Below, piece after piece: positions 1 through 64,000 of a stretch of 64,000 bases of DNA; position 1 is the first letter of the stretch; every line of letters starts with the position of its first letter. This stretch comes from Ranitomeya imitator. Lineage: Eukaryota. A program made the position numbers and the translations under genes. The notes beneath the pieces were generated by a model that was not told the origin of the DNA, made no database searches, and was given only the letters and a program-made list of their open reading frames with translations. Where the stretch lies: the NCBI RefSeq assembly GCF_032444005.1, contig NC_091283.1, positions 169,508,001 to 169,572,000 on the forward strand, given 5' to 3'.

Positions 1-132
1 CTCTATATGCAATATGGGGGGTGACCAATGAACATCACAGGATCAATGGTTACATGAGCTCTAGGGGTCTGACTGATGAGATCTCTCTGTCAAGGTGGCA
101 TTCGGCCTCCATAATGGCATATGTGTAGCTTA

Positions 133-402
133 GGCTACGTTCACATTAGCGTTGCATCGGGCGCAGCCGCGGCGATGCATGCGCCATGCGCCCCTATATT
201 TAACATGGGGACGCATGGACATGCGTTGTCTTGCGTTTTGTGACGCATGCGTCATTTGTGGCGCAGAGGACGCAGCAAGTTGCATTTTTTTTGCGTCCAA
301 AAGCAAGCCAAAAATGGACGCATGCGTCACAAGACCATGTGTTTTTGCATGCGTCGGCAACGCACAACGCATGCAAAAACGCATGGTTTTGTGAACGTAG
401 CC
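133..402. mobile_element. PIF/Harbinger-type (Tourist-like) MITE
   Basis: 13-bp perfect TIR GGCTACGTTCACA...TGTGAACGTAGCC; 3-bp TSD TTA at 130-132 and 403-405; no coding capacity. Confidence 0.8.
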
Positions 403-671
403 TTAGTCAGCCATAACACCACCTGAAGACTCGGAGGGTAAAGAAAGGAGGCAACCAGAAGATGGAGGGACAAGTATATGGAGGGTGGAGAGGAATATAA
501 CTTAACTCACAACCCCCAACAGATCATGTTTTCAGGATTTCCTCTTGTACAGAGAATGGAATTATCAAGGCATCAAGCTGCAGCAGGTCCTCTCCCCAGT
601 GCAACACTAAGAAAACCCGGAAAACATGTTGGGGCCACGAGGACCGGTGTTTGGGAATCACTGATCTATAT

Positions 672-833
672 CAGAGGTCCCCAACTCCAGTCCTCAAGGC
701 CCACCAACAGGTCATGTTTTCAGGATTTCCTTTGCATTGCACAGGTGATGCAATTATTACCTGGGCAAGATTAAGGAAATCCTGAAAACATGACCTGTTG
801 GTGGGCCTTGAGGACTGGAGTTGGGGACCTCTG
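672..833. mobile_element. hAT-type palindromic MITE
   Basis: Near-perfect palindrome CAGAGGTCCCCAACTCC...GGAGTTGGGGACCTCTG; 8-bp TSD ATCTATAT at 664-671 and 834-841. A decayed relative lies at ~520-645. Confidence 0.85.
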
Positions 834-958
834 ATCTATATCATACATGTCAAGCGCTGGCCCCCAGGGTGGTTATATTTGGTCTGTGACACAGGCACTG
901 CCCCCTCCTGCTTCAGAACGTGCAGCGGGGGAACAGGTATTTTTTTAGTATGAGTCCT

Positions 959-1620
959 GTTATACTGTATGGAGCGCCGTGTGGGGCCCGTTATACTGTA
1001 TGGAGCGCCGTGTGGGGCCCGTTATACTGTATGGAGCGCCGTGCGGGGCCCGTTACACTGCATGGAGCGCCGTGTGGGGTCCGTTATACTGTATGGATCG
1101 CCATGTGGGGCCCGTTATACTGCATGGAGCGCCGTGTGGGGCCCGTTATACTGCATGGAGCGCCGTGTGGGGCCCGTTATACTGCATGGAGCGCCGTGTG
1201 GGGCCCGTTATACTGCATGGAGCGCCGTGTGGGGCCCGTTATACTGTATGGAGCGCCGTGTGGGGCCCGTTATACTGTATGGTGCGCCGTGTGGGGCCCG
1301 TTACACTGTATGGAGCGTCGTGTGGGGCCCGTTACACTGTATGGAGCGCCGTGTGAGGCCCGTTATACTGCATGGAGCGCCGTGTGGGGCCCGTTAAACT
1401 GCATGGAGCGCCGTGTGGGGCCAGTTATACTGCATGGAGCGCCGTGTGGGGCCCGTTATACTGTATGGAGCGCCGTGTGGGGCCCGTTACACTGTATGGA
1501 GCGCCGTGTGGGGCCCGTTACACTGTATGGAGCGCCGTGTGGGGCCCGTTATACTGCATGGAGCGCCGTGTGAGGCCCGTTACACTGCATGGAGCGCCGT
1601 ATGGAGCGCCGTGTGGGGCC
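959..1620. repeat. 31-bp minisatellite (~21 units)
   Basis: Unit GTTATACTGTATGGAGCGCCGTGTGGGGCCC, period 31 (959, 990, 1021...). Lies in the last intron of the dnase1l1l-like gene. Confidence 0.95.
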
Positions 1621-2205
1621 CATACTTTGCGGGGGTAGGGTACAGTGGGTGCGGAGAATACTTGGAGGAATTCACTGTATAAGTATTGTACTATGTTTGG
1701 GGGGCACTTTTGTTGACATACTTTGAGCGTAATGAAAGGCCAAGGTAGGGGCTTCAATAGGAGGAAAATTACTTTAAGTGCTGTTTGATATGCTCTTCTT
1801 GTAACCTCACCAAATATTAATTTTTTTTTGGGTGTTGGTGGAGAGAGCCCAATTAAAAGTTCTTTTATGGAGGCCCCCATGATTTCTATGTACGCCCAAA
1901 CCCAAGGGGAAATATCCAATTTTCTGAGCAGGTCTTTTCATTTTTAAGATCTAGTCATTAAAATATACTTCTTGGGTGGGACAACCCCTTTAAGTTTGTT
2001 TAGTGATATTTGAGAAGGAAAAACTTCATCAATTTTAGACATATTTTAAATAAATATCAAGGTTGGCGGTAACTTAGTCAAAGTTTTTAATTTTGGTCCT
2101 CTGTGTATTTGACTTTTACATCCATGGTCTAGATCATACATTTACCATTCATCCAATAAAGCTTTTATGACACTGATGGGTCCATGATAATAAAACAGAA
2201 CTTAC

Positions 2206-4238
2206 CTCCTCCTCAGATAAACCGAGTTTTCTCTTGAAATTGAACGGTTTTGCAGTACCTGGTACAATCCCTTTAAGAAGTTCTTCTCCATGTACCACAA
2301 TTCTTGATGAATAACAAACAGAAAGGAAAAAAATCTTTGACAAATTCTGAATATGTCCTATAATATAGGACAAGAATTGCTTGCACTGATAACACAGAGT
2401 AAAATTAAAGGGATTATTAGGAAAAGAAAGAAAGTGCACCCTCCCGTCTGTGGTTAGTGTCCGACGCCAACCCCGATAAGCTAATGTCAGGGTCACAGCG
2501 CTGTATCCTTCCAGTGGCCAGGCCTAGTCCCCTTTAGGAAAAACTTTACATCTCCTTTAAAGGCTACGCCCCATTCCTAGAATTACCGGTCATATGCACA
2601 GTGTGTCTTCTGCTTCACCGTAGTGTCGTCTTTATCACCAATCAGCCAGTGGAAAGTGTCACCGCTCTGGAGCTGAATGTTCCGCCATTCCTCCGCTGTG
2701 ACATAGCCACATGCAGCGTTCAGGTCTCCGAGGAGCATCAGGCTCTGATAAAATGCAGGGAGTATAGTGAGGAGAGGAAGAGGTGTCATCTTAAAGGGAT
2801 AGATACCAGAACCATTTCAATGGTAAATCATTACTTTCAGTCACCACTAGATGGCGCTCTTTAAATATAAAACAGACAATGGTGTTAATGCAGTGACCTC
2901 CCCCTAGTGGAAGCTGGAGGGAACTACTGCTTTTTTACTTGAAGCGTCCACATGAAGGGAAGCATGAGAGCTGCAGTTTTGCCTCTGATTGCTGTGAATA
3001 CCCCTTAGAGTCTGTTTTCGGGGTCTATACAGTGGCCATTCTGTCTGTATTTGTCTTGTACATTTTTTTTTTAACCCACCTCAATTTTCCAGCGACTCTT
3101 CACCTGCAGCATGACATGTAAAAGTCTATTAATCTCAGCGGCCGCTCGGCTCGGACACGTGTGGTGAGACATCAGGACGAAATCTTTAATAACTGTAAAA
3201 AAAGAGAACATGTAAGGCTGCGATTAGGGCTGAGGAAGACTATACAATATAAGGAGGGCAATGTGGCCGACCTGTCGTGGGGGAGAGAAAGCGGACGGCA
3301 AAAGGTTCTCGTGCAAAGGCTTCTGGGTGATCCGGATGATCCTCCACATACTGGTACCAGTCCATCACCTGCACGGTGTCAGCTCTAGTGTGCAAGAAAA
3401 CGTCACTAATACATCAGATAGATCTGGGCCAATAAACTTGTGCACAATGTTCGGACGACCTCGGCTGTACCTGTAGATGAACACAAACTGCTCCTTATAG
3501 CTGTTCTTCCCCAGTCTCTTGCTCTCCAGGTGCTGGTAGTGATGGACGCCATCAAATCTACGAATAAAAAAACGAAGCCGCGTCATCCTTATTGTATTCT
3601 CAGTGCTCGCACATGATGAGGCGACCATGTACACCCACGTCGTCCCCCTCTTGTACCGCTCGCTGCACGGACCCCATGACCTCTGATTGCTGGCACTTAT
3701 CAGTACACGGTGTCTGGTATCTTAACACATGGGAACAATGACTCCCATCATCTACTGCGGTCAGTTTACCTGTTGAGCTCAGACACCAGAGCAGGAACCG
3801 CTTCTCCCTTGGAGTCTCGCACTTCTTGAATTGCACTAATATCACAGCGAGCAAGAATCTAGAATGAAGAGAGACGGATATGTGAAGAACGGGGGTCTTT
3901 AGGGGATATATGGGATGTGTGATACCCCCCAGTCCCATAGATGATAAGTGGCACTGCACATGTGCGACTGCTGCTCTATTCATACAGGGGAGACATCAGA
4001 GGGTCCCAGGGTCACTCGTCGCCTGTCCTGTGGACATTTAACCCCTTTAATGTGTATGATCGCTATAGGGCCATTAATACTTAGCAGACAGGTAATCACC
4101 CACCTTTACCAGAACGCTCATAATCTTCTTATTCGATGCTTTGGCTTCTCCAAAACTCTTGATATTAAAAGCGCAGATTTTGAAGGCGATGGCAACTTGC
4201 AGACCCAGCATCATCAGGAGAAGCAGGGAGGATCTCAT
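2206..4238 (-). CDS. dnase1l1l: Secreted DNase I-family nuclease, dnase1l1l-like; coding exons 1-7, final exon left of window
   Basis: Exons (minus): 4238-4104, 3858-3770, 3557-3471, 3384-3272, 3192-3080, 2744-2587, 2302-2206; all GT-AG with consistent phases. Protein MRSSLLLLMMLGLQVAIAFKICAFNIKSFGEAKASNKKIMSVLVK ILARCDISAIQEVRDSKGE...LGKNSYKEQFVFIYR...AREPFAVRF...SHHTCP...LGDLNAACGYV...THCAYDRIVVHGEE...LSEEE. DNase I catalytic motifs are present. No SDH(Y/F)PVE exon found in 1-2205. The symbol rests on recalled similarity to teleost dnase1l1l. Confidence 0.9.
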
Positions 4239-4280
4239 GGCGGGATATAGACGTAGGACCTATGGATGGGGCGCCCTGCT

Positions 4281-4288
4281 CTATATAA
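4281..4288 (-). promoter_or_regulatory. Candidate TATA box of the dnase1l1l-like gene
   Basis: TTATATAG on the minus strand ~45 bp upstream of the ATG at 4238; position fits a short 5'UTR (inference). Confidence 0.4.
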
Positions 4289-5624
4289 TCCTGTCCCCGG
4301 TGAGCGCAGAACACGGCCAACGTATACCCAAGACCCATCAGATGGAGGACGGGCACCGTACAGAGCAGTCAGTATCTGGGTCTATGGCTGAGGACGTCTA
4401 AACATTCAGTGACGCAGGACTCAAAGGGTGACGGGAGAGGGTGCAGAAAATTCAGGAGACCCCGGGGGGGATGAAGCAGGGCGGCCGTCTATTATAACAC
4501 ACACAATGTGGGACGGATGCGGCTGCTGTGTCAGCGCTCGGTCAGCAGGGACCCGACTCTGGAACACGAGAGAAGGGACAGGACCTGCTGCCAGGGGGCA
4601 ATATTCCTACATGGGACCTGTCCTGTGAGCGCCATTATATTTGTCACTCAGCTTTCCCAAACATGGCTACTTTACTCCAAAACAAAACTCGGCACCACAA
4701 TGAGGTTATGTCGGGCTTTGCTGTGCCGCTCTTTTGAAGTGAATGGTTCTGAGATGCAGTACCGCACACAACCTTCAGACAAGTGTGGCGCTGTTTTTGG
4801 AAACATTTTTCCATACTTTAGAGGGTAGAACAATGTTTAATGTGATGTAGTATATCAAATGTCAGGTCCATTAAACCCAGCCGAGCAGGGAATGCCACGT
4901 ATTACCCTGTGAATTATCAACCTGTGATATAAAGTAGCGAGACGCTGCACATGTACAATATAAAAAGGATTTAATGTAAAAATGGTCAGTACAATGTAAG
5001 CATATATACATGGAGGTGAAGCAGGACCCGGCTCGGCACCTGACCCCCGCTATAACATTATTATAATGCCCCTCGGTGCCGTACAAAGGTGGAGAGTCAC
5101 TAACACGAGTACGGAGCGAGAGTTACAAAAAGTGGCACAAGGACTGAGCACAATTCACAAGGCGCGAGAGCTGGGATTAAGTCTCCTCCGTTGTGTTTCC
5201 TGTTTCTGCCACCAGAGGGCATTAGAGTACATGATAACGGCACCATCTGGCAGCACAGTGCTGTCACACTGCAGACGTCATTGTCGGGGGTGTAGGTTGG
5301 GGTCTACCCTGTATCAAGCACTAGGAGAGAAATGTCAGATATGTACACCATAAGATAACTATCCCTGAGTGGTCCAGAACCATTGTAGCAGGAGCTGCTT
5401 TGTAAGTGGTAGTGGCCCTTTACCTCTAGGGCCCCTGAGAGGCTGCACCAATAGTATGTCCACCCCTGGAGGTGGGTATGAGACGATGGGCATATAAGCC
5501 AATGTCAGCCACATGGGGCAGTCATTCAGTTCTGTGATGCTTTTCCTTTGCCATTACGGCATGTTGGCCTCTTGGCATTGCACTGGCTCCTGAATTTGGA
5601 GAATTCATCGCTGGCGCAGGATCG

Positions 5625-8600
5625 TCACTTCTGACTTACACAAAGTTCATGAATCCACAGGAGGCCGAGAATAATGAGTGTGAGTGACGGCAGGAGAATC
5701 CGGCAGCCGCCCAGAACCAGGTCCAGATCCATCTCCACCGGGTAATGGTCACTGACCTTCAGGGCCTGCGAGAACAGAACATGCTGGGGTTACCGAGGAT
5801 AAGTCTGCCTATCCAGCTAGGCCAGGGGGCTGTGCCGGACCCCCGACCAGAGCACTCTTTACTAGAGCTCATTCAGGATATGTGGCCGATGTCTGTGTCC
5901 GCCACATTAGGTCTTACCTCCGCTTCACTGAGGTGCAGCTCTTTCGTGAAGTTGTAAATCCCGGACGACTTCACCAAATCCATTACCTCCTGTCCATAAA
6001 CCACAATCCTAAGGCAGAGGCAAAGAGGAGGACAATCAATACTGGGGACTGTCCATGGGACAATGCGTAATACGTTCTTGTATTCCACAGGGGGGGCCAT
6101 AAATGTTTATGGGTAAGGGTCCCAGAGGTAGGAGCCTCCACATCTCCAGAACAGGGGTCCCCAGCCCAGTCACCTCCGCTGTGAATGGAGGGCTGGCTGC
6201 ACCCATTCACTTCTAGAAGAATAGAAACCAGCAAAGTAAGTTACCATGGCTAGTGAATGGAGAGAGCCGCAAACGTGCAGCCGTCAGTACATCCACCGAG
6301 GTTGGGGTCCGGTCTACAAATGGGAGATCTATCAGAATTAGCCCTTAAAAGGATCCCCTAAAAATAATGATGTGACAAAGTAACCAGGCATTGTGATCCC
6401 CAGTTATCAGCCACAGTATGCTGGGAGGAACATGGAGGAATTTATGGGTCTGTGCATATTTTATATATGAATGTATAAACCTGTGTAAAGTGTATATGTA
6501 CAGTACAGAGCAAAAGTTTGGACACACCTTCTCATTTAAAGATTTTTCTTTATTTTCATGACTATGAAAATTGTACATTCACACTGAAGGCATCAAAACT
6601 ATGAATTATCACATGTGGAATTATATACTTAACAAAAAAGTATGAAACAACTGAAATTATGTCTTATATTCTAGGTTCTGCAAAGTAGCCACCTTTTGCT
6701 TTGAGGACTGCTTTGCACACTCTTGGCATTCTCTTGATGAGCTTCAAGAGGTAGTCACCAGGAATGGTCTTCCAACAATCTTGAAGGAATTCCCAGAGAT
6801 GCTTAGGACTTGTTGGCCCTTTTGCCTTCACCCTGCGGTCCAGCTCACCCCAAACCATCTCGACTGGGTTCAGGTCTGGTGACTGTGGAGGCCAGGTCAT
6901 CTGGCGTAGCACCCCATCACTCTCCTTCTTGGTCAAATAGCCCTTACACAGCCTGGAGGTGTGTTTGGGGTCATTGTCCTGTTGAAAAATAAATGATGGT
7001 CCAACTAAACGCAAACCAGATGGAATAGCATGCCGCTGCAAGATGCTGTGGTAGCCATGCTGGTTCAGTATGCCTTCAATTTTTAATAAATCCCCAACAG
7101 TGTCACCAGCAAAGCACCCCCACACCATCACACCTCCTCCATGCTTCACGGTGGGAACCAGGCATGTAGAGTCCATCCGTTCACCTTTTCTGCGTCGCAC
7201 AAAGACACGGTGGTTGGAACCAAAGATCTCAAATTTGTACTCCTCAGACCAAAACACAGATTTCCACTGGTCTAATGTCCATTCCTTGTGTTCTTTAGCC
7301 CAAACAAGTCTCTTCTGCTTGTTGCCTGTCCTTAGCGGTGGTTTCCTAGCAGCTATTTTACCATGAAGGCCTGCTGCACAAAGTATCCTCTTAACAGTTG
7401 TTGTAGAGATGTGTCTGCTGCTAGAACTCTGTGTGGCGTTGACCTGGTCTCTAATCTGAGCTGCTGTTAAGTTGCGATTTCTGAGGCTGGTGACTCGGAT
7501 AAACTTATCCTCAGAAGCAGAGGTGACTCTTGATCTTCCTTTCCTGGGGCAGTTCTCATGTGAGCCAGTTTCATTGTAGCGCTTGATGGTTTTTGCCACT
7601 GCACTTGGGGACACTTTCAAAGTTTTCCCAATTTTTTCGGACTGACTGACCTTCATTTCTTAAAGTAATGATGGCCACTTGTTTTTCTTTACTTAGCTGC
7701 TTTTTTCTTGCCATAATACAAATTCTAACAGTCTATTCAGTAGGACTATCAGCTGTGTATCCACCAGACTTCTGCTCAATACAACTGAGGGTCCCAACCC
7801 CATTTATAAGGCAAGAAATCCCACTTATTAAAGGGAACCTGTCACCCCCAAAATCGATGGTGAGGTAAGCTCACCGTCCTCAGGGGCTTATCTACAGCAT
7901 TCTGTAAAGGTGGCTACTTTTAAGAAACTAGAATATAAGACATATTTTCAGTTATTTCACACTTTTTGTTAAGTATATAATTCCACATGTGTTAATTCAT
8001 AGTTTTGATGCCATCAGTGTGAATTTACAATTTTCATAGTCATGAAAATACAGACAAATCTTTAAATAAGGTGTGTCCAAACTTTTAGTCTGTACTGTAT
8101 ATGTTTGTAATCTACTATATAATTGTCTAAGGGTCACTTCCGTCTGTCTGTCTTTCTGTCACGGATATTCATTGGTCGCAGCCATCTGTCTGTCATGGAA
8201 ATCCAAGTCGCTGATTGGTTGTGGCAAAATGCGCACGACCATTGCCACGACCAATCAACGACGGGCACAGTCCGGCGGCAACATGGCCGCTCCTTCCTCC
8301 CCGCAGCCAGTGCCCGCTCCATACTCCCCTCCAGTCAGCCCTCACACAGGGTTAATTGCAGCGCTAACGGACTGCGTTATGCCGCAGTGTAACGCACTCG
8401 GTTAACGCTGCTATTAACCCTGTGTGACCAACTTTTTACTATTGATGCTGCCTATGCAGCATCAATAGTAAAAAGATCTAATGTTAAAAATAATAAAATA
8501 AAAAATCGTTATATACTCACCGTCCATCGGCCCTCGGATCAGGAACCGGCCTTTCCTGCTCCTCGCGACGCCCCGGTGACCGCTCCATGCATTGCGATCT

Positions 8601-11600
8601 CGCAAGATCATGACGTATCGGTCTCGCGAGACCGCTACGTCATCATCTCACGAGACCGCAATGCACTCTTCAGACCGGAGCGCGCGAGGAGCGTCGGTAA
8701 CTGCTTCGCTTGGATCCGGGGGACAACGGAGGGTGAGTATATAACTATTTTTTATTTTAATTCTTTTTTTTAACAGGGATATGATGCCCATATTGCTATA
8801 TACTCTGTGGGCTGTGCAATATACTACGTGGGCTGCTATATACTACGTGGCTGTGCTATTTACTACGTGGCCGGCCGCGAACAATCAGCGACAGGTGCAG
8901 TCCGGCCGCAAATTGGCGCGGGATTTGAACCACGCTTCGCTAATTGGTCGCGGCTATATAATTTGTCGGTCTACTATATAATTGTCAAAGGGTCACTTCC
9001 GTCTGTCTGTCTTTCTGTCTGTCACGGATATTCATTGGTCGTGGCCTCTGTCTGTCATGGAAATCCAAGTCGCTGATTGGTCGCGGCAAAACAAAAAGAA
9101 AATGGCCGCTCCTTACTCCCCGCAGTCAGTGCCCGGCGCCCGCATACTCCCCTCCAGTCACCGCTAACACAGGGTTAATGCCGGCGGTAACGGACCGCGT
9201 TATGCTGCGGGTAACGCACTCAGTTACCGCCGCTATTAACCCTGTGTGTCCCCAACTTTTTACTACTGATCCTGCCTATGTGGCATCAATAGTAAAAATA
9301 TGTAATGTTAAAAATAATAATAAAAAAAAAACCTGCTATACTCACCCTCCGTTGTCCAACGATCCTCTCGCGCCTGCCGCCATCTTCCGTTCCGTGCGGA
9401 AGATGGCGGCAGCTGCGTGCATATCGCCGGAGCTTCGGTGGATCCCAGGAGGTGAGCATATAACTATTTTTTTATTTTAATTATTTTTTTTAACAGGGAT
9501 ATGGTGCCCACACTGCTGTATACTACGTGGGCTGTGTTAGATACCGCGTGGCTGCTATATTCTACATAGGCAGTGTTATATGCTCCGTGGGCTGTGCTAT
9601 ATACTGCGTGGGCTGTGCTATATATTACGTGGCCACTGTTATATACTGCGTGGGCAGTGTTGTATACTACGTGACTGGGCATTATATACTACGTGACTGG
9701 GCAATTTACTACATGGCTGGGCAATATACTACGTATATACAATATATTGCCCAGTTATGTAGTATATTGCCCAGCCACGTAGTATATTGCCAAGTGACGT
9801 AGTATATTGCCCAGTGACGTAGTATAGAGGACAGAGCTACGTAGTATATTGCCCAGCCACGTATGTCACAGGTTAAAAAATAAACATATACTCACCTTCC
9901 GATCCGAGGGCCCCTTGTAGTTCTGTCGCCTGTTCGCGGTGCATGCGGCAGCTTCCGGTCCCAGGGTGTGATGACGTCGCGGTCACATGACTGTGACGTC
10001 ATGGCATGTCCTTCTCGCGCAGGCCCTGTGATGACATCGCAGTCACATGACCGTGACGTCATGGCAGGTCCTTCTCGCGCAGGCGCGCAGGACCTGTGAT
10101 GACATCGCGGTTACATGACCGTGACGTCATGGCAGATCCTTGTCGCATACCATCCTTAGCACCGGAACCTGCCGCTTGCATGGAGCAGTCACCGGAGCGT
10201 CGCGAAAGGTGAGCATATAATGATTTTTTTTTTTTTTTAATTATTTTTAACATTAGATCTTTTTACTATTGACGCTGCATAGGCAGCATCAATAGTAAAA
10301 ACTTGGTCACACAGGGTTAATAGCGGCGGTAACGGAGTGAATTACCCGCGGCACAACGCGGTCCATTACCGCTGGCATTAACCCTGTGTGAGCGGTGACT
10401 GCGGGGAGTATGGAGCGGGTGCCGACTGCAGGGGAGTAGGGAGGGACTAATCAGACTGTGGCCGTCGCTGATTGGTCGCGGCAGCCATGACAGGCAGCTG
10501 GCGAGACCAATCAGCGACTTGGATTCCATGACAGCCAGAGGCCGAGACCAATGAATATCCGTGACAGACAGAAAGACAGACAGACAGAAAGACGGAAGTG
10601 ACCCTTAGATAATTATATAGTAGATGTATGTGTCTATGTATATATACCGTATATATGTATGTATGTAATGTGTATGTTTGTATTGTATACATGTGTGTAA
10701 TGTGTTTATTCAGGCGGATGTACATATCGTACACGTGTGTATTGCACAGGGGCCCTTTTGTGGCCCGTGTCCACCCCCCGGTGTAATGGGCCCCTCACCT
10801 GTCGTACGGGCAGCTGGTGCTCTCTTTCACGGTGGTGTCGGTGCTGTCACTAATCAGCCAGTGACAGTCTGGGTCTGTGTATAAACGGAGGGACTTTGTC
10901 TTCTTCTTGGACAGGTAACTGCAGCCGGCGTTAAAGTCTCCCATTAAAATGATGTTCTGTTGAGAATAATAAAGTGTAAACCTATTGATCTGTGAAAACA
11001 ATGGAGCAATGAAGAGAACGACACGATGGAACCTGGAAACATCGATTATGAGGATAAGACATCGAGGGGATAGACGTCATTCACATATTTTATACGAGGA
11101 GGACAAAGCCGGAGTCCTGATGTAGCAATGTCACAGCTCAGATCCACCACACACACACACAGATATAGCCTTACATAGATCATGAATACAGAAGATCTGG
11201 ACCACCCCTTTAAGTCTACCTTACTGCTCCAGCGCTTTCGGACGTCCATGAACACATCATGAAGAGCTTGGAGTTCGATGGCGGCTTTTTCTGGCTCTGT
11301 GTGCTGCGGGATTATGACCAGATCCTGCAGATCTATAGAGAGAGATCAGTGTTATAAACCCCCCGCAGCCGCTGATCCCTAGATCCCTGTAATCATTACA
11401 CATGATGACTGACGGTGCGACGTCTCGGCTCATCCTGGTCACTGACCTCTCGATTGCAGAGCGAAGCGAACGATGTATGGTTCTCGGGCAAACACGTCTG
11501 GAGCGGCCGGATCATCATCTTCATATTTGTACTGATCGATCACTGAGATCTTCAATGACCTAAGAGGGGATATCCTAAAAATATCAGAAGGGTGCAGGAA

Positions 11601-12543
11601 GCTGGGCACGACGCCATCCATCTTATGTGTTCGGGGGGGCGTCCTGGCTCTCCCCTGACATTAGAAAGGATGGCTCCCTCCTTCTACACATGCACATTGG
11701 GCTGAAGCGAGCATGCATGTGTAAACCCCTGTGAACACCTTTATAACCAAATTTCATAAAGAAAAATTAATTTAAAATTTTTAAAAAATCAATTCCGCAA
11801 TAGATCTCAGATCCCACCTGACGTTTGTGTGTCTTTATTACCATGGTAACAGACTTCAAACAAGTTCCATGTAGTCTGAGCCTCCAGTTGCATGTATGAT
11901 TGGTAGGAGAGAGGGAGAAGACCAAGGATGGCAGTGTGAGACTATACAGAATTTGCTTTTGGTCTGTTGCCAAGACGACAACATAGGTTTTCACTGGAGC
12001 TGCATACAGAAAACGGGATCTCTCTTAGCACTCACTTGTATATGAAGACGTATTGTTCTGTGTAGGACTTGCGTCCCAGCGGAGGGCTGTTCACAGCCAA
12101 GTACAAGTCTTCTACCCTATGGGGAGATATAAAGGGTTAACACTGGCCTGACATTTCCCGATTCTGCTACATGAACCTCCTCACCTGTTGAGGGCAGCCA
12201 TAAGTTTGGACACCGCGATTCCCTTTAGGTCACGCACTTCTTGCAGCAGGAAGATGTCACATCGTTGGATGATCTGTGCAAATAACATGGGAATTAAGGG
12301 CAAAAACCTCACCTCCTATGGGCGAGCCTGCCAGTGTGCGGCCCCCAATCACCTCTCTACCCGCTGTGGTCCCGTCTTAGTCTTTGGATCGGACCCCCTC
12401 CTTACCTTGACCACAGCGCTCAGGATATCGTCATTGGCGGCTTTTTTCTCCCCAAAGTACTGGCCATTGAATGCGCAGATCCTGAAGGGCCACGCGCAGG
12501 GCCACACAGTGCAGAGGACGAGGAGGTGGTACCAGCTGCCCAT
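5625..12543 (-). CDS. DNASE1L1: Deoxyribonuclease 1-like 1 (DNase X), 8 coding exons, 307 aa
   Basis: Exons (minus): 12543-12406, 12273-12185, 12116-12036, 11559-11447, 11332-11220, 10956-10799, 6008-5918, 5765-5625 (924 nt including TGA). Signal peptide MGSWYHLLVLCTVWPCAWP; motifs QEVRD, RKSYTEQY, AREPY, PQHTEP, GDFNAGCSY, CPYDR, VSDHYPVE. Hydrophobic C-tail ILLPSLTLIILGLLWI is typical of the membrane-anchored DNASE1L1. Synteny with TAFAZZIN and ATP6AP1 supports the call. Confidence 0.92.
6501..8097 (-). mobile_element. Tc1-superfamily DNA transposon, DD38E (Intruder-like), near full length
   Basis: TA TSDs (6499-6500, 8098-8099); ~190-bp TIRs starting CAGTACAGA. Transposase ATG at 7714, 1-bp insertion at ~7632-7637, ORF to 6664. 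38 residues between D (QQDND) and E (NPVE); first catalytic D reads E (WSEEYK). Confidence 0.9.
7832..7905 (+). mobile_element. Truncated T2-family (TTAA) MITE end inside the Tc1 element
   Basis: TTAA followed by AGGGAACCTGTCACC; interrupts and replaces part of the Tc1 subterminal region. Confidence 0.55.
8111..8952 (+). mobile_element. Non-autonomous Helitron-like element, copy 1 (3'-truncated)
   Basis: Starts A|TCTACTATATAATTG...GGGTCACTTCCGTCTGTC (5'-TC terminus after A). Internal hairpin TACTATTGATGCTGC...GCAGCATCAATAGTA and a ~21-bp internal repeat. No CTAG end seen. Confidence 0.55.
8970..9745 (+). mobile_element. Non-autonomous Helitron-like element, copy 2
   Basis: Same 5' end and module order as 8111-8952; ends in the GGGCTGTGCTATATACTACGT-type repeat run. 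Confidence 0.55.
9746..10624 (-). mobile_element. Non-autonomous Helitron-like element, copy 3 (inverted)
   Basis: Reverse complement of the same 5' end at 10624 (preceded by A). Joins copy 2 tail-to-tail in the repeat run. Contains ~60-bp repeats carrying TGACGTCA. Confidence 0.55.
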
Positions 12544-13033
12544 GATCGCCTAGAGGTCCCTATAAGACAAGAGGACTCACGGTCATCACTTCTGTACAAT
12601 CCTGGCGCTGAGCACTGCTGCAGTTCTGTTCCTCTGTGTCGGGGACTCTGATCAGGTTATACAGTAATCATTTTGCTTCATTTATGGACTTTACCCTACT
12701 TGGCAAAAGCGGTGTACAGCAGTGCAAACAACCGCCGGGCCCCGGGGAGCTCACACAGAGGACGGTGCACTCTTCTACACCCCCCGGACTATAGACGGCA
12801 TCTACCGCTGCACCACACACAACCAATATGCCCATACACAGCTGGTAGCACGTCCCATGGTGCCAGGATTCACCCGCTGGCACACCCTGCACGCTATCAG
12901 CATCTCCAACCATCAGCGTGGTGTCTCCGGAGAGCTCGCTTATCTCCAGCCCACCCTTGTGTCATCTCCCACACCCAGTGGCCACGACCTCGGAGAGACA
13001 GGCAGTCAGCAGGAGCTCGCTGGTGTCACATAC

Positions 13034-16000
13034 ATGGCCTCAGAGCATGGTAGTCACCCGCTGGCGTACGTCAAGCACTTTGTGTCTGGAGGGGTGGGAG
13101 GTGTGTGCCTCACCCTGGCCGGACAGCCCATGGACACCGTCAAGGTGAGTGCTGAGATGGGATCCTTTACCCCATGTCTCCCGGCTTCATTCCCTGCTCT
13201 CCTCCCTCTCTGCTTTTCAGCTCAGTCCCATTCGTGCCAATGGAGTGAGCTGCAATAACACGAACAAGCAACGGAAAAGTGAGGCGCCGTTTTCAATCCT
13301 GAACAATCCCTTTAAGTCGTACATTGAATTTATTGCAATGTCTGATCTATGGCAGGTGGCATGAAGTCACACGTCACTGCGGCCCACCATATAGTACTTA
13401 CCCCTGTACTGCAGCTATAAGCACAGGCAGACGTGGAGGGACTAATGTCTTATCTCTGGGTAGTGTCATTATCAGCCATGACCATGTGTCTGCCCACCGC
13501 TGACCACGTGTTCATACGTTACCATCTCATAAAGTGTCGCCATACGGCTAGGACATATGCCATACCACCCCTTTAATCGTTATATAAAAGAAAACTTTGA
13601 AAACTTTCCTATACAGTTGGAAATTCTTCAACTATTCTGCAGACCACTGCTTGCAGTCAGTGAATAGGAGCAGTCACAGGTTTAGACCCAATCCTTCAGG
13701 CCAGAATAGAGATGGCTGCTGTTGTGTAAAATATGATGTGTGGGAGGCGAAGACCAAGTGTGTACGTAGGGTAAGCTCCGGACACACACGCCAAGCACAA
13801 TCACAGGGATCGGCTCATCTGAAGGAGGCCAAAAAAGGGTCATTCTGACCTTCAGCAGACCTGTGAACCATAACAAAGGCACTTATTTATACAAGGGACC
13901 CCATGGGTGACATACAGGTGCATCTCACAAATTTAGAATATCATCAAAACGTTACCGTAATTTATTTCAGTTCTTCAATACAAGAAGTGAATCTCATATA
14001 TAGAATCATTACACACAGAGTGATCTATTTCACGTGTTTATTTCTGTTAATGTTGATGATTATGGCTTACAGCCAATGAAAACCCAAAAGTCATTATCTC
14101 AGTAAATTAGAATACTTTATAACATCAGCTTGAAAAATGATGGTAAAATCCGAAATGTTGGTCTACTGAAATGTATGTTCAGTAAATGCACTCAATACTT
14201 GGTCGGGGCTCCTTTTGCATCAATTACTGCATCAATGCAGCGTGGCATGGAGGCGATCAGCCTGTGGCACTGCTGAGGGGTTATGGAAGCCCAGGTTGCT
14301 TTGACAGCAGCCTTCAGCTCGTCTGCATTGTTGGGTCTGGTGTCTCTCATCTTCCTCTTGACAATACACTATAGATTCTCTATGGGGTTAAGGTCAGGAG
14401 AGTTTGCTGCCAATCAAGCCCAGTGATACTGTTGTTTGTAAACCAGGTATTGGTACTTTTGGCAGTGTGGACAGGTGCCAAGTCCTGCTGGAGAATGAAA
14501 TTTACATCTCCAAAAAGCTTGTCGGCAGAGGGAAGCATGAAGTGCTCTAAAATTTCCTGGTAGACGGCTGCGCTGACTTTGGTCTTGATAAAACACAGTG
14601 GACCTACACCAGCAGATGACATGGCTCCCCAAACCATCACTGATTGTGGAAACTTCACACTAGACCTCCAGCAGCTTGGATTGTGGCCTCTCCACTCTTC
14701 CTTCAGACTCTGGGACCTTGATTTCCAAGTCTAGTGTGAAGTGTCCACAGTCAGTGATGGTTTGGGAGCCATGTCATCTGCTGGTATAGGTCCACTGTGT
14801 TTTATCAAGACCAAAGTCAGTGCAGCCATCTACCTGGAAATTTTAGAACACTTCATGCTTCCCTCTGCCGACAAGCTTTTTGGAGATGGAAATGTCATTC
14901 TCCAGCAGGACTTGGCACCTGTCCACACTGCCAAAAGTACCAATACCGGGTTTACAAACAACAGTATCACTGTGCTTGATTGGCAGCAAACTCTCCTGAC
15001 CTCGCCTGCAAGAGGAAGATGAGACACCAGACCCAACAATGCAGACGAACTGAAGGCAGCTATCAAAGCAACCTGGGCTTCCATAACCCCTCAGCAGTGC
15101 CACAGGCTGATCGCCTCCATGCCACGCCGCGTTGATGCAGTAATTGTTGCAAAAGGAGCCTGACCAAGTATTGAGCGCATTTACTGAACATACATTTCAG
15201 TAGGCCAACATTTTGGATGTTAAAATCATTTTTTCAAGCTGGTGTTATAAAGTATTCTAATTTACTGAGATAATGACTTTTGGGTTTTCATTGGCTGTAA
15301 GCCATAATCCTCAACATTAACAGAAATAAACACATGAAATTGATCACTCTGTGTGTAATGACTATATAATATATGAGCTTCACTTTTTCTATTGAAGAAC
15401 TGAAATAAATTAACTTTTTGATGATATTCTAATTTTGTGAGATGCACCTGTATCTCACTACGCACCATATAGTGGGATATGTCGCCCATTTGTGTATACA
15501 GTGAAGAAAAGCCATCGGTGTGAACAGGGAGTCACGTGTTTGTGGCCTCTAATCATCTAACAGGGATTCCATTCACTGACAGCAAACAGGAATGAGAGTT
15601 TGAATATATGAGGACAGAGGTTTTTACACAGGGACCAGCTCCCCGGTGTCAGGAGGAACCTCGTCATTTTGCTGTTTAGGGAATGACTATATTTGCGATA
15701 GTGAAATGAGATATCGCCCAACCTGTCCCCACTTACCTGTGTAATTCCTGCACCTCCAGGTGAATCTACAGATCCAGGTCCGGCCGCCGGGAGGACAGAA
15801 GCTGCTGTATAACAGCACTGGGGATTGTTTTCGCAAGATCCTCTCCCAACAGGTGAATTTGGCCGAGAGACCACGATAGCGAGTGGTATAGGCACACCAC
15901 GGAGAGGACCACCCTGGCCCCCCGCTGTGCAGGGGAACTTCAGCACCCTTCCACTAAGGTGCACCTGGCTCCAGTCCTCTGCACAGCAGGGGGCACCGGG

Positions 16001-19000
16001 TGCGCAGCTCTGCCAGGAACACACAGCACTAAATAATGCTGCAGCCCCTTTCAGTGCTTGTTCACACAATGATTATTTCAGCGTTTTTACTGCAGTTTTC
16101 CCCCCTTGAGATCAGAATGGGTGAGCACCAAAGAAGCCAAAAATGCAGACATTCTGGGGCAGCTTCAGGCCATCGGCATCATTCTTCATGCAGAAAAAAA
16201 AAAGTTTCATGTGAACATATCCTAAATCCAAGTGTCCCAGAAATCAGATCCACACTCTTCACTTCCCAGAATAGAGGGATGTCTAAGTGCACAAGGAGGA
16301 GCAGATGGCACCAAGTGACACGGAAGAGCAGCTGTGCGTGTGCGGGGGGACGCTGGTCCTGTGCCATGGCCGCTGGGCACACAAGATAATCTGGATCACA
16401 CACTTACCATATAGATGGAAGAATAATCTTTTGGAAGACAGTTATGAACCCTGATCCTCCCATTAAATCACCCGAAACACAAGTGATGGCGGACCAGCTT
16501 AGAGCCTATGTTATATTGGATGCCTATGTAAATTATTCATCTGACCTAAAAGTGCAAATTATTTCATAATTGGGAGCGAAGCGGCTCCCTGACTGACAAA
16601 TAAACAACCGGATCGGGGACAGCGATCCACACATGCCCATGGCCGAGCCGGCCCTTCTGGCATTAGGTAGTGACAGGACTCCTGCATTTCCTAGTGGAGC
16701 CATGGAGAGGAGGCCAGCGGGGACGTGTGATGGGAAGGCGGACGGTGCGGACCCGGAGAACGTACAAGACCATGTACTACCTAATGCCGAGGTGGACACG
16801 ACACGGGTATGACGAGACACTAAATCCTCAGCTGAAGCCTGTGTGTCCGGCGTCCATATCTGCTCCCAGGGAAATCCAACCAAAGCAATCCTCAGAATCA
16901 GCAGAGAAACCAGCAAGCATCACTTTCTAGAGAGCCAGGGCCCAGTCCTGTAGGACGCACGTGTGTTCTGGGCTGGGGGTGAATGGCAGAGGTGGCATCT
17001 CTTATCTGCACTTATAAGAGACAGAGGGTAATATAGGGGACGCTGCCATATAGTGCAGCCACCGGATACCCAGGGCGACACGGGGGTGCAGGATACGCAG
17101 GGAGACACAGGGGTGCAGGATACACAGGGAGACACAGGGGTGCAGGATACACAGGGCGACACGGGGGTGCAGGATACACAGGGAGACACAGGGGTGCAGG
17201 ATACACAGGGAGACACAGGGGTGCAGGATACACAGGGAGACACGGGGGTGCAGGATACACAGGGCGACACGGGGGTGCAGGATACACAGGGAGACACAGG
17301 GGTGCAGGATACACAGGGAGACACAGGGGTGCAGGATACACAGGGAGACACAGAGGTGCAGGATACACAGGGAGACACAGGGGTGCAGGATACGCAGGGA
17401 GACACAGGGGTGCAGGATACACAGGGAGACACAGGGGTGCAGGATACACAGGGCGACACAGAGGTGCAGGATACACAGGGAGACACAGGGGTGCAGAATA
17501 CACAGGGTGACACAGGGGTGCAGGATACACAGGGAGACACAGGGGTGCAGGATACACAGGGAGACACAGGGGTGCAGGATACACAGGGAGACACAGAGGT
17601 GCAGGATACACAGGGAGACACAGGGGTGCAGGATACACAGGGTGACACAGGGGTGCAGGATACGCAGGGAGACACGGGTGCAGGATACACAGGGAGACAC
17701 AGGGGTGCAGGATACACAGGGAGACACAGAGGTGCAGGATACACAGGGAGACACAGGGGTGCAGGATACACAGGGAGACACAGGGGTGCAGGATACGCAG
17801 GGCGACACGGGGGTGCAGGATACACAGGGTGACACAGGGGTGCAGGATACACAGGGTGACACAGGGGTGCAGAATACACAGGGAGACATAGGGGTGCAGG
17901 ATACACAGGGAGACACAGAGGTGCAGGATACACAGGGAGACACAGGGGTGCAGAATACACAGGGAGACACAGAGGTGCAGGATACACAGGGTGACACAGG
18001 GGTGCAGGATACAAAGGGTGACACAGGGGTGCAGAATACACAGGGAGACACAGGGGTGCAGGATACACAGGGAGACACAGGGGTGTAGGATACACAGGGA
18101 GACACAGGGGTGCAGGATACACAGGGAGACACAGGGGTGCAGGATACACAGGGAGACACAGAGGTGCAAGATACACAGGGAGACACAGGGGTGCAGGATA
18201 CACAGGGTGACACAGGGGTGCAGAATACACAGGGAGACACAGGGGTGCAGAATACACAGGGAGACACGGGTGCACGATGACCCAGACCACTACATGGCGC
18301 ACTATACAGGGACATTCCCTGGCAGTATATCCGCCGCTTCCTCGCCTTACCTCGATATCCCGGGCCCCGGTCTGCGCTCTGCTTCCTCCCTCCGCTGTGT
18401 ATGACTCGGTAGTGACATAGGAGCTCGCACCCCCTGGTCCCAGGCAGTAAGCCGGCTGTATGACGCTGGGCGGGATCTGCAGGAGGAAGGAGACAGATCA
18501 GTTCCCTTATATAACATAGGCATACGGACATGATAATACAGGACCCCCACACGCAGGCCTGATGTGCACAGATGGATCCCGGATGTTATTTCTTAGTTTT
18601 TTCTGGAGATTTTGGGACAAATGATAAATCCGCCGCTGTCACTAATGCCCCATGTCTCTGGTTCCCGTACACGCATCTGTCAGCCCCGCACAGGGGATCA
18701 TTGGAAACCATGGAACGTCCTTTGTTACAGGTTTTCTTTATTCTTGCTTTCACTTTTTTATTGCACGCACATTTTAACATTTTTTAGCATTCTGTACTGA
18801 GGCCAGAAATGAGCCCACTGACCCACAAGGAATGCAAGGAAAAAAGCTATGTATATTTCACTGTAAACAATCATAAACTTGGGGGGGGGGGGGGGTGGAA
18901 ATGAAAAACGCTGAAAAACTCAGCGCTTTTCCAAAAATCATCACTGTGAACAGCACACGGACGCCATCCAAAATGGGTGAAAATAGATTAAAAAACAATC

Positions 19001-22000
19001 CGTTATTCTCATGCAGAATAAAACCTGACTTTTTGGGAATACAAGAGAATAAATTCCCACAAAAATGGGCAAAAAAGTGAGAAGAAAAAAAAACACAAAA
19101 ATAAAAATACAACATTTTTGCACACAGGACAATGAGTGAGATTACCTTTAGCTTGTTCCTACATGTTACATGCATTTAGTACTAATAGTGCTGCTTTTAA
19201 GCAGAGATGGAAATCGTCTTCCCAGATGCCCCTCTGGTCCCCCAGCTAATTCACCGCCCGGCCCGCTCCCTGATGTATGGCGGCTCCCCGATGTATGGCG
19301 GCTCCCCGATGTATGGCCGATCCCCGATGTATGGTGGCTCCCCGATGTATGGCCGATCCCCGATGTATGGCCGATCCCCGATGTATGGCCACTCCCCGAT
19401 GTATGGCCGATCCCCGATGTATGGCCGATCCCCGATGCATGGCCGATCCCCGATGTATGGCCGCTCTCCGATGTATGGCCGCTCTCCGATGTATGGCCGC
19501 TCTCCGATGTATGGCCGATCCCCGATGTATGGCCGATCCCCGATGTATGGCCGCTCCCCGATGTATGGCCGCTCCCCGATGTATGGCGGCTCCCCGATGT
19601 ATGGCCGCTCTCCGATGTATGGCCGCTCTCCGATGTATGGCCGATCCCCGATGTATGGCCGCTCCCCGATGTATGGCCGCTCCCCGATGTATGGCCGCTC
19701 CCCGATGTATGGCCGATCCCCGATGTATGGCCGCTCCCCGATGTATGGCGGCTCCCCGATGTATGGCGGCTCCCCGATGTATGGCGGCTCCCCGATGTAT
19801 GGCGGCTCCCCGATGTATGGCGGCTCCCCGATGTATGGCGGCTCCCCGATGTATGGTGGCTCCCCGATGTATGGCCGCTCCCCGATGTATGGCGGCTCCC
19901 CGATGTATGGCGGCTCCCCGATGTATGGCGGATCCCCGATGTATGGTGGCTCCCCGATGTATGGCCGCTCCCCGATGTATGGCCGCTCCCCGATGTATGG
20001 CCGCTCCCCGATGTATGGCGGCTCCCCGATGTATGGCCGCTCCCCGATGTATGGCGGATCCCCGATGTATGGCCACTCCCATCATGAGCATGCTGCAATC
20101 CGTGTGCTGTGTACCCCCAGTACGGAGAATTCGGGAGGAGTTTAGCCCCATGATTGCCCCCGTATATACCCTCCATAAGAAGCAGTTGTGTCCGGAGTGT
20201 AACCTCACAATTTCCTTTCCTCCATCAGGGTCTTAGGGGTCTTTATAAAGGGATGGGGGCCCCTCTGGCTGGAGTGACCCCAATAATGGCAATGACGTTT
20301 TTTGGCTTCAGTCTGGGGAAGAAGCTACAACAGAAACAGCCCCAACATATACTGAGGTGAGATAACAGATTTCCTAACAATTTCATCCAGTGAATTTAGT
20401 TTCTGGGAAAGCTGGGTGACAACCAATATCCTCACATGTTGCACCTGACTTTCCTAGGCTTCTGAGCATCCAGCTTTCCTAACCACTCAATGGTAATACA
20501 GGATATCTGGGCTGCCGATACTGGAAAAGCTGGGTGAAAACTCTGCTTTGTCAAAAACAGATGCATCAAAGATAAGAAATAATCTGCGATCTTCCACTAA
20601 TGTGTAATTTTTTTATGTTTCCCCGATGCCTCCGCCACAGACCGCACCAGGTGTTCTCGGCAGGGATGCTGGCAGGACTGTGCGCCGCTATAATCGGAAT
20701 ACCTGCAGAAAGGATCAAGTGCCTGCTGCAGGTAACGTACAAAAGACCTGCGGGTCCTGATCCTACAGCAGTGGTGTGCTAGATGTCCGGGCATGCTGGG
20801 AGTTGTAGTTTTCCAACAGGTGGCACACCACTGGGCTACATGATCAGCTGTGTCCTCGTCTCTTTCTAAGGCTCAGGCGAACAGTTCACGGAAGAGATTT
20901 TCGGGGCCTGTAGATTGTGCCAGGCAGCTGTTCCAGGAGCAGGGCATGCGAAGCTTGTACAGGGGTACGGTGCTTACCCTCCTGAGAGGTAACTACCAAC
21001 ATATCAAAATAATATGCTTTTAATTATGTAAGCGACAACCCCTATATATTGTGATACTAGAGGAGAGCCCTTCTCTAATATGGGGGGCGCACAGATTTCA
21101 GCGCGCCACTATTCCTGCAGCTTATCTGTAGGTAAGATGGGCACGTGGAGAGGTGTCCTCAGCTCCTAAAGTGAGGCAATGGCACCAGATCCGCCAATAC
21201 TTTACAATCGGCGGGGAAGATGGAGGATGAAGGGCCACAGAACTTTTTTTATTGCTGTTTTCCCCTTTGCTGTATTCCCTACACAATCGCACTTGCTGCG
21301 CAGGGAGCGTATGCTGGGTCCTGTGCCAGTGAATGGGGGCAGCTGTAGATCTGCTGCACAGTCAGACCACCACTGAGTGACGATGTATCCTAGCAATATG
21401 CAATCACTGTTCTAAATGGGACCAGACTTTAATTATGCAGATGGCTCCAGGACGGGGACTTGCACACAATGATCCACTGCGGAGAGGAAGGAGGGAACTG
21501 CACAGCAATGATCCAGTGCGGAGAGGAAGGAGGGACCTGCACAGCAATGATCCACTGCGGAGAGGAAGGAGGGACCTGCACAGCAATGATCCACTGCGGA
21601 GAGGAAGGGGGGACCTGCACAGCAATGATCCACTGCGGAGAGGAAGGAGGGACCTGCACAGCAATGATCCACTGCGGAGGGGAAGGAGGGACCTGCACAG
21701 CAGTGATCCACTACGGAGAGGAAGGAGGGACCTGCACAGCAATGATACACTGCGGAGAGGAAGGAGGGACCTGAACAGCAATGATCCACTGCGGAGAGGA
21801 AGGGGGGACCTGAACAGCAATGATCCACTGCGGAGAGGAAGGGGGGACCTGAACAGCAATGATCCACTGCGGAGGGGAAGGAGGGACCTGCACAGCAATG
21901 ATCCACTGCGGAGAGGAAGGAGGGACCTGAACAGCAATGATCCACTGCGGAGAGGAAGGGGGGACCTGAACAGCAATGATCCACTGCGGAGAGGAAGGAG

Positions 22001-25000
22001 GGACCTGCACAGCAATGATCCACTGCGGAGAGGAAGGAGAGACCTGCACAGCAATGATCCACTGCGGAGCGGAAGGAGGGACCTGCACAGCAATGATCCA
22101 CTGCGGAGAGGAAGGAGGGACCTGCACAGCAATGATCCACTGCGGAGAGGAAGGAGGGACCTGCACAGCAATGATCCACTGCGGAGAGGAAGGAGGGACC
22201 TGCAAAGCAATGATCCACTGCGGAGGGGAAGGAGGGACCTGAACAGCAATGATGCACTGCGGAGAGGAAGGAGGGACCTGCACAGCAATGATCCACTGCG
22301 GAGGGGAAGGGGGGACCTGCACAGCAATGATCCACTGTGGAGAGGAAGGGGGGACCTGAACAGCAATAATCCACTGCGGAGAGGAAGGAGGGACCTGCAC
22401 AGCAATGATCCACTGCGGAGGGGAAGGGGGGACCTGCACAGCAATGATCCACTGTGGAGAGGAAGGGGGGACCTGAACAGCAATAATCCACTGCGGAGAG
22501 GAAGGAGGGACCTGCACAGCAATGATCCACTGCGGAGGGGAAGGGGGGACCTGCACAGCAATGATCCACTGTGGAGAGGAAGGGGGGACCTGAACAGCAA
22601 TGATGCACTGCGGAGAGGAAGGGGGGACCTGAACAGCAATGATGCACTGCGGAGAGGAAGGGGGACCTGCACAGCAATGATCCACTGCGGAGAGGAAGGG
22701 GGACCTGCACAGCAATGATCCACTGCGGAGAGGAAGGGGTGACCTGCACAGCAATGATCCACTGCGGAGAGGAAGGGGGACCTGCACAGCAATGATCCAC
22801 TGCGGAGAGGAAGGGGAAATCTGCGATATGGGAAGGGCATCTCTAAACCAAACAACATTTGGTGGGACACCAGACCATCTTATATGCATTACGGACTCTG
22901 GTGGATGACATTGGGGGACAGATGGATTGTGCATTTAGTACTTTTAGGAATAAGCACATACTGTGGCCCATTCCTCTCTTCCCCCCCAAAGGCCTGAAGA
23001 CGCAGTTGGGGGCACAGCCAAGAGGACGCTCTGCTCTCCTGACAGTGTGCTTGTCTCCACTTGCTACATAACAATGGGGCATGGCTTCTTGCTGCCAGCG
23101 TGGGAGGCTGTCTATTTTACAAATTGAAGTATAGGTGCAGGGGACAAAGAGCCTAAGGCCAAATTCAGACATCCATACAGTTGTGTGAAAAGGTGTTTGC
23201 CCCCTTCCTGACTTTCTATTATTTTGCCTGCTTGTCACACTTAAATGTTTCAGATCATTAAACAAATGGAAATATTAGGCAAAGATAACACAAGTAATCA
23301 CAAAATGCAGTTTATAAATTAAGGTCTTTATTAATAAGGGGAAACATAAATCCAAACTTCCAGGGCCCTGTGTGAGAAAGTGATTGCCCCCTAATCCCAA
23401 TAACTGGTTGGGCCACCCTTAGCAGCAACAACTGCAATCAAGCGTTTGTGATAACTGGCAGGGAGTCTTTTACAATGCTCTGGAGGAATTTTGGCCACTC
23501 ATCTCTGCAGAATTGTTGTAATTCAGCCACATTGGAGGCTTTCCGAGCATTAACCGCCTTTTTAAGGTCATTCCACAGAATCTCAATTGGATTAAGGTCA
23601 GGACTTTGCCTAGGCCACTCCAAAGTCTTAATTTTGTTTTCTTATGCCATTCAGAGGTGGACTTGCTGGTGTGTTTTGGATCATTGTCCTGTTGCTTAAC
23701 CCAAGTGCACTTCGGCTTGAGGTCATGAACAGATGGCCGGACATTCTCCTTCAGGACTTTTTGACAGACAACAGAATTCATGGTTCCATTTACCCAAAAA
23801 AGTTTTTCAGGTCTTGAAGCAGAAAAACAGCCCTAGACCATCACATTACCACCACCATAGTTTACTGTTGGTATGATGTTCCTTTTCTGAAGTGCTGTGT
23901 TACTTGTACACCAGATGTAATGGGACATACACCTTCTAAAGAGTTCAACTTTTGTTTCGTCAGTCCACAGAGTATTTTCTCAAACGTCTTAGGGATCATC
24001 AAGAGGTTTTCTGGCAAATCAGAGATGAACCTTTATGTTCCTTTATGAACCTTATTGCTCAACAGTGGTTTTCTTCTTGGAACTCTGTCATGCAGGCCAT
24101 TTTTTGCCCAGTCTCTTTTTTTAAGCCTGTTTCACATGTATTGATATTTCCAGTACCGTAAAAAAAAAACAGTATCATAGATATCCGTAATACTTGTGGC
24201 ATACATGTGGCAACAGCGTGCCGCATCAGTAGCACACATACCAGCACCAGGAAAGCAGCAGTACAGTTAGCGCTGTTCCCCTGAACTGAAGACCGCTCGC
24301 ATCATTCTCCCCCGCTCTGCCGGCAATCAGGGGTGAATGATGAGAGTTATATTCAAATGATAACAGTGAGAGCAGGTGGTGGCTGATGGGAGTATTCATC
24401 AGCCGCCGACTGCGTTATAAATAAAACGGTGTGGGTTCCCCTGTATTTTTGACAACCAGCCAGGCAAAACTGACAGCTGCGGGCTGCAATGCTGAGCTGT
24501 CAGCTTCAGCAAGGCTGGTTATCAAGCATAAAGGGGTCTGCACTCTGTTTTTTTTTTAAATTATTTATATAAATAATAAAAAAAACCAGCATGATGACCT
24601 CTCTATTCTTGATAACCAGCCTTGCTGACAGCTGAGGGTTGCAGCCTGCAGCTGTCAGTTTTGCCTGGCTGGTTATCAAAAATACAGGGGAACCCATGAC
24701 GGTTTTTATTTATTTATAGCGAAGGCAGCGGCTGATGAATACTCCCATCAGCCATTGCCTGCTTTCACTGTTATTAGCTGCAGCAGGTGTAGGCTGATGG
24801 GAGTAGTAGTCCCATCAGCTGCCATCTGCTCTCACTTATCACTTGAATATAATGCTCAACATTTTCCCCTTCTCGTGCTGATCACCTGCAGAGCAGGGAG
24901 AATGATGAGAGCTGTCTTCAGCACCCGGGAACAGCGCTAACTGTACTGCTGCTTCCTAGGCGCCAGTGCGTGTCACACTGATGACACACGGATGTCATCC

Positions 25001-26980
25001 GCGTGCACGTGTGCGGGATGTTTTGCGGCCTGTGCTGCTGTTAAAAAACGGACATGTCAACGTATTTTTCCCGCGGACACACGGACTGTGGAAACACACT
25101 TTCATGTGCACAGACCAATGCACTTGAATGGGTCTACGTGTGTAAGTGTCTCCGGTACTTGTGAAAACTGTCATCACATGTACCGGACACACTGACGTCT
25201 GAAAAGAGGCGTCTGGTGGAGTCATGAACACTAACCTTAACTGAGGCGAGTGAGGTGGGCAGTTCTTTGGATGTTGTTGTGGGGTCTTTTGTAACCTCTT
25301 GGTTGAGTCTTTGCTGCGCTCTTGGGGTAATTTTGGTCGGCCGTCTACTCCTGGGAAGGTTCAACACTATTCCATGTCTTTGCCATTTGTTGGTAATGGC
25401 TCTCACTGTGGTTCACTGTAGTTCCAAAGCTTGAGAAATGGCTTTATAACCTTTTCCAGACTGATAGATATCAATTACTTTGTTTCTCATTTGTTCCAGA
25501 ATTTCTTAGGATAGTAGCATGATGTCTAGCTTTGGAGGATTTTTTGGTCTGCTTCCTTTTGTCAGGCAGGTCCTATTTAAGTGATTTCTTGATTGAGAAC
25601 AGGTGTGGCAGTAATCAGGCCTGCGAGTGGCTAGGAAATGTGAACTCAGCTTCCCAAGTCGTGATAAACCACAGTTAATATACGCTTTGGAGTTGGAAGG
25701 GGGGATAATCACTTTCTCATACAGGACCCTGTAGGTTTGGATTTCTTTTTTCCCTTAGTAATACAGACCTTCATTTCAAAACTGCATTTTGTGGTTATTT
25801 GTGTTATCTTTGTCTAATATTTAAATTTGTTTGGCGATCTGAAACATTTAAGTGTGACAAACATGTGGCATAGGAAAGCAAGAAGGGGGGAAATACTTTT
25901 TCACACATCCATATATAACAGACAGACCACAGGTCTACTGAAAGAGGAGAGCTGAAAGTGGAGCATCCCTTTAATAAAATGTCATAAATGTCTGTTAGAA
26001 ATGGGAATATGTTTTTAACAATTTTTGTTCCTCATTAAGATATCCCAGCCACCGGCATGTATTTCATGAGCTATGAATGGATGAAGGATAAGCTGGCACC
26101 AGACGGAGGCAGGTAAGCAGTGGTAAAGTAGATACCACAATGGCATATGGATGCCGGGTGGGAGAATGAGGGCAGTAGTACTATAATACAAAGTATGGAT
26201 GACTCTGTACTACACCCCTTACCATCCTGTTCTACCACAGCGCCCGTGACATCACTCCTGCACGGATTCTGCTGGCCGGAGGAGTGGCCGGTATGTGCAA
26301 CTGGGTCGTGGCCATTCCTGTGGATGTGCTCAAGTCACGTTTCCAGACAGGTGAATAGAGAAATTAATTATTTTGTGTCCTCTCTGGGTGGTGTCTGATT
26401 CTGTATGAGGGGTTCCCACCATGGAGGACTCTAGCCATTCACCTGGATGACCAAGATGTAACACCACATTTCCCCTGTAGTGGCCACGGCAGGGTAACTG
26501 CCTGGGCAGCCATGGCTTCCCCGGGACGATCAGTTGATTGGGGATGTGATCGCCCAGTCATTGACGAGGTGACATTGGCTCTAGCTAATGCATTTTACCG
26601 TCTTATTCCAGCTCCTGACAGCCGGTACAGGGGTGTCCTGGATGTTTTCAGGGAAGTCTTGCGAGATGAGGGACCCCGAGGACTGTATAAGGGGTTCACA
26701 GCGGCCATGTTACGAGCCTTCCCAGCCAATGCGGTGAGTGCAGGATCTGAAAGATACAACCACATCTCTTAATGCATCCAGTCCTGAAGCTCTGGGATTA
26801 TATTAGTGAACCCGGCAGCTCTGGATGAACACAGATAAAATAAGCAACACTACAGTCTATGAGGACAACACATGGAGATTTCCTGCTCAGTTTATCTTGG
26901 TTATTTTTAACTTTCAGGCTTGTTTTCTTGGATTTGAGGCTTCTATGAAGTTCTTACACTGGACGATACCAGAAGTGTGA
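13034..26980 (+). CDS. Mitochondrial carnitine/acylcarnitine carrier-like protein (SLC25A20 paralogue), 9 exons, 302 aa
   Basis: Exons: 13034-13144, 15760-15852, 20229-20356, 20641-20731, 20871-20988, 26040-26112, 26241-26350, 26612-26733, 26918-26980 (909 nt, GT-AG, no stops). Three SLC25 signatures PMDTVK, PAERIK, PVDVLK; CAC-type segments [53 protein letters not shown]. Divergence from human SLC25A20 looks too high for the true orthologue, so no symbol is given. Confidence 0.93.
13915..15450. mobile_element. Fold-back Tc1 (DD34E) derivative made of two inverted 3' halves
   Basis: TA-flanked ends CAGGTGCATCTCACAA...TTGTGAGATGCACCTG. Arms 13915-14665 and 14729-15450 are inverted copies that each carry the transposase C-terminus (SVMVWG...QQDLAPVH). 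Confidence 0.88.
17064..18274. repeat. 27-bp minisatellite (~45 units)
   Basis: Unit GGTGCAGGATACACAGGGAGACACAGG (9-aa periodicity in the ORF track); carrier intron 2. Confidence 0.95.
19264..20080. repeat. 18-bp minisatellite (~45 units)
   Basis: Unit CCCCGATGTATGGCCGCT with variants; ends ~150 bp before carrier exon 3. Confidence 0.95.
21462..22815. repeat. 39-bp minisatellite (~35 units)
   Basis: Unit GCGGAGAGGAAGGAGGGACCTGCACAGCAATGATCCACT; carrier intron 5. Confidence 0.95.
23178..25910 (-). mobile_element. Decayed Tc1 (DD34E) transposon interrupted by a MITE
   Basis: TA then CAGTTGTGTGAAAAGG end. Minus-strand transposase fragments ([38 protein letters not shown]); right end degenerate. 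Confidence 0.8.
24121..25212. mobile_element. ~1.1-kb Harbinger-type MITE nested in the Tc1 element
   Basis: Splits the Tc1 sequence GCCCAGTCTC...GGTGGAGTCATG. Imperfect TIR (GCCTGTTTCACATGT vs ACGTCTGAAAAGAGGC); strong internal palindrome around 24430-24700. Confidence 0.65.
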
Positions 26981-27011
26981 CCCCTGAATCCTGTCAAAAC
27001 TGTGCAGCACT

Positions 27012-28068
27012 CCAAGACCAGAGCGCTATGTGTATATGTCACCGCAAGACCAGAGCGCTATGTGTATATGTCACCACAAGACCAGAGCGCTATTTGTATA
27101 TGTCACTGCAAGACCAGAGCGCTATGTGTATATGTCACTGCAAGACCAGAGCGCTATGTGTATATGTCACTGCAAGACCAGAGCGCTATGTGTATATGTC
27201 ACTGCAAGACCAGAGCGCTATGTGTATATGTCACCGCAAGACCAGAGCGCTATGTGCATATGTCACCGCAAGACCAGAGCGCTATGTGTATATGTCACCG
27301 CAAGACCAGAGCGCTATGTGTATATGTCACCGCAAGACCAGAGCGCTATGTGTATATGTCACCGCAAGACCAGAGCGCTATGTGTATATGTCACCGCAAG
27401 ACCAGAGCGCTATGTGCATATGTCACCGCAAGACCAGAGTGCTACGTGCATACATCACCCCAAGACCAGAGCATTATGTGCGTGCATACATCACCCCAAG
27501 ACCAGAGCGCTTTGTGTGTGCATACATCACCCCAGGACCAGAGCGCTACTTGTATACATCACCCCAAGACCAGAGCGCTACGTGCATACATCACCCCAAG
27601 ACCAGAGCGCTACGTGCATACATCACCCCAGGACCAGAGCATTATGTGCATACATCACCCCAAGACCAGAGCATTATGTGCATACATCACCCCAAGACCA
27701 GAGCATTATGTGCGTGCATCACCCCAAGACCAGAGCATTATGTGCATGCATACATCACCCCAAGACTAGAGCGCTACGTGCATACATCACCCCAAGACCA
27801 GAGCGCTTTGTGTGTGCATACATCACCCCAGGACCAGAGCGCTACTTGTATACATCACCCCAAGACCAGAGCGCTACGTGCATACATCACCCCAAGACCA
27901 GAGCGCTACGTGCATACATCACCCCAAGACCAGAGCATTATGTGCGTGCATACATCACCCCAGGACCAGAGCGCTACGTGCATACATCACCCCAGGACCA
28001 GAGCATTATATGCGTGCATCACCCCAAGACCAGAGCATTATGTGCGTGCATCACCCCAAGACCAGAGC
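27012..28068. repeat. 32-bp minisatellite in the predicted carrier 3'UTR (two sub-arrays)
   Basis: CCAGAGCGCTATGTGTATATGTCACCGCAAGA units to ~27435, then CCAGAGCGCTACGTGCATACATCACCCCAAGA and 36-bp variants. Confidence 0.95.
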
Positions 28069-28110
28069 TTCCAGTGATGACTCTTAATAATTTTTTTACC
28101 CCCTGCTGCC

Positions 28111-28332
28111 TCTCCTCCAGACTGCCCAGGTGTTCTCGGCAGGGATGCTGGCAGCACTGTGCGCCCCCATAATCAGACTACCTACTAAATGGATCAAGTA
28201 CACAGGTCCTGTGGGTCCTGATCCTACATCAGTGGTGTGCAAGATGTCAGGGTATGCTGGGACTTGTAGTTATCCAACAGATGGCACAGCACTGAGCTAC
28301 ACTGGGTGATTCCAGAAGTGTGACCCCTGAAA
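28111..28332 (+). pseudogene. Decayed duplicate of carrier exon 4/intron 4 fused to the end of exon 9
   Basis: CCAGGTGTTCTCGGCAGGGATGCTGGCAG...GGGTCCTGATCCTAC...TTGTAGTT matches 20647-20840; CCAGAAGTGTGACCCCTGAA matches 26969-26988. Confidence 0.85.
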
Positions 28333-28405
28333 CTAGCAAAAATGTTCTTCTCCCCAGGACCAGAGCTCTATGTACATGAGGATCATTATAAATGAGTGAC
28401 TTTCT

Positions 28406-28411
28406 AATAAA
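28406..28411 (+). terminator. Candidate polyadenylation signal of the carrier gene
   Basis: First AATAAA I found downstream of the stop at 26980. Confidence 0.45.
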
Positions 28412-28821
28412 TGGTGCAGTTGTCTCCCTGTGCCGTATTCAGGCCGGTGCAGGGAGGACATCTCCGGGATCACCTCTGGCTTCTTCTCTGGTAGGGCATT
28501 AGATCCTGCACAGCACGGGTCAGGGTGTCGGCCCTGCACACGATCAATACACCTGGTGGATAGAAACAGAGTACAGAGTATTACGGTAGCAGCAACGCGG
28601 ATACGATCTCATCTAAAGCACGTGGTGCACACAGCACGTCAATTCTGCAGCAAAATTCATGACAAACCCTTGGAGGAATTTTGCAAAAAATGTGAACGCA
28701 GCCTAAAGTAGCGATCAGACAGGTGTATTTCACGGTCTATATACGGCCTACAATGTCTGGTCTCCCGGGTTCCAACCCAAACTTACAGCATCATATGTCT
28801 ATTAGGCTGTGTGTTTGAGTC

Positions 28822-30244
28822 ACGTCTGGGCACAGCGGAAGGCGTATGGACCGTCTGGGCACCGTGGGAGGCGTATGGACCGTCTGGGTACCGTGGGAGG
28901 TGTATGGACCGTCTGGGCACCGCGGGAGGCGTATGGACTGTCTGGGTACCGTGGGAGGTGTATGGACCGTCTGGGTACCGTGGGAGGCGTATGGACCGTC
29001 TGGGCACCGCGGGCCGCGTATTGACGTCTGGACACCGTGGGAGGCATATGGACCGTCTGGGCACCGCTCGCTGTGTATGGACCGACTGGGCACCGCGGGC
29101 CGTGTATGGACCGTCTGGGCACCGCGCGCTGTGTATGGACCGTCTGGGCACCGCGCGCTGTGTATGGACCGTCTGGGCACCGCGCGCTGTGTATGCACCG
29201 TCTGGGCACCGCGTGCTGTGTATGGACCGTCTGGGCACCGCGGGCCGTGTATGGACCGTCTGGGCACTGCGGGCCGTGTATGGACCGTCTGGGCTCCGCG
29301 CGCTGTGTATGGACCGTCTGGGCACCGCGCGCTGTGTATGCACCGTCTGGGCACCGCGTGCCGTGTATGGACCGACTGGGCACAGCGGGCCGTGTATGGA
29401 CCGTCTGGGCACCGCGGGCCGTGTATGGACCGTCTGGGCACCGCGCGCTGTGTATGGACCGACTGGGCACCGCGCGCCGTGTATGGACCGTCTGGGCACC
29501 GCGCGCCGTGTATGGACCGACTGGGCACCGCGGGCCGTGTATGGACCGTCTGGGCACCGCGGGCCGTGTATGGACCGACTGGGCAACGCGGGCCGTGTAT
29601 GGACCGACTGGGCACAGCGGGCCGTGTATGGACCGTCTGGGCACCGCGGGCCGTGTATGGACCGTCTGGGCACCGCGGGCCGTGTATGGACCATCTGGGC
29701 ACCGCGCGCCGTGTATGGACCGACTGGGCACCGCGCGCCGTGTATGGACCGTCTGGGCACCGCGCGCCGTGTATGGACCGACTGGGCACCGCGGGCCGTG
29801 TATGGACCGTCTGGGCACCGCGGGCCGTGTATGGACCGACTGGGCACAGCGGGCTGTGTATGGACCGTCTGGGCACCGCGGGCTGTGTATGGACCGACTG
29901 GGCACAGCGGGCTGTGTATGGACCGTCTGGGCACCGCGCGCTGTGTATGGACCGTCTGGGCACCGCGCGCTGTGTATGGACCGTCTGGGCACCGCGGGCC
30001 GTGTATGGACCGACTGGGCACAGCGGGCTGTGTATGGACCGTCTGGGCACCGCGGGCTGTGTATGGACCGTCTGGGCACCGCGGGCTGTGTATGGACCGA
30101 CTGGGCACAGCGGGCTGTGTATGGACCGTCTGGGCACCGCGCGCTGTGTATGGACCGTCTGGGCACCGCGCGCTGTGTATGGACCGTCTGGGCACCGCGG
30201 GCCGTGTATGGACCGACTGGGCACAGCGGGCTGTGTATGGACCG
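28822..30244. repeat. 29-bp CpG-rich minisatellite (~49 units)
   Basis: Unit GGACCGTCTGGGCACCGCGGGCCGTGTAT; a variant with GGGAGGCGTAT occupies the 5' end. Confidence 0.95.
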
Positions 30245-30699
30245 TGAACACATTCGTCTGAACGTGGCCTAAGGCTCCAAGTTGTGGCAGAAGCGCACTT
30301 ATGCTGTGCACATAGATGACAGACATTACTCGCGCTCTGCGCCTCGTATAGCAGCACATAATACACAATATGTCGCCCCATTGGGGTTTCTTGCTCATCA
30401 GCTCCAGGGGCAGCAGATCTCTGGTGCCCGCAATGACCGGCAGTCCTATGGATAGTTGTGAGTATACAGAGGACACATACATGGCCGCCCACCCATGTAC
30501 ACACTTGCCATAGGGGGGCTGTGGCGTCAGGAACCCCAATAACTGCGTCTATGAAAGGACCCCTCTTCTGCTCCACAGATGCTCTTCTGCTCGCTTTCCT
30601 ACGATGTTATCATACATGCCCCCATAGCATTAATGGTACATTGCAGCAACCCCTCAGCTGTGCTTCCAGCATGTAACCGTACAGTGCTCCCAATCACTG

Positions 30700-31150
30700 A
30701 CAGCAAGCAGGGGTACTGCCGCAGCCTTACCAGGAGGCCGCCATGCTGGGGCTCCCTCTAGTGAGCAGTGACGAGGCTGCAGGCAGACACAAGAAACTAG
30801 TGCACGACTCGTGTGAATGAAGCCCCCCGTCCGCGCAGGTGAGTGGGCTCCCAGCCAAGATGGCGGCCCCCAGGACGTGCACACCCCGGACCCCCGCACT
30901 GCCCAGCCCCGGCCTTGTCACCGCACGGGGGAAAGCCGGAGGTCAGCTCCCGAGAGTGGCAGGTCGGACTAGGCCGAAGCCTCGGACTTTCCTAAGGAGC
31001 CTCCCCGGAGATGATGGAGGGCAGGCGGGGGAGCTGCAGTGAGCCGGTGCTCGGTAATGAAGGACAGATGTGGGCACGTAGTGAGTGCACAGCCCGTGTG
31101 CTGGGCCGCGCCGCCCTGCGCCGCCGCGGTGTACACAGCACTAGCGATCA
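30700..31150 (+). promoter_or_regulatory. Probable TAFAZZIN CpG-island promoter / non-coding first exon
   Basis: GC- and CpG-rich; perfect YY1 consensus CAAGATGGCGGC at 30856-30867; candidate donors CAG|GTGAGT (30838/9) and GCA|GTGAGC (~31038). The coding exon has a good acceptor ending at 31956, implying an upstream non-coding exon. Confidence 0.6.
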
Positions 31151-31665
31151 TGTCCCATCCGGGCACAGATGGGAGCCATATTTAAAGGGGAATGTCACCT
31201 CTGGGGATAGGGGTTTTTTGTTTGTTACTTAAATGCATTTATTTGGGGCTGTAGATAATTTTAGCAGTTGGGTTTAAATAAACAGTTTGCACCGTTTTGT
31301 TCTATAGCCTCGTGTCATCCATTGTTTGCTACAGAATGGGCTAACTGAGGTCCCGGCAGTGAGCTCGCTATGGCGTCCTGACGGGAGTTTGTACCTGTCT
31401 TTATCTCAGCTGACTGATGACCTCAGACAACATGAAAGCACGAAAAAGCCAAGCGGAGCCAAATGCTTCATGAAACAGAATTGCAAAAATGATTCACAGC
31501 CCCAAGGTCATGCATTTAAGAAAAAACCAATGCAATACATAATAACACTGCAGCCTCCTATGGAGCGCGGCCCCTTGTTGGGCTTCACAGCACTGGCCGC
31601 TCAGAAGACTGGGTAGCCGTGTACCTGACTTGGTGGCCATTTTGATAATCCGGTGTACTGTAGGG

Positions 31666-31852
31666 CAGGGGTGTCAAACTGCATTCCTCGAGGGCTGCAC
31701 ACAGGTCATGTTTTCAGGATTTCCTTGTACTGCACAGGTGATAATTTAATCACCTACACAAATGGTGATTAAATTATCACCTGTACAGTACAAGGAAATC
31801 CTGAAAACATGACCTGTTTGCAGCCCTCGAGGAATGCAGTTTGACACCCCTG
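31666..31852. mobile_element. hAT-type palindromic MITE
   Basis: CAGGGGTGTCAAAC...GTTTGACACCCCTG; TSD CTGTAGGG/CTGTAGAG (7/8); inner arms shared with the 672-833 MITE. Confidence 0.85.
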
Positions 31853-31980
31853 CTGTAGAGGTTGACGGTGATTTAATCTCTGTATTCCGGATTATCGGAC
31901 CTTTGTGCAGCCGTCCGTGTCTCTCTAACGTCTTCTCTCTGGTGTCGCTGTCACAGATCTCTGCTGACGTATGGTGAAGG

Positions 31981-34900
31981 ATGCCGCTGGCGGTGAGCTG
32001 GCCGTTCCCTGCCAAGTCACACATTTACCGGCACATGGCCAGCACGGTGATCACTGGACTGGTGGGCTCTTACAGCTGGTTATGGACCAGTAAGTAGTTG
32101 GCTTTCTCATAGCTGTTGTGACTACAACTCCTAGCATGTCTGTTGTAATACAAGGTTACATAAAGTCTATGAGAGTAGCTCTGGGCAGCGGAGAAGACCC
32201 CTTATGGGGCCCATAGTCTGTAAACGGAGGGCATATTATTGACATCATCAGTTTATGGTTGGCAGGAGGTCCGACCTCCAGGACCACCATCATTCCGGCT
32301 AGAAAAAGAGACCATAGAGCTTATTGAGCACTGTGTCCCCTCTCGGGCACCCCAATAGGATATTGAGGGGCCAATAGTGCTGATTCATTCCCTTTACATT
32401 GCAGTGGATCCTGCAGTCTCTGGATCGGCGGTTGGATCCCCCCAGTTGTAAAGTGATTGCGTCTCCAATCCTTTATGAGGTTGGAATACTTCTCCACTCC
32501 CTGCTGTCAATCACGCATGATGGCTGCCATCTTGGTACTCCCATGAAGTCGAGCCCGGCTCTACAGATTGTGATTAGTGATGAGCGAATATACTCGTTGC
32601 TCGAGTGACCTCCGAGTATTTTTTTAGTGCTCGGAGATTTAGTTTCCATCACCACAGCTGAATGATTTACATCTATTAGCCAGCATAAGTACATGTGGGG
32701 GTTCCCTAGCAACCAGGCAACCCCCACATGTACTTATACTGGCTAACTGAAAAAGTAAAAAAAAAAGTGAAAAAAGTAATAAAAAAGTATGAATCACTAC
32801 TTTTCACAATCTGAAAATAAAGAAATTAAAAATAAACCTGTTTGGCATCATTGTATCCATATAAGTCTGATCTACAGATCAATAATAAAATGATAAAATC
32901 GACACATCAGAATTGCTGGTTTTTGTGGTTGCCACAGATGCTCCAAAAATGCACTAAAAAGTCATATATACCCAAAAAATGGTGGCACGGAACTGAAAAT
33001 TGTCTATGACAGGTTAATAAGGGATTGGCCTGATTCTATCATTGTTAAGACATGCTGAGAGTTGTAGTGTCAAGGCATTAGGAGGGTATTGATGCAGAGG
33101 CAGCCATGCCTGGGCTACACTGGGCATCCAGTGGTCTGGAAATACTGCTAATCTGGCGCATCGCAAAGATGATCCCATACTGGATTAATGGTGAAGTGAT
33201 GCAGTCCGGCAGCGGGTGATGTAACGGTTTAGGCCCAGTGTCTGTATAATTCCAATAGTCTGGAATTTCTGATAATCCGACCCCTGATTGTAAGTGATAA
33301 GTGTAATGACTGCAGCTGTCTCTCGTCATCACAGAGTACATGAACAGTCTGCGGGTGCACAACGAAGAAGTGTTATATGAGCTGATCGAGAAGCGGCAGC
33401 CGGACACCCCGCTCATCACTATCTCTAACCACCAGTCCTGTATGGACGACCCTCACCTGTGGGGTAAGTCTCCCTCCTCATAGGGCTCATCCTGCACTCG
33501 ACCCCAGTGAGAGAGGGACTCGTGTCATGCTGGAGACCCCATTACTGAATGTAGTGGTCCTGGCCCTGTGGCTTTCTTTTGTTGAAATGCTACAACTTCT
33601 AGCAATCACTGACAAATGCCCTGAAGAGAAGCTAACAAAATATTCTCTTCTGTATTCCAGGTATTCTAAAGTTCAGGCACCTGTGGAACCTGAGCACGAT
33701 GCGGTGGTGAGTGTCCTCCCCGGTACCCACAGAGGCATCCGTGTATATCAGCGCCACTTACTGCCATGTCTGTGCCTTCCCTTAGGACCCCCACTGCTGC
33801 GGATATCTGTTTTACAAAAGAGGTCCACTCCTGGTTCTTCAGTATGGGCAAGTGTGTGCCAGTGTGCCGAGGTCAGTGCGTGTGGCCGTCATATATATTA
33901 TATTACACTATATGGAGAAAAGTATGTGCCCCCTCCACAGCCATCCACAGGAGCGTTATCTGACCTCCAGCTAAATCCACAGACATAATATGGAGTCGCC
34001 CTCTGCAGATATAATGGCTCCCGCTTTTCTGGGAAGGATTTCTACAAGATTTTGGAGGAGTGTGCGGGAATTTTTGCCCCTTCATCCAGAAGAGCATTTG
34101 TGGGCTCAGACCCTGATGTTGGGGGAGGCCGGGGTCACAATCTCCATGATAGGTTGAGGATCGAGCTCTGTGCTTTACGGTTATGTTTTTTTCACCAAAC
34201 TCCCCCCTCCATGTCTGTGTGGCCTTTGTGCACAGTCATGGGGAACAGAAAAGGGTCTTCCCCAAGCTTTCTCCCCAAGCTGGAGTCTACCATTATCCAC
34301 AGTGTCTTGTGCTGAAGAATTAAGATTTCCCTTCCCTAGAACTAAGGGGCTGAGGCTGCCCCCGATAACAATCCCATAGTGTTATCCTCCTCCACCATCT
34401 GTATAGTGGGTTCAGAGCAGTCAGGGGGTAACGTTCTCCTGGAATCACCAAACCCAGACTCCTCCATCAGACGCCGGATAGAGAAGTGTGATCCGTCACT
34501 GCACAGAACACATCTCCTCCAGAGTCCAGTGGTGGCGGCTTTACACCACTCCATCTGACGCTTAGCATTGTGCTTGGTGATGTACGGCTGCATGAAGCTT
34601 CCGGCAGGGCCGCAGTGTTTGTGCTGCTGTAGCTCCCAGAGGAGGTCTGGACTCTGTACACTGTGTTCCAAATTATGCAGATAATATTTTTCTTGGATTT
34701 TCCTAAATGGTCGGTGCAAATGACAGTCAGTCTAATATAAGTCATCACCTGTTAGATTATACATCGAATTTTATTGAAGAAATCTCCCAATGATAACAGT
34801 ATAATCTCCAAAATGAATAAAAACTCAAAATGCACTGTTCCAAATTATTAGGCACAGTAGAATTTCTAAACATTTGATATAAAGAACTGAGAATGCTCAT

Positions 34901-37900
34901 TTGTGGAATTTGCAGCATTAGGAGGTCACATTCACTGAACAAAAAAGCTATTTAACTCGAAAACCTCCCAACAGGCCAAGTTACATGTTAACATAGGACC
35001 CTTCTTTGATATCACCTTCACAATTCTTGCATCCATTGAACTTGTGAGTTTTTGGAGAGTTTCTGCTTGTACGTCTTTGCATGGAGTCAGAATAGCCTCT
35101 CAGAGCCGCTGTTTTGATGTGAACTGCCTCCCACCCTCATAGATCTTGTGCTGGATGATACTCCAAAGATTCTCTATAGGGTTGAGGTCAGGGGAAGATG
35201 GTGGCCGCACCATGAGTTTATCTCCTTTTATGCCCATAGCAGCCAATGACTCAGAGGTATTATTTGCAGCACGAGATGGGGCATTGTCATGCATGAAGAT
35301 GATTTTGCTCCTGAAGGCACGTTTCTGCTTTTAGACCATGGAAGAAAGTTGTCAGTCAGGAACTTTATATACTTTACAGAGGTCATTTTCACATCTTCAG
35401 GAACCTTAAGGCCATGTGCACACGTACAGTATTTTTCATGTTTTTTTCGCCTTTTTTCGCTATAAAAACGCGAAAAAAATGCTTCCATATGCCTCCTATT
35501 ATTTACAATGTATTCCGCCTTTCTTGTGCAAATGTTGCATTTTTTTCCGCGAAAAAATCGCATCGCGGAAAAAAAAGCAACATGTTCATTAAATTTGCGG
35601 AATTGCGGTGACTCCGCACACCTAGGAGTGCATTGATCTGCTTACTTTCCGCATGGGTCTGTGCACATCATGCGGGAAGTAAGCGGATCATGTGCGGTTG
35701 GTACCCAGGGTGGAGGAGAGGAGACTTTCCTCCACGGACTGGGCACCATATAATTGGTAAAAAAAAAGAATTAAAATAAAAAACAGTGATATACTCACCT
35801 TCGATGTCTTCCTGCCTGTCAGCGGTGCACGCTGCCGCTTCCGTTCCTATAGATGCTCTGTGTGAAGGACCTGCGATGACGTCGCGGTCTTGTGATTGGT
35901 CGCGCGACCGCGACATCATCGAAGGTCCTGCACACACACACCATCCATAGGAACGGACGCCGCTGAGGAGATCGGCTGTCTGCAGGTAAGTATAACCATT
36001 TTTTTTATTTTATTTTATTATTTTTAAGCATTCTATCCTTTACTATTGATGCTGCATAGGCAGCATCAATAGTAAAAAGTTGGTCACACTTGAAACACTA
36101 TGTTTGACAAGTGTGACCAACCTGTCAGTCAGTTTTCCAAGCGATGCTACAGATCGCTTGGAAAACTTTAGCATTCTGCAAGCTAATTACGCTTGCAAAA
36201 TGCTAAGAAAACCGGGAAAAAAACAACAACAAAAAAATGCGGATTTCTTGCAGAAAATTTCCGGTTTTCTTCAGGAAATTTCTGCAAGAAATTCTGACAT
36301 GTGCACATACCCTAAAGGGCCCTACCAGCTGTTTCCACATGATTCCGGCCCAAAAGATGATTTCTCCACCTCCCTGCTGACGTCGCAGCCTTGTTGGGAC
36401 ATGGTGGCCATCCACCAAGCATCCACTACTCCATCCATCTGGACCATCCAGGGTTGCTCGACACTCATCAGTAAACAAGACTGTTTGAAAACTAGTTTTC
36501 ATGTATGTCTGGGCCCACTGCAATCGTTCCTGCTTGTGAACACTGTTTAGGGGTGGCCGAATAGTAGGTTTATGCACCACAGCAAGCCTTTGAAGGATCC
36601 TACACCTTGAGGTTCGAGGGACTCCAGAGGCACCAGCAGCTTCAAATATCTGTTTGCTGGTTTGTAATGGCATTTTGGCAGCACCTCTCTTAATCCAATG
36701 AATTTGTCTGGCAGAAACCTTCCTCATTATGCCTTTATCTGCATGAACTCTGTCTGTGCTCTGTTTCAGTCACAAATCTCTTCACAGTATGATGATCACA
36801 AAGTTTTTGTGAAATATCTAATGTTTTCATACCTTGTCCAAGTCATTGCACTATTTAACGCTTTTCAGCAGCAGAGATCCTTTTTATTTCTCATATTGCT
36901 TGAAACCTTTGGCCTGCTTAATAATGTGGAACATCATTTTTAAGTACGGTAGTTTTCCTTTAATTAGAATCACCTGGAAAACTAATTATCACATGTGTTT
37001 AAGATTGATTTCAGTTATCTATTGAGCCTTGAGACACAATACCATCCATGAGTTTATTTGAAAAACAAAACAATTAAATATTTATGACACTTAAATCCAA
37101 TTTTCTTAATAATTTGGAACACAGTGTAGTTATGGAGTCAGCAGAGAGTTGGTGACTTTTCTGCCCTCTGCTCCTCAGCACTCGGACCCCGCACTGTAAC
37201 ATTACAGGGTCTCCACTTTGTGGCTGAGTTGCTGCGGTTCCTTCCACTTCTCAATAATATCACTCACAGGTGATGGGGGAAGATTTAGGAGGAAATAAAT
37301 GTAATGAACGGACTTGTTACCCCGGTGGCTCCTATTACAGATCTGCCCTGGTATCAGTGAGCTCTGACCCTCTAGTTCTGTCACAGTAGTAAAGGCAGGT
37401 GACATGGTGAGTGGTCGAATGTTATACACTGGGGTGATGGGACTGAATGAGAAACTCAAATTCAGTGATTAAGACATGCATCCAGTAATCTTCTCTGTAC
37501 AGTGCGTGCATTTATGCTTGATGTCTCTGAATAGGACTGGTGTGAAGTGCAGTGTGCATGTACTCGCCTGGCATACAAATGGTGTTGGGAAACCTAGAGT
37601 TCTGAGAAGTATTCAGTGCACCTATTTTGGTATATTTTATAGCCTCTAGATGAACTCAATAATGTTCCTATTCACTGACAACAAGCAGGGATCTTGAATG
37701 GAAATGGGAAAAAATAAAGTATGTAGAATTTTTTTAGCGCACACACATATTATAGGGTTATTTTTTTCTTTAAAGAGAGCCTGTTACCAGAAAAAAACAC
37801 TATTATCCTGCAGATATGGGGTTAATCTGCAGGTTTATAGTGTTATTAAACTGCCCGGTGCCTGCACTTAGCCGAATGCTGCAGGGAGAAAATTTACTTT

Positions 37901-40900
37901 ATTCTCCCCGGCAGCGTTCTGGTTTTGCGCCAGCACAGGTTCAGTCACCGCTCTGAGTATACAGAGCAGCGGCTGTAATCGTGCTCTCAGCATTGGGGCC
38001 GCCTCTCAGTCAGGACTGGGGAAGCGGATTCAGTCACTGCGTCGGCGCTGGTTCAGTCATTGCTCTGAGTATACAGAGCGGCATCTGTAATCGCGCTCCC
38101 AACATTGGGGCCGGCTGTCAGTCAGGATCGGGGGAGCAGATTCAGTCACTGCACCGGCGCTGGATCAGTCACCACTCTGAGTATACAGAGCGGCATCTGT
38201 AATCGCACTCCCAGCATTGGGGCCGGCTGTCAGTCAGGATCGGCGGAGCTGGTTCAGTCATTGCTCTGAGTATACAGAGCGACATCTGTAATCGCGCTCC
38301 CAGCATTGGGGACGGCTGTCAGTCAGGATCGGGGGAGCAGATTCAGTCACTGCGCCGGTGCTAGTTCAGTCATTGCTCTGAGTATACAGAGCGGCAGCTG
38401 TAATCGCGCTCCCAGCATTGGGGTCGGCTGTCAGCCAGGATCGGGGCAGCAGATTCAGTCACTGCATCGGCGCTGGTTCAGTCATCAAACTGAGTATACA
38501 GAGCGGCAGCTGTAATCGCGCTCCCGGCATTGGGGCTGGATATCAGTCAGGATCGGGGGAGCGGATTCAGTCACTGCGCTGGTGCTAGTTCAGTCATTGC
38601 TCTGAGTATACAGAGCAGCATCTGTAATTGCGCTCCCAGCATTGGGGACGGCTGTCAGTCAGGATCGGGGGAGCGGATTCAGTCACTGCACCGGCGCTGG
38701 TTCAGTCACCGCTCTGAGTATACAGAGCGGCAGCTGTAATCGCGCTCCCGGCATTAGGGCCGGCTGTCAGTCAGGACCTGGGGAGCAGATTCAGTCCTTG
38801 CAACGGCGCTGGTTCAGTCACCACAATGAGTATACAGAGCGGCAGCTGTAATCGCGCTCCTAGCATTGGGGCCGGATGTCAATCAGAATCGGGGGAGTGG
38901 ATTCAGTCACTGCACCGGCACTGGTTCAGTCAATGCACTGAGTATACAGAGCGGCAGCTGTAATCGCGCTCCCGGTATTGGGGCCGGCTGTCAGTCAGGA
39001 TCGGCGGAGCAGATTCAGTCACTGTGCTGGTGCTGGTTCAGTCATCAATCTGAGTATACAAAGCAGCATCTGTAATCGCGCTCCTAGCATTGGGGCCGGC
39101 TGTCAGTCAGGATCGAGGGAGTGGATTCAGTCACTGTGCCGGTGCTGGTTCAGTCATCAATCTGAGTATACAAAGCAGCATCTGTAATCGCACTCCCAGC
39201 ATTAGGGCCGGCTGTCAGTCAGGATCAGGGGAGTGGATTCAGTCACTGCATCGGCGTTGGTTCAGTCATCAATCTGAGTATACAGAGCGGCAGCTGTAAT
39301 CGCACTCCCAGCATTGGGAATGGCTGTCAGTCAGGACCTGGGGAGCAGATTCAGTCACTGCAACGGCGCTGGTTCAGTCACCACTTTGAGTATACAGAGC
39401 AGCATCTGTTATCGCGCTGGGACGGCTGTCAGTCAGGATCGGGGGAGCAGATTCAGTCACTGCATCGGCGCTGGTTCAGTCACCACTTTGAGTATACAGA
39501 GCGGCAGCGGAAATCGTGCTCCCAGCATTGGGACTGGCTGTCAGTCAGGATCGGTGGAGCAGATTCAGTCACTGCGCCAGTGCTGGTACAGTCATCAATT
39601 TGAGTATAGAAAGCAGCATCTGTAATCGCGCTCCTAGCATTGGGGACGGCTGTCAGTCAGGATCGAGGGAGTGGATTCAGTCACTGCGCCGATGCTGGTT
39701 CAGTTATCAATCTGAGTATACAGAGCGGCATCTGTAATCGCACTCCCAGCATTGGGAACGGCTGTCAGTCAGGACCTGGGGAGCAGATTCAGTCACTGCG
39801 TCGGTGCTGGTTCAGACATCAATCTGAGTATACATAGCGGCATCTGTAATCGCACTCCCAGCATTGGGGCCGGCTGTCAGTCAGGATCGGGGGAGTGGAT
39901 TCAGTCACTGCATCGGCACTGGTTCAGTCATCAATCTGAGTATACTATACAGAGCGGCAGCTGTAATTGCGCTCCCAGCATTGGGGCCGGCTGTCAGTCA
40001 GGACCGGGGAGCAGATTCAGTCACTGCGCCGGCGCTGGTTCAGTCACCGCTCTGAGTATACAGAGCGGCAGCTGTAATCGTGCTCCCGGCATTGGGGCCG
40101 GCTGTCAGTCAGGATCGGGGGAGCAGATTCAGTCACTGCGCCGGTGCTGGTTCAGACATCAATCTGAGTATACATAGCGGCATCTGTAATCGCACTCCCA
40201 GCATTGGGGCCGGCTGTCAGTTAGGATCGGGGGAGTGGATTCAGTCACTGCATCGGCGCTGGTTCAGTCATCAATCTGAGTATACAGAGCGGCAGCTGTA
40301 ATTGCACTCCTGGCATTGGGGCCGGCTGTCAGTCAGGACCGGGGAGCTGATTCAGTCATCGCTCTGAGTATACAGAGCAGCGGCTGTCAGTCAGTACTGG
40401 AGGCGCGGGTTTGGCCCTGTGCTGTATACGCAGAGCGATGACTGAAGTGTGAATGTGGCCAGGGGGAATAAATTTAATTTTCTCCCCGCATCGTTTGGCT
40501 AAGTGCAGACACAGGACAGCATAATAATGCTATTAACATGCAGATTAACCCCATATCTAGAGGTTAACAGCATTTTTTCTGGCAGGAGATTGCCTTTTAA
40601 GTCTGTAGACCTTTAATATGCAACCTTTGGCTATTTTACTGTTATAAGACTACAACCCCAACATCATCATTTGCATCTTGTCATGCAGGAGATGGAGTAT
40701 ATCAGAAAGGAATGGACTTTATTGTGGAGCGGCTGAACAATGGAGAATGGGTGCACGTGTTCCCTGAAGGTAATGACCCCCGATCCCATATACAAGGTAT
40801 ACCCCATCATCCAGATATGAACGGGCAGCAGCGTCTCTGCAGCTTCTGTCCATCTTCTCTGATCCTGGATTGCCAGCTTCGGCGGCTGCTGCATGTTCAT

Positions 40901-43900
40901 AAAGTTTTGGTTTCCCCTTAGGAAAAGTTAACATGACACAAGATTTTATGAGGCTGAAGTGGGGTGAGTGCTGGAGACATAGTCCGAAATGGACTTGGGC
41001 TTGGTAGATATGGTGCATGTGGTCATCGCTGCTCATCTTTTTAGGTATCGGCCGATTAATATCAGAGTGCACCCTGAATCCCGTCATCCTTCCTCTCTGG
41101 CACGTCGGTAAGTACTGAACATTACTTTTTGGTATTGAATAACAGCATGGCCGCCGTCTCTGCCTGGTGCAGAGCATTTTTATCTCTTTATGGACTTATA
41201 GAAAGAAGACAGCAGCGGCCCCGCTCTTTTATAGCACCAAACATCACGTCAGCTGCACTGCAGACCATAACTGAGCCCAGTGTCTCTGCCGATGTAGATG
41301 GCACAAATGGCTCAGAGCTGATTAGCTGCTTTTCGACATGACGCCAGTCCTGCAGGCAATAACGGATTGGGGGGTGTTTACTACTAATAGTGCTTATACA
41401 GAAAAACTTTCCTGAAAGTAGACAACCCGTCTAAGGTGTTGACGGCGCTCCTATAATAGTTTTTTTGCAGGTTTTGTGCAGGAGGAGCTGGCGATTTCTG
41501 CTCTGGACTATAACACATGGAGCACTTTATTCCCTCATGCCTAACCCACCTAGAAGGGAGAATATATTATCTCCTGTATCCAGTCGTCATATTGTATATT
41601 TGTATATAACATTCAGGAAATACCGATTGAGAAGATAGAAAAAGGCATTATATATGTGTATACAAGGGTTGTAACGTTGCCACTTGTATCCCAGGAATGA
41701 ACGATGTGCTCCCAAATGATCCGCCCTATGTGCCGCGATGGGGACAGGTAGGTGTTTATTGCGACTCCCTCTGATTTCAGATCATGTATTTGACCCATAG
41801 CAAGACTATTTCTCACTTCACCACCCCTCCATACAGGGGACACAGGACCCCCATTCTCACGAGCGATGGAGGGGAAGAACGATCTGACATTTATCCCCTA
41901 TCCTGTCGTAGATTTTCTTGGTGACTTCCTAGGGCTCGGGGTCTGATAGTGACTGGAGCTATCGATTTTCCAGTGCACCATGTCACTGTCTCCATTTCTT
42001 CTTTTCCCTGCAGAAGATTACCGTGCTGGTTGGGAGCCCGTTCAGCGTTGCATCTGTGGTGGAGAAGTTAAGAGCTGAGTGCAGGACGCCTGTAAGATCC
42101 TTACGCTTTTCCTTGGCTTCATCAGAGGTCATCATGCTAGCCAGTGGATCGGGGACACTCGGCAGTCTCTGAGTAGCTGAGCCCATACCACTGATATCAT
42201 GAGGCCAATAATATTAGCACCATCAAAGAAGAGCCGCATGGATCTAATGAATGGTCGGGTCTGCCTCCACTCCAATAAGGGGGTATTCCCATCTGTGACA
42301 AAACACTCTGGGATCGCCTTTGCTGGGGTCAAAGGACACGTGGTTTGTGCATTGAATCTGAGGCGTACAGCAGGTTTCTGAGCAGGCTGACCTCAGGTCA
42401 GATTTATTAACGTGAAAGCAACACAAAAAACAAAACCTAAAAATAAATCCTAGCCTGTCCGGCACTAACTAAACAAATACGTTGCTATCTCAACAACTGG
42501 GGGGCTTCTCCCACCCAGCTAACATCACACAGATCTTTGAGCAGAGCTCTTCACTCACGTTTGTCTCACACAGGCAGGCAATCTGTGTGCCCCAGGCAGA
42601 CACTGGAAACACCCAGCTGGTCATCTTTTATTCCTGCAATCATTAACCCATTAGCACCCTGAAGATACTGAGTGGCCTAATTCACATAGGACAAACACCT
42701 GGGCGAGATATACCTGCCTCCATCTACCACACCAGCATGAGTCTTACATATCCCCCCCCCCCTTGCTCAGACCACTCCGGTCGAGCAAGAACACTTTTGA
42801 AACAGTGCACTCGGGATAGGGCATCGGCGTTCCCCATCTGCACCCCAGGTCGGTGCTCCACCGTAAAAGAGTAAGCCTGCAGGGCAAGGAACCACCTGGT
42901 TACCCGACAATTACGGTCCTTGTGGAGGTGCATCCACTTGAGAGGGGCATGGTCTGTGACCAGCCTAAACTTCCTACCAGCCAGGTAATACTTGAGGGAG
43001 TCGAGAGCCCATTTAATGGCTAGGCACTCTTTTTCAACCACCGCATACCTCTGCTCATGTACATTTAGTTTCCGACTGAGATAGAGGACCGGGTGTTCGA
43101 CTCCATCCCTCACCTGGGAAAGTACAGCTCCGACACCAGTATCAGAGGCATCAGTTTGTACCACAAACTCGCTGCTGAAATCAGGAGTCACTAGTACGGG
43201 CTGAGAGCACAAAGCCCGTTTCAGGCTGTGGAAGGCCTCTTCAGCAGCTGAGGTCCATTTTACCATGACGGAACCCTTCCCCTTGGTAAGATCCGTCAAG
43301 GGAGTAGCCATGGCTGCAAAATTGGGTATGAACCGGCGATAATAGCCGGCAATCCCCAGGAAAGCCTGCACTTGTTTCTTGTTCACTGGTTGTGGCCAGC
43401 CCTGAATTGCCTGTATTTTGTCGATCTGGGGTTTAACCACTCCTCGGCCAATCACGTAGCCCAAGTATCGGGCTTCTTCAAGCCCGATGTGGCATTTCTT
43501 GGGGTTTGCCGTTAAACCTGCATCTCGCAGGTCATCAATCACCGCTTGTACCTTCTGGAGATGAGTTTCCCAGTCCATGCTGTAAATTACGATGTCATCC
43601 AGGTAGGCAGAAGCGTACTGTCTGTGAGGCCTCAAGACTCGATCCATCAATCTCTGGAACGTTGCGGGAGCTCCGTGAAGTCCAAACGGCATATAGACAT
43701 ACTGGAACAGACCTTCCGGTGTAGCAAATGCCGTCTTCTCTCTGGCCGCCTCGGCCAGAGGAATCTGCCAGTACCCCTTTGTTAAATCCAGGGTCGTAAT
43801 GTATCGGGCTTTACCAAGCCGGTCAATCAACTCATCGACCCGGGGCATAGGGTACGCATCAAATTTAGAAACTGCATTCAGTTTCCTAAAGTCATTACAA

Positions 43901-46470
43901 AACCGGATGGAGCCATCCGGTTTAGGTATCAACACAATTGGACTGGACCAGGCGCTGTGTGACTCCTCAATGACTCCTAAATCCAACATTGCCATCACTT
44001 CCCGGGAGACGGCTTCACGGCGGGCTTCCGGAATCCGGTAGGGCTTCACATGAACAGTGACGCCAGGCTCTGTGACAATCTCATGTTTCACCAACTTAGT
44101 CCGGCCAGGTTTTTCGGAGAAAAACTGTCGGTTCTGTAACAAAAATTGCTTAACCTCAGATTTTTGTCGTTCTGAGAGAGTCTCAGCAACCTGCACCTCT
44201 GGTACAGTAGGTGAACAAACCGGACGGGGCAGATCCGCCATTAGGGCAGAGCGGTCTTTCCAGGATTTTATCAGATTCACATGATAAATCTGTTCCGGTT
44301 TTCTCTTACCCGGCTGGTACACTTTATAGTTCACTTCACCAACTCTTTCTCGGACCTCAAATGGGCCCTGCCATTTCGCCAGGAATTTACTATCCACCGT
44401 AGGGATTAGGACCAACACTCTATAGCCGGGTGCAAATGTACGGACCTTAGCGCCTCTATCATAACTTTGCCTCTGGGCTCCCTGGGCCTGTAACATATGG
44501 TCCCTAACAATGGGCATGACAGCGGCAATACGATCCTGCATTTGTGTTACATTGTCGATCACCGTTTTAAAGGGAGTGACTTGACCTTCCCAGGTTTCTT
44601 TTGCGACGTCCAGCAGTCCCCGGGGACGACGGGCGTACAACAGACGGATCAGACGGAACTGCCACCAGACTAGCTTTCACCAGAGTCACCACACTTCCAG
44701 AGTCTAGTAATGCCACAACATTTTTCCCATCAACAGATAATTCACACAGGTGTTTCACTGTATCATTTTGACCCGCATTCACACTCACTAGCTGTGTAAC
44801 CAAAGACATGCGTTTTCTAGAGTCTATAACGTCGCACTGCATGGGTTCAGCGGTAACAGGACAGTTCGCAGAAACATGACCCTTCTCATGGCAGCGGAAA
44901 CACCTAACAGGTCCCCTACTGAGATCACCGTCCAATACTCTTGGTCTCGGAGTGCGAGCAGTCCCGGACTCCTCCCCCACAGTTTTAAGCGATTTTCCTT
45001 CACCCGTGGACCCTGGAACAGTCTTACCGGTTCCACGAGGAGGAGGCACAGACCGGGGGTTGGCGGTGTCGTCGGGAAGTCCTTCTGCCACGGAATAACG
45101 CTCGACCAACTCCACAAGTTGATCCGCTGTCGTGGGATTTCCTTGGCTTACCCACCTTTTCAGCGCTGGGGGTAGTACTCTCAGGTACTTGTCCAGGACA
45201 ACCCGCTGGATTATTTTGGGTATTGTCAGTACCTCGGGTTGCAGCCATTTCTTTGTCAAGTAGATCAGGTCGAACATCTGAGACCGCGCCGGTTTATCTT
45301 GCTGGTATGTCCACTGGTGTACCCTCTGTGCACGGACAGCCGTCGTCACACCCAGCCGGGCCAGGATCTCAGCTTTCAGCTTCTCAAAGTCCTGAGCGAC
45401 CTCCGGGTCCAAATCATGGTAAGCTTTTTGGGCCTCGCCGGAGAGAAACGGGGCAATCAAATTGGCCCATCGTGCCTTCGGCCACTTCTCTCTCAACGCC
45501 GTCCGCTCAAACGTTGTCAGGTATGCCTCGACGTCATCTTCTGCAGTCACATGGATCCTTCTGGACTCTGCTTCCGGGTCAGCGTCTGGCATGCTCACCA
45601 GGCGCTGCGCCACCTGTTGGAGAAGTTGGCGGTCTGCAACCGTCATGTCCAGTAACTCCTTCAGCTGTGCGGCCATCAAGCGATTAGCTTCGTGCTGTGC
45701 GGCAGTGGCCTGCTGCTGTACGGCAGTGGACTGTACTAAGGCTTTCACCACGTCTTGCATGCTGTCGCCTGTGCCACGGTATGCCCGCGTTCTCCACCAC
45801 AATGTGACAAAACACTCTGGGATCGCCTTTGCTGGGGTCAAAGGACACGTGGTTTGTGCATTGAATCTGAGGCGTACAGCAGGTTTCTGAGCAGGCTGAC
45901 CTCAGGTCAGATTTATTAACGTGAAAGCAACACAAAAAACAAAACCTAAAAATAAATCCTAGCCTGTTCGGCACTAACTAAACAAATACGTTGCTATCTC
46001 AACAACTGGGGGGCTTCTCCCACCCAGCTAACATCACACAATTTCTTGAGCAGAGCTCTTCACTCACGTTTGTCCCACACAGGCAGGCAATCTGTGTGCC
46101 CCAGGCAGACACTGGAAACACCCAGCTGGTCATCTTTTATTCCTGCAATCATTAACCCATTAGCACCCTGAAGATACTGAGTGGCCTAATTCACATAGGA
46201 CAAACACCTGGGCGAGATATACCTGCCTCCATCTACCACACCAGCATGAGTCTTACACATCTCGCAGAGTGATGGCGTAGCATTAGGACACATATCATCG
46301 CTTCATAATCCCATTGAATCCTCCCTTCTTCTGTAGCAGCTGCATTACTGTCCTGTAATTCTCTGTAGGTGGAGATGAGGAAAGCGATCACAGACTACAT
46401 CCAGGAGGAGTTTCGCCAGCTGAAGTCTCAGGCCGAGAATCTGCACCAAAGTTTTAAAGAGCAGAGGTGA
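31981..46470 (+). CDS. TAFAZZIN: Tafazzin, cardiolipin transacylase; 10 coding exons, 262 aa (no primate exon 5)
   Basis: Exons: 31981-32089, 33335-33463, 33661-33706, 33786-33871, 40689-40769, 40922-40963, 41045-41107, 41695-41747, 42014-42091, 46369-46470 (789 nt). [10 protein letters not shown]...NHQSCMDDP (HX4D motif)...AADICF...GKCVPVCRG...[10 protein letters not shown]...KWGIGRLI...PLWHVGMND...[12 protein letters not shown]. Confidence 0.97.
32576..32748 (+). mobile_element. Truncated hAT-type MITE fragment
   Basis: TAGTGATGAGCGAATATACTCG-type end and an internal palindrome (TTAGCCAGCATAAGTACATGTGGGG...CCCCACATGTACTTATACTGGCTAA); the other end is missing. Confidence 0.5.
34659..37126 (-). 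mobile_element. Tc1-superfamily DD37E (TRT-like) transposon, interrupted
   Basis: TA TSDs; TIR CACTGTGTTCCAAATTAT. Transposase fragments [17 protein letters not shown] and MHDNAP...SPDLNPIE with 37 residues between D and E; ~1.56 kb once the nested MITE is removed. Confidence 0.85.
35410..36312. mobile_element. 903-bp Harbinger-type MITE inside the TRT transposase
   Basis: TSD TAA on both sides; imperfect TIR GGCCATGTGCACACGT / ATGTGCACATACCC. Removing it restores the GPFKVP transposase segment. Confidence 0.8.
37774..40596. mobile_element. T2-family (TTAA) MITE with an expanded internal satellite
   Basis: TTAA at both ends; degenerate TIRs and inverted subterminal blocks (GCAGATATGGGGTTAATCTGC; GGGAGAAAATTTACTTTATTCTCCCC). 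Confidence 0.7.
37939..40393. repeat. 112-bp tandem satellite (~22 units)
   Basis: Period 112 (ORF starts 38530, 38642; 38866, 38978, 39090); each unit carries CTCTGAGTATACAGAG and three TCAGTCA motifs. Confidence 0.93.
42724..44640 (-). CDS. Retrotransposon pol remnant: integrase C-terminus, RT and RNase H, uninterrupted
   Basis: 638 open codons: [11 protein letters not shown]...KWQGPFEV (IN C-terminus), [22 protein letters not shown] (RT), QTDAS, EKECLA, VTDH, NADALSR (RNase H). Confidence 0.85.
   Translation of the reverse strand: MYARRPRGLLDVAKETWEGQVTPFKTVIDNVTQMQDRIAAVMPIVRDHMLQAQGAQRQSYDRGAKVRTFAPGYRVLVLIPTVDSKFLAKWQGPFEVRERVGEVNYKVYQPGKRKPEQIYHVNLIKSWKDRSALMADLPRPVCSPTVPEVQVAETLSERQKSEVKQFLLQNRQFFSEKPGRTKLVKHEIVTEPGVTVHVKPYRIPEARREAVSREVMAMLDLGVIEESHSAWSSPIVLIPKPDGSIRFCNDFRKLNAVSKFDAYPMPRVDELIDRLGKARYITTLDLTKGYWQIPLAEAAREKTAFATPEGLFQYVYMPFGLHGAPATFQRLMDRVLRPHRQYASAYLDDIVIYSMDWETHLQKVQAVIDDLRDAGLTANPKKCHIGLEEARYLGYVIGRGVVKPQIDKIQAIQGWPQPVNKKQVQAFLGIAGYYRRFIPNFAAMATPLTDLTKGKGSVMVKWTSAAEEAFHSLKRALCSQPVLVTPDFSSEFVVQTDASDTGVGAVLSQVRDGVEHPVLYLSRKLNVHEQRYAVVEKECLAIKWALDSLKYYLAGRKFRLVTDHAPLKWMHLHKDRNCRVTRWFLALQAYSFTVEHRPGVQMGNADALSRVHCFKSVLARPEWSEQGGGGYVRLMLVW
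44641..45760 (-). CDS. Retrotransposon gag (SCAN-like domain, CCHC knuckle) plus protease N-terminus
   Basis: [10 protein letters not shown]...AQRVHQWTY...KWLQPE...[18 protein letters not shown]...QLVELVERY (SCAN-like); [14 protein letters not shown]; [12 protein letters not shown] (aspartic protease), truncated at ~44641. Confidence 0.8.
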
Positions 46471-46968
46471 CGAGAAGCCACCAAAGATGTGCCCCAGCGA
46501 TCACGTCCACACACCAGATGCCTTCCTATAGGTTTTTTATCCATTGTGCCCCACCAGGTTCCTCCGTACATTAATTAACGTTGGCATTGATGCCATCTAC
46601 TGCTGCTACATAACATGAAGTGATAACATTTACTCTGCGGGTCCAATTTTGTTTCCAGAAAAGCAGCACGGTGAGGAAATAGGATTATATAGTCCTATAT
46701 CCATTGACCCAGGCTGGGACCCTGATGATTTTAAACATTTTTAAGCTGAAGTAAAAAAAAAAATCATGATTTCAGGTCTTTTGATTACGTCTCATGGAGT
46801 TGTGAGGTGGTCTGCACCCATTGCACTGCTCGTCCCATTCCTGGAGTCTTCCCTTGTTCGTGCAGCCTTTTAGTTATTGTAATGAAATGGATGATACTTG
46901 AGATGCAGGAATGCACACTGGCTACAAGACTGTTTTATACTCTTCATTTTTCTGTAGCTGTCTTTCCA

Positions 46969-46974
46969 AATAAA
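46969..46974 (+). terminator. Candidate TAFAZZIN polyadenylation signal
   Basis: AATAAA ~500 nt after the stop, followed by a GT/T-rich tract. Confidence 0.6.
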
Positions 46975-47525
46975 GATAAAAATTGTGTTGTTTTTTTTTT
47001 CATTTGTTTTGTGCTTCATTTTTCCATGAATTGGCGCTGAGCTGCAGTACCGAGAATGGCCACTACATAGTGTATGGAGTTACAACACCACAGCGCCGTA
47101 CACTATCCAGTGGTTGTTCTTGGTACTGCACCTCTGCTCACATTGAAGTGAATGAGAGCTGAAGTGATGTGCAGAGTAGTGCCGCTGCAGTGTAGGGCGC
47201 TGTTGTGTTCTGACTCCATACACTCTTCTTAAAGCGAACAGCTGATCGCTGGAGAACCAGACACCCACCAATCTGATATTAATGACTTGTCCTTACTCAT
47301 GGACAACCCCTTTTAAATTTCACAAAAATGTGGGTTTGGCATAAATGACTTTTATTAGAAGAGAGCAGAAATCCTACCACAGACGTGACGGTTGTGTGAC
47401 TTCTACTGCTGGGTCATATTGAAGCGGCTCTTTGGATGGAGGTGGTAGCGCCCACATCTGGCATCACACACATTCTAATGGCAAACGTGGCATAATGTCA
47501 AGGTAGATGCATGATCAAAAATATC

Positions 47526-50500
47526 TGTAAGATGATAGCAGGTGTGTAGGATGCAGTGACAAACAGGAGACGGAGCAAGGGTTAACAGGTTCTTTATATA
47601 AAACGGTGGAATAAGCAGGGGGGGTAAAGGATATGAATTTGCGGATGGGGGAAAGACAAATACAGCAGATAATAACTGGTTAACTTATCAGTCTCTGTGC
47701 ACTGGAGGAAGGTGGCTGGAAGATCCATCGGTGGCTCCGTAGGCGGCGCAAGATGTCTCCAATCCGGTCCCGCAGAAAGGTGATGCACTGTCTCCTTGCG
47801 GTGATTAATCCTCCAGGTCCTTCGACACGTGGCCTCCTGGGCACGTGGTGGAGTAGAGATGGAGGTCGGCAGCACAGCGGATAAAGCAGAAAGTTCAGTA
47901 TACAAGGCCGCAGTAGAAGCGTACAGTCCAGCAGACACAGGCGAGGTCCGGTTCTCAATGGGCACCGAAGGGATATGACTAAGTTGTGCCTCCGTGGTGG
48001 TGAGCGGAGCAAAGGTATGCACTCTGTACTGGTCACTACACGGTGCAGATGTCTCTCTGGGCTTTGGGTAGCACGTCTTAGCAGCTTTGCTAGCCGGGTG
48101 TGAAGGCACAGCTAACTGGTGCGGGTCTGTCGAAAGGGAGTCAACAGTCTCTGCTCACAAGCTCGGTCCCCACCAAGTGTGTCGTCATCCCGCTCACACC
48201 GCTACTTAAGTTGGACCCGCCCCCACCACTCGGGTCTCCTGAACTGTTCCGGTCAGAAAACTCTTTTCCCGGAATAATAGTGACAGTTCCAGCCCAGACA
48301 CGCAAGAGGGACCGCTGCCCTGGTTCACCTCCCTACAATTCCCCACACTTTTTGCTTGCAATTCCACGGGCGAGACTCTTCGAGGAGAGCGTGACTGTCT
48401 TCTCCTGGGTGGTTTGCTGCCAGACAAAATTCTCTTGGTCATAGCGATTGGGGTTTTTTCCAGCTGTTATTCTTTCGGAGCATCTCAGATTAGGAGAAGT
48501 AGTGGAGTTCTACTGTGGGGCAAAATCCAGCTGCGGAGAGAGAGCCATGGGTGAGCCTGTACCCTCTGGTTCCAATCCCTCTGGGCTTAATCCTTCACCC
48601 CCTTCTTCGTCCTCTTCTTCCATTGGCGTATGGATCACCTCAGGGGCCTCGGACTCCTCAGACAGGATATTTAGGTAGGCAGGGACGGAGCATATTCCGG
48701 TGAAGAGTTCGAGTGAGAGCATCCTCTTTTCCCTCAGGCTGGACTTCGTAAACCTACTCCTCAGGACTAACTCTTCTCTTCACCTGATACGGATCTTTCT
48801 CCCAACGATTTTCCAGTTTGTCCCGAGGATGCTTCTCCTGCACTAAGACACGGTCTCCAGTTTGAAATTCCGTTGCTCTGGGAGGGGTCTTTTCTGCATG
48901 TTCTAACTCCCGTAATCTAGTCTGGACTAACCGATGTAAGGGTTGCAGACAATGCTGATGCTCCCGTAAACAGGAGGACACCCCCATCCGTGGGTAGTCC
49001 TCTTATGGATCTAATGCTAACTCGGTGATTCCTTTTCCTTCTCGGCCGAACAGAAGGGAGTAAGGTGTATATACAGTGGTTCGATGTACTCCATTATTAT
49101 GTACCCACACCAGTTCAGAAACGTATTCTGGTCACCGGGCCTTCCGATCATTCTTCTAGAGTTCTTAGCATCTGAACTAGTGTACAGTTAAATCATTCAC
49201 AGGCACCATTACCTTGAGGATGGTACAGTGTGGTGCAGAACTTGTAAATCCGGTACAGGCGATGCAACTCATCCATTACTCTTCCCAAGAAACAGGCTCC
49301 CTGATTGGAGTGAATTCTCTTCAGACACCCATAGGGTTGGCTGAAGTTCTTGCAGATTGCGTACAGACTCTGCAGTCTGGTCTCGAGTTGGAGTTACCAC
49401 GGCAAATTTTGCTAAGTGATCCACCATCACCAGACAATGCTCATAGCCCTGATGGGCTGGGCCAATGGTCAGATAGTCTGTTGTCAAGTGTTCCAGTGGG
49501 GCGAGGTTACGATAGACTGGACGGGAGATCTTTAGCGGCTTAGCCAGTTCACTTGTCCGGCACATTCTACAGGCCTCTTCCACTTTCGTCTTCAACTGGG
49601 GGTGGTAGATGAACCGTTGTAACCATTGAAAGGTTTTCTCTGAACCAAAGTGGGCTCCTTGCTCGTGTGCAGCGACAGCAATTTCAATGATGGTGTTGGG
49701 ACTAGGACTTGCCAGGTCACACTCGGCTCAGTCCGCCATTGCGTTTTCCGATATAGTAAGCTGTTCTTCATCCGTAGTTGTTCCCACTGTCCAAGGATCC
49801 GTAACGCCTCTGGAGACAATGTACCTTTTTCTGTCGAGCTGGGGAGTCTGAGAAGCCACACACTGTCTCAACAAAGCCAGTTCGCTATCTTCCTGTTGAA
49901 GCTGAACCCACTCATCTCGAGTTCGTCCCGGTACGCCTTTTTTGCCTGAGGAGTGTATCTGTCCCTGCATTGCCATCACCATCCTGGTGGACCTCTGGAA
50001 TCTAGGGATTTCATCATCTTCTAGTTCTTTGTCTCTGTCTCGCTCGGGCTTGGTACCCTTCCTCCTGGACAGGGCATCGGCATGAATATTTTCTGCCCCC
50101 CTTTTGTAGGTCATCTTATAGCGGAACTTCACCATTCTAGCTACCTATCGCTGTTCCAAGGCCCCCAGTCTCGCATTTTCCAGGTGCGCAAGCGAGTTAT
50201 CAGTTCACAGCAGCACTTCAGAGGCAGATAAATATTCCGTAAATCGCTCCGTCATAGCCCACACCAACGCCAGCAGCTCCAACTTGAAAGAACTGTAATT
50301 GTCTGTAATTGCGTTCACAATCGTGAAGGGACCGGCTTGCATAAGCGATCACTGTCTCTCTTCCATCCTGCATCTGTGATAACACAGCCCCAAGTCCCAG
50401 CAGACTCCCGTCAGTGTGGAGAATAAACGGTTGCGATAAATCCGCATAAGCCAAGATAGGAGCTTCAGTAAGTGCTCTTTTGAGATCTTGAAAAGCCTCT

Positions 50501-53500
50501 TCTTGGGACCCCTCCCAGCAGATCTTCCAGTTCTTGGCACCCAAGGCTCCTGTAAGGGTTTTGCCAGTCAAGCGAAGTTCTTCACAAAACGCCTGTAATA
50601 TCCGGTCAGTCCCAGGAACGCCCACACATCCTTCACGGTCTCTGGAGGGGCCAGTCTTGAATCACGGCAATCTTCTCTCTGGTGGGTTCTACTCCTTCAG
50701 CAGAAACGACATGGCCCAATAATTCAATTTGCGTGCGAAACAATCACTTTTAGTTTGTGTCTCTGAAGGCAGACCAACACTTGTTCTAGGCGCTGCAGAT
50801 GTTTCTCAAATGAAGAAACAAAGACTAAAATGTCATCCAGGTAGATGAGCGTAGATTCAAAGTTCAAATCTCCTAGGCATCTCTCCATGAGACATTGAAA
50901 AGTTCCGGGAGCGTTGGCTAAGCCGAACGGCATACGGTTGAATTCGTACAGGCCCATGGGAAGAATAAAGGCAGTTTTTGCTCGATCTTGTTCAGACATG
51001 GGGACATGCCAGTAGCCGCTGGCGAGGTCCAGTGTAGAGAAGAACCTGGCTTTCCCCAGAGCAGACAGGGACTCTTCAATCCGGGGTAATGAGTATGAGT
51101 CTCTAACGGTGCAGGCGTTGAGCTTTCGGTAATCCATACAAAAACGCCTTTCTTCCACACTAACACAATTGGGGCAGCCCACGGACTCTGGCTCTCCCTA
51201 ATCGTGCCGGCCTGCAACATCTGGTTCAACATGCTCTTCACTTCCTGATATAAAGGTGGGGGAATTTGCCGGTAACACTCTCTTATGGGCGCGGTGCTCC
51301 CAGTTGGCATTTCGTGCGTAATGGCCGTGGTGCAACCAAAATCATCTTTGTGAAGGGCAAAAACTTCTTTGTACCTCCCCAGCAGAGCTTCTATCTGTTG
51401 CACTTGAGTGAGTGTGAGTTCGGCCAGCTCAGCCCACATTCATTCCAGTATGGGTCGGCCCTCTTTGATGTAATGAGGTTCTAGCACTGAATTGGAGTTT
51501 ACTGACACAGTCCAGGGGTCTCCAGGTTGTATCTCCAGTTGTACTGTTTGAGGGGGCATTATTTCTTCAGGTTGGTTAATTATTTGGTCCACCACACTTC
51601 TGGGAACGACAGTAATGTCCTGGTCTCCTAAGTTAATGCACCGTACCGGGACAATCCCATCTCGAGCAATGGCTAATGTATGCGTCCCTAGGAGTCCCGT
51701 GGGCAATTGTTCTGAAGAAGATGGTTCAGCTTGGACTTCAACACCCTCAAAGGGGACACAGGTATGAACGGGCAGGGACAGTACTGTTTGTCCTGGTGGA
51801 AGAACGATTTTGGTGGAGGCCGGGACAATTACCTTTCCTAACACTCCTCCCTCACAGCTAGACTCCTGTACTTGTGCCACTCGTGCTAGTTGTCGAAAAA
51901 TTCTTCTCTGTGGTGTATGTGAGCCCCACTGTTTTAGAGTCTCGTTAGAGGGCTCCCTGATGAGAAGGCTTCCAAACTCCTTCAGCACATTCATCCCCAA
52001 GGTGACAGGGGGTCCATTACTCCTCCCGGTGTCAGTACCACACCTCTCCGTCCCAGGTCTTTCCCACAGATAGACACTTGCATCCATACTACCCCTGCAA
52101 CCGGGATAGGCAGTTGATATGTTGACTCGGGGCATGTTGACACTAAACTTGAGGGACTTGCACTACTCTTCCTCACCTGTTCTGGCTCCGGGCTGCGTCC
52201 CCCCCGGCTTGGAGCCCTCTAGTTTAACTGGTGGCGAGATGTCACTCTTTCTTGACGGGTGCACTCCCACGCAATGTGTCCGCTCTCTCAGCAGTTGAAA
52301 CAAGTGATGAGTCTAGGCCAGCAAAACATTCTGGAGTCACGGCGCGGTTTCGGGCCTTTCCCCCGCTCTGGTGGATTGTTAGTAGTCTGTGCTTTCTTTT
52401 TTAGGTCGGCCTGTTCTTCCTTCACACTCACAAGTTCTCTCTGGAGTTCTTCCACCCATTGGGGTTCAGCAATGGTGTTTACAGACACCCCTACGCTCTG
52501 GACCTTCCCCACGGGGACTGTCACCCCCTGCTCCTGTTCACGCATGCGTGCCTCACTCTCTACCTCGCACACGCTCCCGCAGGGCCTGTTTTGTCATCAC
52601 GTCTCGTAAGCCAGTCACTAGGTCTCGCAACATTATATCTGTGGGACCTACCCCCATTCCATCCTTTTTAGTAATTGCAGTGTGTAACTCCTGCAATGCA
52701 TTCATATATTTTGTTACGGTCCTCAGTTCCCCTATGTCAGTGGGGTCTCCGAGAGTTTCCTCTAGGACTTGCAACACCTTAATAAACGTATCCCGGTCTC
52801 TGGGGGTCCGCAACATCACTGAGTCCCTGGCTTCCCCGTCCAGTGCCATGATAGCCACCTCAGCCTCCAGCGCGCAGGGGTCATGGGGTGCATTCTCATC
52901 ATGCTTCTAAGGCGTTCAGTCCAGCTCCACAGCATAGTGTTGCTCCCTGTAAATTTTGGCAGATTACTTAGCATGGCCCCCAGTGAAATGCTGGTCCCGG
53001 GGCCACCCCCTTCTGCTTGGCCTGCCACCTGTGTGCTATTGGACTGCATCCTGCTGACTATGCCAAGTGTAAGATGCTAGCAGGTGCGTAGGATGCAGTG
53101 ACACACAGGAGGCAGAGCAAGGGTTAACAGGTATTTTATATAAAGCAGGGTGATAAAGGATATGAATTTTCGGATGGGGAAAGACAAATACAGCAGGTAA
53201 CAACGGGTTAACTTATGTCTCTGTGCACTGGAGGAAGGTGGCTGGAAGATCCCTTGGTGGCGCAAGGTGTCTCCGATCCCGTCCCACAGAAAGGTGATGC
53301 ACTGTCTCCTTGCAGTGATGAATCCTCCGGCTCCTTCGGCACTTGGTCTCCTGGTCCAGGCACACAGTGGAGTAGAGATGGAGGTCTGTGGCACAGAGGA
53401 TGAAGCGGAAAGTTCAGTAGACAAGGCCGCAGTAGAAGTGGACACAGCCACAGGCCTGTCCGATTCTCAACGGGCACCGCAAGGATATGACTAAGCGGTA

Positions 53501-53865
53501 CCTCCGCGGTGGTGAGTGGAGCAAAGGTATGCACTCTGTACTGGTCACTACACGGTGCAGATGTCTCTCTGGGCTGTGGGTAGCACGTCTTAGCAGTTTT
53601 GCTAGCCGGGTGTAAAGGCACAGCTAGCTGTCATGGGTCCTTCGAGAGGGAGTCAACATTTCTCGGCTCACAAGCTCATTCCCCGCCAACTGTGTCGTCT
53701 TCCCGCGGCGCTCACACAGCTACTTAAGTCAGACCTGCCCCCACCAGTCAGGTCTCATGAACTGTTCCGGTCAGAAAACTCTTCCTCCCGGAATAATGGT
53801 GACAGTCCTGACAGTTCTTGCCCAGACACGCAAGAGGGACCGCTGCCCTGGTACACCTCCCTACA
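47526..53865 (-). mobile_element. Full-length but decayed Gypsy LTR retrotransposon (gag-PR-RT-RH-IN order)
   Basis: LTRs 47526-48337 and 53068-53865 (TGTAAG...CTACA, visibly diverged with indels). PBS at 53048-53065 complementary to a tRNA-Ser-type end; flanks TATC/AATC. Frameshifted gag (CFNC knuckle), RT (YLDDILVF), RH (LHTDGS) and IN fragments. Confidence 0.9.
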
Positions 53866-54399
53866 AATCCATAGCTGGTGCTCGTCCTTGCTTTCCTTGT
53901 AAAAGTAGCCACTTAGTGATGGTCACTATCTATGGGGTGACTGGCCAGCCATAGATTGCTTTATAGCGCTGCTATATCACGGCATAACGCAGGGTATTGA
54001 TGTCCCAATGTGACCTATAAGCCACAGCAAAATATCCAGCTGGTTCTTTTAGCAACCGTTCTGTGCGATCCCATTCACCAACATCACTTGCTGTGTAGCA
54101 GTGGCGCCCAGTGACGGGTGTCATGGCCAAGGTCGCGGACAGTCTATGGGACATACAGAAGCAGCTGGATGGTCCTCCTAAGTCCGCGGTGACGAAGAGA
54201 AGACGGGAGTGTTCCGGATTCTGCTGATATTCGGCTTCTTTACTTGCATTTGTGGATAGCACAGCTACCTGCACTCAGTGATTTCTGGAGCGTCGCCTGC
54301 AGGTGACACAACCCCTCATGTACCTGCAGCGGGGACTCTGCACTACACGTAGCAAGGCCTTATGTTACACAGCGCTATGTGCAGGACATCAGGAGAGGA

Positions 54400-57300
54400 C
54401 AGTGTGGGAACCACCGTGCACCCTGTGCTGTGCAGTGTGGGAACCACCGTGCACCCTGTGCTGTGCAGTGTGGGAACCGCCGTGCACCCTGTGCTGTGCA
54501 GTGTGGAAACCACCGTGCACCCTGTGCTGTGCAGTGTGGGAACCACCGTGCACCCTGTGCTGTGCAGTGTGGGAACCACCGTGCACCCCGTGCTGTACAG
54601 TGTGGGAACCACCGTGCACCCCGTGCTGTACAGTGTGGGAACCACCGTGCACCCTGTGCGGGAACCACCGTGCACCCTGTGCTGTGCAGTGTGGGAACCA
54701 CCGTGCACCCCGTGCTGTACAGTGTGGGAACCACCGTGCACCCTGTGCTGTGCAGTGTGGGAACCACCGTGCACCCTGTGCTGTGCAGTGTGGGAACCAC
54801 CGTGCACCCCGTGCTGTGCAGTGTGGGAACCACCGTGCACCCCGTGCTGTACAGTGTGGGAACCACCGTGCACCCCGTGCTGTACAGTGTGGGAACCACC
54901 GTGCACCCTGTGCTGTGCAGTGTGGGAACCACCGTGCACCCCGTGCTGTACAGTGTGGGAACCACCGTGCACCCTGTGCTGTGCAGTGTGGGAACCACCG
55001 TGCACCCTGTGCTGTGCAGTGTGGGAACCACCGTGCACCCTGTGCTGTGCAGTGTGGGAAGCACGGCGCACCCTGTGCTGTGCAGTGTGGGAACCACCGT
55101 GCACCCTGTGCTGTACAGTGTGGGAACCACAGTGCACCCAGTGCTGTACAGTGTGGGAACCACCGTGCACCCTGTGCTGTGCAGTGTGGGAACCACAGTG
55201 CACCCTGTGCTGTACAGTGTGGGAAGCACCGCGCACCCTGTGCTGTGCAGTGTGGGAACCACCGTGCGCCCCGTGCTGTGCAGTGTGGGAACCACCGCGC
55301 ACCCTTTGCTGTACAGTGTGGGAACCACCGTGCGCCCCGTGCTGTGCAGTGTGGGAACCACCGCGCACCCTGTGCTGTGCAGTGTGGGAACCACCGTGCG
55401 CCCCGTGCTGTGCAGTGTGGGAACCACCGCGCACCCTGTGCTGTACAGTGTGAGAACCACCGCGCACCCTGTGCTGTGCAGTGTGGGAAGCACCGCGCAC
55501 CCTGTGCTTTGCAGTGTGGGAAGCACCGCACACCCTGTGCTGTGCAGTGTGGGAACCACCGTGCACCCTGTGCTGTGCAGTGTGGGAAGCACCGCGCACC
55601 CTGTGCTGTGCAGTGTGGGAAGCACCGCACACCCTGTGCTGTGCAGTGTGGGAAGCACCGTGCACCCTGTGCTGTGCAGTGTGGGAAGCACCGTGCACCC
55701 TGTGCTGTGCAGTGTGGGAACCACCGCGCACCCAGTGCTGTACAGTGTGGGAACCACCGCGCACCCCGTGCTGTACAGTGTGGGAAGCACCGCGCACCCC
55801 GTGCTGTACAGTGTGGGAAGCACCGCGCACCCCGTGCTGTACAGTGTGGGAACCACCGCGCGCCCCGTGCTGTACAGTGTGGGAACCACCGTGCGCCCCG
55901 TGCTGTACAGTGTGGGAACCACCGCGCACCCTTTGCTGTACAGTGTGGGAGCCACCGTGCGCCCCGTGCTGTGCAGTGTGGGAACCACCGCGCACCCTGT
56001 GCTGTGCAGTGTGGGAACCACCGCGCACCCTGTGCTGTGCAGTGTGGGAACCACCGTGCGCCCCGTGCTGTGCAGTGTGGGAACCACCGCGCACCCTGTG
56101 CTGTACAGTGTGAGAACCACCGCGCACCCTGTGCTGTGCAGTGTGGGAAGCACCGCGCACCCTGTGCTTTGCAGTGTGGGAAGCACCACGCACCCTGTGC
56201 TGTGCAGTGTGGGAACCACCGCGCACCCTGTGCTGTGCAGTGTGGGAAGCACCGCGCACCCTGTGCTGTGCAGTGTGGGAAGCACCGCGCACCCTGTGCT
56301 GTGCAGTGTGGGAAGCACCGTGTGTGGGAAGCACCACGCACCCTGTGCTGTGCAGTGTGGGAACCACCGCGCACCCTGTGCTGTGCAGTGTGGGAAGCAC
56401 CGCGCACCCTGTGCTGTGCAGTGTGGGAAGCACCGTGCACCCTGTGCTGTGCAGTGTGGGAAGCATCGTGCACCCTGTGCTGTGCAGTGTGGGAAGCACC
56501 CCGCACCCTGTGCTGTGCAGTGTGGGAACCACCGCGCACCCTGTGCTGTGCAGTGTGGGAAGCACCGCGCACCCTGTGCTGTGCAGTGTGGGAAGCACCG
56601 CGCACCCAGTGCTGTACAGTGTGGGAAGCACCGCGCACCCCGTGCTGTACAGTGTGGGAAGCACCGTGCACCCCGTGCTGTACAGTGTGGGAAGCACCGC
56701 GCGCCCCGTGCTGTACAGTGTGGGAAGCACCGCGCGCCCCGTGCTGTACAGTGTGGGAACCACCGCGCGCCCCGTGCTGTACAGTGTGGGAACCACCGCG
56801 CACCCCGTGCTGTACAGTGTGGGAACCACCGCGCACCCCGTGCTGTACAGTGTGGGAAGCACCGCGCACCCTGTGCTGTACAGTGTTGATCCACCGTGCG
56901 CCCCCTGCTGTACAGTGTGGGAACCACCGCGCACCCAGTGCTGTACAGTGTGGGAACCACCGTGCGCCCCGTGCTGTACAGTGTCGCACCCTGTGCTGTA
57001 CAGTGTGGGAAGCACCGCGCACCCCGTGCTGTACAGTGTGGGAACCACCGCGCACCCTGTGCTGTAGAGTGTGGGAACCACCGTGGGCCCCGTGCTGTGC
57101 AGTGTGGGAACCACCGTGCGCCCCGTGCTGTACAGTGTGGGAACCACCGTGCACCCTGTGCTGTGCAGTGTGGGAACCACCGCGCGCCCCGTGCTGTACA
57201 GTGTGGGAACCACCGCGCACCCCGTGCTGTACAGTGTGGGAAGCACCGCGCACCCCGTGCTGTACAGTGTGGGAAGCACCGCGCGCCCCGTGCTGTACAG

Positions 57301-58154
57301 TGTGGGAAGCACCGCGCGCCCCGTGCTGTACAGTGTGGGAACCACCGCGCGCCCCGTGCTGTACAGTGTGGGAACCACCGCGCTCCCCGTGCTGTACAGT
57401 GTGGGAAGCACCGCGCGCCCCGTGCTGTACAGTGTGGGAACCACCGCGCGCCCCGTGCTGTGCAGTGTGGGAACCACCGCGCGCCCCGTGCTGTACAGTG
57501 TGGGAACCACCGCGCGCCCCGTGCTGTACAGTGTGGGAAGCACCGCGCGCCCCGTGCTGTACAGTGTGGGAAGCACCGCGCGCCCCGTGCTGTACAGTGT
57601 GGGAAGCACCGCGCGCCCCGTGCTGTACAGTGTGGGAACCACTGTGCGCCCCGTGCTGTACAGTGTGGGCACCGCGCGCCCCGTGCTGTAGTGTGGGAAG
57701 CACCGCGCGCCCCGTGCTGTACAGTGTGGGAACCACCGTGCGCCCCGTGCTGTACAGTGTGGGAACCACCGCGCACCCCGTGCTGTACAGTGTGGGAACC
57801 ACCGTGCGCCCCGTGCTGTACAGTGTGGGAACCACCGCGCACCCCGTGCTGTACAGTGTGGGAAGCACCGCGCGCCCCGTGCTGTACAGTGTGGGAAGCA
57901 TCGTGCGCCCCGTGCTGTACAGTGTGGGAACCACCGCGCACCCCGTGCTGTACAGTGTGGGAACCACCGCGCACCCTGTGCTGTAGAGTGTGGGAACCAC
58001 TGTGGGCCCCGTGCTGTGCAGTGTGGGAACCACCGTGCGCCCCGTGCTGTACAGTGTGGGAACCACCGTGCACCCTGTGCTGTGCAGTGTGGGAACCACC
58101 GTGCGCCCCGTGCTGTGCAGTGTGGGAACCACCGTGCGCCCCGTGCTGTGCAGT
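54400..58154. repeat. 33-bp minisatellite (~114 units, 3.75 kb)
   Basis: Unit CAGTGTGGGAACCACCGTGCACCCTGTGCTGTG; ends ~280 bp upstream of the ATP6AP1 ATG. Confidence 0.96.
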
Positions 58155-58229
58155 CTCTCTTTTCCTCTGCAGATTTGGGTCACATATTCAAGGACTGTTC
58201 CAGGTGCACCTGTATGCCTGACAACATAT

Positions 58230-58440
58230 CACTGCGCATGCTCGGGTTTTTAATAACTATCTTCTAAAGCGCATGCGTCTGTTTATAGTCCTATGTTCCA
58301 ATCAGCTTTCAGTCTGTGTATCCCGCCTCCTGGCCGCTCCCTGATTGACGCTGACGGCGTCCAATGATCTTAGCCCGTGTCACCTGATCGGTGTTGGTCA
58401 TGTGACGGTTTTCCCTGTGTGAGCTGCAGGAAGATGGCGG
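58230..58440 (+). promoter_or_regulatory. ATP6AP1 promoter
   Basis: NRF1-type GCGCATGCG (58269-58277) and TGCGCATGC (58233-58241); GC box 58322-58328; CCAAT 58361-58365; CLEAR/E-box-like GTCATGTGAC (58397-58406) and GTCACCTGAT (58379-58388); YY1-type AAGATGGCGG over the ATG. ATP6AP1 is an established TFEB/CLEAR lysosomal gene. Confidence 0.75.
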
Positions 58441-61400
58441 ATGGGATGGTCTTCGTGCCGCTGTGCTTCCTCCTTGTGCTGGGGGTGCCATGGCAAGCCG
58501 CCACCTCGCATCAGGTGCCAGTGCTCCTGTGGTCCAGCGAGAGGTGAGCGCGGCTCTTGTTTTACCTCTGCCAAAGAAAATCTTCTTATTGCAGGATCTC
58601 TCGGCGATATGTCGTGTGATGACGTCATTATGTCACCACTATAAGACTCGGGAACGTCATTATTGTGTTAGCGGCACAAATTGAGCTATGTCATGACGTC
58701 ATTAGGCTTAGTATACAGGGGTGTGACGTCATCACGGGGCATTGTGCTCGGTGTATAGGGGTGTGATGTCATCGCGGGGCATTGAGCTCAGTATATATAG
58801 GGGTGTGATGTCATCACGGGGCATTGGGCTCAGTATATATAGGGGTGTGACATTATCACGGGGCATTGGGCTCAGTATATATAGGGGTGTGACGTCATCA
58901 CGGGGCATTGGGCTCAGTATATATAGGGGTGTGACATTATCACGGGGCATTGGGCTCAGTATATATAGGGGTGTGACGTCATCACGGGGCATTGGGCTCA
59001 GTATATATAGGGGTGTGACGTCATCACGGGGCATTGGGCTCAGTATATATAGGGGTGTGACGTCATCACGGTGCATTGAGCTCAGTATATATAGGGGTGT
59101 GACGTCATCGCGGGGCATTGGGCTCCATGTATGGGGGTGTGACGTCATCGCGGGGCATTGGGCTCCATGTATGCCGGTGTGACGTCATCGCGGGGCATTG
59201 GGCTCCATGTATGGGGGTGTGACATCATTGCGGGGCATTGGACTCCATGTATGGGGGTGTGACGTCATCACGAGGCATAGGGCTCCATATATGGGGGTGT
59301 GACATCACCGCGGTATACTGAGTGCAGGGTGCTTTGCATGTATATTTGTTCCTTTCTTGATATAAACCACATTTCCTAATGTCAGCGCACACGTTGTCAC
59401 ACACTGCCCCTCCATGTTCTTGCCGTTACACCAAGGCCACATTTCCGTCTGTGCCTCCTCCAGCAGTGTTGACTTCTCATTTCTACTTCTTGAAAATAGT
59501 TCCCAGAAATGTGCACAGGACGTTATGCCGGAGGGGTGTGTGGATCCTACTAAAGCTGTGCTCTCCGACTCTTGTGATACTGCCCCTCTGAGCATGCTGG
59601 GAGTTGTAGTTTTGCAACTACTCTAGAGTGCAATAGTTCCTAATCTGTAATTTCCTGGAAATGGCACGTCCTTCTGCCGCCACTGCTTATGAATGAGCCA
59701 TTGTCACTGACTGCACACAATCCAAGGTAATCAGCCCTGGAAAAACACATGATCTGGTTTCAGGCGGGGATGAACTCTCCCTGTGACCTCGCGTAGATCT
59801 GTATATACCAGACATTATTATATTGTGTCCCGGCAGCTCCCTGTGGTCAGCGCAGCCCAGCACGCATGGCGGCCATGTGACCACTGATCTCCAGCTGGGT
59901 CAGTACCTGGACTCGGCCCTCAGCAGTGGCCCCAAGAACTTCCTTCTTTTCCTCCAGGAGAAGGTATTGTATGCAGCATTATTAACCCTTTCCTACCCCG
60001 CATTTCCCCCAGCAGCGAGCCGATCAGTGGATGCAATGTAGAAGGGCAGCATTGCAGCCTGTGTGGCCCCCGACTGCTGCCATCACTAACATGTCTCTGT
60101 TATTCTCCCAGCTCAGCGTTGAAGACTTCACAGCCTTTGGGGGAGTCTATGGGAACAAACAAGACAGCGCCTTCCCGAACCTGGAGGTAAGATGTCTCCT
60201 GCCCCCTTATAAACACCAGCTCGCAATGCAGAAAAAAAAATCCCCCCCTCACATAGCGCCATCGCCTGTATAATAAAAATGTTTCTGGTATCGACGACAC
60301 AAACCAAATGTCTGTCTGTCTAGTATAAGCCGAGTTTGAGGAATGAGGGGCCTAAGTCCTGCGCCTGCTGCTAAAGAGAAATGAATATTCAAATATTCAC
60401 TGCACTGAGATCCCAGTTTTTTGTGGCAAAATTAGGTGCCTGGGCTTATACTCTGTATACGATATATATGTATATGTACGCAATGGTGTTAAAAAGTGTT
60501 TTCCCCCTTCCTGATTTCCTATTCTTTTGCCTGTTTGTCATACTTAAATGTTTCAGATCCCCAAACAAATTTAAATATAAGGCCGGGATCACACATGCGA
60601 GAAATACGTCCTAGTCTCGCATGTTAATACCCGGCACTGCCGCCGTCTCTCTCGAGCGGAGCATGAGGCTGCATGTATTGCTATGCGGCCGCACTCTCCG
60701 CTCCTGAGTGACGGTGGCAGTGCCGGTTATTACCATGCAAGACTCGGCCGTATTTCTCGCATGTGTGATCCCGGCCTTAGACAAAGATAACACAATCACA
60801 AAATGTAGATTTTAAAGTCGGGTCTTTAATAATCTAATCTTTTATTTTTATATTTCAAACTTTACAGTTTGCGCACATTATCATCGCTGTCCCCAATGGG
60901 GCTCACAATCTCCATTCCCTATCAGTATATGTTTGGAATTATTTATTGTTAAGGAAAAAACTAATCCAAACCTCTAGGGTCCTGTGTGAAAAATTGATTG
61001 CACCCTAAAAACTGGTTGGGCCACCCGTAGCAGCAACAACTGCAATCAAGCAATTGCAATAACTGGCAATGAGTATTTTACAACATTCTGGAAGAATTTT
61101 GGCCACTCATCTTTGCAAAATTGATGTAATTCAGCCACATTGGAGGCTTTCCGAGCATTAACCGCCTTTTTAAGGTCATGCCACAGCATCACAATCAGAT
61201 TAACATCAGGACTTTGACTAGGCCACTCCAAAGTCTTAATTTTGTCTTTCTTAAGCTATTCAGAGGTGGGCTTGCTGGTGTGTTTTGGATCATTGTTCTG
61301 CTGCATAACCCAAGTTTGCTTCAGCTTGAGGAGACAAACAGATGTCCGGACATTCTCCATCAGGAGTTTTTGGCAGACAGCAGACTCATGGTTCTATTTA

Positions 61401-63924
61401 GCACATCATGTCTTCCAGGTGCTGAAGCAGCAAACAGCCCCAGACCATCACACTACCACCACCTTTATTGTAAGCTGTGGCTTAGTGGTGGAGCAACAGC
61501 CTATGAGTGTGTAAAAGACATGAGTTCAAGTCCTAGTGAAGTCATGATCACAGGATGAAAAGCAAATATATAAATAAAATTATATTTTTGCTAACTGTTA
61601 CCATAGTGAGAATCTGGAATTGCTTGCCTGAGGAGGTGGTGATGGCGAACTCAGTCGAGGGGTTCAAGAGAGGCCTGGATGTCTTCCTGGAGCAGAACAA
61701 TATTGTATCTTACAGTTATTAGGTTGTTTAGAAAGACGTAGATCTGGGGATTTATTCTGACAAAATATAGGCTGAACTGGATGGACAGATGTCGTTTTTT
61801 TCAGCCTTGCTAACTATGTTACTATGTTTTACTGGTGGTACAATGTTCCTTTTCTGAAATGCTGTGTTCTATGCCAGATGTAATGGGACATACACCTTCC
61901 AAAAAGTCTTAACTTTTGAACTTTTGTCTCGTCAGTCCAGAGTATTGGGGATCATCAAGACATTTTCTGGCAAAACTGAGACGAGTATTTATGTTCTTGC
62001 TTCTCAGCAGTGGTTGTTGTCTTGGAACTCTGCCATGCAGGCCATTTTTTGCCCAATCTCTTTCTTATGGTGGGATCATTTGTGACCTCTTGGATGAGTC
62101 GTTGCAGCTCTCTTAGGGTAATTTTGGTCGACCGTCTACTACTGTGAAGGTTCACCACTGTTCCATGTCTTTGCTATTTGTGAGTAATGGCTCACACTGT
62201 GAATCACTGGAGTCCCAAGGCTTTAGAAATGGCTTTATAACCTTTTCCAGACTGATAAATCTTAATAACTTGTTCTCATTTGTTCCAGAATTTATTTGGA
62301 TCGTGGCATGATGTCTAGCTTTTGAGGATCTTGTTTATTTTACTTCACTTTGTCAGGCAGGTCCTATTAAAGTGATTTCTTGATTGAGAACAGATGTGTC
62401 AGTAATCAGGCCTGCGTGTGGCTAGGGAATGGGAACTCTGTTTCCCAAAGATGTGATAAACCACAGTTAATTTATGTTTTTAAGGGAGCAATCACTTTTT
62501 CACACAGGGCCCTGTAGGTTTGGATTTCTTTTTCTCTTATTATTAAAAACCTTCATTTAAAACTGCATTTTGTGATTACTTGTGTTATCTTTGTCTAATA
62601 TTTAAATTTGTTTGGTGATCTGAAACATTGTGACAAACAGGCGAAAGAATAAGAAATCAGGAAGGGGGAAAAGCTTTTTTTTTTTTCACACAACTGTATA
62701 TAAATGTTATTGTAATCTTTGTAAACATGTATAATAAAGCAATAGTGTACAGCTCAATATCCAGTACTCAGAAATAATATATCATTAGTTTGTCATAACA
62801 TACATAATAAAAATAAACATGCAGAACAATGCCGTATTGTAAAACCTACAAGGTGGAGGGAGAAACTCTGAAACCTTTACATACTTAGCAACTTTTTGTA
62901 TTCCTGATGTATAATATGCAATAATACGGAGTTGACCTAGTTTGTTTTATACCATGAGGTCGCAGTAAAAGGACATACAACATTATTTCCTCCAGGGAAC
63001 AAGCTTAAAATAAATTGTTTCCACTTCTGTGGAAATGGATCTTACTGCATTTCTTTGCTTTTTCAGTGCCCCCTTTTCTATATCCACAGAGTGTTTCATA
63101 AGTAGAGTAATGATGAACTCCATGGGGAATCTACAATATCTGGTACTATTTCCAAAAAGAGGATGTTTTGTGGCAAGACCACATCCCATCTTTTAAATTC
63201 AACCCACAGAGATTGGATTTAGGACATTTTTTTTTATTAATTAAGAGGGGGGGGGGGAAATCTATATAATCACTGTTGGGTCTGTCCACTGGGACACCCA
63301 GAAATCCATGACGGTGGCCCCAAAGTCCACAGTGGCCACAATCAGCAGTGACATAGTACGGGCTTCTGTTTCAAGTCCTGTAAACAGTGTCTTCCACCCT
63401 TCTAAGTATCAGGTTATCTAAAAGTCTGGATTATTATAGACACTGTGACTTTGTTTTGGAGGGAGGGGAGGCTCCTGGTGCCGTAAGCGCTGCTTCCATG
63501 GGGTTGGGTACATGTCACGTGCCTTCTGTACACGCGTATCTTCTCACATAAGACTTATTTGCTTTGCAGAACATTATGGAGTCCTCGCCATCCTCTTTGG
63601 TTCTGCCCTCTGTGGACTGGTACGCTACCAACATCCTGCCAACCTACTTAAAGGAGAAGCTGGGTGTGAGCCCCCTACATGTGGATCAGACGACGCTCTT
63701 GGAGCTGAGGCTGAACGAGACTATCCCATCCCTGCTCATTGTGAGGCTGCCCTATGCCAATAGGTGGGCTATCATTTTTCCTGTAGTGTGCTGACCCTCT
63801 GTATTTTATATTTTTGGAACCTCATGTTCCCGTCTAGTCTTGGATCTAACATTTTAAAATGATCGCTTTTTTTTTTTTTTTAGTGCTGGGTTATTGGCAG
63901 CTAAGGACGTCCTCAGAGCAAACG
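58434..63924 (+). CDS. ATP6AP1: V-type proton ATPase accessory subunit S1 (Ac45), coding exons 1-5, continues beyond window
   Basis: Exons: 58434-58543, 59837-59963, 60112-60186, 63570-63763, 63884-63924. [17 protein letters not shown]...QVPVLLWSS...[14 protein letters not shown]...[31 protein letters not shown]...[12 protein letters not shown]...LLIVRLPYA...KDVLRAND; synteny with TAFAZZIN. Confidence 0.95.
58716..59305. repeat. 42/40-bp minisatellite with one CRE palindrome per unit, in ATP6AP1 intron 1
   Basis: Unit GGGTGTGACGTCATCACGGGGCATTGGGCTCAGTATATATAG; ~15 units. Confidence 0.93.
60581..60776. mobile_element. 196-bp Harbinger-type MITE
   Basis: Long TIR GGCCGGGATCACACATGCGAGAAATACG; flanks TAA/TTA. 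Confidence 0.8.
61474..61540 (+). mobile_element. tRNA-derived Pol III head (A and B boxes)
   Basis: A box TGGCTTAGTGG 61478-61488; B box GTTCAAGTCC 61524-61533, with tRNA-like spacing. No clean cloverleaf or CCA. Confidence 0.5.
61603..61828 (+). mobile_element. CR1 LINE 3' end
   Basis: Encodes [36 protein letters not shown] (CR1 ORF2 C-terminus), then a 3'UTR ending in CTAACTATGTTACTATGTT microsatellite tail. Confidence 0.85.
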
Positions 63925-64000
63925 GTGAGCTAAATCCCCATTTCTCTAATCTGGCTTCTGACTGTTCAGATAATGTCTGCTTAATTGTGTATCTGTCACT

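What the first reader, a model, noticed from the sequence alone, without database searches (positions are those of the whole stretch)
13034..26980. Intact SLC25A20 paralogue wedged between DNASE1L1 and TAFAZZIN
Seen: a full 302-aa, 9-exon carrier with all three signature motifs. Known: human SLC25A20 is on 3p, human Xq28 has no carrier at this position, and 3p/Xq28 share paralogue pairs (FLNB/FLNA, DNASE1L3/DNASE1L1). CAC function depends on cardiolipin, which tafazzin remodels. Inference: a whole-genome-duplication ohnologue lost in mammals, giving a second acylcarnitine-type carrier next to the cardiolipin transacylase. This may be a little-studied mitochondrial lipid module.
Basis: partly seen in the sequence, partly recalled or inferred. 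Interest (0 to 1): 0.7.

Follow-up and report, generated by a model that had tools for sequence, protein, structure and literature searches.

The report
Second carnitine carrier gene beside tafazzin
This poison-frog window holds an intact, transcribed second copy of the mitochondrial carnitine/acylcarnitine carrier gene. It is an ancient duplicate that sharks, fishes and amphibians keep next to the tafazzin gene, that was not found in reptiles, birds or mammals, and whose function nobody has tested.

Summary
A 9-exon, 302-aa mitochondrial carrier gene with all GT-AG introns lies at 13034-26980 on the + strand. A DNase I-like gene lies head to head with it, 490 bp between the start codons. Tafazzin starts 5 kb downstream.

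The product is 100% identical to residues 60-361 of RefSeq XP_069604020.1, 'carnitine/acylcarnitine carrier protein-like' of Ranitomeya imitator. The gene is therefore already predicted in databases. I found no paper on it.

- **Not the sole copy.** The same species has a canonical SLC25A20 on another chromosome.
- **Ancient duplicate.** A likelihood tree splits jawed-vertebrate carriers into clade A (canonical, including all amniotes sampled) and clade B (two sharks, lungfish, amphibians, ray-finned fishes). Lamprey and hagfish fall outside both.
- **Conserved position.** Clade B lies directly upstream of tafazzin in gar, a wrasse and frogs. Clade A lies beside PRKAR2A and NCKIPSD.
- **Same gene structure.** Both clades share the same exon structure.
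- **In use.** Spliced contigs show transcription, and dN/dS is 0.07-0.27.
- **Binding site.** Carnitine-binding and gate residues are all kept, but the acyl-chain pocket is remodelled.

The ohnologue reading is supported. The loss looks amniote-wide, but that rests on incomplete sampling. The 'lipid module' with tafazzin is untested speculation.

The parts
13034..13144 (+). Exon 1: start codon, helix 1 and first signature motif P-M-D-T-V-K
   Evidence: Pfam Mito_carr E = 2.8e-4. The upstream in-frame ATG used by the RefSeq 361-aa model is not conserved as protein in other frogs.
15760..15852 (+). Exon 2 (93 nt)
   Evidence: AG/GT borders, phase 0. The same 93-nt exon occurs in all A and B genes examined.
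20229..20356 (+). Exon 3 (128 nt): helix 2, part of the acyl-chain pocket
   Evidence: It was the query of the representative search.
20641..20731 (+). Exon 4 (91 nt): second signature motif P-A-E-R-I-K and Cys136 equivalent
20871..20988 (+). Exon 5 (118 nt): Cys155 equivalent; the Arg178 equivalent is its last whole codon and the Asp179 codon is split between exons 5 and 6
   Evidence: Its 3' end is the loose end joined to exon 6 in contigs.
26040..26112 (+). Exon 6 (73 nt)
   Evidence: The joint 26112/26241 is seen in four runs.
26241..26350 (+). Exon 7 (110 nt): third signature motif P-V-D-V-L-K and the N-W pair
26612..26733 (+). Exon 8 (122 nt): Arg275 equivalent. It carries the one-codon deletion (human Pro246) shared by the bony-vertebrate clade B genes examined
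26918..26980 (+). Exon 9 (63 nt including the stop codon)
12544..13033 (.). 490-bp head-to-head interval between the DNase I-like start codon and the carrier start codon; a candidate bidirectional promoter (inferred)
   Evidence: The same arrangement, 494 bp, is seen in Dendrobates tinctorius. Transcription start sites were not determined.
5873..12543 (-). Proximal DNase I-like (DNASE1L1-type by position) gene
   Evidence: Minus-strand exon ORFs lie at 12349-12543, 12181-12312, 11439-11621, 10795-11001 and 5873-6100. The Pfam Exo_endo_phos match is weak. The orthologous neighbours in Dendrobates and Rana are called as 307/306-aa Exo_endo_phos proteins.
31981..42112 (+). Tafazzin gene, the downstream neighbour on the same strand
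   Evidence: tblastx against the 262/263-aa acyltransferase genes that follow the carrier in wrasse and gar. Pfam Acyltransferase matches two exons. The H-x4-D motif lies in the exon at about 33.3-33.5 kb.
28088..28331 (+). Degenerate partial copy: exon 4 plus intron 4 start (78% identical to 20605-20840), fused to a copy of the last 34 nt of exon 9 and followed by AATAAA
   Evidence: Contigs of runs X3-X5 cover this place (records 5, 8 and 10). It may be part of the 3' UTR beyond the 27.0-28.1 kb minisatellite; this was not resolved.

Best explanation
The gene is the Ranitomeya imitator member of a second, ancient lineage of carnitine/acylcarnitine carriers (here 'clade B', a sister of SLC25A20). 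The lineage arose by a DNA-level duplication in the stem of jawed vertebrates. The timing and the chromosomal neighbourhoods fit the second vertebrate genome duplication. Two sharks, a lungfish, amphibians and ray-finned fishes were found to keep it, and in bony vertebrates it sits immediately upstream of tafazzin. It was not found in amniotes. In this frog it is intact, spliced into RNA and under purifying selection.

Inferred mechanism. It is an inner-membrane alternating-access exchanger of the SLC25 type. It binds the carnitine head group with the same residues as SLC25A20: the equivalents of Arg178, Asp179, Arg275 and Asn223/Trp224, and Gln in place of His29. It closes with the same three salt-bridge pairs. 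Its acyl-chain pocket on helices 1 and 2 is remodelled, so its preference among acylcarnitines probably differs from the canonical carrier.

Shown here: gene structure, expression, selection, phylogeny, synteny and residue conservation. Inferred: substrate, mitochondrial location, whole-genome origin and amniote loss.
For: Gene model and motifs.

Identity: the model is 100% identical to residues 60-361 of XP_069604020.1 and 94.7% identical to the Dendrobates 'CAC-like' protein.

Expression: contigs from four runs and three studies join exons 5 to 9 at the predicted sites.

Selection: dN/dS is 0.27 against D. tinctorius and 0.07 against Rana, with intact 9-exon genes in every species examined.

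Phylogeny: in a tree of 79 rows, clade A has support 95/87 and clade B 99/94, and the jawed-vertebrate node that excludes lamprey and hagfish has 98/81. The AU test rejects a single amphibian clade, p = 0.0047.

Structure: the exon lengths are the same in A and B, so the copy is not a retrocopy. The bony-vertebrate B genes examined share a one-codon deletion in exon 8.

Synteny of B: gar GDI | carrier | 263-aa acyltransferase; wrasse MAGE | carrier | 262-aa acyltransferase; Rana DNase | carrier | 262-aa acyltransferase; Dendrobates DNase | carrier.

Synteny of A: seahorse NDUFAF3-like | NCKIPSD-like | carrier | PRKAR2A-like.

Residues: D32, K35, E132, K135, D231, K234, R178, R275, W224, C136 and P78 are invariant in 25 A, 45 B and 7 outgroup sequences. 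D179, N223 and C155 each differ in a single sequence. His29 is Gln in all 19 amphibian B sequences. Gln is the only His29 replacement reported to keep wild-type-like activity (PMC8066319).
Against: No transport assay exists, and no paper on this lineage was found.

Clade B evolves much faster than clade A: frog versus caecilian is 63% identical in B and 83% in A. It has changed residues of the pocket reported to bind the acyl chain: V25 to T, C89 to T, and changes around M85/F86. Amphibian B has also lost the basic residue after the first signature motif (R37 to N). A changed substrate is therefore possible. SLC25A29, once called 'CAC-like', is now described as a basic amino-acid carrier (PMC10027655).

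Within dendrobatids dN/dS is 0.27 on only 34 differences.

The runs are only guessed to be RNA, although spliced contigs argue for cDNA.

Amniote absence rests on capped hit lists. The whole-genome origin was not tested on chromosome scale.
Confidence: 0.75

Rival explanations
1. It is the single SLC25A20 orthologue of this frog, moved to the Xq28-like region.
For: It is the best match of carnitine-carrier queries and has the same 9-exon structure as SLC25A20.
Against: R. imitator has a separate canonical protein, XP_069592430.1 (P0302). It is 58% identical to this one, lies on a different chromosome record (L008) and groups with the canonical frog cluster. The tree puts the window gene in clade B, away from all amniote SLC25A20.
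Confidence: 0.01
2. It is a recent or amphibian-specific duplicate of SLC25A20.
For: The amphibian branch is long and carries its own fixed changes: H29Q, R37N, T62I, L256V and V272A.
Against: Amphibian copies group with shark, lungfish and ray-finned fish copies with support 99/94. The AU test rejects one amphibian clade, p = 0.0047. The position upstream of tafazzin is shared with gar and a teleost. The exon 8 deletion is shared with fishes.
Confidence: 0.02
3. It is an ancient small-scale (segmental) duplicate of the jawed-vertebrate stem and not a product of whole-genome duplication.
For: The tree dates the event but cannot tell its scale. I could not show that flanking genes are duplicated in parallel. 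Only a GDI-family first exon lies head to head with both a B gene (gar) and an A gene (E. coqui), and which GDI paralogue each is remains unresolved.
Against: A lies among genes that I recall as human 3p21.31 genes (NDUFAF3, NCKIPSD, PRKAR2A). B lies among genes I recall as human Xq28 genes (DNASE1L1, TAFAZZIN, ATP6AP1, GDI1). From my own knowledge these two regions share several paralogue pairs; my paper searches did not retrieve a source for this. The intron structure is fully kept.
Confidence: 0.15
4. It is a carrier that has changed substrate (for example basic amino acids, or another quaternary amine) and no longer serves the carnitine shuttle.
For: It evolves fast, helices 1 and 2 are remodelled, and R37 is lost in amphibians. 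The Arg-Asp contact pair also occurs in amino-acid carriers of the same subfamily, which is grouped as 'positively charged amino acid carriers' in PMC10027655.
Against: Every residue reported to bind the carnitine head group is kept. Position 29 carries the one replacement reported to preserve activity. Cys136 is invariant and Cys155 is kept in every jawed-vertebrate sequence compared.
Confidence: 0.15
5. It is a decaying or silent gene: an annotated ORF without function.
For: The lineage appears to have been lost in amniotes, and its rate is higher than that of clade A.
Against: The ORF and all splice sites are intact in every amphibian sequence looked at. dN/dS is well below 1. Spliced contigs occur in runs of at least two species labels.
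Confidence: 0.03

Closest known systems
SLC25A20 (mitochondrial carnitine/acylcarnitine carrier, CAC/CACT), canonical clade A
   Same: About 58-60% identical. It has the same nine exons and phases, three Mito_carr repeats and three signature motifs. The salt-bridge residues, the Arg178/Asp179/Arg275 equivalents, Asn223/Trp224 and Cys136/Cys155 are the same.
   Different: It is a separate lineage since the jawed-vertebrate stem. Its genomic neighbourhood differs: tafazzin and a DNase I-like gene instead of PRKAR2A and NCKIPSD. The pocket residues are changed (V25T, C89T, the M85/F86 region). In amphibians H29 is Q and R37 is N. There is a one-codon deletion at Pro246. It evolves roughly two to three times faster.
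RefSeq 'mitochondrial carnitine/acylcarnitine carrier protein-like' of amphibians and fishes, and the zebrafish-derived placeholder name si:dkey-150i13.2 carried by the Takifugu protein P0227
   Same: These are the same gene lineage. The window product equals XP_069604020.1 residues 60-361. The Takifugu protein with that name falls in clade B.
   Different: These are automatic predictions without a study. The RefSeq model of R. imitator adds 59 N-terminal residues from an upstream ATG, and these are not conserved as protein.
SLC25A29 (formerly 'CACL'), SLC25A45/47/48, SLC25A15/2
   Same: They belong to the same broad subfamily of carriers for positively charged substrates (PMC10027655).
   Different: None of the best 120 hits of either search carries these names. 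The window gene nests inside the animal carnitine-carrier clade, above bivalve, hemichordate, rotifer and flatworm carnitine carriers. I did not place sequences of these families in the tree.

Membership tests
Mitochondrial carrier family (SLC25, Pfam PF00153) | Three tandem repeats of about 100 residues | tested here: met
   Three Mito_carr stretches, 247.6 bits, on P0313:60-361, which is identical to the model. Seven of nine single exons also match.
Mitochondrial carrier family (SLC25, Pfam PF00153) | Signature P-x-[DE]-x-x-[KR] on helices 1, 3 and 5 | tested here: met
   P-M-D-T-V-K, P-A-E-R-I-K and P-V-D-V-L-K in the translated model. The acidic and basic residues are invariant across 77 sequences.
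Carnitine/acylcarnitine carrier subfamily (SLC25A20 type) | Falls inside the clade of animal carnitine carriers | tested here: met
   The tree is rooted on bivalve, hemichordate, rotifer and flatworm carnitine carriers. Vertebrate A plus B has support 98/97.
Carnitine/acylcarnitine carrier subfamily (SLC25A20 type) | Head-group binding residues Arg178, Asp179 and Arg275, and His29 | tested here: met
   R, D and R are kept. Position 29 is Gln in all amphibian B sequences. Gln is the only tested replacement reported to keep activity (PMC8066319).
Carnitine/acylcarnitine carrier subfamily (SLC25A20 type) | Hydrophobic acyl pocket (Val25, Pro78, Val82, the Met named Met-84 in the literature, Cys89) | tested here: inconclusive
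   Pro78 and Val82 are kept. Val25 is Thr, Cys89 is Thr and the Met is Ile in the window protein. The effect on chain-length preference is unknown.
Carnitine/acylcarnitine carrier subfamily (SLC25A20 type) | Carnitine/acylcarnitine exchange that depends on cardiolipin | not testable with these tools
   This needs reconstitution in proteoliposomes.
Orthologue of human SLC25A20 (clade A) | Groups with amniote SLC25A20 and lies beside PRKAR2A/NCKIPSD | tested here: not met
   The window gene is in clade B and lies between a DNase I-like gene and tafazzin. The canonical R. imitator gene is elsewhere. Clade A synteny is seen in seahorse.
Ohnologue from the vertebrate genome duplications | Duplication node after the split from cyclostomes and before the jawed-vertebrate radiation | tested here: met
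   Lamprey and hagfish fall outside A plus B (98/81). Sharks are present in both A and B.
Ohnologue from the vertebrate genome duplications | The two copies lie in paralogous chromosome blocks with other parallel gene pairs | tested here: inconclusive
   A has 3p21.31-type neighbours and B has Xq28-type neighbours. A GDI-family gene lies head to head with a B gene in gar and an A gene in E. coqui, but its paralogue identity is unresolved. No chromosome-scale test was possible.

The most novel reading that the evidence does not exclude
Clade B may be a functionally distinct carrier, with a different acylcarnitine range such as short or polar acyl chains, or another carnitine-like substrate. Its more than 400-million-year adjacency to tafazzin may reflect shared regulation, so that non-amniote vertebrates run a second carnitine shuttle tuned together with cardiolipin remodelling, and amniotes gave this shuttle up.
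Probability: 0.12. Interest if true: 0.6.

Novelty: new member of a known kind. Interest (0 to 1): 0.4.

Why it matters
SLC25A20 is treated in the literature I could search as a single-copy route for fatty acyl groups into mitochondria. These data indicate that most non-amniote jawed vertebrates, apparently including zebrafish and Xenopus, carry a second, faster-evolving carrier of the same type with an altered acyl pocket.

This bears on how slc25a20 knockdowns, and models of carnitine-shuttle disease, are read in fish and frogs, because the second carrier could compensate. It also offers a natural set of pocket variants for asking what sets chain-length preference. It is another case of an ohnologue lost on the amniote stem. 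It does not change the view of how such carriers work.

Tried and rejected
- **Single-exon search.** Searching one exon (E3, 42 aa) against the 50% representatives gave only 50-75% matches and many fragments. It served only to reach P0007 and from there the named proteins.
- **Look-ups with no record.** Xenopus tropicalis P0271 and Chanos P0274 had no record.
- **Look-ups with no neighbour in reach.** Shark (L002), caecilian (L005) and the canonical R. imitator locus (L008) showed no neighbour within 10 kb. Synteny in cartilaginous fishes and caecilians stays open.
- **GDI paralogue.** I tried to decide which GDI paralogue flanks the A gene of E. coqui and the B gene of gar. Only the 16-residue first exon lies in each locus, which is not informative.
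- **Papers.** Searches for the zebrafish placeholder name, for slc25a20a/b/l/-like and for an Xq28/3p paralogon source found nothing usable.
- **Solved structures.** No carnitine carrier structure is in the copy searched; the nearest are UCP1/2 and the ADP/ATP carrier. I did not run structure prediction, because the tools return no coordinates with which to map pocket residues.
- **N-terminal extension.** The 59-residue extension of the RefSeq model was rejected as coding, because its frame and sequence are not conserved in D. tinctorius, Phyllobates, R. variabilis or Rana.
- **Joined model.** I sent no joined model as typed letters to any search tool. The joined CDS was built only inside scripts from window coordinates. 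For tools that need a reference I used the identical database protein P0313:60-361.


Full report
**Observation**

Stop-to-stop reading of the + strand between 12.9 and 27.1 kb shows nine carrier-like segments. With the flanking splice signals they join into one open frame. The exons are:
- E1 13034-13144
- E2 15760-15852
- E3 20229-20356
- E4 20641-20731
- E5 20871-20988
- E6 26040-26112
- E7 26241-26350
- E8 26612-26733
- E9 26918-26980

All eight introns are GT..AG. The CDS is 909 nt (302 aa plus stop).

Pfam Mito_carr matches seven of the nine exons singly. It matches three repeats at 247.6 bits on the identical database protein. The three signature motifs are P-M-D-T-V-K, P-A-E-R-I-K and P-V-D-V-L-K.

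Much of the 14-kb span is taken up by three intronic minisatellites: period 27 at 17064-18278, period 18 at 19263-20080 and period 39 at 21455-22814. There are also Tc1-like transposase remnants.

**Neighbours**

Upstream, on the minus strand, a DNase I-like gene starts at 12543, which is 490 bp from the carrier's ATG. A second DNase I-like gene lies further upstream at about 2.1-4.24 kb. Its Pfam match is weak. The orthologous neighbours in Dendrobates and Rana are called as 307/306-aa Exo_endo_phos proteins.

Downstream, tafazzin starts at 31981 and runs to about 42.1 kb. tblastx against the acyltransferase genes that follow the carrier in wrasse and gar shows this. Pfam Acyltransferase matches two exons. 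Its peptides match what I recall of human tafazzin, including the H-x4-D motif; that comparison is from my own knowledge.

**Which genome, and is the gene known**

A phmmer search with exon 3 by reference led to P0007. A word search from P0007 led to many proteins that NCBI names 'mitochondrial carnitine/acylcarnitine carrier protein-like', in frogs, caecilians, salamanders, lungfish, gar, sturgeon, bichir and teleosts.

The model is 100% identical over all 302 residues to residues 60-361 of XP_069604020.1 of Ranitomeya imitator. It is 97.7% identical to R. variabilis and 94.7% to Dendrobates tinctorius. The window is therefore R. imitator, and the gene is already predicted in RefSeq.

The extra 59 N-terminal residues of the RefSeq model come from an upstream in-frame ATG. 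The corresponding stretches in D. tinctorius, Phyllobates, R. variabilis and Rana differ in frame and sequence. I read that stretch as 5' UTR and the 302-aa form as the conserved protein.

Full-text searches found no paper on this lineage. A paper on carrier gene structures that I read does not mention it.

**Expression**

Contigs of runs X3 and X4 (guessed RNA), X5 (same organism label as the genome) and X12 (another organism label) skip exactly 26113-26240, 26351-26611 and 26734-26917. Their loose end before exon 6 is the 3' end of exon 5. Spliced contigs cannot come from genomic DNA of this locus, so the gene is transcribed and spliced as modelled. Tissue, level and transcript ends are unknown.

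**Not the only SLC25A20**

The 90% cluster of canonical frog carriers contains R. imitator XP_069592430.1 (P0302), together with canonical proteins of R. variabilis, D. tinctorius, Phyllobates and others. P0302 is 58% identical to the window protein. It is encoded on a different chromosome record (L008).

**Phylogeny**

The likelihood tree has 79 rows under LG+C20+F+G4. It is rooted on bivalve, hemichordate, rotifer and flatworm carnitine carriers. Lamprey and then hagfish branch outside a jawed-vertebrate clade (98/81), which splits in two.
- Clade A (95/87) holds chimaera, sharks, a ray, canonical caecilian and frog proteins, teleost slc25a20 and every amniote sampled: lizards, a snake, a bird, a monotreme, marsupials and placentals.
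- Clade B (99/94) holds two sharks, lungfish, all amphibian 'like' proteins including the window's, a long-branched Xenopus tropicalis protein, sturgeon, paddlefish, bichirs, gar, bowfin and many teleosts. The teleosts include the Takifugu protein that carries the zebrafish-derived name si:dkey-150i13.2.

An AU test rejects joining all amphibian sequences in one clade: the log-likelihood is 27.9 lower, p = 0.0047. I named that group after seeing the tree.

**Gene structure**

Exact spliced mapping of eight proteins on their loci gives the same exon lengths in A and B: about 105, 93, 128, 91, 118, 73, 110, 122 or 125, and 63 nt. Lamprey has exons 4 and 5 fused. The duplicate therefore arose at the DNA level with its introns. 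Exon 8 is 122 nt in gar, wrasse, caecilian and frogs of clade B. It is 125 nt in clade A, in shark clade B and in lamprey. This is a shared one-codon deletion at human Pro246.

**Synteny**

Clade B:
- Gar: GDI (-), carrier (+), 263-aa acyltransferase (+).
- Wrasse: MAGE (-), carrier (+), 262-aa acyltransferase (+).
- Rana: DNase-type (-), carrier (+), 262-aa acyltransferase (+).
- Dendrobates: DNase-type (-), 494 bp upstream of the carrier.

Clade A:
- Seahorse: NDUFAF3-like, NCKIPSD-like, carrier, PRKAR2A-like.
- Several cartilaginous-fish clade A proteins carry a PRKAR2A name, which suggests merged neighbour models.

Lamprey has DCAF1 upstream. From my own knowledge, the clade A neighbours are human 3p21 genes, the clade B neighbours are human Xq28 genes, and in human DNASE1L1 and TAFAZZIN are direct neighbours with no carrier between them. 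I could not retrieve a paper that documents an Xq28/3p paralogon, and I could not test it on chromosome scale. The whole-genome origin therefore remains an inference, although the timing fits.

One unexplained detail is that a GDI-family first exon lies head to head with both the gar B gene and the E. coqui A gene.

**Selection and rate**

dN/dS is 0.27 against D. tinctorius (18 synonymous and 16 non-synonymous differences). It is 0.07 against Rana, where dS is saturated. The canonical gene gives 0.065 between R. imitator and E. coqui. Clade B is less constrained. Columns at least 95% conserved number 198 in A, 107 in amphibian B and 131 in fish B, out of 299. Frog versus caecilian identity is 83% in A and 63% in B.

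**Function inferred from residues**

Reviews of SLC25A20 list these functional residues (PMC9103206; PMC8066319):
- Arg178, Asp179 and Arg275 for carnitine binding.
- His29 for an H-bond to the substrate.
- Three salt-bridge pairs for the matrix gate.
- Cys136 and Cys155 for redox sensing.
- Val25, Pro78, Val82, a Met and Cys89 for the acyl-chain pocket.

In my alignment of 25 A, 45 B and 7 outgroup sequences, nearly all head-group, gate and redox residues are invariant. D179, N223 and C155 each differ in one sequence. His29 is Gln in all 19 amphibian B sequences but His in fish B. The review states that Gln is the only His29 replacement with activity comparable to wild type.

The pocket is changed. 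Val25 is Thr in amphibian B and Leu in fish B. Cys89 is Thr, Ser or Gly throughout B. The Met/Phe pair on helix 2 is altered. Amphibian B also has Asn for Arg37.

I therefore expect a working carnitine-type exchanger with a different acyl preference. This is an inference, and a change of substrate cannot be excluded.

**The 'module' idea**

The review says recombinant SLC25A20 is inactive without cardiolipin. It says the same of many other mitochondrial carriers, so that dependence is not specific to this one. The new fact is that the carrier-then-tafazzin order, on the same strand and 2.4-10 kb apart, is kept in gar, a teleost and frogs. That may reflect shared regulation or simple inertia. 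Tafazzin persists in amniotes, where no clade B gene was found.

**Limits**

- Amniote absence rests on hit lists capped at 120 rows. A very divergent amniote copy could have been missed.
- I sent no joined model as typed letters to any search. The identical database protein was used by reference, and the joined CDS existed only inside scripts.

**Verdict**

This is a real, expressed, conserved gene. The gene is known to annotation pipelines but uncharacterised. It is a new member of a known kind and of moderate interest.

Noticed in passing
window 28088-28331: A degenerate copy of exon 4 plus the start of intron 4 (78% identical to 20605-20840) is fused to a copy of the last 34 nt of exon 9. 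An AATAAA follows near 28.4 kb. Contigs of runs X3-X5 cover this place at depth similar to or above the coding exons. It may be the far end of the carrier's 3' UTR beyond the minisatellite, or a separate transcript.
   Followed up: partly
window 2100-4240 and 5873-12543, minus strand: Two DNase I-like genes lie in tandem upstream of the carrier. Human Xq28 has one DNASE1L1, as far as I recall.
   Followed up: no
window 6664-7656, minus strand: An uninterrupted 330-aa Tc1/mariner-type transposase ORF lies inside the proximal DNase I-like gene's span. Shorter Tc1-like remnants lie in carrier introns 1 and 5 (about 14.2-15.1 kb and 23.4-23.8 kb).
   Followed up: no
window 17064-18278, 19263-20080, 21455-22814, 27008-28068, 28823-30245: There are five long, high-identity minisatellites (periods 27, 18, 39, 32 and 29; 32-49 copies each) in the carrier's introns and in the carrier-tafazzin interval. 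Similar arrays appear in a tafazzin intron (about 37.8-40.4 kb) and upstream of ATP6AP1 (about 54.3-58.3 kb).
   Followed up: partly
L006:4356-4403 (E. coqui) and L001:5590-5637 (gar): A GDI-family first exon lies head to head with the canonical carrier in E. coqui (5.6 kb) and with the clade B carrier in gar (4.4 kb). If these are GDI2 and GDI1, the GDI-carrier pair was duplicated as a block.
   Followed up: partly
P0271 / P0325 (Xenopus tropicalis): The Xenopus clade B protein sits on a very long branch (0.7 changes per site) and is only 64% identical to the R. imitator protein. NCBI names it as the plain carrier, not '-like'.
   Followed up: no
L004 (Lethenteron reissneri): The lamprey carrier gene has exons 4 and 5 fused (209 nt). 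It lies between a DCAF1-like gene and an amidohydrolase gene.
   Followed up: no
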